Source: Eledone cirrhosa (lineage: Eukaryota). From it: a stretch of DNA of 64,000 bases. The stretch lies in assembly GCA_964016885.1 (NCBI GenBank), contig OZ024742.1, positions 141,918,001 through 141,982,000 of the forward strand, given 5' to 3'. The notes beneath the pieces are model-generated. The model had not been told where the DNA came from and did not search any database. It saw only the letters and a list, made by a program, of their open reading frames with translations. This document shows positions 1 through 64,000 of this stretch, piece by piece. Numbering within the stretch: position 1 is the stretch's first letter; each line of letters starts with the position of its first letter. The position numbers were made by a program, and so were the translations under genes.

Positions 1-59
1 TTTCGTTTCTTAATTTGTTTAGCAAGATTCTTTATCTGAATACGTGTGTTGAAACCGAT

Positions 60-470
60 ATCGCTTTGGGAGGGTCATGTTGCCAATAAGAAACACACGC
101 ACCAGTTGCTTTCACTCCAATTTATTATAAATTAAATTTATAAATTTAGGAATTTATAAATTTCCGGTTGGTTAGTTGGTTCCACAACCAGACGATTGTT
201 CCTATATTGTCAAAGTTCTTTCGTCACACATTATGTGACCTCTTCAGGGACTGGGGATTCTTTTCTTTGATTTTGTGCCTCACCCTTGTTCTGTCCTACG
301 CCATCTTGTTTTTGTGTTTGTTGTGTGCTTAGTTTGCGCATGTGTTACATCCGGGTGTCTGTGTGTGTTTATATTTGTTTATTTATTTGTTTATTTACAT
401 GTTACTGGTTGGTTGTTTGTTCTATGTGTGTGTATGTTTTCATTGTGTGCTTAATTGTAAGTTGTGATGT
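60..470 (-). mobile_element. 3' end fragment of a Penelope-like element related to the 59966-61600 element
   Basis: Shares tgggagggtcat..ttgcca..aa.cacac and cctacgccatctt..ttgcgcatg blocks with 59966-60340; carries a hammerhead-like core on the minus strand. Confidence 0.6.
212..250 (-). ncRNA. Hammerhead ribozyme-like core
   Basis: Minus strand reads CTGAAGA ggtcaca-taa-tgtgtgac GAAA gaac; stem II is clear, stems I and III are not. Confidence 0.55.
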
Positions 471-1668
<1,198 letters not shown>

Positions 1669-1950
1669 AAACAAGCAAATTATAAATGTAAACATGTGAG
1701 TATGTTTTTGAAACGGTGCGCGAGTTTGAAAATTTAAAATTAGAAATTATAAGCTTTCACCGTATTTTAGACTAAAGAAATTTCTAGCCTGATAGTGGGG
1801 TTTATAACCCTCGGAGAAATGGAAAAAGATGAGTGTTGCCGTACATGGGAGTCGAACCCACATCTTTGTATGTACATATACATACTTATATTTAAGTAAC
1901 AGCCGTAATAAGAGTGAGAAATGAAATTTCGTTTCATTTTTTCCGTTTAT
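1669..1950 (-). mobile_element. Fragment of repeat family E with a tRNA-like B-box
   Basis: 1669-1845 matches 46597-46768; 1878-1950 matches 11480-11550; minus strand contains GGTTCGACTCCC at about 1847-1858. Confidence 0.7.
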
Positions 1951-1958
1951 ATACATAT

Positions 1959-2126
<168 letters not shown>

Positions 2127-2129
2127 GTG

Positions 2130-2234
<105 letters not shown>

Positions 2235-2235
2235 A

Positions 2236-2275
<40 letters not shown>

Positions 2276-2299
2276 GTAAATATATATATATATATATAT

Positions 2300-2621
2300 G
2301 TAAAGTTATATTTAAAATTGTTGGGTTACAACTAGTAAATATTTATAACTGATATAAAAGCACTCGACAAATATTTGGAGTATATTTACAATATTAAATA
2401 AATGGAAAACTATATTTATAAAACCATATTTATTTCATTATATATATTTCGGGGATATCATATTAACAATATGCTATGCCTTCATCAGACAAAATAAAAC
2501 TGTTTATATTGTATTTTGTCTGATGAAGGCATAGCATATTGTTAATATGATATCCCCGAAATATATATAATGAAATAAATATGGTTTTATAAATATAGTT
2601 TTCCATTTATTTAATATTGTA
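2300..2621. mobile_element. Miniature fold-back PLE terminus (family A): tail 2300-2386, arms 2387-2496 and 2512-2621
   Basis: 110 bp inverted arms with a 15 nt loop, flanked by (TA)n; closely similar to the termini of the 49169-55297 element. Confidence 0.9.
2506..2582 (+). ncRNA. Minimal type I hammerhead ribozyme (mirror copy on minus strand at 2426-2496)
   Basis: atattgtattttgt CTGATGA [stem II aggcatagcatatt-gtt-aatatgatatcccc] GAAA t-atat-a TA / atgaaataaatat; stem I pairs with G:U wobbles. Confidence 0.8.
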
Positions 2622-2693
2622 TTATATATATATATATATATATATCTATACATATATATATATATATATATATATTTACATATATATATATCT

Positions 2694-2886
<193 letters not shown>

Positions 2887-3099
2887 GTTAGAATATGTTT
2901 CAGATGTAGTATTTAAAAAGTTCAAATACTAATTAATAACCAGTCAATACTGATACTGATTGGTAGGGTGTGGAAATATATTTTCTAAAAAAAAGCCATG
3001 TATGCACATCTCCCATACACTAAAATTACTTATACGCACCCGCCCATACACGCACTAACACCGCCATATACAAATTTAGTATAATCAACCATAAACCCT

Positions 3100-3520
3100 T
3101 ACTTATGGTCATGAATTTTGGGCAATGACCGAAAGAGTACGATTGCGAATACAAGCGGCCGTAATGGGTTTCCTCCGAAGCGTCCTTGGAGTAACGTTAC
3201 TCGATAGAGTACGTAGCCTGGAGATCAGAGAGACCCTACTTCTCCGAATTGAGAGATCACAGCTCCGATACTATGGGCATGTGGTGCGAATGTCTCAAGA
3301 AAGAATCGTTGGACAGAATTTATGGGCAAAACCAACCGGCAGGAGACCCAGGAGCAGACCACGAGTCACATTGTTGGATAACATCTACGATCCTAGGTGG
3401 TTTCGCTTGGTGATCCAGCCAGATCAGTTGGAGACAGTTGCTTCTGAGAGGACCTCCTGGAAGGAGTGTTTGTGGACTCTGCCCCCACGACCTTCTGAGG
3501 AGTAAGTGGGCGAAGAAGAA
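3100..3520 (+). mobile_element. RTE-clade LINE 3' fragment (RT C-terminus)
   Basis: ORF 3125-3505 has RIQAAxMGFLR..GVTLLDRVRS..IERSQLRYYGHVVRM..RRPRSRPR, typical of the RTE RT C-terminus. Confidence 0.85.
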
Positions 3521-3696
3521 GAAATCAACCCTATCAACACAAACGCACAAGTAACCATACGGCACCCAATCAAAAAAAGATTCTCTCACTCTCCTACATC
3601 TACTCAGACTTAAATGTTGCTATATAAGACCTTTACATACACACACACACACATACACACACACACATACACATATACATAAACACATACACACAT

Positions 3697-3745
<49 letters not shown>

Positions 3746-3976
3746 TAAAAAGGAAAAGGCAATGCTGACAGATTTTTCCCAGTGAAAAATAGTTTAATTA
3801 GGAATAAGTATAAATTAGTAATAAGTATTGGTTAGTATTCAGTTTTAGTGTTAAGTTTTTATCGGTTGCGCATTTCTAATGCTTTTCAAAAATAATTTTG
3901 AGATAGAGCGCTCGTGATGTTTGCTCTAATCTGATTATAATATATCACAACTCGTGTGTCACACCACTATTTTTTT

Positions 3977-4058
<82 letters not shown>

Positions 4059-4062
<4 letters not shown>

Positions 4063-4221
4063 GAAAGAAATGTGGTAAGGAACCAGGTGGACCATAACGC
4101 ACCAAAGTACTCAATACTTAGGGTAGTAGAGTGGGTAATAGGAACGAGTAGGACCCCGACGGCTGAGCTCAAGCCGTTTCGAAACGGCGCTTGAGCTCAG
4201 CCGTCGGGGTCCTACTCGTTC
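4059..4221. mobile_element. Fold-back element, family C: tail 4059-4141, hairpin 4142-4221
   Basis: gaacgagtaggaccccgacggctgagctcaagccgtttc|gaaacggc.. palindrome centred 4180/4181 within (TA)n; further copies at 43345, 58984, 19731, 24630 and 61614. Confidence 0.85.
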
Positions 4222-5828
4222 ATATATATATATATTCGAAATAGACGCCATTGTGCGCATGAGGTTTATTATGGGCCCCGCAAGAGTAACCGCCAATCTT
4301 GCAAGGAAAATGAAGTTAAAACGCTTGTTAAAATGTTCAGCTAACTTTGGAAAAATGTCATGAGATTTGTTCATGTATATTTCATTTATATTTGCTTCAG
4401 CGCGCGTTATTAATATTGTATAACTAAAATTAAATACTTTAAGAAGCTTTCTATAAGAGTTAATCATAAAGTTTTAGTCATCCATCAAAACACTAAAAAG
4501 TTAATAATAAATGTTATAAGCTGTTATAATCGTGATATTAAATGGTGTTGTTTCTGTACAGATAGGTGTTTAATTATAAATGAATCTGAAATGTATGTGA
4601 AAAGCTATATTGTAACTAGAAAAATTAAAGCCGAATACTTTAAATTGAGATATCAGCAACTTCATAGTTTTTATAAACTTTTATCTATACGACCAGAAAC
4701 GTTGACGCAATTAACGTTTCTATTAAATAATTGCAAGTTTATGGTTGCAGAAATCATGTGCAAGAAATGAATTCTAGAAATCCGTCGTTCGATGGTCGGG
4801 GTGTGTAGGTTAGCCTAGGACATGGCGTTGGGTAGACACAATGAGGGTGTTGAACTGGACAGAGACAAGGGAGTCGTGTCAGAAGTGCCTGAATGGAGGT
4901 GGTGGCACGAGATATCTACTAGATAAGGGCTGATTTGAGGCTAGAAGGTAACATTTCGTCTAGTAGAAAACTGAAAACTTTATTCTGTCTAATTGTACTG
5001 TAATGTTTCACGTAATCTACACACATGAAATCCCTCTTAGTTTTACTAATGTATGAAATCAACACGGCTAGTTTGTTTGCCGTAATGGTTTGTGCGAAAG
5101 AGAAATTCCAAAGCCTCATTCCAGGGCCTCCAAGACTGATGAGAGGGAGGGAGGAACATCCTTTGACAGGAGACCTTGTCCAAATGCTTGCAACATAATG
5201 AACTCCGCTAAAAGCACTAAAGGACCGGGAAGGTGTGGTATTTAAATGAATGAAGAGTTTTAGCGTGAAACACCAAATTTTTCCACGCCTTTTAGCTACA
5301 GGGGTTATCAAAACTCAATAAACGCTCCTATATTTACTATTGTAAAGGCGTGTGCCTTAATGGTTATCTCAGAAATCGTAATGTCGTGGATTTTATTCTT
5401 GAACAATACATTCCATTTCACGTTGCTCCAGTCAACTCAGCTAAAAATTAGTATTAACAACTGCTGCAGTCCTAATGCTCATAAAATCGGATTAATTTCC
5501 GGCTAAATGAGCCTAGAAGGTGCGAGACAGACTCTAACATTTACTATTACCATTCATACCAACGTAGACACTGAGGTCTTTCGTCAGATTCCAGATTTTA
5601 CTCTTACAAAACAAATAAGGCTGAAGATATCTTATGGAGTCGACACTATGTTAATGTCTAATAAATAAAAGTAACTTATAAACCATGAGGCAAGAAGTTT
5701 AATATTTGTGTTTATTCAAGTATTGTTTCAAATGATTTGAAGCTAGAAAATTATAGTATGAGACATCAGAGTACCTGAAACCAGTAACTTTAGAAACCGT
5801 AACTGTTAAGCCTCCATTATTTGTTTCC

Positions 5829-6048
5829 TGAGTTCAAATCCCGCCGAGGTTAACTTTGCCTTTCATCCTTACGGGGTCGATAAAATAAAGTACCAGTAAT
5901 GCACTGGGTAATTGCTGGCCTTGTGCCAAAAGTAGAAACAATTATTTGTTTTCTGGTACTTTATTTTATCATCCTTACGGGGTCGATAAAATAAAATACC
6001 AGTAATGCACTGGGTAATTGCTGGCCTTGTGCCTAACGTAGAAACAAT
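5829..6048 (+). mobile_element. Two tandem partial copies of a tRNA-derived SINE
   Basis: gagttcaaatccc B-box followed by ttgcctttcatccttacggggtcgataaaataaagtacc core; 3' part repeated at 5971-6048. Confidence 0.85.
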
Positions 6049-8672
6049 AATTTCTTTCCTGATGTTCTTAATGCGGATAACACGAAGTTGAATATGTAAC
6101 TATATATTCATAAATAAAATCTCGAATAAAAAGATATCACAGAAATAATCTTCTGCGGGGCGTAAGATAAAAGTCTCAAATAAAATTTTAGAAGATTAAT
6201 ACTCAGCTAGCTTTGTAATCCTAAATATAAGGCTACGTGTAAAGTTTGCTACATCTGCGGATTGTCATTTTGAATAAACTATGATATATGAACATTTCGC
6301 TATTTGAATAGTTTGTATAGTCTATAGTTAACAAAATAGAAGTTGATATTTCCTTTCAGTTATCTAATGAAAGAATGATAAATAATCTGCTTCCGAGTTC
6401 GATCCCACAGCATGGTTTCTTGGACAAGTGTAATTTACAATCGCCTCGGGTAGGGCTAACTCTAGCCTTGTAAGTGAAATAGGGAATACGGAAACTGTTT
6501 GGAAGTTCTTCAGATATACTGTCCCTGTAATGCAAAGGGCCAGTCTCGTCACAAACTGATAACGCTGAATCTCCCTGATACCATCGTTAAGAGTATACTT
6601 GTCTGTGCAATGCACAGCCACTTGCACACTAATTTGTCGTTGCTCAAACAACTGGAACATTCATCGATGAAACCAATGGAGGTCCATTCTATTCCTGGGT
6701 ATACTTCTGACTAACGTAGTTCCACTACAAAGAGTAATGGGAAATTCCATTATTGTTATAAGCTAAAACGGTGAAATTATTAGAGCATCAGACAAAATAC
6801 TTTGCAATATTTGTTCTCGCTTTTTATGTCTCGAGTTAAAACCCCACTGAGATCAACTTTGCCTTTCATCCTTCTCAGATCGATGAAATAAAGTACCAAT
6901 CAAGTACTCGAATTTCTGACATTGCGTCTATGCTAGAGATTATTATGATTGATATAAACTGACCGAATTCATCTGTAGATGTTTGATTTGTTTATTTAGG
7001 CCGAGTATTAAAAAGGTTTCTGGCTGCTAAACAATAGATACAGAGTTCATATCCAACCACCGACCTTGTATCAAGTTCTGGGACAAGATGTTTGTGTTGA
7101 CGATAAAAGTTTCAATTGTTTGATCAACAGAACGGCCTATTCATTAAATTAACACGCAAGTAGCTGAGAATTCTACCGATATTCTTTAGATAATTCGCAA
7201 GGAGAATCAGCATGTCAGTTGACCGGCCCTTTGAATTACAGGTGCTGCATATCAGTTTCCGTCAACCCAATTTAAAAAAGAAATAATAAATTGTATAAAA
7301 AATATATACTATGAGTAGAAACCCTATCATTGAAGCAGCTGGAAGACGATTTATTACAGTTTAAATATCTGATGATACTGGAGTATGATATACGAAACCG
7401 CTCAACTGCCTTGTCTATAAGAGATATTAATTCTTTTCCTATCACTACAATTTCCCAATAGCACTTGCAATAGTATTTATCATATAGCTAATAACAAAAA
7501 TAATAGCAGACTGGTGTAATCAATTTCTAGTGATGCAACGAAATAAATAAAGTAGAACTTCTATTACAAGTTGTTACTTGAGAATTGCTAGCATATCTAA
7601 ACTTAGAATGGAATTAAATACTTACGTCATTATCATAGAAAGTAAATACATAAAGATATGCAATCAAAACAAACACGTAAATGAATTGTTAAAAATAAGA
7701 AGTCAAATTATTCATCAAAATTAGAATTTTCTTTCGCAATGCTTATTCTTCAATAGCTGAGGACATTCGTTGTGAGTATTAAATTATTCAGTCGAGCTTT
7801 GGGCATTATTCTGCAAAGTGTGTTGTCAAGTGGAATGCTAAGCAAGTACCAAAAATAAGGTAAAAGTTTGAATATGATGAAATCAAAGTAACGTGGTTAA
7901 TATGTTTGAAGGTGAGCAATATTTCATTAATATTTTACAACCGGGAAACATGGATATTCCACGTTTTGCAAATGTTCGTATTTTTCCTTTTATATATAAC
8001 TATAGATATTAATAACATTGCCTCATTATGTTAAAGATGCTGATTATGTCTTAAGGATTTTTAAAGTATAGCAGTAACTAACAACTGAATTGTGTCCTCA
8101 ATTATATTCTACGGTTGGGCTTGCTGCAAGTATGACAGTTCATTACGTTAAAAATTTAGATTGTGTCTTCGATTTCGTTCCATATTTAAGGTTGTTTAAA
8201 GTATAACAATTAAACTGGTTTCTTTCTGTTAAAGGTTTCATTCCATAGTTAAATTTGCTGAAAGTATACTATTCGGACTGGTTCTGTTATGTTAAACATT
8301 TATATTGTTGCATACATGAGGTTGATAAGAGTGTAAGGCACGTGGCTTGCCGAATAATTTTATAGGTAGGAAAGTTAAGTCGTAGTTTGTAATTTAGGCA
8401 CAAAGTCAGTCATTTGAGGGGAGGGGAAAGTCGATCAAACCAATCCCAGCAATGAACTAGGTGCTAGTTCATTGCTGGGATTCATTGCTGGGATTGGATT
8501 GTATGTTACCTAGCCTGGGAAAAGGAAAAGTAAAATGTTTCGAGCATTAGTAGTTTTATTCAATACAATAGATGTATTTCGTGAAAGGAAGCCAAACACC
8601 TCGACTTTCTTAAGGAATAATGTTTCCTAACTCTTGTAATAAATCAATATTTAAACGTGTTCGATGGTTTGA

Positions 8673-8805
<133 letters not shown>

Positions 8806-9467
8806 TGTGTGTGTGTGTGTGTGTGTATCTGGTAAGATATGTGTATGTATATATACATGTATGCATGTATGTACATATATATATATGAATGTCTCTGTGT
8901 GTGTGTGTGCGTGTGTGCGTGTGCGTGTGTGTGCTTGCGTGTTTGTATGTATTTATAATCTTGCGTTTTTGTTGTACAAAGCCAAGTCATATTTTCATAA
9001 GCTGTAAAAGAGCGGAAGGCGAAAAACTATAGAGACATTTCCTTGAACCAAACATTAATAACTAAATAATAAACAGTAACAACTAGTTTAGGTACATGGT
9101 TTGAAGTATTTATTTATTAACTTTCTGTGGGTTATGTGTGGGGGAAACAAAAACTGTATTTGACAAACAAATTGGTAATATGAAAGAAGGATAGAGTTAC
9201 TTCAAATGGTGTGTCTCCAGCAGGGTGGAGGGGGAAATTTATTTGTGAAATAATCAATACTCACAAGTAAGTGTAATGAAAAGACAAAACAAGAGTTGAA
9301 AGAAAAAAGACCTTAAACATCTAGAAAATGAATGAGAAAGTCAAAGAAGGAAAAGAAAAGCCGTAAACGAATAAATGTATAAAAGAAAAAGAAAACAGAG
9401 AAAACTAGAAAAACTCAATAGTGGACAATAGACAAATATCTAATAATTTTTATCTCACCCACCGTTC

Positions 9468-9541
<74 letters not shown>

Positions 9542-9549
<8 letters not shown>

Positions 9550-9865
9550 AAAAAGAGATGAAATCGAAAATGCAACTGGAGTCTTATTTTTTTTTTAAAT
9601 ATATATATTTATTTGGTTCCTTTACCGGTTTCGCAGTTCTTCTGCTTTTCAAAAGGTGAGTTGAGATGGAGAGTCTGTGGTTTTTCTCACATCTGTGAAA
9701 ATCAGAAGAACTGCGAAACCGGTAAAGGAACCAAATAAATATATATATTTTTTTTAAAAATAAGACTCCAGTTGCATTTTCGATTTCATCTCTTTTTCTT
9801 TATACTTTCACTCGTGTAGGACACCTCGGTTATTTTTCATTTTGTAAAAAAAACCTCACTTTCTA

Positions 9866-9867
<2 letters not shown>
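9542..9867. mobile_element. Fold-back element, family D: arms about 9542-9650 and 9697-9804, tail 9805-9867
   Basis: About 105 bp inverted arms between TA tracts; diverged copy at 62170-62368. Confidence 0.85.
9619..9656 (-). ncRNA. Minimal hammerhead with U3-A8 core variant
   Basis: Minus strand reads cctt TTGAAAA gcag-aagaa-ctgc GAAA ccgg TA aagg. Confidence 0.65.
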
Positions 9868-9964
<97 letters not shown>

Positions 9965-10264
9965 AATATATATATATATATATATATACATAAATATATA
10001 TATATACATATATATATATATACATATATATATATACATAAATATATATATATACATAAATATATATATATATATACATAAATATATATATATACATAAA
10101 TATATATATATATATATATACATACATAAATATATGTGATATATATGATATATAATATCTTACTTGTTAAGATTCGTATAACTAATCAACTTGGTATTCT
10201 ATACTTAAATAAAGTAGAGTGTAAATATTATAGGATAGTATATACGACGGTCAAGTTTAAACTG

Positions 10265-10385
<121 letters not shown>

Positions 10386-10620
10386 GTAAAGAAAGAGAAG
10401 AGAGACGGTTTCACATATTTAACTTCAGTTTATTCCATCGCACCTGTTATATACATTTCCAAGCCATTAATATGTCATTAGATAACAGTTATCCAAAGCG
10501 TTGTCGTCAGCTAGCTATTCTAATATACAGTTTAACAAAGCTTGGATTTTATTTCTGACTTTTGATTACGCAATATTTAGTCGATTGCTTCAATCAACCA
10601 ACACTAATTATTGAAACAAA

Positions 10621-10671
<51 letters not shown>

Positions 10672-10672
<1 letters not shown>

Positions 10673-11676
10673 TATATATATACGTACATACATGTATGTA
10701 TACAGACGTACAGTAGTATGTATATATATATACATACATGCACACATATATATATGTACGTATGGATTCACCGAACATTTATTATAATGTTCGGTGTGTT
10801 TGTAAACAAACATCCCGAATTAAGCCGTACAGTGTCTAGCAACCATCGTTGCTCATTTGTTCAACACTGACAAATGAACGCTGTACTAGTTTCAAGATTA
10901 TTAGCTATCGTCAGCAACGTATACCTTCCTGCCAGATGATTGAACGTCTGAAAGTATATACTTTCCTTATGCATATTAACGGCTGAGCAGCCTAATTTGC
11001 ATATCGAGTGAGTTAATCGGCCGGGCGCACCGAAAACTATAAACGGAAAAAATGAAACGAAATTTCATTTCTCACTCTTAATATAAGTATGTATACGTAC
11101 ATACATATACGTATACAGACGTACAGTAGTATGTATATATATATACATACATGCACACATATATATATATATGTACGTATGGATTCACCGAACATTTATT
11201 ATAATGCTCGGTGTGTTTGTAAACAAACATCCCGAATTAAGCCGTAGTGTCCAGCAACCATCGTTGCTCGTTTGTTCAACACTGACATATATATATATAT
11301 ATGTGCTTGTATGTATATATATATTCATACGGGATGTTTTTTTTACAAACACACCGAGCATTATAATAAATGTTCGGTGAATCCATACGTACATATATAT
11401 ATGTGTGCATGTATGTATATATATATATATATATATATACATACTACTGTACGTCTGTATACATATATCTATGTACGTATACATACTTATATTTAAATAA
11501 CAGCCGTACTAAGAGTGAGAAATGAAATTTCGTTTCATTTTTTCCGTTTATCGTTTTCGGTGCGCCCGGCCGATTAACTCACTCGATATGCAAATTAGGC
11601 TGCTCAGCCGTTAATATGCATAAGGAAAGTATATACTTTCAGACGTTCAATCATCTGGCAGGAAGGTATACGTTGC
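10672..11676. repeat. Compound direct plus inverted duplication (family E related)
   Basis: 10672-10870 is directly repeated at 11083-11286; 10914-11233 is inverted at 11330-11676. Confidence 0.85.
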
Positions 11677-12040
11677 AAGGCGATGATAAATCTATATATA
11701 TACAGAGAGAGAGAGAGAGAGAGAGGGGGAGAGAGAGAGAGAGAGATTCTTTCAGAATACCCACCGTTTCCCAGGTCGAAAAGTAATCATAAACTAACAA
11801 GAGAGTATATCTGTACCACAGATATGCTTTTAATATGAAATACATTTAATAATTTAGATGAGGGAATGTTATATGTAGGTTAATTTTTGCATATTAAATA
11901 ATATGTGATTAAGTGGAAATGAAAATAATATAAACAGATTTAAAATTATTATTGAACAAAATATTTTACTTTTTACTTATAATTCTTTTTACACACACAC
12001 ACAAACAAACACACACACAGACACTTACACACACATACAA

Positions 12041-12113
<73 letters not shown>

Positions 12114-12184
12114 AGTTTCAGAAGATCCCGTTAAGGGTGAAAGCAGCGATTCTTTGCTTAAACTTTAATCTGTTATTTTAATAA

Positions 12185-12250
<66 letters not shown>

Positions 12251-12390
12251 CACATATACACATGCACTTCGCACTTAGTGTTGTTGCTATGATAATTTGG
12301 CTGCTTTTTTTTTTATTTCACCCTGAAGTTGAATTTCGTTTGATTTTTTAATGAACAGATACATATTTGTCACAAAAAAATTCTTTTATA

Positions 12391-12589
12391 TCTATATATA
12401 TATAAACGAAAATGTATGTCTGTATGCAGGCGATGCATTTCTACAGTTTCCATCCGATTTTGTTACATAGCTCCCGGAGCATGTCACCGTATAAAACAGC
12501 AGAGTTCTGCAGCTGTTTATTGGTGAGAGAGGGGATATTTATTTATCGTCGCGAAAGGTGTGCCCGGCAACGACGGGCTCTTTTGTTAG
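12391..12589 (+). mobile_element. Short non-autonomous Helitron-like element
   Basis: 5' a|TCTATATATA; 3' hairpin gcccggcaacgacgggc followed by gTTAG|t (degenerate CTAG); end design matches 29479-30425. Confidence 0.6.
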
Positions 12590-12915
12590 TTTAATATATA
12601 TACAGACAAACCATTCACATATACAATGTTAATAGAACCAGACACACTTAGACATCATCATAAGGAATGTAGTGACCATTCTACCCGTATATACGCCGAT
12701 ATACACAAAAAATTAAAAACAATACACAGACACTCACATATTTCCCTTTTTCTATTTTTTATTTTCTAATCTCTGAAATATTGTACTTTCCTGATGAATA
12801 ACTGACGTCCGATACGTCGAATGTTTTACTCTCTTTCATCCAAAGCGTGAAACTAATAAGAATAATTGTTTTTATATTGCTGTGTTTCTCATTTTCTAAA
12901 TTATATATACATACA

Positions 12916-12991
<76 letters not shown>

Positions 12992-13355
12992 CTATTTGTG
13001 GACTTAAAACAACAGAGTAATGAACACCCAGAGAAGGAAAGAAGTGGACAGTGTTGCCTCTCTGTCGATTTGTTCCGTTCCCATGAGAACATTACTTGAT
13101 TTTCTCAACTTTGATAGTGGACAACTATTATATATATATATATATATATATATGTCCCAAGGCTCGGATACCATCAACACTATAAACACAGAGCTGGCAT
13201 ATCTAAGAACTGACTAACTGCCTGATGATGTCATAGCCATTCAATGGTTATCATCGAAATATATATAGCTGTAAATAAAGGATTATGAGTTCATGCAATT
13301 GACCTATGTTTCGTCACTATATATATATATATATATAGTTACACCTCTATTCTTT

Positions 13356-13410
<55 letters not shown>

Positions 13411-13447
13411 AATACAAATATTAATAAAATAGATGTTCTTTTGATCA

Positions 13448-13510
13448 ATTACATTTTATTATACATATTTCGGATGTACAACTGTACGTCCTCATCAGAC
13501 AAAATATAAT
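13448..13510 (-). ncRNA. Minimal type I hammerhead ribozyme
   Basis: attatattttgt CTGATGA ggacgtac-agtt-gtacatcc GAAA t-atgt-a TA / ataaaatgtaat; all three stems form. Confidence 0.9.
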
Positions 13511-14880
13511 GATACATGACATACCCTGAGATGTTAAATGGTTAAGATTTAATCAAGGTAGTGATTAACCCAAGAAAAATTTAACATTTATACCCTAATA
13601 ATGAGAAAATGCGAAAACGTAATAAATTCAACAGAGAAAGTGCGAGTAAGAAAAACGTTGCTTAATGTAACAGTTATATAGATATTAAGATGTATGATAC
13701 TATAATTTTTTAATAAAGGGGGGTAATAAGCTGAAGGAGATTTATTTTTGCCGAAAGTTAAACGGTTAATTTTGAAAATATTTAATTTATGGTATTATAG
13801 GGTGAAGGTTCGAGATTTTGATTTATTTGTTTTTAATTCCTGGTTATTTATATATTAGTTTTATAAATTCTATAAGTGTGTTAACATTTCAAAGCGTCTG
13901 AATTTCATGTGGGTAACATTTATAGGAATTAGTTGGCCAACAGGAGTGAAAGTTTATACTGTTGATTATTTTCCTAAATGTAAACTTTAACGGAGATACT
14001 GAGCGTATTAGGTATGTAAAGCTTGTGAATTACTTATTGTTAGAAATATTTAAATAACGATTATGTATATATATATATATTAATGAGCCAGTATATTTTA
14101 GGTAGATGATAACAAAATAATAGATTGATGCATGTTAAGGTTAAATATACACCTATATATAAGAGGGTGTAAATGCATTAATTATTCTTAGTTCAGAGTA
14201 AACGAAATCAAGAAATTTAGAAGTTAACTAAAGATTTAGAAGTTAACTAAAAATTATATACAGTAATATATAGGGAGGTATATATAGATATATATTAGGT
14301 ATTAATGGTATAGTATACTTTAGGTAGATGATATCGGTTACAATTTTATATAATAAAGTTCTACGTGTTACAGTTATATACATATATGTATATAAGAGAA
14401 AGAATAATAAATGCATGGATAATTCAGATTTCAAGATAATGTCTATAATAATTTATAGTTTGGGTATTTGCTCTATATTTGAATCATGGATATATAAATG
14501 CAGTAGGTATATTTAAAAAAAAAAAAATATAGAAAATATAATTACATACATATTATGATATATTATAAATAGGAGATCAAAAACCGCGTTAAAAAATTCA
14601 CAGTTATAAATAAGATCCGTAAAAATATATGGGTTGGATATTAAACTAAAATTTAAAACTTAGAACGGAAGATAGATAGAGAGATAAAGAAATAAAGAAA
14701 AATAATGGTATTGATCAAAGTTAGTAAAATAATGTTATGTGTGTAAATGTTCAGCATGTTATTGAACAAGTGTCTTTCATTTGAACGTTATTTATTCTAT
14801 AGATAGTTATAAGATAATGCAATATTAAAAGCCATTAATGTTTTTTCCCTGTTCATTATATATGTTTGACAACCAAGTTT

Positions 14881-15444
14881 TTAATGGTTTAATGCTAGAC
14901 TCTCTTTTTTTCTCGTTTTGTGGGAAGCTAAGAATGTGGATGTCGTTTTATGGAGGCAACTAGAGAATAATTCACTTTTTTTGTTATTTAGGGTCTCATA
15001 GTTATTAATAATCAACAGGGTCTCCATTGTACAGAGCGCGCAGTTATTTGATATACTAGAGTTGCGGTAAATTCCACAGTTACGAAGTTTTGTCCAAAGA
15101 ATGGAGTATTTTAAATTTTTCTCTTTTAATGACCATATGAGCTGCTGTGATAAAGACGTGGATGATTTCCTCTTAGAGTTCGAGAATGAGCATTTATGGT
15201 TCGCAAATCGGGCTTTGAATATGGAAGAAGTTGATCCTATGTAGTTGTATATGTTGTGATCAGTTTTTACGGTGCATTTATAAACCAAATTACTATCTAG
15301 ACAATTATTTTGCAAAGGGCAATCAGTTTTATTTCTACAATTACATTTTGGTTTAGTATCATTTATGTTAACTCTATTATTAAGATCAATATGTTGGTTT
15401 TGTTTTAGGATTTTATTGTTTAATTTGGCAATGTTTTGGGCCAT
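14881..15444 (-). CDS. PLE GIY-YIG endonuclease domain (truncated ORF)
   Basis: CNCRNKTDCPLQNNC..NLVY..YIGST..FKARFANH..CALC; homologous to 53206-53856. Confidence 0.9.
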   Translation of the reverse strand: MAQNIAKLNNKILKQNQHIDLNNRVNINDTKPKCNCRNKTDCPLQNNCLDSNLVYKCTVKTDHNIYNYIGSTSSIFKARFANHKCSFSNSKRKSSTSLSQQLIWSLKEKNLKYSILWTKLRNCGIYRNSSISNNCALCTMETLLIINNYETLNNKKSELFSSCLHKTTSTFLASHKTRKKESLALNH

Positions 15445-15603
15445 GTTACTGGTTGTAGAATAGGAGAATTTAAAAGAACATCTATTTTATTAATATTTGC
15501 TTTTTAATATTAATAACTCTGGAAAATTATTACTCGTAGAGTGCTTCCAATCTACTGTAAAACTCATTCTTTGACATACTCATTGAATCTTGTTTAACTA
15601 TTT

Positions 15604-15667
<64 letters not shown>

Positions 15668-15777
15668 CATTCGTGTGCGTGCTTTTGTATATGTATATGT
15701 GTATATATTTTTGCGTGTAAATATAAACATATATATATATATATATCAGCATACGTATCTATATATATCGTATATGT

Positions 15778-16012
<235 letters not shown>

Positions 16013-16914
16013 AATACAGAAACTCGAAAATGAAAAAAAAAAGAATAAATGGGAAAGAAAAAGAAAATAAAATAGAAAAAAGGAGGAAACGAGTGCAAAC
16101 GAACAAACTAGACACGTATTAAAGAAAGGAGTGAAAGGAAAACCATCCAGTGAAAATGTTATGTATTTATTCAGTTGTTTTGTTTATATTTGTTATATTT
16201 TCTAATTAAATAAAAAATGCCAGGTTTACCCATTCAGCAACAAGTCATGTAATTTTAGTATCAAGTAATCTCGACATGGCTCTATAAAACAGACTTAAAA
16301 CGAAAAGTAACAATACATCGTTTAATTCCATTGCAAATCTCAGTGTTATGTAAAGATTTCACGTAAGATACTTTTATCAATGTATGATGGAGAGTGTTTG
16401 TTGTTATGTGGCAAAGTTTATTTGTATTAAGCTTCTTAATGGCAACTGTGTAACTTCCTTATTAAATGTCGTAGGAAAAACCTTTTACTCCTTTCTAGAA
16501 GGGATACTTTTGTATAGCAAACATCAGTGTCAACTAGAAGATTTATATGCTTGTATATTGTGTACATACACAAGGAAGTGGTGAATATGCGCATAGAGGC
16601 TTATGTGTGTGTAAGAACTTGTGCGTTCACAATTCGCTCAATCATTTATTTGTAGATGCATCGCTTGGTAGTTTGAAAATGGCGCAGCTTCGCTATTTAG
16701 CTATCTATACAGAAGCAGAAGATAGCTAACTACAAAATAACACAGGGACGAAAAGGATAGCGAATTGAAATGTTCAATCTTTTGAAATGTAACAGGAAAT
16801 GCTGACTATGCTACATTTATGTGGAGGACATAACACACATAATTAGCAGCTGGTTTATAAAGTGTCGACACTATATTACTATCATGAGAGGAAAGACATT
16901 TGCTATATCTAGTG

Positions 16915-17029
<115 letters not shown>

Positions 17030-17094
17030 CCTGTGTAAACCTGTGTAAACCTGTGCCTACCTAAATGGATAGACAGGTGAAAATATATATATAT

Positions 17095-17230
17095 ACGATA
17101 TAGTAAATATTTATAACTTAAATATACTCCAAATATTTATATCGTAAATATACTCCAAATACTTGTTGAGTGCTTTTATATCAGTTATAAATATTTACTC
17201 GTTGTTAACCCAACAATTTAAATAAAACTT

Positions 17231-17233
<3 letters not shown>
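17095..17233 (+). mobile_element. Family A tail-only insertion
   Basis: Reverse complement of the tails at 2300-2390 and 49169-49260, with small internal rearrangements; TA flanks. Confidence 0.8.
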
Positions 17234-17264
<31 letters not shown>

Positions 17265-17265
<1 letters not shown>

Positions 17266-17920
17266 CATGATGGCTGCAAACTCGTGTTCGAGCATTGCCA
17301 TCGCCTGATAAAATGCTAAAAAATGTGAGGCGCGAATGTAGCTCTTTAAACCAGCCAAAGGCTTGCACCATCTGGCATATACATGACAACTGTAGTCTCC
17401 TCCGGCACTTTCCATTGCTTTGTTCTGGCTGTGTGTTCTATTGTGTCTTGTAAGATCTCCCATGCTAGCACATTCCTTGCCACATTCCTTACACCTTTTC
17501 AGATCATAATCTACATGAGGTCTACTGATATGACTTTATTCGTGTCTAGTCAAACCAGCTTTACACAGGCAGACTTGACCACGGTGCTGGCAGATGATGT
17601 TCAACACCAGGCAGTTCAGAGCAGTCTCCTTTCTTTGCCTTCCTTTTCAGTGTAAGGTGTTCTCTCGACGAGTTTCAATGTGTTCACTACCTGACTTGAT
17701 CAAACGTCTCCACTTCACATGTATATATATTATACATACATACCCACATACATAAAACATACATAAAACATGCATGCTTGATGATTGCTTCATCTTGTCA
17801 GATGATAGACGTCTCAACATCACCGCAATCATTCTTGCAAGCCTATACCCTCCCATGTGGATGGAAGTGACTTTTAAAGCCAGATACTGACAACACTCCA
17901 GCATCGGACACATCACCACA
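17265..17920 (-). mobile_element. Degenerate LINE (RTE-like) 3' fragment
   Basis: C-terminal zinc-finger-like remnant CHVYARWCKPLAGLKSYIRA; broken frames. Confidence 0.45.
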
Positions 17921-19681
17921 TGTTAATGGGGAACTGTGTTTTTTCCCGCCTATACTATATCTCCCGAGGTGACAAAACTACAGAAGTGGCGGTATTTCAT
18001 TGGTGTGCAAATTCGTGTGACACCCTAATAGCTGTAGTAATAGACTTAATGTCTATATTGTGACAAGAATTCAAAGTCCTGTACTGCAATGTCTAGTGAG
18101 ATGGAACGGCGGATGAGAAAATTGCAAAAGAAGTATCTGTACATAATGGATTATAGTGACAAACGCTTGTCACTATAACGATTACCACTCTCTAATTCTC
18201 AGTGATTATTATCTGATGACAAGCCTAAGCAACATAGCCAGTAATCACGCAAACCACAGGTTTTACTTCGGAGTTTCGCCCTCTTAGAAGAATATCATAA
18301 CAGTTCGGCTTCCTTCAATCCCAGTGAACTTACTGCGTGCCCTGACACCAGCTAGGAGTACCCGTTCACTGATGAGTTGTCATAATTATGATTAAGGAGT
18401 CCCATCTACTCCAGTTTTGAAATCGGAGTGATCTTTGTCCTTGACAGGCTGCCAACTCAGGTGGACGAGTTCTGTCTACCTGGAACAATTGGTTTCATGG
18501 TGCCAATTATTTACTTTTGACCCCTTCTCCTTGTCAGTTCTAAACAATTGTCTTGGGCTAAATGTGACGCAATCCGTTTGGGGCATTTTAATAGACTTTC
18601 CCACCCGAAAATAATAATCCTAGGAGTTATAACTACATATGTGGATCCCTGCATACCTACATAAATACAAGCGCACATGCTTATGTACATATGCGTGTGC
18701 TTACATTCATAGTACATTCATACATGCATGCATACACATATATATAAAAATTATGTTGAACAGTTTTTAAAATACAATGTACACACATTATTCTAGAATG
18801 TATCTGCTAGGTGGATGAGAAATTTCATCCTAAGTTTGCAAGGAAAGCTGGTCAAAAAAGTTATTTTAGAAACTTTAATTATTCATACACTTGAATATTT
18901 ATCAAATGATTACGCAGACATTTTTGGAGCTATAAATGTCAAGTTTACATACACATACTGAGAAAGAGAGGTGGTGAGAGAGAAAGATACGGAGAAAAAG
19001 ATGGCGAGATGGGAGAGGGTGAGGGCAATGAGAGATTTTAATCCAAATTTGGCAAATTCAATAAGTGAAACATGTCAATCTAGCACAAACTGATTAATTT
19101 TATCTAATTTCCTAATTAGATTCGAGAATCCTTAAATAAATAATAAAATACAATCTTCTCCCAAAATAAAATACGAAAACACGAACATAGAGAATATATC
19201 TCCCCAAAATAATATGCAAGAGGACACACAGATTCATATATTTGTATGTATGTATGTATGTATGTATGTATGTATGTATGTATGTATGTATGTATGTATG
19301 TATGTATGTATGTATCTATCTATCTATCTATCTATGTGTATGTATATATGTATTTATGTATGTGTATGTATGCTTGCACACATGCATGCCTGTATCTATG
19401 CTTGCACACATGCATGTCTGTGTGTATGTATGTATTCATGTATGTATGTATGTATGTTTATAAGTATGAATTTTCTTTCGACTGATTGTATTTTCTCTTT
19501 TTATTTTCAATGAAAATTTGTTGCTACAGGTTGAAGCCATCTATTTCTTTATTAGAAAAATTGGACTAGGATGCTAAATTCAATATATATATATAGAAAT
19601 AAAACGGGGGACAGTCCTCCGTTTGTGCTTTCTTTTAATTTCTAAATACACTTTATCAAGTAAACACACAAGCCCTTGTGT

Positions 19682-19730
<49 letters not shown>

Positions 19731-19734
<4 letters not shown>

Positions 19735-19890
19735 AGATTCAGGACCCCGACGGCTGACCTCCGGCCATTTCGAAAGGTAGATCTGAACGGAATCCGAACT
19801 GTATCTTTTCATATTACCCACTCTACTACTCCCACGTATCGAGTACACTGGTGGGTTATGGTCCACCTGTTATTTTACCACACCCTTTCT
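19731..19890. mobile_element. Diverged family C fold-back copy
   Basis: aggaccccgacggctga... followed by tail tattacccactctactac..gagtacac..ttatggtccacctg. Confidence 0.7.
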
Positions 19891-21591
19891 GATATATATA
19901 TTTATATATATATATATGTGTGTGTGTGTGTTTTGTGTGTGTGTGTTTTGTGTGTGCGTGTATGTGTGTTGTCTCATTTATGAACGCAGCATGCCCAGAT
20001 GGTTAGGAAGTTCCCTGTGTAATCATAAGAACCCTTTTAGCATGTTATAGAAACAGGTATATCTAGATGAAACATGGAGGAATAATAACATTATTAAGCC
20101 TTCTGAAACTCGGACGCTGATTCAGCTTGGGAATTAAATTAAGGGGATACGTGTCTTCAGAATACTCTGTTGTATTGTATGTATGGTCCCGTAACTCCTA
20201 ATAGAGTCGTAGGGGTGCCGTATTGACATACGGCGTTTCTTCGGCATTTTAAGCCTGGCGGAGCCTGTCCCTCTCCAGGCCTGAGTACAGCAGATTTCTT
20301 CCAGAGAAAGATAGAAAGTGAGAGGGGGGAAATGAGAAAGAGGTATAGAGGAAGGATCGACATCAGTACTAGACTGCTATCTTTTTTCATTGACCTTGAA
20401 AGGAAGACCGCGGCGGTATCTGGACTCCGAGAGCAGAGAGCCGGAATGAGTACCATAAAGCATTCTATCCGACGTTCTAACGACTCTGCCAATTCGTCGC
20501 CTAGAATACTTTGTTACATAACGTGAATAGATGAGTCGGATATTCAGGTGATCTAACAACTGAATGCTCTTCATTAAAAACAACGGAAGTTTCAACGCGT
20601 GTGTGTTTGGAGTGTACTCGATTAAAGAATATTTTTTAATATTTTACCCATGAACATTGTATTAATTCAATGTCTCTTATTCTTGGAAGATTGGATAAGA
20701 TTCCTCTCACTTGCCTCTCTCCATTTTACGTTATTATTTTTTTATGTTATTTTAAAATGGTGTCATAATAAAGCCGAGTATCTGAGATCTGGTCTCAGGA
20801 AAGGAGCTGATAATTGATTTTAGTGAAACAATTGTACTTTAATGAGTGACGTAATAAATATTTCTATACGGCAAACTCTTTATAATTACGATATATATAT
20901 GCATGTATGTATGCATGTATGTATGTATGTATGTATGTATGTATGTATGTATGAGCGCGTATGGATCTGTACGTGGGCACACGCAAGTCTGTATCTGTGA
21001 GTGTGTGTCTATTGGCGTGCATGCATATATATACATGTGCATGTGTGATTACGTTAACGCATAATTTAGTTGAATTTATTGAGTTTAATTTCGTCATGTC
21101 AGTGACAATGTGATTCATGTGGGCGCAATAATTAAACTACAACGTACATTATGTAACTGATAAATTGAATTAACTTCCATATATTACTAGATGTTCTATC
21201 TTTTGTTTTAGCTTAATTTTAATATATTTGAGAAATTATTCACTCGGAAAATGCAAATAAAATTGAAATTACATACATGCATACATACATACATACATAC
21301 ATACATACATACAAACAAACATGGTGGCTGCCAACTCGTTTTCGAGTACGGCCACTACCTTATATCCATATAGGAGAACCCCCTACCGATGCGCTGAACG
21401 ATACCATCAGAGTTGCAGGTGTTATATCAGAGTTTTCCTTCTCCTAGAATTCTGCCTTGACAAAGGCTAAGGGGTCATCTCTCCCGGTGATTTTGGATGG
21501 CCATCGACTCTTAAGAGCTCCTTTGCCCTTTGACAGGTTTTGTTTTTAGTCCTGCAGGATGTCCAAAGTCACCCTCCTCACCAAGAAACCT

Positions 21592-21852
21592 TGGTGGGGT
21601 TGCCAGTTTATTCGCCAACGACCCGACCATGAAACAGGTACTGGGATACCAGTAGCACAAACTGGTGACCTGACATAAACAAACAAACATACATACGTAC
21701 ATACGTACATACGTACATACATACGTACATACATACGTACATACGTACATACATACATGGTGGGGTTGCCAGTTTAGTCGCCAACGACCCGACCATGAGA
21801 CAGGTTGTACTGGGATACATGTTACCAGTAGCACCAACTGGTGACCTGACAT
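21592..21852. repeat. About 90 bp direct duplication separated by (TACG/TACA)n, next to a probable LINE 5' fragment
   Basis: tggtggggttgccagttta..gccaacgacccgaccatga..actggtgacctgacata at 21592 and 21758. Confidence 0.7.
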
Positions 21853-21941
21853 ACATAGACATACATACATACGTACATACATACATACTTATATACATAC
21901 ATATGTAGGTACGTACATACATACATACACACGCGCGCGCG

Positions 21942-21998
<57 letters not shown>

Positions 21999-22001
<3 letters not shown>

Positions 22002-22406
22002 GGAGGTGAGTTTTATTGTAGTACAATAAAGCAATGCAGATATCGGATAAGAAGCACTCTACAGTTTGTGGGACTGGAGTATGCATAATATAAGATCAAA
22101 AGATGGTTAAAGGAGTTCCATATATTTTATTATGCGCATTTCAAAAACAAACATCATCAAGCAATAATATTTGTGTTTTCATCAGATAAAACAGGAGAAC
22201 ATGATATGAAGGCTAAAAAACACTTGTGGATAGTGCAGTTTTATATATGTTGATTTAAAACTGCACTATCCACAAGTGTTTTTTAGCCTTCATATCATGT
22301 TCTCCTGTTTTATCTGAAGAAAACACAAATATTATTGCTTGATGATGTTTGTTTTTGAAATGCGCATAATAAAATATATGGAACTCCTTTAACCATCTTT
22401 TGATCT

Positions 22407-22414
<8 letters not shown>
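21999..22414. mobile_element. Fold-back element, family F: tail 21999-22084, arms 22085-22243 and 22256-22414
   Basis: 159 bp near-perfect inverted arms with a 12 nt loop; TA flanks; hammerhead in each arm. Confidence 0.92.
22306..22376 (+). ncRNA. Minimal type I hammerhead ribozyme (mirror copy with CTGATGA on minus strand at 22123-22193)
   Basis: tgttttat CTGAAGA [stem II aaacacaaatatta..tgatgtttgttttt] GAAA t-gcgc-a TA / ataaaata. Confidence 0.85.
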
Positions 22415-22447
<33 letters not shown>

Positions 22448-22589
22448 CGTATATATAAGTATCGAGTGCTCTGTTGAGTAATGGTTTAACTAGTTTTAAA
22501 CTGGTTCTATCCCGGATATATATATATATATATATAAATTTGTCGATCGACTTTCGTCAAATCGGACCGTTGATCTTTCCAATTGCTAA

Positions 22590-22736
22590 TACTAACTATC
22601 GCTCGCAACTCCGGGTAGAAGGAGCAACGTGAAATAAAATGTCCTGCTCAAAGACATAACGCATCGCCCGGTCCAGGAATCGAACTGACAACCTCATGAT
22701 TGCGAATCCTGTTCTCTAGCCAATCAGCCACACGCA
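22590..22736 (-). mobile_element. tRNA-derived SINE, second family
   Basis: Minus strand reads gcgtgtggctgattggctag (A-box) ... agttcgattcctgg (B-box). Confidence 0.6.
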
Positions 22737-23261
22737 TATATATATATATTTATATATATTCGTTTTATAGGTTTGTGCGTGTGTATTAAATACACTCAAA
22801 CCATATACAATTGATAGAATCAATAGATTTATTGTTAATACTTTAAGGCTTGCTGAAATTGTCAGCTTTTCAAAATTGTGTTGGTGAAATGATCCATTCC
22901 CTATAGCTTGCAGTAACTAGGTGTAGATAAGAGGCGGTTTGTAGATATAGTAAATACCAACATATAAGGGAATGTGGGAGAAAGGTTATGGAGAAGTTAG
23001 CGTTAGTCAAAAAGATGAATGAACAAAGGTGAGGAAATGGGTATCGGAGTTATATATCATGTGCTAATTTATCCGGGTAGTAAATACATATCCTTCTGTG
23101 TTAAAGGGTAAGGTTAAAGATCTTTGAGGAAAAATAACTGATCCTACATATAGATTTTAAGCCAGATTTATTTCTAATACTTGCCTAATCTAGTCACAGA
23201 ATATGCATATAGAGAAGTACTCACACATAAAATATATTATTACTAATACATGAGTTTATAT

Positions 23262-23299
<38 letters not shown>

Positions 23300-23305
<6 letters not shown>

Positions 23306-23565
23306 ATACTTGGGGAGGGTCATATTTGTGTAATATTGCCAGAATTAATAACAGAACACACTCCCTGTTTGGTTGGGTTTCGCTTCTCGCTGTCTTTTAT
23401 ATATATATATCACATAAGAAACAGAGAATCAGTGGCTATATTGTTATTGTATGCATTTTTTAACTACAAATTATCTTTTCTAGGGTTTGTATTAACCGTT
23501 ATATAACGGTTAATACAAACCCTAGAAAAGATAATTTGTAGATAAAAAATGCATAAGATAATATA
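23300..23565. mobile_element. PLE terminus (family G) followed by a ~120 bp palindrome centred 23502/23503
   Basis: ttgttatacttggggagggtcatatttg.. is shared with 42592 and 59966; palindrome ..tagggtttgtattaaccgttat|ataacggttaatacaaacccta.. Confidence 0.8.
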
Positions 23566-24125
23566 CCTACAATAACAACATGGCCAGTAATTCGGTGGAA
23601 TTTACATTTAACAAACAAATAACTATTGACTATAAACGACTCAAAATAATCATTTGGTTAATAGCTGTGAGTTACAAACAACATGTACAGATACAAACGA
23701 ACTACAACACAAAAACACTTGAATTAAAATCACCTATCCAACTCTATCACGTGCTTTGCATTACACCTCACATAACAAATACCTACATTATCACCACATG
23801 CTTCTCTAACAAATTGCATGCTATCTTAAACATTTCTAACAATTATTTCAACTGCATTATAACTCTTTCCTCATACATGCCTTATTGACTGTATTGACTC
23901 CTGTATTGTACACCACTTTTCCTTGCTTATAACTGTTTTGCCTGTAGTACCTTTTGCTTATACCTCTTACACTTTCAACCAGTGCTGCCTGTAATTGTGG
24001 TCTCTCAAGCATAACATCTGTTTAACTCCTGACTCTCCACATGATGCCTATGACACTAACAACAATTATGTACGCTAAATGTTCTGAATGACTAGGATTT
24101 TAGTCACATGTTTCGACATTCTCTA

Positions 24126-24172
24126 TGCTCCGATGAATCCAGACTTCCCTCTGGAAGAAACAATTGTCAGCA
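24126..24172 (+). ncRNA. Degenerate minimal hammerhead (U4C)
   Basis: tgct CCGATGA a tccaga-cttccc-tctgga a GAAA c-aatt-g TC / agca. Confidence 0.6.
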
Positions 24173-24212
24173 AATAAATGTCCTAAACTAAAATTTGATC
24201 ATTTTAAGAATT

Positions 24213-24249
<37 letters not shown>

Positions 24250-24250
<1 letters not shown>

Positions 24251-24738
24251 TGTGTGGTACTGAGACCGAGGAGACCACTAATCATATGAGTAATCGATAC
24301 ATGGGGACATGTAGAGTGGGTATAGAAATATGTAAAACCCCGATCGCGGCACCAAGCAGTCGACTTGTGTGTTCACCAAACCTTTTACATATATGTGTGT
24401 ATGTGTGTGTGTGTGTGTTCCTGTGTGTGTATACATATATATATACTTCTGTTGTACGATGAACACTAATTTTTCGTATTTCACATTATTAGACAATCTA
24501 CTGTTATACGTATTTTCATGGTACCCGCAGTTATTAGTCTAATAATGTGAAATACGAAAAATTGGTCTTCATATTCCTTATTATACCTACGCTCCATTGT
24601 GTACAACACAAGTGAACCTATAATATAGTTTGCGTGGTAGAGTGGGTATTAGGAAAATGTTCAGGGCCCCGACGGCAGAGCTCTAGCCGTTTCGACGGCT
24701 ATTTCTGGACTCAGAAATAGCCGTCAAAACGGCTTGAG
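24250..24738. mobile_element. Cluster of three small fold-back or tail fragments
   Basis: Family C-like tail at 24250-24390; inverted repeat 24467-24494 versus 24537-24564; family C hairpin at 24630-24738. Confidence 0.65.
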
Positions 24739-24749
24739 ATATATATATA

Positions 24750-25185
24750 TAGTAATAATAATAAATTTGAAGACTAAAATCAAAAGAGGGCTCGATAAGG
24801 ATAAATATATATCAAATATATAAGAACCGTAGAGCAAATATTTATTAAAATAACAGATTAAAGTTTAAGCAAAGAATCGCTGCTTTCACCCTTAACGGGA
24901 TCTTCTGAAACTTAAGCAGCGATTCTTTGCTTAAACTTTAATCTGTTATTTTAATAAATATTTGCTCTACGGTTCTTATATATTTGATATATATTTATCC
25001 TTATCGAGGCCTCTTTGGATTTTAGTCTTCAAATTTATTATTATTACTATATATATATATATATACATATATATTAAAATATATATATATATTTATTTAA
25101 ATATATATATATTTGATATATATTTATCCTTATCGAGCCCTCTTTGGACTTTAGTCTTCACATTTATTATTATTACTATATATAT
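24750..25185. mobile_element. Fold-back element with arms about 24750-24885 and 24914-25050, plus a duplicated terminus at 25105-25185
   Basis: About 135 bp inverted arms; a single-arm copy lies at 12111-12187. Confidence 0.85.
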
Positions 25186-25194
25186 ATATAGTAA

Positions 25195-26765
25195 TAATCC
25201 ACAGTTCAAAATAAAGTCAGTAAAAATTTACAGGTTAGATATCAAAGCTATACTTAAAACAGAGATAGAAAAACAGATAGAAAAATAAAAGTCTGGATAT
25301 TATTAACTTTGATCCAGACATTTATTTTCTATCTCTGTTTTTCTATCTCTGTTTTAAGTATAGCTTTGATATCTAACCTGTAAATTTTTACTGGCTTTAT
25401 TTTGAACTGTCGATCATTCATGCGTTTACATTTTTATATATCTATGTATTTTATAGTTATGCATGTATGAATCTATTACCTAAGATTATAACCGTTATCC
25501 TTTACTAAATGTATACCGTCTCATTAATACTTAATATATCTCTCTATATGTAGTTGGTGCAAATATGTTTATATTATATAATAACATAGTCATAAATATA
25601 GTTCGGTAGACCTCTGTATATAGTTTTGTGCAAATACGTTTATAATATACAATAACACAATATTAAGTTTAGTTCGGTATAACTCTATGTATAGTTTGTC
25701 CAAATATATATATATTTATATTGTATATTGACATAATCATAATTAGAGTTCGGTTCTTCCCTAGAATGCTGAATTAATGTAATGATCTAATATTTAATAT
25801 ATGAATAGATAATAAAAATAATAATTTATAGTTCCCTTATTAAGATCAATGCACACATATATATATATATATATATTTACAGCTGAAAACTCTGGTTTAA
25901 TTGTTATACTTTAGACACTATAACTATTTAACAATAAATTCCTTGATAATTATAACTGTAAATACTTCATAAACTATACATATGGATATTGTTGATAATA
26001 TTACAAGTAATATCTTTAAAGATTACCTTTGCGTGAATATTGAACAGTATATATTTTTCTTTCGTGGGCCTAGTAAATCCTTTAAATTCGATTTCATAAA
26101 ACTTTGAATTTTAGAAATTTAACACATTTATAAATTTATAAAATTTATAACACAAATAACCCCCAACTTTTAAAACCTATAATTTTGCTTCGTTACCATA
26201 AAATAACATAAATTAAATATTTTGAAACCTCACCGCCAAGGCTATATATGTTTATATGTGTCTGAAGAATATTTGTGCATAAATTACTCCCCTTTATCCC
26301 TCTCTCTTTAATTATATATCAGCTGTATTCTCAAACTAAAAACTAATATAACTCCAGATATGTATAGTCTTCCTCTATTGTCCTACAGTAGTATTTCAAA
26401 CATTAATAACCCTATAACTGTTACATTAAAGCAATCTTTTTCTTACTCACACCCTCTCTATTGATTCTATTACGTTTTCCCATGTTCTCATTTGTACGGT
26501 ATAAATCTTGAGTTTTCTCCCAAGTTAATCACTACCTTGATTAAATCTTAACCATTTAACATGTCAGGGTATGTCATGTATCATTTTATTTTATCTGATG
26601 AGGACGTACTATTGAACTTGATTCAAGTACCTAAGACATATGTATAATAACATTTAATTGATCACAAGAACATCTATTTTATTAATATTTGAATTTAATA
26701 TTAATAACTCTGGAAAATATCTCTCTGTTGAGTGCTTTCAATCTATTGTAAAACTCATTCTAAAA
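25195..26765 (+). mobile_element. Family B PLE 3' UTR copy with a 5' hairpin (25201-25410), decayed hammerhead and tail
   Basis: 26450-26760 is homologous to the reverse complement of 13403-13640 and to 15472-15570; CTGATGA at 26595 with GAAA mutated. Confidence 0.8.
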
Positions 26766-26783
26766 TAGATATATATATATATA

Positions 26784-26970
26784 TCGGACGCCATGCTTTG
26801 CAGCATAGAGTTACGGCCCTTTATGATCTGAGTTCAAATCCTGCCTAGGTTAACTTTGCCTTTCATCCTTACGGGGTCGATAAAATAAAGTACCAGTCAT
26901 GCACTTGGGTCGATTTAATCGACTTTCCCCTCCCCCAAAGTTGCTGGCCTTGTGCCTATATAAGAAACAA
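26784..26970 (+). mobile_element. tRNA-derived SINE copy
   Basis: Same B-box and core as 34497-34684. Confidence 0.85.
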
Positions 26971-26995
26971 TTACATATAAATATATGTGTGTGTG

Positions 26996-27049
<54 letters not shown>

Positions 27050-27090
<41 letters not shown>

Positions 27091-27414
27091 ACAGAAAAAG
27101 GGTGGGGTGTTTTAGAGAGAAAAAGAAGATAGATAGACACTCTGATGAACGATATCAAAATTGTTGCGTCGAATAATATATACAATGAGTTATTTCGACC
27201 CGTAAAATATATATCCATTTGCACTAGACAAAATAATTGGACTGATATAATCAACTAAAATATATCTAGGTGTAGTTCCAGCTTGGCTGCAGTGGAATAA
27301 CTGAAGCCAAATAACTCATTGTATATATTATTCGACGCAACAATTTTGATATCGTTCATCAGAATGTCTATCTATTTTCTTTTTCTCTCTAAAACCCCCC
27401 ACCCCCTCTCTCTC

Positions 27415-27449
<35 letters not shown>
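27050..27449. repeat. Fold-back with (GA)n/(TC)n outer arms; unique arms about 27100-27195 and 27309-27404
   Basis: Direct reverse-complement match; about 113 nt spacer; TA flanks. Confidence 0.85.
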
Positions 27450-27496
<47 letters not shown>

Positions 27497-27823
27497 CCTT
27501 TTGTGGGATTATATGATATGCTATGCTATTACTTAATGTGAGTTGTTTCGTTAAATCTTCCGTTACATTTTTATTTTTCTGCCACAAACATCGTAAAGTT
27601 TACATATTTGTCAGCGGAATGGACCTCTGTCGGCTTCGACAATGAGTGTTCCAGTTGTCCCATCAATGGCACAGCATACTCACGAGAACTCTGCAGACAC
27701 ATGCACCTTTAACGTAGTTCTCAGGGAGAATAGGCGTGACACGGTGCGCGAAAAGTCTTCCTCTTTTGAATTTCTGTTACATTTCATCCGACTGGCTTCC
27801 AAACAGTTTCGTTTACGCCTGTT

Positions 27824-27884
<61 letters not shown>

Positions 27885-28378
27885 TTCTCTCTCTCTCTCT
27901 CTCTCTCTGTGTTTCTCTCTCTCAATCTATCTCTCTCTCTCGCTCCCTCTCTCTCTTTTTCAACCCGAAGCTGTGGAAAATGACGCTTGCCCAAGATGAT
28001 ACACGATGAGATCTAACTCGTGACCTAATTGCAAAGGGAACCTGCTAACCATTGATAGCATTTTAAAGTTCTTGGTGGAAAAATTATGTATATTCGACAA
28101 AGCCAACTGGTGAAAGCAACTAAAATGTTTCTGCCATATTAGATCTCACCGGTGATGCATATGCTACTCCGTTGGCAAGACTAAGATCAATATCTAGACA
28201 GAAATATAAAAAATGTAGTGACAAGAATTCTGACTGAGGAAAAGTAATAACCTGAAAAAAACTTCAGGGTCCGAGGACATTTAAAAACACTGTCATGACT
28301 ATCATATATATATATATATATATTTATATATATGTGTGTGTGTGTACATGCGTGCACGTGTGTGTTTGTATGTGCATT

Positions 28379-28409
<31 letters not shown>

Positions 28410-28700
28410 GTATAAACATATATAAACATTTAAACGAGCATTCTCATACATGTATGTGTGTCTGTGTCTCTACATATGTATGTGTTGGTTGAGTTTCTCT
28501 TGAAATCTTGTTTAAAGCATTTTATTATAATAGCCAAATATTTTTCCCGTTGTAGGTGTCAGAGCGTAAACTTCAAACAATAAGCTAATGATTTTCCTTG
28601 TCCTTCTAGTTCACCAGTTAAAGAAACGATAAAATAAGAAAGTATATTTTATCCATTCATATCATTGGCATGATACGAATATAGAATACATATAAACCAT

Positions 28701-28735
<35 letters not shown>

Positions 28736-28911
28736 GATTCGGAAAAAATATTTCGATAAATAAATGTCTGTCTGTGTGTAGAATGAAGGAGTAAATAGAA
28801 GTGAAAAATAAATGATGAAATAAAGAAATTTATATAATTCGTGTAAAGAAATGAAAAGATGGGAAATATTACAAAGAAAGAAATGTTTACAAAATGCTAA
28901 TTTTCTATTTT

Positions 28912-29010
<99 letters not shown>

Positions 29011-29042
29011 ATATTATATATATATATTATATATATATATTA

Positions 29043-29097
<55 letters not shown>

Positions 29098-29373
29098 ATT
29101 ATATATATATTATATATATATATATTATATATATATTATATATATATATATATGTATATATAAAAGTGTGTGCGCGTGTGCATGGGTGTATGCGTGTGTG
29201 TGTGTGTATGTGCGTGTGTGTTATTTTTCGAAGTTGCCGAAGAGAATCCGTGCAATTCTGGCCGCCTCTTCCCCACTCAACGACTGGTATCATGAGGTTT
29301 GTAAGCAAGAAATGCACTCATATTCGTTGATAGTAACTAAACGGCAGCGCGTGCATAATGATAGTTATATATA

Positions 29374-29472
29374 ATTGTTTCTACTTTAGGCACAAGGCCA
29401 GCAATTACCCAGTACATTACTGATACTTTATTTTATCGACCCCGTAAGGATGAAAGGCAAAGTTAACCTCGA
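29374..29472 (-). mobile_element. tRNA-derived SINE, partial
   Basis: Reverse complement of the SINE core. Confidence 0.85.
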
Positions 29473-29478
29473 CAGTTA

Positions 29479-30425
29479 TCTATATATATAAAACTGTGGT
29501 TGTCTGTCTGTCTATCGATTTTTGGGACACATCTCCTCTTAGAATCTCTCACGGAATTGCACCGAAATTGCTATACTTGTACATTGAGCCCTAGCGAAGA
29601 CATCGGAAAAAGAATATTTCAAATTGACCCACCCTATGTGACGAAATCGAATATAATGTATCGATTTTTGAGCGTAAGTTATCAGTTATTTCCCTTTGTT
29701 CTGTTTACATTGAGCGTCTTACGTAAAAAATTACGCTGGCTTTCTCAGCGTTTAAAATGACATTAACACAATACACGAACAGTTGTCGAGCCAGCAAAAT
29801 ATTGACCTGCAAAATTCATCAGTTCGAACACTAAGCTTCCGTTTTGCTTCATTTCCATTTAAAAGCATTTTAAAACAATATTTTTACTTGAAAACAAGTC
29901 TATTTAAAGACTACGTAAAACAAGCAAATATTTCGTCGTTAGGCGTGCAGACAGACAGTCGTGCAGACAGACAGTCGTGCAGAGAGGTGATATACGCGTG
30001 CAGACAGATAGTCGTGCAGAGAGGTGATATAGGCGTGCAGACAGACAGTCGTGCAGAGAGGTGATATAGGCGTGCAGACAGACAGTCGTGCAGAGAGGTG
30101 ATATAGGCGTGCAGACAGACATAACTGATAATTTGGTTACGCTAATGTTTTTCTCTGCGTTGCAGTGTTTACATTTTCGATCTTTGTTAATAAATAACCA
30201 GTGCAGTTTCTATCCCCAGCATCCTCTTTTGTTATAACATTCGGGTTATCGTTATGTTTTCTTAACTTCATAAGGCATATTGTTGGTTGAGGGAATATTA
30301 ATCAAAACACCACATGCAAGTCTGCACAGTAGACACTACAGTTTTTAAGCCAAGAAAGAAACTTAACATTGTAACTTTAACACAGCTACTGAGCGACCCC
30401 GAGCAACGCCGGGCTTTACTGCTAG
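29479..30425 (+). mobile_element. Non-autonomous Helitron with an internal minisatellite
   Basis: Inserted between A and T; 5' TCTATATATA; 3' hairpin cccgagcaacgccggg followed by CTAG. Confidence 0.75.
29941..30121. repeat. 37 bp minisatellite, about 5 units
   Basis: Unit aggcgtgcagacagacagtcgtgcagagaggtgatat. Confidence 0.9.
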
Positions 30426-30672
30426 TATATAATAAACCCTGACTATCAATAGTTTCTGTACTGCGTTCTGCTCATAACGGTTACAGAATGAACTGGTATT
30501 CAAAAGGGTTATGTAATATCGGCTGTCATTACATATCTGAGCACTGAAGTGTGTCGTCAGCGTCTATTGCTTAACTCAAACTGCAAATTTTGTCCCTGGA
30601 TTCACTAAGTGTAACAGTCGATTTTCCCCTTCCACAAAATTGTTGGCCTTATGCCTAAATAAGGAACCATTA

Positions 30673-30965
30673 GGTCGGACGCCATGCTTTGACGCAAAGA
30701 GTTACGGCCCTTTCCATTCTGAGTTCAAATCCTGCCGAGGTTAACTTTGCTTTTCATCCTTACGGGGTCGATAAAATAAAGTACCAGTAATACACTGGGT
30801 AATTGCTGGCCTTGTACCAAAAGTAGAAACAATTATTTCTTATTGACGAGGGTAGTGAATTGGCAGAAGAGTTAGAGTGTCGGAAAACTGCTCTGTGACA
30901 TTGAGTTACGGCTCTTTACTTTCTGAGTTCAAAACCGGCCGATGTTAACTTTGCCTTTCATCCTT
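30673..30965 (+). mobile_element. Two adjacent SINE copies
   Basis: Core at 30720-30832; more diverged copy at 30848-30965. Confidence 0.8.
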
Positions 30966-30973
30966 CTTCTTCG

Positions 30974-31004
<31 letters not shown>

Positions 31005-31006
31005 AA

Positions 31007-31237
31007 TTATTGTGTACAGTGCTCAGGTGCACTACAACCCATCAAAGGTGCATGTATAGTACATAGAATAATGTACAAATGTCAGGAAAATGAACAGTGT
31101 ACGAGTCATGATATAATAACAATAACAATAATAAAATATTGTGTACAGTGCCCAGGTGCACCACAACTCATCAAAAAAGTGCATATACAGTACATAGGGC
31201 AATGCACAAACATCAGTAAAATATAAAGTACGAGTCA
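31007..31237 (-). repeat. Two tandem ~100 bp retroposon 3' ends, each with a (TTA)n-type tail
   Basis: attgtgtacagtgc.caggtgcac.acaac.catcaaa..tacgagtca at 31007 and 31137, each preceded by taa/caa repeats. Confidence 0.6.
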
Positions 31238-31540
31238 AGTTCTGGGATTATTTAATGAATTTATCGAAGCATGTCCATCATATAAACAATTAAAGGTAAA
31301 TACGTAATCGAGGGGTTTCTATATCCTGTCACCTATTGTAGTAACCTTAAATGGATGTACTTATTTGCATATTATTAACGCTAATGTTAGTAGGTAATTA
31401 AGATATATATTAATTTAAGAAGCCGAAGTATATGATAAGTTATATAAATGCGCAAAAATGACTTTCTCTCCCTTTTCTCTCTCTCTTTCTCCCTCTCTCT
31501 TTCTCTCTCTCTTTCTCTCACTCTCTCTTACTCTCTATCC

Positions 31541-31572
<32 letters not shown>

Positions 31573-31583
31573 GCATATGTTTG

Positions 31584-31628
<45 letters not shown>

Positions 31629-32071
31629 GTATATGTTTGTTATAATCTTTGTTATATATACCCATTTTGACATACATACACGTACATATTTAGGTACATA
31701 GTAAATGTGTTGAAATAAACTGTCGGGAATAAAATAGATAAAAATTAAAATATAAGAAATTTTCTCTATAAATATATTTATGTTGAATAGATTTCAATAT
31801 AATTATTTTCCACTTAGTTCCATTAAAAAAATATCGACAGTTAATAGCTCCTTAATTTCTTACTACTGCTGCTACAAATAGAACGGCTGTTACTGATCCT
31901 GATGATGTAGTCTATATTGTTTTTAAAGGAATGTCTTATATTATTCTTGGTGTTTATGTTGATATAAACTGTTTGGTGTAACGTTTGCTATTCAGTTTTG
32001 TTTTGAATTTGCTCTGAATGTTTTTTGGGTTTTTTTCAGCTTAGTGTTGTAAATATATTTCTTTACAAAGG

Positions 32072-32106
<35 letters not shown>

Positions 32107-32110
32107 GTAG

Positions 32111-32145
<35 letters not shown>

Positions 32146-32592
32146 TAAATAAAATTTATAACAGAGATTAAGAAAATAAACATTTAAAAGACCAAACATA
32201 ACAAATTCTCCCAAAGTGGGGAAACTCTGCTGTTGGTCACTCCTGATGAAAGACCCCAAAAACCACGATCCACTAGGGCAAGTGCCCCCTTCCAGTTTTT
32301 CTCCTCTAATCTACAGGCGTATACGCAAGGCAGTCTCATTCACACAGACCATGTTCGCCTCTCTCACTCACATTTAAAATAAATGGTTGGAAGGCAGTAT
32401 TTCCCTCTCCAATCTGGTTTTCTTCTTCAAGCGAAACCTGAAAAAGTTAATCAGGGCTTCACCGAAGAGGAAAATGCTTGTCTTCAGCACTTTCAAACGC
32501 GTCAACCTCACGACCTCTTTGGCCATAGACACCAGGCTGATAAAAGCTGCCTGACCTTCCCCATTAAATGAAGACGGTGGGACGATCTTCAT

Positions 32593-32774
32593 AATTGTTT
32601 CTATTTTAGGCACAAGGCCAGCAATCACCCAGTACATTACTGGTACTTTATTTTATCGACCCCGTAAGGATGAAAGGCAAAGTTAACCTCGGCGGGATTT
32701 GAACTCAGATCATACGTAACTCTATGCTTCAAAGCATGGTGTCCGACTCTCTACCGATACTGCCAATCCACCGT
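32593..32774 (-). mobile_element. Full-length tRNA-derived SINE
   Basis: Reverse complement of 34497-34684. Confidence 0.9.
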
Positions 32775-33476
32775 CTTCATAATGAACTCAGTTGATAGTC
32801 ATATCCGTCTAACGTGTGACAGCAGGTGCTCGTCATAAGCCCTCAGGTCAGTAACACAATCAGTGCCTGCAGGACAGTTTAGTCACCCTGTGCGTATCTC
32901 AGGCAGGCCTGGCTGACAACACTTTCTTGACTGTAGAGTTTATCTCGAACTGACAAAGCTCCTCAGTAGCTCTGGCAGGCCAGCCAGTCACAGGGGTCGA
33001 TTTAATCGACTTTCCCGTCCTCCAAAATTGCTGGCCTTGTGCATAAAGTAGAAACAGCTATTATCATTGTTATCAATAGGATGGTGGAATAATGACGATG
33101 ACGATCTTATTGATTTCATAAAATAATTTCCAAGTCGTAGCATTAAAAATAAACTCAAACAAACACGGTGGTTATGGTTTCTTTTTTTTACTGAAATTTC
33201 CGTATTTAGTGCAGAGAGAACAATGTAGCTCACATATTCAACGTTATTTTCATTGGTTATCAATGTATGTGTGCAAGTATGTGTGTGTGCTAGTATGTGT
33301 GCGCGCGTTTATATTTGTATCTATCTATATATATACATACACACGCGTATATTTATACAATTTGTATATATATATATATCTGTATTTATACAAGTATAAC
33401 TTTATCATATATATATATATATATTCCATCTGATGTTATAAAAACCTTACAATTCGATTAGACACACTCACACACG

Positions 33477-33525
<49 letters not shown>

Positions 33526-33627
33526 TACATATATATTTCTGCGTTTGTGTCTATGTTTACATATGTATATGTGTTGTGTGTGTCTATAAGTGTGGTTATA
33601 ATTATGTATGTATGTAATTAATTTGTA

Positions 33628-33696
<69 letters not shown>

Positions 33697-33699
<3 letters not shown>

Positions 33700-34826
33700 G
33701 ATATAAATAAATGGAAACTATATTTATAAAACCATATTTATTCTGTTAATTATGTTTCAAGGGTACCAAAACTTTGATACGCGCTCATCAGATAAAATAC
33801 AAAATTTGTTTTATAAATATTGACATATCCAGGAAGGAGATCTTAACGGTTCAAGTTTTTCCTGGATAGTAAAAAGAAAAAGGGGAATGAGAGGAAAAAA
33901 TCAAATATTTCAACTTATTAAGACGAATATGCAAATGAGGTTGAGGTATAGGGCTGAAAAAAATGTTATTTTTAGACGCAGGTAGATTTAAATAATTATT
34001 AGGATATATAATGTATGTGTAGGAAGAAGAAAGAGAAAGAAAGAAAAGCTTGTATTTACGTGAATTTAAAAAGATTGAAATGTTAAGAATTAACAGTTTG
34101 TAGGAATGGTGGAATATGATTCCAGAATTTAAAAAAAATATATAGTTAAATTATGAGTTATAATATTATATATATAATCAATTAGATTATATGAAGAATT
34201 ATGGTTGTAAGTACATTTTATCTTATTATATTGCAACAGGTTGTAAGTATATAAATATCTATATACGTGTACAAGTGTATAAGTATAAGTATTATTGGTG
34301 ATTTTATAGATATAAAACACACGTATTAATTGTTTACGTTTCTAATATGAGTTACGAAGGATGTTGATTTTACATTTTACATATATATTTAAGAAAAAAA
34401 CGTAGTTCAAATTGTAAGAGAAGAACAATTTGTAGATTCAAATATTTTCATCCAACATTGAAAATATTTTCAGAACATTATTAATTTTTTTGAGGTCGGT
34501 GGATTGGCAGTATCGGTAGAGAGTCGGACACCATGCTTTGAAGCATAGAGTTACGTTCCTTTATGATCTGAGTTCAAATCCCGCCGAGGTTAACTTTGCC
34601 TTTCATCCTTACGGGGTCGATAAAATAAAGTACCAGTAATGTACTAGGTAATTGCTGGCCTTGTGCCTAATATAGAAACAATTATTAATTTAGCGAAATT
34701 ATATAATTTATCATACAAGTTATTATGTCTATGTTTGCTCAATTGTAACAGAACAGATAACTCCAATATTATTTATTAACCATTAAATTTGATGAATAAT
34801 TTGATGAATATTTAAATAAGAAATAC
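33697..34826 (-). mobile_element. Family A PLE 3' UTR fragment with hammerhead, interrupted by a SINE
   Basis: Starts at the family A short end (aaatggaaactatatttataaaaccatattta); minus strand has CTGATGA..GAAA at about 33735-33805; right boundary uncertain. Confidence 0.65.
34497..34684 (+). mobile_element. Full-length tRNA-derived SINE (reference copy; about 18 copies in the window)
   Basis: tggcagtatcgg A-box, gagttcaaatccc B-box, central ctttcatccttacggggtcgataaaat..agtacc domain resembling the MetaSINE-type core from memory. Confidence 0.9.
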
Positions 34827-34844
34827 ATATACATATATATTGAG

Positions 34845-37101
34845 AATTTCCCTCCCCCCCGGCCCACACCCTCTCCTCTTCACCCTAGATATCAAGTCCC
34901 TCTATACTGTCATCCCCCACGCCGACGGCCTACGTGCCCTCCGGCACTACCCCGACCTTCGCCCCTCCCCCATCTTCTCCACCCGCACCAACTTCGCCTC
35001 GCTAAGCTGGTCCTCACCCTCAACTGCTTCTCCTTCTCGGGTGAGTTTTACCAACAGGTCACGGGGGTAGCCATGGACACAAGAATGGGCCCAAACTATG
35101 CCAACCTTTTCGTTGGCCATGTTGAGGCCCAAATCTTTGCCCAGTACACCGGCCCCACGCCCGAACTGTACGGTCGTTACATCGATACCTGCATCGGAGC
35201 GACGACCCTCACACGAGAACAGCTCGACTCCTTTCTCTCCTTCTGCTCCTTCCATGGTCCCAACAGCCACTCTCTCTCTGTCCGGCACGCCTTCCGCTGC
35301 ACCTCCTCCAACCTAGTCTATGGACTTCGCTGCACGGAGTGAGGCGCAACTACGTCGGACAGACTGGACGTCGCCCGGCGGACCGTTTCACGGAACACCT
35401 CCGGGATATTCGTCTTGGTGGGATTCCCCGATCGCCCGCCACTTTTGCTCCCCTGGACATTCCGCCCACCACCTCACAATGCCATGGAACACCCGCCACC
35501 CGCCTTACGGTCGAACAACGCACCATCTTCACCCTCCAGACCCACACACTCCCCGGCCCAAACTCCCCACTCCTATTCCTTTAGCCTTCGACCAAACAAA
35601 TTCCCCACTAACACACTCGTCCTTTTCACCGCCCTACTCCCTTGGCCCATCCCACAACTAACAATACTAACGCCCCACTCCCGGCCCTTCCCCAACTAAC
35701 TATACTAACATCCCCACCCCTCCCCCTAACACGCACACACCCACCTGAACATATATACACGCACTCACACACCCTACTACCACCACTAACTCTCACCCAC
35801 ACATCCACTCTGACCACCCCACAACTAACATCACTAACCTCCCCCCGACCCCACTCACACAAACACACACCATCACACACACATAAACCCGCACCTATGT
35901 ACACCACCCACTCCACTCACCCAACCACCACTAACCCCCACTATACACCCGCTTTCAACCCTTTCCCTGCCACCAGTATATGACACACACACTCATCCAA
36001 ACACGCACACACACACCAGTACACTACACTACCTCTTCCGTCCCCAACACCTCTTCTCTCCCTCTAACTCTCCCCGCTCCAACTACACGCCTTCACACAC
36101 ACACATCCCACTAACACCTTTACTAATATACATCCCCCCCACATCACCACCTTCCTCCTCCACCCTTCACACCTACCCATCCTCTCCCCTGTCCACCGCA
36201 CCACCGCACACACAGATACACACACTGACCGTTTCTCCACCTGTCATCCTCTACTGCTATCTCTTCACCCTTCCTTGACCCTCTGACCACTTCCTGTTGC
36301 GCGCGCACCCCACTTCCCTCCACTTCCGACCACCACCAACATTGGATTCTACACCACCGGTCATCGTTCCAGCCATCCACTCCATAACATGAAACATTTC
36401 CAGCATTTCATCGCAGGAATTCACCTTAGGAACTTATCCACGAACATTCACTCACATTTTTTTTCGCACCACGCCACCTACATCCACACCACGTATAAAC
36501 ACAAACACACACGTGCGTACCCCCACATATACACACTCAGCCTCCGGAACCCAAACGCCCTGACCCCTCTCCTTCCACACGCACGCAGACACCGACTTAC
36601 ACCCCACCTCACGCACACACCTTTTCCTGAACATGGAACCTCGTTCTTCCCCCAACTCTCACGTTCACATACACACGCACACACACACGTACACCTACAC
36701 ACATACACAAACACCACCTTCAGCCTTCCCCGTTTCGACCCCCCTCCCCCCCCCCCCCCCCCCCCCCCACCTCCCTCTCCCAACTCCACCCGCCACCACC
36801 CTTACACGCCTCACACCCTTCCACCACTTGGTCATTTTATTGTTTATGTTTTATGTTTATTTTTATGTTTATTTTAATTTTTATTTTTATTTGTTCTCCT
36901 TCCCCCTTTTTTCTAAATGTCTTTCCACTCCTCCTCTACACACCCTCGGAACTCTCCTCCTACCCAATTTTCTCCTGAAGAAGGGCTTATGCCCGAAACG
37001 CGCCCCCCCCCCCCCCCCTCCCCCACTCTCAAGAGCGTGAACCTAATAAACCTATATTTGTCTGCCTCTCTGTTTTCGTTCATTCCCGTCCAATTTTTCA
37101 C

Positions 37102-37102
<1 letters not shown>
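34845..37102 (+). mobile_element. Degenerate Neptune-like PLE: RT and GIY-YIG remnants, C-rich 3' UTR, hammerhead
   Basis: LFTLDIKSLYTVIPH, AMDTRMGPNYANLFVG, YGRYID, CTSSNLVYGLRC, YVGQTGRR..RFTEH in shifting frames with internal deletions. Confidence 0.88.
36975..37004 (+). ncRNA. Hammerhead core
   Basis: CTGAAGA agggc-ttat-gccc GAAA cgcg; cleavage triplet decayed and stem I not evident. Confidence 0.55.
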
Positions 37103-37133
<31 letters not shown>

Positions 37134-37134
37134 A

Positions 37135-37378
37135 GTAGAAAGGGTATTTAATTTGTTGGAAGTTCAACAAATAAAAATGTTTATAATTGATTTAGAGCAC
37201 TCAACAATTTATTGGAGTAAATATTCAATGATATTAAATAAATGGAAACTATATTTATAAAACCATATTTATTTTATTATATATATTTGAAGGGTATCAA
37301 GACACATTGATACGCTTTCATCAGATAAAATACAATGTTTGTTTTATAAATATAGTTTCCATTTATTTAATATCATTG
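37135..37378. mobile_element. Family A asymmetric fold-back: long minus arm 37135-37336, short inverted arm 37341-37378
   Basis: 37226-37263 is inverted at 37341-37378; tail 37135-37225; hammerhead with GAAA mutated to CAAA. Confidence 0.85.
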
Positions 37379-37439
<61 letters not shown>

Positions 37440-37451
37440 CCATTTCTATAT

Positions 37452-37498
<47 letters not shown>

Positions 37499-37504
<6 letters not shown>

Positions 37505-38140
37505 ACTAGAAATAAACACATGAAACAATCACAGGGATAATTTGTAAAGTGTGTAATCACACATAGCTAGGTTGGTAACTAATTAAAGTTTAACTAGAGC
37601 TTCAAATATTACCTTTTTAAAAAAATATTAATCCTCCTTGTATATATTAAAGAAATATATTTCACCGTTAATCCGTAAAGTCACAGTAGTAAAATCTTGG
37701 ATCTTTAGCAATCTGTGTTTACACATCAAATGCAAATCTGCGAGTGACCCATCGCACATGCTGCAATTCTAAAACTACTAACAACATGCTAGCGTCATCA
37801 CATTGGCATGAATAGGGTGATCGACCGCTATAAATAGCAGCTGAGTCCTTTCAACTGATTTAGCTTTTCAATTAAGGAGCCGAAATATATACAAGGAGGA
37901 TTAATCATTTTTTAAAAAGGCAATATTTGAAGCTCTAGTTAAACTCTAATTAGTTACCTACATAGCTATGCGTGATTACACACTTTACAAATTATCCCCT
38001 GTGATTGTTTCATGTGTTTATTTTAAATATATATATAAGTCAATAAATTTCTAGTTGATATAAAATGCTCGGATATATTCATTGGAATCTTTGAGCTTAT
38101 TCTACGGTGGATATGGCGCATGCCTCGGAAATGACTCCCT
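37499..38140. mobile_element. Fold-back element with arms about 37499-37645 and 37886-38060, tail 38061-38140
   Basis: About 145 bp diverged inverted arms; tail starts with a GCTC..GAGC bulged hairpin. Confidence 0.8.
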
Positions 38141-38165
38141 TAATTTAATTTAATTTAATTAATTT

Positions 38166-38220
<55 letters not shown>

Positions 38221-38315
38221 AGAGCGTGAATCTAATAAACCTTTGTTCGTACTGCCTCTCTGTTTTGTTCCCGTTCAATTTTTCACTATATATATATACT
38301 TATATATATGTATGT

Positions 38316-38480
38316 GCGTCCATGGATACACTGGAAGAGGAAGACCAAGCTTAACGTATGTTGATGCCCTAAGGACAGACACTGGTCTGTTGGAGACGCA
38401 GGACATGGCAACGATAATGAGGGACAGAGACCGCTGGAGAGAACTGGTCCATGGATCTCGAGAATTTTACCCGCCCTAGA
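38316..38480 (+). mobile_element. RTE-like LINE extreme 3' fragment
   Basis: HGYTGRGRPSLTYVDALRTDTGL..MRDRDRWRELV. Confidence 0.6.
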
Positions 38481-38815
38481 TAGATAGATGCATGTATATA
38501 CTACCAATTAATTATAACCAGTCCAGTTTGCACTATATGCAAACGAGCATTTCCAGTCGATGCTTTCTATCTCCTATATGCGAATGACCATATGCAGAAT
38601 ATCATTAATGAGTTATTAACGAATATTGAAACAGCTGTCTGACATTCTCAATGGCTACTGAGATATCTGTGACCTGTCCTCAGAGCAAAAGAGAAAAATA
38701 TTTCTTTCATAACTCAAAAATATATTTTCTCTGATAGCGAGGCTCTCACATGTTTATTTAACATAGAATATATGCTTTCCTAAATACCCTATTATGTATA
38801 TATACATGCATGGAG

Positions 38816-39372
38816 CTTTATTTTATCGACCCCGTAAGGATGAAAAACAAAGCTAACCTCGGCAGGATTTGAAAGCATGTTGTCCGACACTCTACCGATA
38901 CTGTCTCTACCGTTACTCTACCGTCCTGATTGCTATAAATAATTATTTCTACTTTCGGCACAAGGCCAGCAATTACCCCAGTGCATTACTAGTACTTTAT
39001 TTTATCGACCCCGTAAGGTTGAAAGGCAAAGTTAACCTCGGCGGGATTTGAACTCAGAATGGAAAGGGCCGTAACTCTATGCTGCAAAGCATAGCGTCCG
39101 ACCCTCTACCGATACTGCCAATCCACCGCCATTGCTATAAATAATGATTTCTAGTATAGGCACAAGGCCAGTAATTTGGTGGAAGGGGAAAGTCGATTAA
39201 ATCGACCCCAATACGTTACTGGTGCTTTATTTATCGACCCCGTAAGGATGAAAGGCAAAGTTAACCTCGGCGGGATTTGAACTCAGAATGGAAAGGGCCG
39301 TAACTCTATGCTGCAAAGCATAGCGTCCGACCCTCTACCGATACTGCCAATCCACCGCCATTGCTATAAATA
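38816..39372 (-). mobile_element. Three consecutive SINE copies, including a near-identical tandem pair
   Basis: 39000-39144 is nearly identical to 39229-39374. Confidence 0.88.
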
Positions 39373-39871
39373 ATACCAAAACACACTTATCGATGGAAAA
39401 ACGCAGCTACTAGGGAGAATCGAATTCCGTATCTCTCAAATTACAAATTCTAACCATTAACTATACAACATCTGACAACATATTCCGTCTGAATTAGTTA
39501 GCTATACACAACAACTTTGAATGTAGAAACCTTCTATATAACCTGTCGAAGCCTTGGGTAATTTTGAAATTCTTACAAAATGTAGGAAATCTTATCATCA
39601 TCATCATCGTCATCATCATCATCGTTTACTCTTTCATCTTCTTTATTATCATCATCGTCATTGTTGTCGTTATCGTATCGCCAACTTTACAACTAACCCC
39701 ATCACCACCAACATTACTAATACCATCACCACCACTGCTGCCGCCACCATCCATCATACGTATTTATGATGTCAGATTTTCGTTACACATGTTCTTTTTA
39801 TATTGTAAGCTGTATTTCTCTGAATGATTTATCATCGAACAATTACATAAATGTTAACACACACTCATCTC

Positions 39872-39933
<62 letters not shown>

Positions 39934-42533
39934 GAATGTATGTACGTATTACCACCACGAGCGCTATACTACATGCAAATTAGTACGTCCACTTCAGAAT
40001 ACTACTGTGGGTATTCTACTATGGACATATAGACCCATCAAATGCATGTTTCCTTGTGATTGTTTGGATGATATACACACCTTGTAATGGGGACTCAGAT
40101 AGGTCTGAAAATCAATTGGAGGTGTTTATCAATTTTTTCAATTTACTGAGAAATTTGTATTTCTGACATGTTTATATGCCTAAATATTGAAAATGTTTGT
40201 ATTTACATTCACATTTGGCGCAGTCTCGTTACCCATTCTTTATCTATACAAGTATGGCTTGTGTACGTGTGTGCCCATACTTATTTAGACTTTTTTAATG
40301 TTTGAATATATATACTTATATATACAATAGTATTTTAGTCTTTATATTTTGACTAAATAGTTTTATTTTATCAATTATTTTACAGATTAAAAAGAAAAAA
40401 GCTAAACAGATTTTATTAAATAAAATGAAGCAATCACCGGTTCATCTTCTTCTAATGTAAGTTCTTTCTTTCTGATTCATTTATTTTTGTTTCCTTTTGA
40501 AATTATCCAACAAAACACATTATTAACAAATATGTGTTTATTTTTATTTAAATTCTGTTCTACCTATTAAATTACTGGATTTATTGCTCGAGTCGTATTA
40601 TTGTACTCTTTTAAATATTAGCTAGAAAATATAATAATTTTATTTCATATGAAGTAGCCCTTGAAATGAATCGCACATCGGTTTTAATGATGAGCATTCA
40701 ACACACGAATTAACGTGTAAATAGTTGCGTAATTCCACAAACGCATGTGCCCTTAACGTAACTCTGAAACCGAATCAGCATGACACAATGTGAAGTTGCT
40801 TGAACTTTCAATTAAATGTAGAATCCATTTAACGGTCTTCCACACAGCTTTCGTTTACTCACTTTCACTTACAGGGCTTTGCTTGACCCGATGCTATGTT
40901 AAAGACATAGGATATCCCATTGTGGGATCAAATCTGGTATATCTGTATCACAAAGCGAAATCCTGAAACATTTAGCCATGCCTGCATCCACTATAGTAGC
41001 ATTCGTAAATGTAAGTCTGTGGTCTAGAGGCTGGAATGTGTTGATAAGAGACTGAATGTCATACACATAACAGATGGCTTTGTTAACTCCAGGTTTGCAC
41101 TGACTGACCAAACCTAAAGTGTCCCAATTTATTACTTTCCCACATTTTTGTTGATATGGAGGAGATAACGTGTCTATAGATAGGCCTGGGGTTGGAGAGC
41201 AACTATGTGAGAGAAATTTCGTATTATTTCCAAGAAAAAGAAAACACGTAAGAATGTATTTCCGGTTTTTTAATGTCAGTTCCTGTCTGAACTCTCAGCA
41301 AGTAAACTAATTGGTGCATGGCTACAGAATTCTTGAGAAAAATTGGATATTAGTTCATTTTGGAACTGACTCATTTGATTGCATAATTACACGGTCAATT
41401 CTGGTCTGAGATTTTAACAGATTAATATATATTAATATGTGGTGGTGAGTAGGGGTGTGGTCCGGAGCCAAGAACGCCGGAAGTCTCCACTACTACAGGT
41501 TCGACCACAAACCTATATGAAAGTGACCGATATTAGAAAGAATCAAAGTTGAATCATGTCCATGTCATGATTATTACAACAAATTGTTTGGGAAAGACGA
41601 ATATTATATCAAATTTGAAATATAGGTTCTGAGTAATGGTATTTGTTTTAGTGTAATATACCCCAAAACTAATAGTACAACTCAGCATCGTTACCCTGGT
41701 GATGCAGAGCTCGACGGAGTGAAGAAGCATTCCCTGAAGCCCGTCTTATGTATGTAAGAATGTGTGTGAGTGGGTGAGTATATTAGTATAGAACCGGTCA
41801 AAAACAGTAAAAGGATATTTAATTTAATATTTACTTGATAACGTTTAACATAAAGATGTTAAAATCTTCGATTTTTACTTGGCTCTCTCCCTGTTATAGC
41901 TCCGGCCATCCCTGTATTTCAATTTACATTCTTTTAAATCGATCACAATAATTTTCAATAAATAAATTGTTAGATAGACTAACAGACAAATAGGAAGATA
42001 GACAGACTAATAGACAGATAGGGAGATAGATAGATAAACGCAGAAATAGGTAGATAGATAGACATAGAAATATAAAGAGATTGGCAGACAAATACACAAT
42101 CAGATAGCTTGCTAGATAGATATGTTTCTTTATTAGCCACAGGGGCACAAAAGAAGGGGACAATTGCTAGATAGATAGATTCACAGCTAGCTAGACATAC
42201 TTTTTTCATTATCTAATGATAGATAGATAGATTTAGACAGCTGAAACATGTAGAGGATTGTGGTCTTTGTTGTTGTTGAAACCGAAGGCCCATAAACGCA
42301 CATCTACTACAATCACTCACAAACACACACGTGAGCGCGCACGCACACATAAAAACGCACATACACACACACACACATATATTCTTGGCTGTCGTGATCT
42401 GAGTGACTGTATTGTCAATTCTTTGCATGAGAGACGAGGCAGCAAAATATGAAATCACATGTGAACATTACCGCTTCTTGGACTTCTTAGTTTATAACAA
42501 AGTGGCTGTCACTTTATCATGAGGTTTATTATA

Positions 42534-42593
<60 letters not shown>

Positions 42594-43291
42594 TTGGGGA
42601 GGGTCATATTTTTCTAATAATATTGCCAGAATTAATAACAGAACACACTCATTGTTTGACCCTCACCAAGTATAACAATATTTGTTTCGACACACAATTT
42701 CATATCAAAAACCTCGCAAAACTAATTCATCGCCGTTATATATATATATATATGATAAACACAAAACGTGTTTGTATTGTAACAGACAAAGTTAGCTAGC
42801 AAGAAATAAACTAATTAAAGTGAATACAATTTGTCTGTCTCGATATAGTCAATAAAGACAAGCTTATATTGGCAAAAGCCGTGATTCCTGGACAAATTTA
42901 AATTTCAAAATCCAAACCCGCTCCGTAGATGAATTTGAACTTCGAAACCCAAATATGTTTCGCAACGATGGTACATGAATTGAAAAATAAAGAGAATCGA
43001 AATGGAATTGAAATAAAAAGTGAAATATCCAAATCTTCTGTGCTTATCAACAGGAATCCAGTAAAATTAGTACATTCCACCTTCAAAAATTTTGCAGGTC
43101 TGATTACACGTGTATGTAGCCAGCTATACTAGCCATCCCGTATTCCCGGTGCTAGAAATAACAGCCGTTTATACGGGATTAAAGATCAGCTCTACAGTTA
43201 AGGAGCAATATATTTTTCACTGCTCAGAAATGCCTCTTTCTTTGAGCTGATTAATTGTAAACGACTATGAGTTTAATGTCTAAATATAATA

Positions 43292-43344
<53 letters not shown>

Positions 43345-43349
<5 letters not shown>

Positions 43350-43530
43350 AACGAGTAGGACCCCGACGGCTGAGCTCAAGCCGTTTCGACGGCTAATTCT
43401 GGACCGCTAAATTAGCCGTCGAAACGGCTTGAGCTCAGCCGTCGGGGGTCCTACTCGTTCCTATTACCCACTCTACTACCCTAAGTATTGAGTACTTTGG
43501 TGCGTTATGGTCCACCTGGTTCCTTACCGT
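43345..43530. mobile_element. Family C fold-back copy (tail on the right)
   Basis: Arms 43345-43398 and 43410-43464; tail to 43530; TA flanks. Confidence 0.88.
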
Positions 43531-43576
43531 TATATATATATATATATATATATACATATTACACCTGGTTCCTCCG

Positions 43577-43669
<93 letters not shown>

Positions 43670-45150
43670 TTCTTTTTCGCCCACTTATTCCCGAGAGGGT
43701 CATGGTGACAGAATATTAAACACTCCTTCCAATGGATTCTGTCAGAAGCAACCGTTTCTAAATGATCCGGCTCGATCCCCAAGCGAGACCATCGAAGATC
43801 CAACCACCTTGCTCGGGGTCTACCCCTGGGTCTCCTGCTATCCATTGATCCCGTACTCCTGCACAGCCTTCCACAGCAGACCCCGAGGAACGCGGTCATA
43901 TGTATTTTCAAGGTCAACAAATCAAGAATATACCTCTTGGCAATACTCCCACAATTTCTCGAAGACTTGTCGCAGTGTGAATACTTGGTTTGCTGCGTCT
44001 GGAGTGCAAACTGAACTGTTCATCAACTAGCTTGGACTCGAGAATCTCCCTGTATCCCTTTGCCAGATACTTAGCATTGACTTACCGGGGAGGCTTAATA
44101 AGGAGGTCTCTCTATAATTGGAAAAATCTCTCTTGTCTGCCTTTTTCAAAATATGGATTATCACTCCCGATTGCCATTGCTTAGATGCATTTCCAAAGAT
44201 CCAGGTCACTCGGGACACACATGTCAGCCAAATAATAGCTTCTCTATTTAAGTTTTTTAACATCACGTCTCGGATTTCATATGGATTTCATGTGGAGAAG
44301 GGCTTCTTATTACGAAGTCGGCAGAGGGTCGGCCACAATACTTTATTTGCTGATCTGAAGTTGGATTCCAGCTTGATCCCAAAGTCCTCCCATGTCTTAA
44401 CTTTGGACGCCTTTACTATCTCTGCTGCGATTCTTCGTGCCTGCTTGTACTGCAAGTGCAAGAAGGAAGACTTATTTCCAAACCAAGCTATTTAAGCCTC
44501 CTTCTTTGCTCGGATGGCATCTTTGATCTCTTGATTGAACCAAGGGCTCATCCAGCTCCACACCGAGCCTCTTTCGCCCGCACCATTTAACAGCTGAAGC
44601 AGAAACTACTGCGCTGAACAGTCTCCACTGCGTCTCAACATCCTCAGTTTGTTCAGGGAGTTCTCAGAATTTGGATGCAATAGTATCTGCATACCTGGTC
44701 CTGATTTCCTTATCCACTAATGCTTCCCATTTCATCCCGTAGGTTGCCCTGGACCTGCCAGTTTTGTGGACTTCTTTTGATTTGGTAGTCTCAAGTTGTA
44801 GATAACTAGATGGGCGTCAGTTGACAGCTCAACCACCTCTTAACACGAACATCCAGCACAGAATCAAAGAGATCAGAGACAATTAGAAAATCAATTATTG
44901 ATCTCGCTCTCTCTGATTCCCCTTATACCATGTATCACCTTACACCTTGTACCACCCACAGAGACCTATCTTTCAGCTTACGTTTCAAGAGGCAAATCCT
45001 CCTTCGTAATGAGATCCTGTCAATAACAAATTCTAACAGCCGAGGGCTTGTGATTATCCCCACTCCCGCCCGTGCAGTCATTTTTGGCGCCACACTTGAA
45101 TAGTGGAGTTTCCATCCTCCATTCAAATCTACAGTATCAAAGCCACGGGA
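43670..45150 (-). mobile_element. Internally deleted, degenerate RTE LINE (endonuclease and RT remnants)
   Basis: GWKLHYSSV..RAGVGII (APE endonuclease), WQSGVIIHILKK.DKRDFSNYR..SLLSLPGK (RT), [13 protein letters not shown] 3' end similar to 3350-3510. Confidence 0.85.
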
Positions 45151-45633
45151 CTATATTTAACCAGTAACATGGTGATATCACAGATCACTTACCCCAAACA
45201 ATTGATAGACTTGTAGGAATGCCGTAGTAGTATTTGGCATTTTAAGCCAATCATGGCCATCCCTTTAGTTTTGACCACAGCCGATTAAATCTAGTGAGCG
45301 GAGCAGGGAGGGAAAATCGACGTCACTACTGAACACATAAATATATTTATTGGCTACGAAAGAATGAAATACAAAGAAGGATGTGGCATGATTTGAAATG
45401 AAAACGAAGTGTTTATTGTACAGCAAAGTGTTCTATTTGACGTCCTAACGACTATTATTCATCACCGCGTACTAATATTTCTTTCCTTCAGAATAGAGGC
45501 TGCGCTTCATAAAATAGTATATTTACATATATATATTCACTTTACTTATGTGAGTATTTGTGTGTTTATGTGAACATGTTAACAATCTCTATTCAGTGTG
45601 TAAGAGCCTCAAGCATTCGTTATTTTGTTGTCT

Positions 45634-45677
<44 letters not shown>

Positions 45678-45678
45678 G

Positions 45679-45730
<52 letters not shown>

Positions 45731-45754
45731 TACATATATATATATATATATATG

Positions 45755-45785
<31 letters not shown>

Positions 45786-45944
45786 GCATACATATATATA
45801 TATATATGCATACATATACATATATATATATATATGCATACATATACATACATATGTATATATGCTCGAAAATATACATGTGTATTTATAGATATATACA
45901 TAGATGTGCATGTGTGTGTGTCTATGCATAAATATGATTCTGTG

Positions 45945-45983
<39 letters not shown>

Positions 45984-46565
45984 GTGTGTGTGTGTGTGAC
46001 ATCTACCAATCTTATTAGCAACCTGCTAACTCCGCTAAGCCATTGGAAAGACGTCAATCTATATCGGATTACAATAGTTAGAAATATTCTTTTTTTTCTA
46101 TTCCCAATGTTGCCTATGTAGCAGCTATATAACTCCACCAGGCCATACAAGAAGAGAAATATGTGCTGTAAAAAAATATTGTACACATATCCCATCGGGA
46201 AGGTTTAGATAACATACAAATAGAATACAAATTTACATATATATATTATTGCTGCAATGGTTATATTAAATTATTTTTCGTGGTTTACAAAAAAGCAACA
46301 AAAATACAAGCAAAGAACATAGAAAATGTGTGCTTGCCTAAAGGCATAACTTGTCTCTACCTATTTTCTTATGTCCCAATGTGCACAGGAATGAATGGTA
46401 GCAACACTAATCTATCGAAACCATAGTGATATCCAGAGGTTGACCGAGGAGATGGGATTGTCCGTCGTTCCATTGTTTTCCATTGTCTTTGTCCTGGACG
46501 CCCTCTATTTGGAATTTATAACCTGAAGATATAGTCATGTGGGCTGCTTTATTTGAAACTATATG

Positions 46566-46596
<31 letters not shown>

Positions 46597-46597
<1 letters not shown>

Positions 46598-46881
46598 AAC
46601 AAGCAAATTATAAACATGTAAGTATGTTTTTTGAAACGGTGGGCGAGTTTGTAATTAGAAATTAGAAATTATAAGCTTTCACCGTATTTTAGACTAAAGA
46701 AATTTCTAGCCTGATAGTGGGGTTTATAACCCTCGGAGAAATGGAAAAAGATGAGTGTTGACGTACATGTACGTCAACACTCATCTTTTTCCATTTCTCC
46801 GAGGGTTATAAACCCCACTATCAGGCTAGAAATTTCTTTAGTCTAAAATACGGTGAAAGCTTATAATTTCTAATTTCTAAT
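46597..46881. mobile_element. Family E fold-back: perfect 228 bp palindrome 46654-46881, tail 46597-46653
   Basis: Loopless centre gttgacgtaca|tgtacgtcaac at 46767/46768; TA flanks. Confidence 0.92.
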
Positions 46882-46894
46882 ATATATATATATA

Positions 46895-47036
<142 letters not shown>

Positions 47037-47312
47037 CACGTATATATAAGACATACACACATACATATACGTATATAATTATATTCATACACAGAACAAA
47101 ATATGGTACCTTTATGTAAAGAAAAAGAAAAAGAAACTTCAGATTGTAGACAGGAAGTTTAGCGGTGTCTGATTTTCTGAAGAATACTCGAAACAATTCT
47201 TGGAAAAAAGACAGACTACATAATTGGAATCTTGAGTATTATTGCCATGTAGTATGTGTCATGTATACACAAACACATACACACACACACACATATATAT
47301 ATATATATTCAT

Positions 47313-47378
<66 letters not shown>

Positions 47379-47382
<4 letters not shown>

Positions 47383-47483
47383 GTTTCTACTTTAGGCACA
47401 AGGCCAGAAATTACCAGTGCATTACTGGTACTTTATTTTATCGACCCTGTAAGGATGAAAGGCAAAGTCAACCTCGGCGGGAT
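47379..47483 (-). mobile_element. SINE partial copy between TA tracts
   Basis: Reverse complement of the SINE core. Confidence 0.85.
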
Positions 47484-47502
47484 TATATATATATATATAT
47501 AT

Positions 47503-47876
47503 AATAAAAGTATGTCTTCCTACATGTAAATAATACACATAGAAATACAAGTATAGCCCGACCGTATGCAATTGTAGTTCAATGGTAAGTTAATAAATTA
47601 ACAAGCCAGAACATAAAATCAAGGGAAAGCAAATAAAGAAAATATTTTAAAATAAATTTCAAAAAATTCACTGTACTTACTATATGTGTCTTTACCGCGG
47701 AATCTTATATTCTCCGAGAGAGAAAAGCTTTCTGACGAGGATCTCTTTCTCAATGGAAATCCGCTTGGATTAGATAATTGATTTGGGATCTGAAACCGCG
47801 GTAAATGCACATATAGTAAGTACAGTGAATGTTTTGAAATTTATTTTTAAATGTTTTCTTTATTTGCTTTCCCTTG

Positions 47877-47883
<7 letters not shown>
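47503..47883. mobile_element. Fold-back element with arms about 47613-47700 and 47796-47883, left extension 47503-47612
   Basis: About 88 bp inverted arms; hammerhead spans the spacer and right arm. Confidence 0.85.
47726..47808 (+). ncRNA. Minimal type I hammerhead with a long stem II
   Basis: gcttt CTGACGA ggatctc...gggatct GAAA c-cgcg-g TA / aatgc. Confidence 0.75.
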
Positions 47884-47972
<89 letters not shown>

Positions 47973-47974
47973 TA

Positions 47975-49127
47975 ACTAAACTATCAATTTAATAATTCCA
48001 TTCAATAAAACCACCATAAGCATCAATAACTACCTCTACGCGGGCTGGAAATCGTTTACAAGATCGGATTAAGTGGTCCTTGTTCATATCGGACATGACT
48101 CGAACTATGGCAGCTTTCAAAGGATCTCTGGTGCTATGGGGGTGTTCCTTGACATTTTTCTCAACGATGCTCCATACATAGTAGTCCAGTGGATTTAAAT
48201 CTGGACAATTAGGGCTGCCAAATATTGGGGTGATGTGATCATGCAACTTGTCGGCCATCCATTCTTGTGTCATTTGAGCCTTGTGTGATGCTGCAGAATC
48301 TTGTTTAAAGACATAAGGCCTTCTATTGCATACACTGTTGATCCAAGGCTTAACAACTTTATCCAGAACCTCAATATATGCAGTAGCATTCATCCTAAGG
48401 CCTTGTGGAAAAAAGTGAGGAAGCATCACATGTTTTTCATTGCTAACAACACCCAAAACCATGACACTTGCAGGACATTTTGTGTGCATTACACTTGGAA
48501 CCTCAGGAGGGTCTGCACATAGCCATCTGTCATTTCTTCTGTTAGATTTCTGGTCCTGGTCAATGTTTTTCTCATCTGAGTAAAACCAAATCACACCATC
48601 TTCTGATGGATTTTTAAGTTTGTTCAAAGGTCTTTTGAATCTGATTAAACGGTTTTCTTTTGTTTTTTCTGACATGAATCGACCTCTCCTCATCACGTAA
48701 GATTTGTATCTGATGTCTTCATGCACAACATTTCCGAATGTTTTTTCTGACACATCAACATATTTTGCAATTGACCTCATTGATTTTCCTGGATTGTCGT
48801 CAATGTTTTGCTTAACTTCCTGAATAAATTCAGGTGCCCTGGTAGAATCAGAGTGTTTGGAATGTTTTTTTACGTTTTGATACAGGTAATACGCTTCCAT
48901 CTTCCTTCTCTAACTCACACCGAATCTAGTAGACAAAAGATCTTGCAACTTTCACAACGAGAAATGTCAAAATCACCATGCTTAGCTTTCAAAGCCACAA
49001 TCACAGCATGCCTTATCATTTCATTAGTAAGCATAGTTATTTTTATTGTTATTTTCTGAAATAGAAGTTCAATAAAAATTAGTCAAATAAAATAATGATT
49101 AAAACTGCTTGTGACCTCCGCACCCTA
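47975..49127 (-). mobile_element. Tc1/mariner (maT, DD37D) transposon; one end visible
   Basis: Transposase ORF; right end ..gtgacctccgcaccc|ta; no matching left TIR seen. Confidence 0.85.
47989..48900 (-). CDS. DD37D transposase, N-terminus probably frameshifted
   Basis: WFYSDEK, FKQDSAASH, SPNCPDLNPLDY; 37 residues counted between the second and third catalytic D. Confidence 0.9.
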   Translation of the reverse strand: MEAYYLYQNVKKHSKHSDSTRAPEFIQEVKQNIDDNPGKSMRSIAKYVDVSEKTFGNVVHEDIRYKSYVMRRGRFMSEKTKENRLIRFKRPLNKLKNPSEDGVIWFYSDEKNIDQDQKSNRRNDRWLCADPPEVPSVMHTKCPASVMVLGVVSNEKHVMLPHFFPQGLRMNATAYIEVLDKVVKPWINSVCNRRPYVFKQDSAASHKAQMTQEWMADKLHDHITPIFGSPNCPDLNPLDYYVWSIVEKNVKEHPHSTRDPLKAAIVRVMSDMNKDHLIRSCKRFPARVEVVIDAYGGFIEWNY

Positions 49128-49293
49128 TATATATATACCGTTCGCACCCTATTTATATATATATATATGCAAAAGTTTTATTTTAAATTGTTGGGATACA
49201 ACGAGTAAATATTTTATAACTGATATAAAAGCACTCAACTGGTTTTGGAGTATTTTACGATATTAAACAAATGGAAACTACATTTATAAAACC

Positions 49294-49370
49294 ATATTTA
49301 TTTCATTATATATATTTCAGGGATATCATATTAAAAATATGGTATGCCCTCTTCAGACAAAATACAATAT
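49294..49370 (-). ncRNA. Minimal hammerhead, left arm
   Basis: Mirror of 55183-55259. Confidence 0.8.
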
Positions 49371-50696
49371 ATAGACAGTTTTATAAATAACTTTGACATA
49401 CCTTAGAATTTACAACTTCCATTTAAAAAGTTGTTACGGTAATGAAAATGTTAAGGACGGTTAGAAAGAAAGACGGAGAAAAAAGGAAAAAAGAAAAAAG
49501 AAAAAGAAGGAGAAAAGAAAAAGAAAGAGCGGAAGGTGAAGAAGATGAAGAAATGTATGTAAAGAGAAAACCACCAAATGAGAGATCTATGAGGGAAGGG
49601 GGTACTGTAATTATTCATTTATTTATTTATTTATTTAGTGTTAAGGATACGGGGAGAAATAAAAACAAAAATAAATAAGGAGAGGTAGATCGAGTAATAT
49701 CTATTATACGAGGTGGGAGAGATAGGGGAGGGGTGATATACAGGAGATAGAGTTAAAACAGCCGATATAAGAGTAGAGGGAGGAGGAGAGGAGATATACT
49801 TAGAAACAAAAATGATAGTTTTAAAATATTATGTTTCATCAGTCTATCAATTCCTATGAATTATAATGTAAACATCAATATTCATGAATGAGACACATAT
49901 CAATAATGTGTGAAAAAATAATGACTATATGTTTAGTTTAAAAATTCATAGGTTTATAATCAAAATCTGAGATAAAACCTCAAAAAATACTGGAATACAT
50001 AAGTATATATATGTATTTTCATGAAAAAAGAGAAAAGAGAAAGAAAAAGAGAAGGTTATCTCAAATTGACATTATAGACACATGTGAGTTTACATGATCA
50101 GCTCTGTAAATTTTTATTTCACATGGAAATCTTCATTGCGTCAAAAAGATTTTACCATACACATAAGTGTACATACATATATATATACATAAAATATACA
50201 TTATTAATAATAATAATATTCTTGCCCCTTCTTACATGATTATCGTACAAGCATAGAATAGAACAGATATCAATATATTAAAATATTAAAAACGCCGAGA
50301 ATATTTTCCTCCCCAGAATATCTAGGGCCGTAATAAAAACACAGTGTGCCCAGCATATCAATCAATCCCTCCAATTTATTTGACAATACTGCCAAGTTTA
50401 TTAGAAGCAATCAGAGTCAAAAGCAAACAAAACCAAAATTATTCACCAAACTTATTTAGCAGAAATCATTCAAAAAAAACTTTAGGATACTCGGTTGTTC
50501 TACAGATGCTCTTATATTTATTATAGAAGTTTATCTAGCTTAAAAATTTTATTCAATAGATTTGGATCATCACCATTTTAAGGTAGTTTAATTACATTAT
50601 TAATTATATATTCATGAAGAAGGTTTAAAGAATTGAAGGAATCGAAAGATTTATCGCCAAGTTTTCTAAAATAATTAAAAGTCTTAAGTAAATATA

Positions 50697-51347
50697 CTAC
50701 ATTTTAAACTTATATTTATATCTATGTCTGCAGCAACTGAATAAATTGGTCCGTAAATTAAGGGAATTTTTAGATTTTAGTATAAAGAATATCTCCTCCG
50801 CGCAGAGGTCACATGTCTCAGAGGAGGAGTTAAAAGGAATCCCTCTTGAGACTATATTCCAAACCGTCGAATATCCAACGTTATCATGTTTAAGTTGCCA
50901 GAGTAAGCCTGATAGTGATGTTGAAGATTTTTTGTTTGGATCTGTGAAAGAATTCTTGTGATTATTATAGCGAAGTTTAAATTCTGTCGAGGTGGAACCA
51001 ACATAATTAAAAGAATTTAAGTCAGTTTTAACATTACAGTTGTATATTATATTTTTAACTAAGCAATTGTTATTTAACGGGCATTTAGATCTATCTCTAC
51101 AGTTACAGTTGTTTACTTGAATATTGTTTATGCTATTATCGGTATTTTGGCTAGGTTTTAGATTCCTATTATTTATTCTATTAATATTTTGTGCTAAATT
51201 TTTGGTGGACGAGTAGGTTAATTTTATAGTATGTCTATTGAAAATTGAGTGATACTTATGTGTTCTAGGGAATCGTTTGTCAAGAGCATTAAAAAATAGT
51301 TTAGCGATGTGGGTTTTAATGTTTAGTGAGAAAGGGGGGCAAACCAA
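50697..51347 (-). CDS. PLE linker plus GIY-YIG endonuclease, left arm
   Basis: CNCRDRSKCPLNNNC..NIIY..YVGST..FKLRYNNH..CDLCAEE. Confidence 0.92.
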   Translation of the reverse strand: MVCPPFSLNIKTHIAKLFFNALDKRFPRTHKYHSIFNRHTIKLTYSSTKNLAQNINRINNRNLKPSQNTDNSINNIQVNNCNCRDRSKCPLNNNCLVKNIIYNCNVKTDLNSFNYVGSTSTEFKLRYNNHKNSFTDPNKKSSTSLSGLLWQLKHDNVGYSTVWNIVSRGIPFNSSSETCDLCAEEIFFILKSKNSLNLRTNLFSCCRHRYKYKFKM

Positions 51348-52274
51348 ATTATGTTTCTAGTTCTATTTCTTTTCTGGTTTTTGGAATTATTGTAATTCTT
51401 TCTATTATAGTTGTTAAAGTTGTTACCGTAATTAAAATTGTTGTTATTTTGGTTAGTTTGTCTATTATTATTATCGATGTACATAATTTTATCACTATAT
51501 CCTGCTCTAGCTAACGCTTCATTGTAATAGTGGGCTTTTTGGTCGAAAATATTTTTATTAGATGAGATTCTAGAGATACGTTTTTGAACAGAGTTCACTA
51601 TAGTATTTTTAACAGATCTGGGGTGGTTGGAGTTAAAGTTGACATAATTCAAGTTTTCATTTAACTTGTGAAATGGATAGTGAAGACATGTGTTGAGATT
51701 TAATGTTACATCTAGGAAATTGACTATTCTATGGTTATTCTCAATTTCTATTTTTAGATTAAGGTAATTAAAAAATTGTATAATTTGTTTTCTTTTTCTA
51801 TTTAGTTCAGAGTTATTATTTTCAATAAGTAAAAGCATGTCATCTCGATATAATCCTCCGGTAGCACCGGGTATTTTCCTATGCAGCGAATTAATTATAA
51901 ATAGGCCCACAAGGTCTGTTACCTGAGCTGAGTCAGATGATCCCATAGTAATGTCAAAATTGCTATCCCTATCTGCCCTAGTCCATAGTTGGTTATTAAA
52001 TTCTATCAATGTTTTTCTTGCCGATAGTATAATGTGCATTTCATTGCTAGTTAGGTCTGTATGTTTGAATGCATAATTTAGTGCCTTATTTAGTAGGTTA
52101 GGGGTAATAGATGAATAGTAGTTAGAAATATCTAGTTGAATAAATTTATTATTATTGTTATATTTAATTTCTTTAAACCACTCAATAACCTCTCCAGTTC
52201 CCTTCCACAAGCTTAAGTTAGGTGAACAATTCAAGTTCTTAATTTGCTGTATAACCCTGTCTAGAATGTTTTTG
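51323..52274 (-). CDS. PLE reverse transcriptase, 5'-truncated, left arm
   Basis: FIQLDISNYYSSI, FDITMGSSDSAQVTDLVG, GLYRDD, VNFLDVTL, SNHP. Confidence 0.92.
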
Positions 52275-53230
52275 TTAGCAAAAACATTCTAGACAGGGTG
52301 ATACAGCAAATTAAGAACTTGAATTGTTCACCTAACTTAAGCTTGTGGAAGGGAACTGGAGAGGTTATTGAGTGGTTTAAAGAAATTAAATATAACAATA
52401 ATAATAAATTTATTCAACTAGATATTTCTAACTACTATTCATCTATTACCCCTAACCTACTAAATAAGGCACTAAATTATGCATTCAAACATACAGACCT
52501 AACTAGCAATGAAATGCACATTATACTATCGGCAAGAAAAACATTGATAGAATTTAATAACCAACTATGGACTAGGGCAGATAGGGATAGCAATTTTGAC
52601 ATTACTATGGGATCATCTGACTCAGCTCAGGTAACAGACCTTGTGGGCCTATTTATAATTAATTCGCTGCATAGGAAAATACCCGGTGCTACCGGAGGAT
52701 TATATCGAGATGACATGCTTTTACTTATTGAAAATAATAACTCTGAACTAAATAGAAAAAGAAAACAAATTATACAATTTTTTAATTACCTTAATCTAAA
52801 AATAGAAATTGAGAATAACCATAGAATAGTCAATTTCCTAGATGTAACATTAAATCTCAACACATGTCTTCACTATCCATTTCACAAGTTAAATGAAAAC
52901 TTGAATTATGTCAACTTTAACTCCAACCACCCCAGATCTGTTAAAAATACTATAGTGAACTCTGTTCAAAAACGTATCTCTAGAATCTCATCTAATAAAA
53001 ATATTTTCGACCAAAAAGCCCACTATTACAATGAAGCGTTAGCTAGAGCAGGATATAGTGATAAAATTATGTACATCGATAATAATAATAGACAAACTAA
53101 CCAAAATAACAACAATTTTAATTACGGTAACAACTTTAACAACTATAATAGAAAGAATTACAATAATTCCAAAAACCAGAAAAGAAATAGAACTAGAAAC
53201 ATAATTTGGTTTGCCCCCCTTTCTCACTAA
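52274..53230 (+). CDS. PLE reverse transcriptase, 5'-truncated, right arm (motifs resemble Nematis-type PLEs; clade uncertain)
   Basis: Same motifs as the left arm; frame is open from the palindrome centre (VSKNILDRVIQQIK). Confidence 0.92.
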   Translation, partial: VSKNILDRVIQQIKNLNCSPNLSLWKGTGEVIEWFKEIKYNNNNKFIQLDISNYYSSITPNLLNKALNYAFKHTDLTSNEMHIILSARKTLIEFNNQLWTRADRDSNFDITMGSSDSAQVTDLVGLFIINSLHRKIPGATGGLYRDDMLLLIENNNSELNRKRKQIIQFFNYLNLKIEIENNHRIVNFLDVTLNLNTCLHYPFHKLNENLNYVNFNSNHPRSVKNTIVNSVQKRISRISSNKNIFDQKAHYYNEALARAGYSDKIMYIDNNNRQTNQNNNNFNYGNNFNNYNRKNYNNSKNQKRNRTRNIIWFAPLSH

Positions 53231-53856
53231 ACATTAAAACCCACATCGCTAAACTATTTTTTAATGCTCTTGACAAACGATTCCCTAGAACACATAAGTA
53301 TCACTCAATTTTCAATAGACATACTATAAAATTAACCTACTCGTCCACCAAAAATTTAGCACAAAATATTAATAGAATAAATAATAGGAATCTAAAACCT
53401 AGCCAAAATACCGATAATAGCATAAACAATATTCACGTAAACAACTGTAACTGTAGAGATAGATCTAAATGCCCGTTAAATAACAATTGCTTAGTTAAAA
53501 ATATAATATACAACTGTAATGTTAAAACTGACTTAAATTCTTTTAATTATGTTGGTTCCACCTCGACAGAATTTAAACTTCGCTATAATAATCACAAGAA
53601 TTCTTTCACAGATCCAAACAAAAAATCTTCAACATCACTATCAGGCTTACTCTGGCAACTTAAACATGATAACGTTGGATATTCGACGGTTTGGAATATA
53701 GTCTCAAGAGGGATTCCTTTTAACTCCTCCTCTGAGACATGTGACCTCTGCGCGGAGGAGATATTCTTTATACTAAAATCTAAAAATTCCCTTAATTTAC
53801 GGACCAATTTATTCAGTTGCTGCAGACATAGATATAAATATAAGTTTAAAATGTAG
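53206..53856 (+). CDS. PLE linker plus GIY-YIG endonuclease, right arm
   Basis: Continues the RT frame after a 1 nt deletion in a C6 run (IIWFAP/PFSLN). Confidence 0.92.
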   Translation: MVCPPFSLNIKTHIAKLFFNALDKRFPRTHKYHSIFNRHTIKLTYSSTKNLAQNINRINNRNLKPSQNTDNSINNIHVNNCNCRDRSKCPLNNNCLVKNIIYNCNVKTDLNSFNYVGSTSTEFKLRYNNHKNSFTDPNKKSSTSLSGLLWQLKHDNVGYSTVWNIVSRGIPFNSSSETCDLCAEEIFFILKSKNSLNLRTNLFSCCRHRYKYKFKM

Positions 53857-55182
53857 TATATTTACTTAAGACTTTTAATTATTTTAGAAAACTTGGCGAT
53901 AAATCTTTCGATTCCTTCAATTCTTTAAACCTTCTTCATGAATATATAATTAATAATGTAATTAAACTACCTTAAAATGGTGATGATCCAAATCTATTGA
54001 ATAAAATTTTTAAGCTAGATAAACTTCTATAATAAATATAAGAGCATCTGTAGAACAACCGAGTATCCTAAAGTTTTTTTTGAATGATTTCTGCTAAATA
54101 AGTTTGGTGAATAATTTTGGTTTTGTTTGCTTTTGACTCTGATTGCTTCTAATAAACTTGGCAGTATTGTCAAATAAATTGGAGGGATTGATTGATATGC
54201 TGGGCACACTGTGTTTTTATTACGGCCCTAGATATTCTGGGGAGGAAAATATTCTCGGCGTTTTTAATATTTTAATATATTGATATCTGTTCTATTCTAT
54301 GCTTGTACGATAATCATGTAAGAAGGGGCAAGAATATTATTATTATTAATAATGTATATTTTATGTATATATATATGTATGTACACTTATGTGTATGGTA
54401 AAATCTTTTTGACGCAATGAAGATTTCCATGTGAAATAAAAATTTACAGAGCTGATCATGTAAACTCACATGTGTCTATAATGTCAATTTGAGATAACCT
54501 TCTCTTTTTCTTTCTCTTTTCTCTTTTTTCATGAAAATACATATATATACTTATGTATTCCAGTATTTTTTGAGGTTTTATCTCAGATTTTGATTATAAA
54601 CCTATGAATTTTTAAACTAAACATATAGTCATTATTTTTTCACACATTATTGATATGTGTCTCATTCATGAATATTGATGTTTACATTATAATTCATAGG
54701 AATTGATAGACTGATGAAACATAATATTTTAAAACTATCATTTTTGTTTCTAAGTATATCTCCTCTCCTCCTCCCTCTACTCTTATATCGGCTGTTTTAA
54801 CTCTATCTCCTGTATATCACCCCTCCCCTATCTCTCCCACCTCGTATAATAGATATTACTCGATCTACCTCTCCTTATTTATTTTTGTTTTTATTTCTCC
54901 CCGTATCCTTAACACTAAATAAATAAATAAATAAATGAATAATTACAGTACCCCCTTCCCTCATAGATCTCTCATTTGGTGGTTTTCTCTTTACATACAT
55001 TTCTTCATCTTCTTCACCTTCCGCTCTTTCTTTTTCTTTTCTCCTTCTTTTTCTTTTTTCTTTTTTCCTTTTTTCTCCGTCTTTCTTTCTAACCGTCCTT
55101 AACATTTTCATTACCGTAACAACTTTTTAAATGGAAGTTGTAAATTCTAAGGTATGTCAAAGTTATTTATAAAACTGTCTAT

Positions 55183-55259
55183 ATATTGTATTTTGTCTGA
55201 AGAGGGCATACCATATTTTTAATATGATATCCCTGAAATATATATAATGAAATAAATAT
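55183..55259 (+). ncRNA. Minimal type I hammerhead, right arm
   Basis: atattgtattttgt CTGAAGA gggcataccatatt-ttt-aatatgatatccct GAAA t-atat-a TA / atgaaataaatat. Confidence 0.8.
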
Positions 55260-55655
55260 GGTTTTATAAATGTAGTTTCCATTTGTTTAATATCGTATAT
55301 ATATATATATATATATATTTATAAATAACATTATTATTTCTGCACCATTTCTTTAACATGTGCAACACCACCATTCTACACCAATACATATCACTATCAT
55401 TTGATAATGCATACAAATGGTGAAACCGGTAATAGACAATTATTAAATATATAAATAGATAAATAAATGCCATTGTTAATTAATAAATAAATCAACTAAT
55501 ACCTTAACACTTCACACATAGTAAAATATTTCGTTTTAATCATTTTCTAACCCAGAAAAAAGAGAGAAATAAATAAAAAGGGAAAAAAAAATTTTTTCTT
55601 CCTAATAATCGTCTCTTTCTCCCTGTTTTCATATATATATATATATATAAATATA

Positions 55656-57268
55656 TCCCCCACTAACACCACTAACACACCCCTCCTTTTCACCGCCCAC
55701 CCCACACTAACAATACTAACACCTCCACTCCACCCCTCATCTGACCACACTTCCCCAACTAACATACTAACATCCCTTCCCTCCCCTCTTCTCCTCCTCC
55801 CCCTCCTTATCACACGCACACACCCACCGGCACATATATACACGCGCTCACACTAAACACACACCCTACTACCACCACTAACCCTCACCCCCACACCTCT
55901 CACCCCCACACCTCCATCCCACCACCCCGCAACTAACCTCACTAACACCCCCTAACCCCAAGCACACGAACACACGCACCCACTTACACCACCCACCCCA
56001 CACGCAACTAACATCACTAACACCCCCAACCCCACGCACACGTACCCACACACCCTCGTACACCACCAACTCTACACACCCTACCACCACTAACCCCCAC
56101 TCACACCTGCATTCAACCACTCCCCACCTCCCGTATACTAACACCCACTAACACCTCTTCATCAAACTACACACACACCAGTACACCACACTGCCTCCAT
56201 AGAACCACACACACCCTTCTTTCTCCCCGCTCCACCCACACCCTCGCTCCACACTCACTCATCCCACTAACACCCCTACTAATACACACACACACACACA
56301 CACCCTCCTCACTCCAACTTTCACACCTACCCATCCTCGCCCCCTTACCATTCCACCGACTGCTGCTATGCCATCTGACCACCTCCCAGCACTAACAGAC
56401 CACAGCACTCCCACTGCTGACCACTTCCTGTTGCGCGCGCACCCCACATCTCTCCTCTTCCGACCACCGCTTCATGGATTACCCACACGCAGAATTTGAC
56501 TTACAACCAATCCACTATACATCCTTGGAACTTACCAACTTTTCAACCATCCTCTTACGTAATTACCTATATAACTCACCCACACACACACCCAAAAAAA
56601 AATTTTTTCTCCACACGCCACCCACACCACAACACGCTTAAACCCCACATACACGTGCTTCCCACCACATATTTACACCCTCAGCCTCCTGATTCCTCTC
56701 CCCCCAGCCCCCTATCCACACACGCACAGACACTCCGACCCACAAAAACACCCCCCACACACACCTCTTCCTGAACATGCAACCCCGTTCTTCCCCCAAC
56801 TCTTACTTTCACATACACACATACACACACACACACACGCACACCTACACACACACACCACCTTCAGCCCTCCCCGCTCGGACACCCCGTCTCCCTCTCC
56901 CCACTCCACCCGCCACCACCCTACTCACCCCACACCCTTCCACCACCTGTTTACCCCCCTTTTAATTTCAGTTTATTTTGATCATGCCTTTATTTTTAAA
57001 TTTTCTCATTCCCTGTATTTTGATCATGCTTTATTTTTATTTTTTATCTTTATTTGTTTTTTTTCATTCGCACCGTTTCCTTTCGCTATATGTCTCTCCA
57101 CCACTCCCCTACACACCTTTTGAACTCTGTTCCCACACACTTCTCACCTGAGGAAGGGCTTATGCCCGAAACGTCGTCCCCCACCTACCCCCCACTCTCC
57201 TGAGCGTGAAATTAATAAACATTTATTGTACTGCCTCTCTGTTTTGTCCCTGTTCAAATTTTTCCATT
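55656..57268 (+). mobile_element. Second Neptune-like PLE copy, 3' UTR only
   Basis: Colinear with 35600-37102 (gaccacttcctgttgcgcgcgcacccc, cgttcttcccccaactct, gagcgtgaa..taataaac..ctgcctctctgtttt). Confidence 0.88.
57148..57178 (+). ncRNA. Hammerhead core with GTC triplet
   Basis: CTGAGGA agggc-ttat-gccc GAAA c-gtc-g TC; stem I not evident. Confidence 0.6.
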
Positions 57269-58027
57269 ATATATATATATATATATATATTATATATTAT
57301 ATATATATACATAAACGGAGAAAGCTAATAGCGATACTCCGGCCAAATTCCAACTCACTCAACAAACATTAGGAAATATCTGAGTATATTCCTAATTAAA
57401 CGTTCGGGGTGCTAACTATATTGTATTGTGTGGAGAATTGGCTGTATCATTTCATATGAGATATATCAAATATATCACTTCCCAGACGACTTGTTTCATT
57501 ATAAGATTTCTACAAGTTGGGTGAAATTATGTAGAAGCTTGTATAAGATCAACAGATACTTATACAAGTGGGCTCTTATAATTCTTCAGTGGGTGGTCCT
57601 TAGCTATAGGTAATTTTACGAAACTTAAACTTGCTGCTCCCATGCCCTAATCATGTTTCAATTAACAAAAACACGGGGTTAGATCAATCGGACAACTGAA
57701 GTTGGAACATAGTATACTCAACGATTAATTCTGTTCAAAAGTGGTATACTGTTCCCTGTCTTGACTATTTTCTTTTTTCTTCTTAGAGAAATTTGTGTGG
57801 ACACATCTAGGCAACCGTAGCAAATGTTTTGAAATGTTCTGAATCAAATTTACCAATAGTTAATTTGAAAAATTCCTGAAATAACATGGAAAACTTAAGA
57901 AATATTAGGTTTTCTTAATAAAGCACACAACTTCTATAAGAGAAACACTTTTCTATTTACAACAATAATTTCTATAGAATCAAAAACATAATGTGAACAC
58001 TGAACACTGAACACTGAATATTGAACA

Positions 58028-58124
58028 GTTAAACTTTGCCTTTCATCCTTACGGGGTCGATAAAATAAAGTACCAGTAATACACTGGGATAATTGCTGGC
58101 CTTGTGCCAAAAGTAGAAACAATT
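58028..58124 (+). mobile_element. SINE partial copy
   Basis: SINE core. Confidence 0.85.
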
Positions 58125-58144
58125 ATTTTTGTATAAGAGAGGAT

Positions 58145-58485
58145 TTAGTGGAAGTTGGGTATGTTTTACAGTTTTCGGTAACGAACTGTAAAACAAATTA
58201 ACAAATTGTTTCTCAGTTTCATCTTTCTGCAACATCATTCACAACAACTGTCTTCTCAAGTTTTTCAAGTCTACTTCTGTAACCAGGATCATCTTTCCAT
58301 GTTGAAGGATCTTTGTCGAGGAAATCGGTGCTGATAGAAAATCTCGCGAGGATAGTTTTTATACCAGGAGTTACAAAAGACGAAAACTCGATGTTTGTAA
58401 AAGAAGAAAAGTCATTTTGGTGCAGAATGTACCTCTTCAGTTGAATTGGTCACCTTTGTCTGCTTCCAGCATGATTTGCCTTAAC
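58145..58485 (-). pseudogene. DDE DNA-transposase C-terminal remnant
   Basis: Manual translation FLDKDPSTWKDDPGY..VVVNDVAER then KDETEKQF; resembles the VVNDxAER catalytic-Glu helix of cut-and-paste transposases; superfamily not assigned. Confidence 0.5.
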
Positions 58486-58780
58486 CTCTCCTTGCTCACC
58501 TTTCCCCACTGCTCTCCTTACTCTCCTTGCTCTCCTTGCTCACCTTTCCCCACTGCTCTCCTTACTCTCCTTGCTCTCCTTGCTCTCCTTGTTCGACTTT
58601 TCTCCTTCCTCTCCTTGCTCTCCTTGTTCCCCTTGCTCCCCCTTTCTGATGGCTCACTTTGCTCTCCTTGCTCTCCTTTTATATTTTTCCCATTACTCTC
58701 CTTGCTCTCCATTTCTCATTGCTCTCCTTGCTCATCTTTTCTCCTTCCTCTCCTTTCTCTCCTTGCTCTCCTTTTCTCCT
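58486..58780. repeat. Pyrimidine-rich degenerate 9-mer repeat (ctctccttg)
   Basis: Direct reading. Confidence 0.85.
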
Positions 58781-58888
58781 TGTATTTATGTACTTGTTTA
58801 TATACACATACAAAAAGAAAAGGGGAGAAAGGAGAAATATCAAAGCAAGGATAGTAAGGAGAGTATATATATATATACATATTATATA

Positions 58889-58983
<95 letters not shown>

Positions 58984-58985
<2 letters not shown>

Positions 58986-59200
58986 GAGTAGGACCCCGAC
59001 GGCTGAGCTCAAGCCGTTTCGACGGCTAGTTCTGGACTAAAATTTGGATTCATTCTGGATTTTAGTTCAGAATTAGCCGTCGAAACGGCTTGAGCTCAGC
59101 CGTCGGGGTCCTACTCGTTCCTATTACCCACTCTACTACCCTAAGTATTGAGTACTTTGGTGCGTTATGGTCCATCTGGTTCCTTACCACATTTCCTTCG

Positions 59201-59202
<2 letters not shown>
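58984..59202. mobile_element. Family C fold-back copy with the longest arms
   Basis: Arms about 58984-59045 and 59058-59118; tail to 59202. Confidence 0.88.
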
Positions 59203-59250
<48 letters not shown>

Positions 59251-59253
<3 letters not shown>

Positions 59254-59418
59254 GAAGTTCTATTTAAATTGTTGGGATACAACAAGCAAATATTTTTATA
59301 ACTGATATAAAGCACTCAACAAATTATTGGAGTAAAACAGCGCACCATAATTTAACTTGGTGTCCTTGAAATATGTATAATGAAATAAATATGGTTTTAT
59401 AAATATAGTTTCCATATC

Positions 59419-59420
<2 letters not shown>
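59251..59420. mobile_element. Family A insertion: minus-strand tail joined to a plus-strand short end
   Basis: 59251-59335 matches the 49169-49252 tail; 59366-59420 matches the 55233-55296 terminus. Confidence 0.8.
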
Positions 59421-59468
<48 letters not shown>

Positions 59469-59525
59469 CTCAATACCCAGTGCTCATTTCTCTCAGCTGT
59501 CAACCACACACGGATATATGTATAT

Positions 59526-59903
59526 TAGGGTGGCCTTAGCAATAGGTAATTTTCCGAAAGTTAAAATTTTGCTGCGCCCACAGCGAAAAATAGGTGTTTG
59601 CCCTATACATGCGCTCTGTCCCAGCTTTGCAAGTTGCCTTCCCCATTATGTTTATTGTCTCTTTTCCTTCTAATACCAAGAATAAGTCTGAACAAGTTTT
59701 TTTTTTAAGAGAAAATTATATAAGAGATAAAAGGTTTTTATATGCAAAAATGACTTTCCGGGCGAAAACTTCAAAATTTGAAGGTCGCCTTTCAGATGTC
59801 CGCTTAAGGTAAAGTTTTGCATAGATTGGTGTTTTGTTAATTGAAACAAGATAGGGGTTGGGTGGGAGCTACACTTTTAGAACGTTGAAAAATAAGGGCC
59901 ACC

Positions 59904-59906
<3 letters not shown>
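59526..59906. mobile_element. MITE-like TIR element (Tc1/mariner-like) inserted in a TA tract
   Basis: Ends tagggtggcc(c)tta and taagggccacccta; non-coding interior. Confidence 0.7.
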
Positions 59907-59965
<59 letters not shown>

Positions 59966-59970
<5 letters not shown>

Positions 59971-61600
59971 ATACTTCGGGAGGGTCGTATTTGTGTAATA
60001 ATATTGCCAGAATTAATAACAGACCACACTCACTGTTTGGTTGGTTTTCACTTCTGTGTCTTTTATATCGGTTAATTTAATTTATTCGGTCCTCAATGTT
60101 ACCATTGACTGACCAACGGTCAAAAATTCAGATACAATATAGACACAAACACATATATATAGTCTAACAAAGTTCTTTCGTTGCACATCTACAACATCGT
60201 CAGTGGTGCACATCTGCAACATCGTCAGTGGAAACACCCATGTTTCCTCCCGTTGCATTGTATGCCTACGCCATCTTTATTTAGTCTGTTTATTTATTTA
60301 TTTATTTGTTGTTTTTTTTTGTCTTCTTTGCGCATGCGTTTGCGTGTGTGTATAGTGTTTTGTTTGATGTGTGTTCTTGTTTGGGTGACTATATTGGTTA
60401 ATGTATTCTATCTTAGTTTACTAGTGTTTGTTTATATGTGTTTGTTGTTATTGTGCTTGTGTATGTATTTATTTATTTATTATTTATTTATTTATTTATT
60501 TATACTTCTCTTAGGTCAGTGTTGTTTGTTTGGGTGTTGTTATTCCATTCATTTTTTTCTGTTTATCCTTGGCCTTCTAAATTCTATTTCGCTGGCCTCT
60601 AAGATTTGCCTATCTGGTGGGTCATTTCTATGTTTAGATATTCTAACTTCTGTGTTGTCTATGTTACCGTTGCGTTGTTGTCTGGCATGTTCGTATAGTA
60701 CTGAACCGTTTTTCGTCCTTTTAGTTCCCCCCAGTGTTGGTCTATCCTTTCACCTATGCTACGAGCTGTCTCGCCTATGTATGTTGTTGTCATGTTTCTG
60801 CAAGTACCCTCTGTACATCTTATGCTATAGACTACGTTTCTAGTTTTACAGTTTATCTGGCGGTTTACTTTACATATGATACATTTCATATTAGTACAGT
60901 GGGTTTGCTTAAAAGGGTAGGTTTTGCTGATCAGAGATTTTATGGTGGTTCCTGGCTTTTCTACCACCTTAATCTTTAAGTGGGGATTTCTCAGGGCCTT
61001 TCTACACTGGTTAGCTAATTTCCCTCCAAGGGGTAGCGTCCACAAACATGACACTCTGGTATCTCTGGTTGTCGTACAATGAGGTGGCTTTCCCTATCTT
61101 ATGTCTAGTCCTATCTAAGCTATTCCATGATTTGCTCCTGTATAATGGGCAAATTCCTTTCATGTCCAGTTCTATGAGGGTCTTATACTTCTCCGTGGCT
61201 CCTTCGTATACTCTGATTCTGTCTCTTTGGTTGTACCCAGAGAACTGCATGCGGTTGATGAAGTGTTGGATGTGTCTTTCCATTTTTGTTGGATCGCACA
61301 CACGGGACACGTTCTTCATCACTCGTACCAAGTCTGCGATCCAGTCTACTGGACATTGCTGAGTTTTGAGTATCATATATTTGGAGGCCATGGGTTTAGC
61401 ATAGTGTGAGTGGAGAATTAGGGCTCTCTCGTCTATAGTGTTAATCCAAAGTTCTGTGCCTAATACAGGTAGTCTATTGTTAGGGTGTTTGGAGGGGTAG
61501 TCGATAGTTACAGTTATACTCTGGTGTATGGAATTAGCTATCTGCTGGATGCTTTCCATTGTGCTACGTTCTAAATCAAACTTGTTAGTGCTCTCTTGTG
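59966..61600 (-). mobile_element. 5'-truncated, frameshifted PLE (RT thumb plus GIY-YIG; Naiad-like motifs, tentative)
   Basis: ANSIHQSITVTIDYPSKHPNNRLPVL..HYAKPMAS; CxxxxCxxC..CKTRNVVYSIRC..YIGETARSIGERI..H; hammerhead and family G terminus downstream. Confidence 0.88.
60171..60231 (-). ncRNA. Hammerhead-like core with a 25 bp internal duplication
   Basis: Minus strand reads CTGACGA tgttgcagatgtgcacca CTGACGA tgttg-tagatgtg-caac GAAA gaac. Confidence 0.55.
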
Positions 61601-61613
61601 GATATATATATAA

Positions 61614-61714
61614 TGAAGGAAGTATAGTAAGGAACCAGGTGGACCATAACGCACCAGAGTACTCGATACTTTGGGTAGTAGAGTGGGTAATAGGAAAAGG
61701 TTCAGGACCTTTTC
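61614..61714. mobile_element. Family C tail with a minimal hairpin
   Basis: Tail matches 4075-4143; ends gaaaaggt-tcagg-accttttc. Confidence 0.8.
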
Positions 61715-61732
61715 ATATATATATATATATAT

Positions 61733-62368
61733 AAAAATTCGAAAGTAATGTATGTTTAATATATCCCACACGAGTAAAAATATAGGAAAGGATGATGAAA
61801 ATGCAATTGGCGGTTTTAAGAAGGTTTATTTACAATAACTTTACGGCTTTCACAAGCTCCATGATTTCAAAAGATAAGAGTGGTGGGGAGATGTGTGGCT
61901 ATGCCGACTTGTAACTCTCATCTAACTGATGCTGGAAATTTCTTTTAGTTTTATGCAGAAAATGTTCAGATTGCTATATGTTTGAGGGACAATTTGATAG
62001 GTTGAAGATCACGTGATTAGGCATTGAATTTTGTGGTAATTTCACGGGAGTGTCATGGTTTACTGAATATCAAAACAGTGGTAATTTGTGTTTATTGTGT
62101 TCAGTAGTGTGAACACATGAAAAACAGATGTAAAAGGACACACACACACACACACATATTTATATATACCAGATGCGAGAAAAACCACAAACCCTCCATC
62201 CCAATTCTACTTTTTAAAAAGCATAAGAACTGTGAAACCGGTAAAAGAAACAAATAAATATTCTTAAAAAGACTCCAATTGCATTTTCGATTTCTTTTCC
62301 TGATATTTTCAGTCGTGTAGGACATCTCGTTTTTTTTATTTTTGCATCTAAAAAAAATCCTCATTTTC
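61733..62368. mobile_element. Diverged family D-related termini in opposite orientations
   Basis: 62170-62368 aligns to the family D element at 9650-9865; 61765-61880 is a more distant minus-strand relative. Confidence 0.55.
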
Positions 62369-62656
62369 TTTCCTCAATTACCAACATGGATTCCGTGAGT
62401 TAAGTTCGAAATTTCAAGTACTTTGTTAAAAACGTATTATGCGCAAGTTATTGGGTAGCCATTCTTCTCTGAGTATAAACATTTCTCGCTTTCGATTGTT
62501 ATTCTCACCATCTACAAATCTAGGAGAGGAAGGGGTGAGGGGGTTATTGCAGAATGTCCGTGAGAAAATGCAGTTAAATATAAGGGATTTTTGGTATTGA
62601 AAAGATTGACAACCACAGATATACATACAAACACACACACATACACACACACACAT

Positions 62657-62713
<57 letters not shown>

Positions 62714-62790
62714 CTTACACACACACATATATATATATATATTCGTTTGTTTATTATGTGCTGTCTTGGAGCAAAGAATCTTTAATAGAA

Positions 62791-62890
62791 ATAATTGTTT
62801 CTACTTTAGGCACAAGGCCAGCAATTACCCAGTGTATTACTGGTACTTTATTTTATCGACCCCGTAAGGATGAAAGGCAAAGTCAACCTT
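62791..62890 (-). mobile_element. SINE partial copy
   Basis: Reverse complement of the SINE core. Confidence 0.85.
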
Positions 62891-62908
62891 TAATAGAAAT
62901 AATACAAG

Positions 62909-62991
<83 letters not shown>

Positions 62992-63253
62992 GTGTGTGTG
63001 TGTGTATGCATGTGTATGGAGCGTATACAACCATATTTATGGATACTAAACACCCATTTCTATAATACATCTTTGTATAATCTTATCTCAATATAAATTC
63101 TATTTATATTTTTCTGTTTCCCCACATCTCTTTCTTTCTCTCTGTCCTATATATCTATGTGTGTGTATGTATGTGTGTGTGTGTGTATGTATACACCCCT
63201 ATGTATTTGTGTGCATCTATAAAATATGTTTATTTCATGTAATTACTGTTTAT

Positions 63254-63342
63254 TGCCTTTCATCCTTACGGGGTCGATAAAATAAAGTACCAGTAATGTA
63301 GTGGGTAATTGCTGACCTTGTGCCTAAAGTAGAAACAATCAT
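63254..63342 (+). mobile_element. SINE partial copy
   Basis: SINE core. Confidence 0.85.
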
Positions 63343-64000
63343 TATTTTCGTAAAGATTTCAAACAGTTAATGGACATTTTTTTAGGGGGAAAAAACGAGT
63401 TCTTTTATACATTAGCATGAAATGATATCAATATTATGTCTGGCAAGAAGATTGCATGAAGATAGTCAATAGTTATTTAGTAATAGCAATGAAGATCACA
63501 CCATCATAAACACACAATGACGTTCCAGGTGTAATGTGATAGAATCAGTGGTCTCATGGAATATATGATGTGTTATTTGTACAACTGGTTTGGAGAGGAG
63601 AAAAATAATGTTCCAACTTTCAATTTAACTGTAAATATCGCTTGAAACGATTCCTAGCAACCTTTCAATAGAAATATTACTAACTGTTAAATTCCTCTAT
63701 CAAAATATAAACAAATATAATAAAAAAACTAGTATTGAGATTTCGGAGCTGTAGTTGTTTGGCAAGTAACTTGATCTGAGACCATGGCTTGAAACTTAAG
63801 CCGTTACATTGTGGAAGAATCAATTTGGACATTTAAATCATACACAAATTCTTAAATTCACTTTACATTTATTATTTATTCCTTGCTGTCAAACCTTTTG
63901 CATTGTTTGTGACGTGGTCACTGGCATAGTTACGCAGCAACTGAATTAGAGACCAGGTCACAAACAATGCGCCGAGTATTTTGACTTCAAGAAATAATAA

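Follow-up and report, generated by a model that had tools for sequence, protein, structure and literature searches.

The stretch of DNA analysed here (the window; 64,000 nt of contig OZ024742.1 from Eledone cirrhosa) is AT-rich animal DNA packed with (TA)n arrays, and its masked self-comparison reveals many short palindromes as well as one of 6 kb. At positions 13403-15606, a Hydra-type Penelope-like retroelement (PLE), termed A1, is inserted in (TA)n with its arms head to head. The left flank of the target repeat (13360-13403) is followed by a long, tail-less arm on the minus strand (13404-15471), a 5'-truncated PLE of family A that is 2.07 kb in length and reaches the short end of the element (S), which abuts the (TA)n. 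The truncation point adjoins an inverted, plus-strand copy of the final 39 nt before S (15472-15510), and this copy runs on into a 96-nt plus-strand tail (15511-15606), whose end (T) meets the right flank of the target repeat (15607-15665). Directly to the left of A1, the same TA array carries the end of another hammerhead-bearing element (13150-13318).

The original prediction described a coding arm of 2 kb. The arm does extend over that length and ends at S, but only ~590 nt of it encode endonuclease (EN), the remainder being a 3' UTR of about 1.45-1.48 kb. The coding portion (14884-15471, minus strand) is the C-terminal remnant of a GIY-YIG endonuclease that retains a CxCx5C linker, a CxxC and a CxH; it shares 46% identity with the endonuclease of family B (53197-53853) and matches an alignment of 36 homologous proteins at 99.9% in hhalign. 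A pattern scan places a putative hammerhead-ribozyme core (CTGATGA..CGAAA; 13469-13498, minus strand) ~95 nt before S. By analogy to full-length relatives, the tail probably represents the beginning of the element's 5' UTR, and it bears the stem motif ACTC-N19-GAGT(GCT) 5 nt past S.

The predicted asymmetry, in which the short inverted arm bears the tail and the long arm lacks it, is borne out by direct comparison of the arms. The inverted copy is identical to the S end of the long arm at 37 of 39 positions (overlap 39-40 nt); the best match elsewhere in the arm reaches 24/39, and the best of 200 shuffles 27/39. That the tail follows S in linear order in family A is given by the second copy, A2, at 26666-26766. 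An assembly fold-back artefact was considered and ruled out, as the arms differ and the flanks are not mirrored. The two mismatches in the overlap, together with many private changes relative to sequencing reads, mark A1 as an old copy. A1 is a real and recurrent variant of a known insertion layout.

Both functional domains expected of such an element can be traced in the window, as an EN remnant in A1 and as reverse transcriptase (RT) plus GIY-YIG EN in family B. At least 451 homologs of 563 aa or more are retrieved at E≤0.001, the nearest named proteins being those of the octopod Argonauta hians. The CxCx5C linker before the C-terminal GIY-YIG domain reads CNCRNKTDC in A1 and CNCRDRSKC in family B and is present in 100 of 120 homologs; translations further show CALC and CLH in A1, CDLC and CRH in B, and no CCHH. 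The N-terminal region, which carries RWK/RWR in 86 and DKT in 98 of the same 120 homologs, is truncated in the window copies. Pfam returns no match for the window proteins, nor for four homologs save one weak DUF. The putative hammerhead core pattern recurs in families A, B and G. Among the 150 of 206 Rfam rows listed for the window, none is a hammerhead family, these rows being miRNA-type hairpin noise, and a search of six relatives yielded one chance match.

These features fit a Hydra-type element. The Hydra clade, as described in the available text of PMC8557442, shares the C-terminal GIY-YIG EN, the CxCx5C linker, the absence of CCHH, the CxxC and CxH, the putative hammerhead core and the (TA)n target. 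Its members are typically "<3 kb", which is a tendency; the elements here are longer, with the 3' UTR of about 1.45-1.48 kb, and the truncated arm of B5 in family B alone already measures 3.0-3.1 kb. That text likewise contains no description of long tails or of motifs arranged in tandem in the 5' UTR. We therefore use the label Hydra-type, and not settled membership in the Hydra clade, because the elements exceed the typical length and the assignment rests on motifs rather than on a tree.

Further copies in the window place A1 in a broader series. The pieces at 59251-59420, which had been pooled with A1, indeed do not overlap but belong to a different family, namely family B, that of the 6-kb palindrome at 49170-55297; the endonucleases of the two families are 46% identical. 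In this insert (B6), a minus-strand, tail-only piece spanning about +6 to +86 from S (59250-59336) faces a plus-strand piece (59337-59420) that holds the final ~90 nt up to S, less a small deletion close to its end; the two leave a gap of ~5 nt, and both ends lie in (TA)n, as in A1. A third clear reverse case is C2 of family C (19731-19892), in which the tail-less arm measures ~72 nt and the tail arm begins ~12 nt before S; it is about 81-83% identical to C4. The second family A copy, A2 (25193-26766, plus strand), consists of a 1.4-kb tail-bearing arm with a 64-nt tail and a 107-nt inverted arm that stops internally beside another element, indicating that secondary rearrangement does occur in this DNA. 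In family B, the palindrome B5 (49170-55297) has 3,019-nt arms with the tail at left; the arms are 99.9% alike, as expected of a very young copy, and RT and EN are separated by a frame change.

The 4-nt centre of B5 is part of the tail-less arm. The residues V-S-K are readable at the centre only in that arm, in agreement with the homologs (V/I in 112 and S in 114 of 120), and motif-anchored counting in homologs yields G-K/I-I/V-S-K (I/V in 81 of 95). These motif-anchored counts rule out the alternative that a natural 4-bp hairpin accounts for the B5 centre.

Thirteen two-armed inserts are found in the window, in families A, B, C and G, and in each of the 13 the two arms come from one family, face each other head to head and have no intervening TA. 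Ten are classifiable, in that both outer ends lie at S and T and the centre is decidable; outside this count stand A2, B2 and C6 (a patchwork, or an outer end that is neither S nor T), G (ambiguous owner of the loop), B3 (one arm) and families D, E, H, I and K (no demonstrated PLE link). The tail-less arm is longer in six of the ten (A1, B1, B5, B6, C2 and C3), the tail arm in three (B4, C4 and C5), and the arms are equal in one (C1). The excess of the tail-less arm, small differences having been scored by eye from alignments, is ~2,030 nt in A1, at least 60 nt in B6 and C2, ~20 nt in B1, ~6 nt in C3 and 4 nt in B5; the tail-less arm of E1, in family E and thus outside the ten, is 35-47 nt longer. 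Because a single tail-primed fold-back always puts the loop on the tail arm, and so predicts no such case, these six of ten contradict it. The exclusion of hairpin self-priming from one tail-primed cDNA, as originally put forward, consequently stands, and the non-overlapping pieces of B6 support it further.

The arms end within about 20 nt of one another in B1, B5, C1, C3, C4, C5, C6 and G. Those of B4 join at a 12-nt internal inverted repeat. In the young, near-symmetric B5, B1 and C3 the centre already lies on the tail-less arm, which implies that the palindromes themselves need two starts. The clear reverse cases are older copies (A1, C2), and the youngest inserts are near-symmetric, a distribution that later deletion would predict and that counts as evidence against two primings.

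The window holds several other structures. A patchwork of the B2 type in family B (17084-17234) comprises a few bases of the short end, a piece of tail in inverted orientation, a duplicate of the tail's beginning and the tail itself, and its junction looks like the product of repeated template switching. The palindromes at 46598-46880 and 4058-4221 centre on natural self-complementary 4-mers (CATG and TCGA), a feature that annealing between two like cDNA ends, or the folding of a strand with a tiny loop, would be expected to produce. Additional palindromes with a one-sided overhang lie at 9547-9870, 24752-25176, 23301-23561, 47560-47880 and 27100-27404, in families without an ORF in the window; the stem motif is absent from E1, D4 and K, those tested among the overhang palindromes of this kind. 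The short end of C4, at 58985, adjoins (GA)n instead of (TA)n, and priming there may therefore not require TA complementarity. Decayed remnants at 34800-37076, 55669-57245 and 61011-61600, which resemble other PLE types, show RT- and GIY-YIG-like motifs in translation, with hammerhead cores at 36975 and 57148. An open frame of 306 aa at 47989-48909 resembles a Tc1/mariner DDE transposase.

Sequencing reads reveal further joints of this kind. Reads from four of nine listed runs, three from one sample (as contigs) and one RAD library, were compared with 13404-15604. Among the joints listed (15 of 75, and 12 of 131 of those containing inserted letters), six distinct same-strand joints from other genomic copies connect a short-end arm to a tail piece. 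The short-end arms measure 33, 65, 74, 157, 159 and 883 nt, and the tail pieces begin at +43, +57, +64, +47, about -19 and about -8 to -18; four of the joints consist of non-overlapping pieces, and the 883-nt joint is weak in that it runs into a TA run. Two opposite-strand joints are ambiguous, and the other listed joints fall mostly at internal TA or A runs. As the reference favours the lopsided class, these joints demonstrate recurrence and give no class frequency. None of the 24 read pieces listed, of 10,498, crosses the junction of A1 itself; one tracks the A1 body to 15473 and so supports at least 2 nt of exact overlap at the junction. In the three runs from one sample, contig depth summed at the tail end reaches about half the value at the short end, a ratio that is not a copy number.

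The junction of A1 may retain a trace of how its strands were joined. The first 15 nt of the inverted copy resemble the coding strand at the junction, constituting an imperfect microhomology. With family B standing in for the missing sequence of family A, the junction 15-mer matches the coding strand in register at 10 of 15 bases, a level reached by 3 of 1,561 windows. The homologs read N-R/K-N-T-V/I/L-K at this site (N in 119 and R/K in 113 of 120) and A1 reads N-R-C-S-F-K, the inverted copy supplying N-R-C-S-F. The mismatched bases kept at the junction are those of the short arm. This implies either priming from the 3' end of the short strand, with the long strand as template, or polymerase slippage between the two repeats. 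Judged from this pattern, the long strand may have served as template for the short one; the polarity is wrong for a long strand of A1 that primes itself. Slippage deletion fits the microhomology equally well. Of the two discriminants originally proposed, arm lengths in lopsided copies distinguish fold-back from two-priming models, and microhomology at A1 accommodates priming and deletion alike.

The position of the two ends is illuminated by full-length relatives, which were gathered by a protein-based scan of metagenome contigs (78 loci, 33 with upstream sequence). Their 3' pseudo-LTR halts at (TA)n ~65-82 nt past the hammerhead core, and the 5' pseudo-LTR copy continues into the 5' UTR. In the 5' UTRs of these 33 relatives, the motif RCTC-N8..24-GAGY is present one or more times in 28 (shuffles predict 2.4) and two or more times in 17 (0.1 predicted), with a median spacing of 65 nt; five of the 33 UTRs lack it altogether. 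The 3' half of the motif alone is found twice in 19/33 UTRs vs 0/130 coding windows. Six (TA)n-joined ends could be mapped onto a 5' copy, and five of them fall 7-11 nt before one of the two motif copies: L019, L039 and L044 at 7-11 nt before copy 1, and L001 and L022 at 8-10 nt before copy 2. The sixth, L047, has no strict motif, and two further candidates in relatives were discarded as internal TA runs. Classified purely by position, the TA-joined ends comprise seven of the short type, eight of the tail type and two that are unplaced.

In the window families, S sits 4-12 nt before the motif in A1, A2, G, C4 and C2; a single copy is visible in these families. Their motif has an A-U closing pair where the relatives have G-C, which is probably one lineage event and weak proof of pairing. 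The stem itself, of 4 bp, is weak at -3.7 kcal/mol and shows one compensatory pair. When folded as single sequences, the tails do no better than shuffles in four of five cases, and the short arm of A1 gives a z of -2.7. No ORF-like translation was found in the tails of A, C and G. The metagenome contigs are mostly collapsed, and the eight of 78 loci inspected by eye contain no classifiable lopsided pair. At L001:2931-2957 and L069:2418-2439, two Hydra-type elements lie tail to tail on either side of a single TA run, which each of them meets at the tail-type position.

A1 is probably the product of two RT starts, one at S and one at T, whose cDNAs were joined head to head in a manner resembling L1 twin priming with a fixed inner start. 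Two primings offer the best reading of the layout and are unproven for A1 itself. This part of the original prediction is accordingly the best fit to the data; later deletion remains a rival. Both primings would lie at the two sides of one break, in (TA)n flanks that hide any target-site duplication. In the proposed sequence of events, the endonuclease would cut both strands within (TA)n, and each 3' end of the cut would prime one cDNA, at S and at T, respectively. The template is probably one RNA that continues from the 3' pseudo-LTR into the following 5' UTR, such that the tail-primed enzyme would have to get past the first enzyme and its RNA:DNA hybrid. To our knowledge, PLE RTs lack RNase H. 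An early stall of the tail-primed enzyme would give a lopsided insert, with the 39-nt overlap of A1 or the small gap at 59251-59420, and displacement of the first cDNA up to the RNA 5' end would give a palindrome with a one-sided tail. Palindromes might alternatively arise by fold-back of one cDNA, followed by its annealing to the second. The 3' ends of the two cDNAs would then pair through short complementary stretches, from which second strands would be primed.

The motif could account for the fixed positions of both starts. Tentatively, and with rather less assurance than for two primings at A1, we propose a programmed form of twin priming in which two tandem 5' UTR motifs, RCTC-N8..24-GAGY(NCT), each load one RT a few bases upstream, one per side of the cut, and in which palindromic, lopsided and non-overlapping inserts are the outcomes of a race between the two enzymes on one RNA. 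If each motif copy positions one enzyme, tail length would equal motif spacing, and the loss of one copy or alteration of the spacer should remove or shift one start site.

The principal competing explanation holds that A1 began as a symmetric palindrome of at least 2 kb, from which a later, microhomology-guided deletion took nearly all of the tail-bearing arm. Long palindromes are unstable, A1 is old, its junction carries the imperfect 15-nt repeat, A2 has likely undergone secondary loss, and the youngest palindromes, B5 and D4, are symmetric. A uniformly random deletion would, however, leave a tail arm as short as that of A1 only ~6% of the time, the lopsided class recurs in three families and in the read joints, and the young near-palindromes B5, B1 and C3 already require two starts; we regard this explanation as unlikely, if still worth serious consideration. 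Less probable again is single-strand self-priming, whereby the 3' end of a cDNA or antisense RNA folds back on itself and copying proceeds through S into the tail. It would suit the abundance of palindromes whose loops are tiny or whose centres are self-complementary (TCGA in C1, CATG in D4) and the B4 joint at an internal inverted repeat, and an antisense template could place the loop on the tail-less arm. A tail-primed cDNA nevertheless cannot yield the longer tail-less arms or the non-overlapping pieces of B6 and four read joints, the mismatches kept at A1 have the wrong polarity for the long strand, and the placement of each end before its own motif copy is left without an account.

Independent priming and truncation on two RNAs, carried by a dimer or by two enzymes and followed by host end-joining, shares the two-priming core of the favoured explanation and differs in template number only. 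It would cover arms of very different length, whichever of the two is longer (A1, B4), as well as the B2 patchwork junction, and a dimer is predicted for the PLE protein PAc in the available text of PMC11167929. Arm ends within ~20 nt of each other in eight inserts would be rare under independent truncation at 3 kb, making a second RNA very improbable. At the far end of the scale lie two independent insertions side by side, an alternative also raised originally. TA arrays are hot spots, and another element does end at 13150-13318, but same-family, head-to-head pairing in 13/13 cases with no intervening TA has a chance of <1e-9 for five equally common families, so that adjacent insertions are effectively refuted.

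How PLEs form inverted arms with a one-sided tail is named as an open question in the available part of PMC8557442 and partly answered in vitro in that of PMC11167929. None of the publications among the matches listed, in a search that older subscription literature lay outside, states two-sided PLE priming or a tandem motif, and the accessible portions of bioRxiv 10.64898/2026.07.22.740005, bioRxiv 10.1101/2024.12.14.628481 and PMC8969392 contain nothing relevant to PLE priming. A PLE tail of 30-40 nt is reported in the former text (PMC8557442) to occur "at either end"; the layout itself is therefore not new, being ordinary for PLEs and already in print, and what is new and open to testing is the motif that occurs twice in the 5' UTR.

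Published insertions of EN+ PLEs, as far as the available text of PMC8557442 and PMC3846280 describes them, have in common with those of the window the head-to-head arms, the one-sided tail, the putative hammerhead core in the pseudo-LTR and the microsatellite target. They differ in the tails, which measure 64-96 nt here and are assigned to the 5' UTR, and in the mechanism invoked, which is endonuclease-mediated resolution in the former paper and self-priming on an antisense template in the latter, in contrast to the two primings proposed here. A closer biochemical parallel is provided by PAc (Poseidon, from the green anole), for which the available account of in vitro work (PMC11167929) describes two RT starts, with both strands cut and extended. 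As proposed for the window families, two internal starts define the tail; the target is likewise AT-rich, and RNA 3' of the starts was needed. PAc belongs to another clade, both of its starts fall inside the ORF in a single AC-rich stem-loop, and no head-to-head joining is shown in that account.

In L1 twin priming, according to the available text of bioRxiv 10.1101/2024.08.27.596794, both nicks prime on one RNA and the cDNA ends join by microcomplementarity, with a small gap at the inversion point in 66% of cases (median 14.5 nt) and an overlap in 17% (median 22 nt). The 39-nt overlap of A1, the ~5-nt gap of B6 and the ~12-nt overlap of C2 resemble this arrangement of head-to-head cDNAs. The same gap-or-overlap geometry is not seen in the long palindromes here, in which overlaps reach 3 kb. 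L1, moreover, starts at poly(A) and, through chance pairing, at an internal site that varies; the elements studied here lack poly(A), and both their ends are fixed within each family, which makes the insertions twin-priming-like and not products of the L1 process.

What the first reader, a model, noticed from the sequence alone, without database searches (positions are those of the whole stretch)
49169..55297. Near-perfect 6.04 kb palindrome of a Penelope-like RT/GIY-YIG element
Two 3021 bp head-to-head arms are joined by a 4 nt loop (ttag) inside the RT coding region. I spotted only two differences outside the loop (52253/52300, silent; 51117/53436, Q/H). The left arm alone has an 87 nt tail, exactly as in the 322 bp miniature at 2300-2621, and both end at the same ..aatatYgta base. 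That shared asymmetric end argues for a biological product rather than a read fold-back chimera. Such long palindromes are normally unstable, so the insertion is probably recent.
Basis: partly seen in the sequence, partly recalled or inferred. Interest (0 to 1): 0.85.

Follow-up and report, generated by a model that had tools for sequence, protein, structure and literature searches.

The report
Mirror-image Penelope-type jumping gene insertion
This 6-kb mirror-image sequence is two truncated, broken copies of a Penelope-like jumping gene set back to back in a TA repeat, a layout already described for these elements; it is probably real rather than an assembly error, and its unusually exact centre likely records both cut DNA ends copying the same RNA and then joining end to end.

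Summary
The palindrome is there: arms 49256-52274 and 52279-55297 (3019 nt, not 3021), loop TTAG, two mismatches, an 87-nt tail on the left only, (TA)n at both ends. Each arm is a 5'-truncated Penelope-like element with RT and GIY-YIG folds, Hydra-clade motifs and a hammerhead-like 3' end. An inverted truncated copy with a one-sided tail is a described PLE layout. It recurs in this window in small copies and in a second coding element, and the scan noted it before in this genome and others. Relatives' reads show that the loop is native sequence of the tail-less arm, with at most one base of pairing at the axis, which argues against a stem-primed fold-back. Best reading (0.5): both DNA ends primed on one broken RNA, and the RT jumped onto the partner cDNA. 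No read crossing the centre was found, but no run of the source individual was available, so an assembly artefact keeps about 0.15. Verdict: new member of a known kind, interest 0.3.

The parts
49154..49168 (.). left (TA)n target run
49169..49255 (-). 87-nt one-sided tail; outer RT start site inferred at 49169
   Evidence: tail = interval between two RT start sites in PAc (PMC11167929)
49256..52274 (-). left arm, 3019 nt, 5'-truncated element read leftwards
49299..49364 (-). hammerhead-like motif of the left arm (cleavage untested)
50697..51333 (-). thumb/linker and GIY-YIG frame of the left arm
51323..52274 (-). 5'-truncated RT frame of the left arm
52275..52278 (+). 4-nt loop TTAG; native coding sequence of the right, tail-less arm
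   Evidence: relatives' reads and contigs align from 52275 and diverge before it
52279..55297 (+). right arm, 3019 nt, ends at the tail boundary (inner RT start site inferred)
52277..53230 (+). RT core and Asn-rich linker; about 210 N-terminal residues missing (median of homologues)
53214..53219 (+). C6 run, site of the frameshift present in both arms (mirror 51334-51339)
53220..53856 (+). CxCX5C linker and GIY-YIG endonuclease with CxxC and CxH motifs
53857..55297 (+). 1441-nt 3' non-coding region
55189..55254 (+). hammerhead-like motif of the right arm: core CTGAAGA at 55197, 8-bp stem I, long stem II, 2-bp stem III with ATAT loop
   Evidence: no Rfam match
55298..55317 (.). right (TA)n target run
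2300..2621 (.). miniature two-armed copy of the same family: 87-nt tail left, short spacer from the tail-less arm
37134..37382 (.). older two-armed miniature of the family; tailed arm longer
59251..59419 (.). miniature of the family: tail only on the left, short tail-less arm on the right
17096..17233 (.). miniature of the family in the opposite orientation, tail on the right
13401..15606 (-). second coding Hydra-type element, same layout but unequal arms: about 2.07-kb tail-less arm, about 40-nt inverted arm plus about 95-nt tail

Best explanation
This is a dead, 5'-truncated Penelope-like retrotransposon with Hydra-clade motifs, present as two head-to-head arms in a (TA)n run, likely made in one insertion in which both cut DNA ends primed reverse transcription on the same broken RNA and the two cDNAs were then likely joined end to end. 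Shown: the arms, tail, loop, target runs, domains and shared frameshift. Inferred steps: (1) a family protein made by another, intact copy nicked both strands of a TA repeat; (2) the left end primed at the outer start site (tail included), the right end at an inner site 87 nt upstream; (3) both cDNAs ran to the same broken RNA 5' end inside the RT region, the tail-less one 4 nt further; (4) that RT added or carried one C, paired it with the 3'-terminal G of the partner cDNA and copied the partner back to the left flank, giving a 4-nt loop; (5) repair filled the other strand. The frameshift was likely already in the template RNA, and the two arm differences would be one copying error per cDNA or later mutations.
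For: Both ends are element 3' ends in (TA)n, one with and one without the tail. PAc protein cleaves and extends both strands, starts at two sites that bound the tail, and is predicted to be a dimer (PMC11167929, main text read). The same ends occur in four miniatures of the family and in the coding element at 13401-15606, whose arms are about 2070 and 40 nt, so arms can be made separately. The loop is native to the tail-less arm. The relatives' base before it is C, not the window's G (loose ends before 52275: 101 reads in X8, 66 in X9, 4 contigs in X2, 1 in X4), so at most 1 bp pairs at the axis, and the cDNA end has no predicted hairpin (MFE 0). Template jumping by R2 RT depends on non-templated added bases (PMC8857657, abstract and section 10). 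Each arm carries one state that relatives lack: right arm at 53436 (all laid depth in X1-X3 shows the left arm's letter); left arm at 52253 (no such variant among the 40 rows shown, 10 hidden). Small spacers are common in the window: 5 of 15 small palindromes have 6 nt or less, median 13. Two independent uniform stops would fall within 4 nt in 0.2-0.3% of cases.
Against: No read or contig crosses this centre: depth 0 at 52240-52269 and no joints in 4 of 4 runs; these runs hold only about half of the words and are not the source individual. Jumping onto a partner cDNA has not been shown for any PLE in what I read, and PMC8857657 doubts that jumping is physiologically needed for non-LTR elements. 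The shared frameshift fits a single cDNA copied back on itself at least as well. The native base before the loop comes from copies several percent diverged; the source copy may have had G there (Val in 26 of 70 homologues with the motif). The spacer sample is biased towards symmetric copies, and small elements may move as units. Other junctions of the family show microhomology by eye (about 3 nt at 2494-2499, about 11 nt at 37341-37352), so more than one joining route exists.
Confidence: 0.5

Rival explanations
1. Same two-ended insertion, but one long tail-less cDNA snapped back on itself and was copied into a hairpin; a short tailed cDNA from the other end then annealed to the new strand and supplied the tail.
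For: Explains near-zero spacer, the loop from the tail-less arm and the shared frameshift with a single RT slip. cDNA snap-back is a recorded junction class of R2 insertions (PMC11371274, passages), and self-priming on an antisense template was proposed for PLE junction palindromes (PMC3846280, passages).
Against: No stem at the axis in relatives' sequence and no predicted hairpin at the cDNA end; a 1-bp stem with a 4-nt loop is a poor primer (inference). It needs an extra strand-exchange step to add the tail. One derived state in each arm needs at least one later mutation.
Confidence: 0.22
2. Assembly artefact: a fold-back read or a lost central spacer, joined through near-identical copies to two different flanks.
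For: No read crosses the centre. The shared frameshift sits in the arm's only C run of 6 or more, the kind of error that polishing would copy to both arms. Complex PLE insertions are known to trouble assemblies (PMC8557442, passages).
Against: A folded read would mirror the tail and the left flank; instead the right arm stops at the family's tail boundary and enters a different flank. The arms differ by two substitutions, each away from the relatives' state in a different arm. Strand-switch joints of this family exist in short-read contigs: 55166/55234 in X1, X2 and X3 (one sample) and 52335/55228 in X4.
Confidence: 0.15
3. Two independently truncated cDNAs joined by ordinary end joining; the symmetry is chance, picked out because it is striking.
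For: Unequal arms occur in the window (13401-15606, 59251-59419, 37134-37382). Zero to one base of homology is normal for blunt joining (general knowledge). The scan reads hundreds of windows of this genome.
Against: 0.2-0.3% per insertion under uniform stops, and less if long arms are rare; the shared frameshift needs a common source; small spacers are frequent.
Confidence: 0.08
4. An older inverted pair was made symmetric after insertion by central deletion and arm-to-arm conversion.
For: Would spread one frameshift to both arms and erase differences (general knowledge of near-perfect palindromes, recalled).
Against: Differences from relatives are enriched for silent changes (14 of the 23 coding rows shown against 0.34 expected, P=0.006; a selected subset of 267 differences), unlike a decayed old copy. 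Central deletions usually lengthen rather than remove a spacer (recalled).
Confidence: 0.05

Closest known systems
Hydra clade of C-terminal EN+ Penelope-like elements (Craig et al. 2021, PMC8557442; Hydra-1_Obim of Octopus bimaculoides; Penelope-13_HM)
   Same: RT then GIY-YIG, CxCX5C linker, CxxC and CxH around the conserved E and N, no CCHH, hammerhead near the 3' end, (TA)n target. Penelope-13_HM is listed with a 5'-truncated inverted copy at its 5' end (nt 1-966).
   Different: Longer: 3110 nt remain although about 210 codons are missing, against mostly under 3 kb; 1.44-kb 3' region. Tail of 87 nt against the 30-40 nt quoted for PLEs. Hammerhead sequence differs from that listed for Hydra-1_Obim, so a different family. 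Arms equal to within 4 nt.
Inverted/palindromic Penelope insertions of Adineta vaga (Arkhipova et al. 2013, PMC3846280)
   Same: Head-to-head arrangement, palindromes at the inverted junction, optional one-sided tail, Asn-rich stretches in the ORF, mobilisation in trans.
   Different: There the inverted piece described in detail is a short pLTR with a target-site duplication; here both arms are 3 kb and no duplication can be read in (TA)n.
PAc (Poseidon of Anolis carolinensis) in vitro reaction (Frangieh et al. 2024, PMC11167929)
   Same: Both target strands cleaved and extended, AT-rich target, two RT start sites that bound the tail, hammerhead upstream of them.
   Different: Another clade; tail 30-40 nt; the paper does not show how the two cDNAs are joined or how inverted copies arise.
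L1 twin priming and R2 cDNA snap-back (PMC10191854, PMC11371274; passages)
   Same: Inversions made during target-primed reverse transcription by second-strand priming or by the cDNA 3' end priming on cDNA.
   Different: Twin priming inverts a different part of the RNA without duplicating it (recalled); here both arms copy the same 3' part from two fixed starts.

Membership tests
EN+ Penelope-like elements | reverse transcriptase domain | tested here: met
   AlphaFold model pLDDT 87.9; Foldseek: 73 chains at E<=0.001, the top rows RTs including TERTs; YRDD motif. Pfam and a PDB sequence search found nothing.
EN+ Penelope-like elements | GIY-YIG endonuclease C-terminal to RT | tested here: met
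   VIA-align Z 9.2, rmsd 2.1, 88 aligned to I-TevI; next T4 EndoII (7.4) and UvrC (6.2). Foldseek only weak, E 0.38-0.48.
EN+ Penelope-like elements | single ORF | tested here: inconclusive
   This copy is frameshifted in both arms. Relatives' contigs with one more C at that run: 4, 7, 2 and 2 in X1-X4, holding 22%, 51%, 18% and 100% of depth; the rest is not resolved. Homologous proteins are continuous there.
EN+ Penelope-like elements | inverted 5'-truncated copy and one-sided tail | tested here: met
EN+ Penelope-like elements | pLTR / partial tandem | not testable with these tools
   The 5' part of the element is absent and no genome is held. 43 of 77 distant related loci show direct repeats.
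Hydra clade | CxCX5C linker motif | tested here: met
   CNCRDRSKC; 71 of 79 homologues of 680 aa or more
Hydra clade | CxxC and CxH around conserved E and N; CCHH absent | tested here: met
   pattern found at residue 173 of the EN frame; one Cys only inside the GIY-YIG core; 76 of 79 homologues
Hydra clade | RWK motif and DKT in place of DKG | tested here: inconclusive
   Region missing from this copy. In homologues RW[KR] 70 of 79, DKT 68 of 79, DKG 7 of 79.
Hydra clade | canonical hammerhead ribozyme near the 3' end | tested here: inconclusive
   Core and stems present; 94.3% of cells paired, 3 of 22 pairs with two-sided changes in 8 related rows. No Rfam match, fold z about 0, cleavage untested.
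Hydra clade | insertion into (TA)n | tested here: met
   both ends; 5.3% of other positions lie within 10 nt of such a run
Hydra clade | placement in the Hydra branch of the RT tree | not tested
   No named Hydra reference protein was among the session's sequences; the assignment rests on motifs.
MITE or foldback DNA transposon | symmetric terminal inverted repeats, no RT origin | tested here: not met
   ends are asymmetric (tail) and the arms encode RT and GIY-YIG

The most novel reading that the evidence does not exclude
Penelope-type elements insert by a two-headed reaction in which one RNA is copied twice from two fixed start sites and the trailing RT jumps from the RNA 5' end onto the partner cDNA. 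Every broken template then yields a near-perfect palindrome, of which this 6-kb copy is a pristine record. In a host with palindromes as dense as in this window (16 listed, 14% of 64 kb, 4.5% without this one), such insertions could be a main source of the long double-stranded RNA behind the high A-to-I hyper-editing reported for octopus (PMC5625713), if the host is indeed an octopod.
Probability: 0.3. Interest if true: 0.6.

Novelty: new member of a known kind. Interest (0 to 1): 0.3.

Why it matters
As a structure it is ordinary for Penelope-like elements. Its value is as a clean junction record for an open question: Craig et al. 2021 name the formation of tandem and inverted PLE structures as unresolved, and the PAc system now allows a test. 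This copy gives sharp predictions: co-terminal cDNAs, one base of pairing at most, loop from the tail-less arm. If real, it also shows that a 6-kb palindrome with a 4-nt loop can persist in an animal germ line, and that such insertions can supply self-folding double-stranded RNA.

Tried and rejected
No whole genome is held, so no genome-wide count of arm lengths and no empty-site search. Pfam: no family for either frame; PDB sequence search with alignment A2: 0 hits. Rfam: only miRNA hairpin look-alikes on the palindrome centre, all below the gathering score, and no hammerhead. The look-up of sequencing runs: no RNA holder listed. The best holders share about half the words and are not the source, so the missing junction is no refutation; bins without cover are not read as deletions. 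Programmed frameshifting between RT and endonuclease: rejected, no X XXY YYZ slippery heptamer in frame by eye and homologues are continuous. Stem-primed fold-back at the axis, my first idea from homologous 'IVSK' proteins: not supported by relatives' DNA. Target-site duplication: cannot be read in (TA)n. A conserved tail hairpin: the consensus of 5 tails gave 5 invariant pairs, no covariation. Distant relatives in metagenome contigs: 14 of 77 loci have some inverted self-match; I inspected 10 of those 14, and only L025 and L041 (same junction, perhaps one insertion) clearly show an inverted 3' end next to a truncated ORF; none holds a multi-kb palindrome, which short-read contigs could not carry. 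Look-ups of earlier findings by sequence: nothing. Paper searches gave nothing on PLE palindromes in octopus or on fold-back artefacts of this kind.
Full report
Observation. The window is 33% G+C, free of Ns and rich in (TA)n. The longest inverted repeat has arms 49256-52274 and 52279-55297, 3019 nt each, 4 nt apart. Walking the arms base by base gives the loop TTAG and two mismatches, 52253/52300 and 51117/53436; the first is silent (Val), the second Gln/His. Left of the left arm lie 87 nt (49169-49255) with no partner on the right; both outer ends abut (TA)n. The miniature at 2300-2621 has the same 87-nt tail and the same tail-less end. Ten of ten block shuffles of the masked window gave no inverted hit.

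What the arms encode. Read outward from the centre, each arm has an RT frame and, after a frameshift at a run of six C (53214-53219, mirrored at 51334-51339), an endonuclease frame, then 1441 nt of non-coding sequence. Pfam and a PDB sequence search found nothing, so I folded both frames. The RT model (pLDDT 87.9) matches reverse transcriptases, telomerases among them, with 73 chains at E<=0.001. The endonuclease model (pLDDT 86.3) matches I-TevI at Z 9.2, rmsd 2.1, 88 residues, then T4 EndoII and UvrC; Foldseek alone gave only E 0.38-0.48 for the same chains. The closest proteins are 45-51% identical and mostly unnamed; the best named ones come from the octopod Argonauta hians. An octopod-like host is my inference from this and from composition; it is not established. 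About 210 residues (median; range 187-312) are missing upstream of the loop.

Clade. Craig et al. 2021 (PMC8557442; section 11 read, passages, supplement searched and part 2 of 59 read) define Hydra by a CxCX5C linker, CxxC and CxH around the conserved E and N, no CCHH, RWK and DKT motifs, a hammerhead, and (TA)n targets. The first three are met in this copy. RWK and DKT lie in the missing part but are present in 70 and 68 of 79 long homologues. A hammerhead core with stems I-III lies at 55189-55254 and its mirror; in 8 related rows 94.3% of cells pair and 3 of 22 pairs change on both sides, but Rfam has no match, the fold is no more stable than shuffles, and cleavage is untested. No tree with named Hydra references was built. 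The supplement lists an Octopus bimaculoides Hydra family with a different hammerhead, and Penelope-13_HM with an inverted 5'-truncated copy. Supplement parts that I did not read may hold closer relatives.

The layout is general. Four more copies of this family in the window carry the tail (2300, 17096, 37134, 59251), and a fifth ends at the tail-less boundary (33700). A second coding element at 13401-15606 (EN frame 44% identical) has a tail-less arm of about 2070 nt, an inverted arm of about 40 nt and a tail of about 95 nt, with (TA)n at both ends. Of 13 palindromes from other families, 6 have one end at a TA run and the other 58-112 nt from one; 9 have at least one end within 10 nt of a run, against 5.3% of background positions. 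The other 7 do not fit the tail pattern cleanly. Spacers of 15 small palindromes run from 0 to 113 nt, median 13, with 5 at 6 nt or less; this sample favours symmetric copies. In print, an inverted truncated copy with a one-sided tail and palindromic junctions are described PLE traits (PMC8557442; PMC3846280, passages and section 7), and the tail lies between two RT start sites in PAc, which cleaves and extends both target strands (PMC11167929, parts 1-2 of 4, the whole main text). The scan's own notes report the same layout many times, in this genome up to 10.7 kb; these are unchecked leads.

Evidence from public runs. The best holders share about half of the words, so they are relatives, not the source individual. 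Findings: (a) reads and contigs align from 52275 and leave the window before it, so the loop is native sequence of the tail-less arm and the relatives' preceding base is C, not G (101 and 66 reads, 4 and 1 contigs; a second class breaks off at 52277: 61 and 42 reads, 1 and 1 contigs); (b) contigs with one more C at the frameshift run occur in all four runs, at 22%, 51%, 18% and 100% of depth, so an intact frame exists, while the remainder is unresolved; (c) at 53436 all laid depth in X1-X3 has the left arm's letter, and at 52300 the right arm's G is the majority, with no T variant among the 40 rows shown (10 hidden), so each arm has one derived state; (d) strand-switch joints of the family occur in short-read contigs, 55166/55234 in X1-X3 (one sample) and 52335/55228 in X4; (e) nothing covers 52240-52269 and no joint appears at the axis. 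Of the 40 differences shown (227 more hidden), 23 fall in the two frames; 14 are silent against 0.34 expected for transitions (P=0.006), so the copy descends from a lineage under selection rather than from long decay.

Real or artefact. A folded read mirrors everything, tail and flank included. Here the right arm stops at the family's tail boundary and enters another flank, and the arms differ by two substitutions in opposite arms. An artefact would need a fold-back or lost spacer plus a misjoin between two copies 99.9% alike. It is not excluded: the shared frameshift sits in a homopolymer and no spanning read was seen. I give it 0.15.

Mechanism. Both ends are element 3' ends, so both DNA ends likely primed cDNA, at two fixed sites 87 nt apart. 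What needs explaining is why two 3-kb arms stop within 4 nt; independent uniform stops would do so in 0.2-0.3% of cases. Snap-back of one cDNA has precedent (PMC11371274, passages; proposed for PLEs in PMC3846280) and explains the shared frameshift simply, but the axis offers at most one base pair and the cDNA end has no predicted hairpin. I therefore favour two cDNAs that ran off the same broken RNA end, with the tail-less RT jumping onto the partner cDNA through one base. R2 RT jumps through non-templated bases in vitro, though the authors doubt a physiological need (PMC8857657, abstract and section 10). This route places the tail on one side without an extra step and gives one copying error per arm. 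The frameshifted template would have been moved in trans, which PLEs can do (PMC3846280). All these steps are inferred. Searches returned no paper that shows how PLE head-to-head junctions form, in a library that lacks most subscription journals.

Age. Arm divergence is 6.6e-4 (95% interval 0.8e-4 to 2.4e-3). With the scale of 0.09 substitutions per site in 25 million years quoted for octopus repeats (PMC13282606, passages), this is about 0.09 million years (0.01-0.33; my arithmetic), if both differences are later mutations and the host is similar. RT errors would make it younger, arm conversion older.

Verdict. A new family member of a known kind in a known layout, unusually long and symmetric, dead. 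Interest 0.3. The bolder reading, double copying of one RNA with a jump onto the partner cDNA and a link to the abundant double-stranded RNA and hyper-editing reported for octopus (PMC5625713, passages; that paper left octopus repeats unannotated), has probability 0.3 and would deserve 0.6. Also seen as passages only: bioRxiv 10.64898/2026.07.22.740005 and PMC10191854.

Noticed in passing
window 13401-15606 and 26016-26770: Second Hydra-type family: coding copy with a long tail-less arm, short inverted arm and about 95-nt tail; hammerhead core at 13498 (-); another tailed 3' copy at 26389-26770.
   Followed up: partly
window 21999-22411: 324-nt palindrome of another family with a hammerhead core in each arm, 6-nt spacer and 89-nt tail on the left, in (TA)n.
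   Followed up: partly
window 46598-46879 and 1670-1838: Perfect palindrome, arms of 112-114 nt with no loop, 58-nt one-sided tail; a relative with the same tail at 1670 continues into other sequence. No canonical hammerhead core found.
   Followed up: partly
window 4059-4220, 24681-24738, 43348-43530, 58984-59201: Four copies of a G+C-richer palindromic family with a one-sided tail of about 70-85 nt and different spacers (0, 4, 11, 15 nt).
   Followed up: partly
window 9547-9873, 47504-47880, 24752-25047, 27100-27404, 25193-25418, 23444-23561, 24459-24572: Further palindromes; the first two have one-sided tails, 24752-25047 has (TA)n directly at both ends and no tail, the others were not resolved.
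   Followed up: partly
window 55330-57268 and 34800-37101: Two diverged copies (65% over 1.3 kb) of a C-rich element with a compact hammerhead core (57148, 36975); the second has RT- and GIY-YIG-like frames at 34800-35584 by eye, so another PLE family. The first directly flanks the palindrome.
   Followed up: no
window 47989-48909 (-): Tc1/mariner-type transposase frame (Pfam DDE_3, E 4e-07) directly left of the palindrome.
   Followed up: no
window 60203-61712 (-) and 247 (-): Fragments of another RT/GIY-YIG-like element with hammerhead cores at 60203/60228; a similar core at 247.
   Followed up: no
window 55129-55342 in runs X1-X3: Summed contig depth over the hammerhead and 3' end is 0.5-1.2 million against 5-80 thousand over the ORF, hinting at a very large population of short 3' copies; the tool warns that this depth is no copy number.
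   Followed up: no
window 474-1670: About 1.2 kb of (TA)n with TG, CA and GC variants, itself self-complementary.
   Followed up: no
L062:1-5083 and L077:1-4943: Distant relatives assembled as full tandem dimers (99.9% and 99.6% identical units), possibly tandem arrays or circular forms.
   Followed up: no
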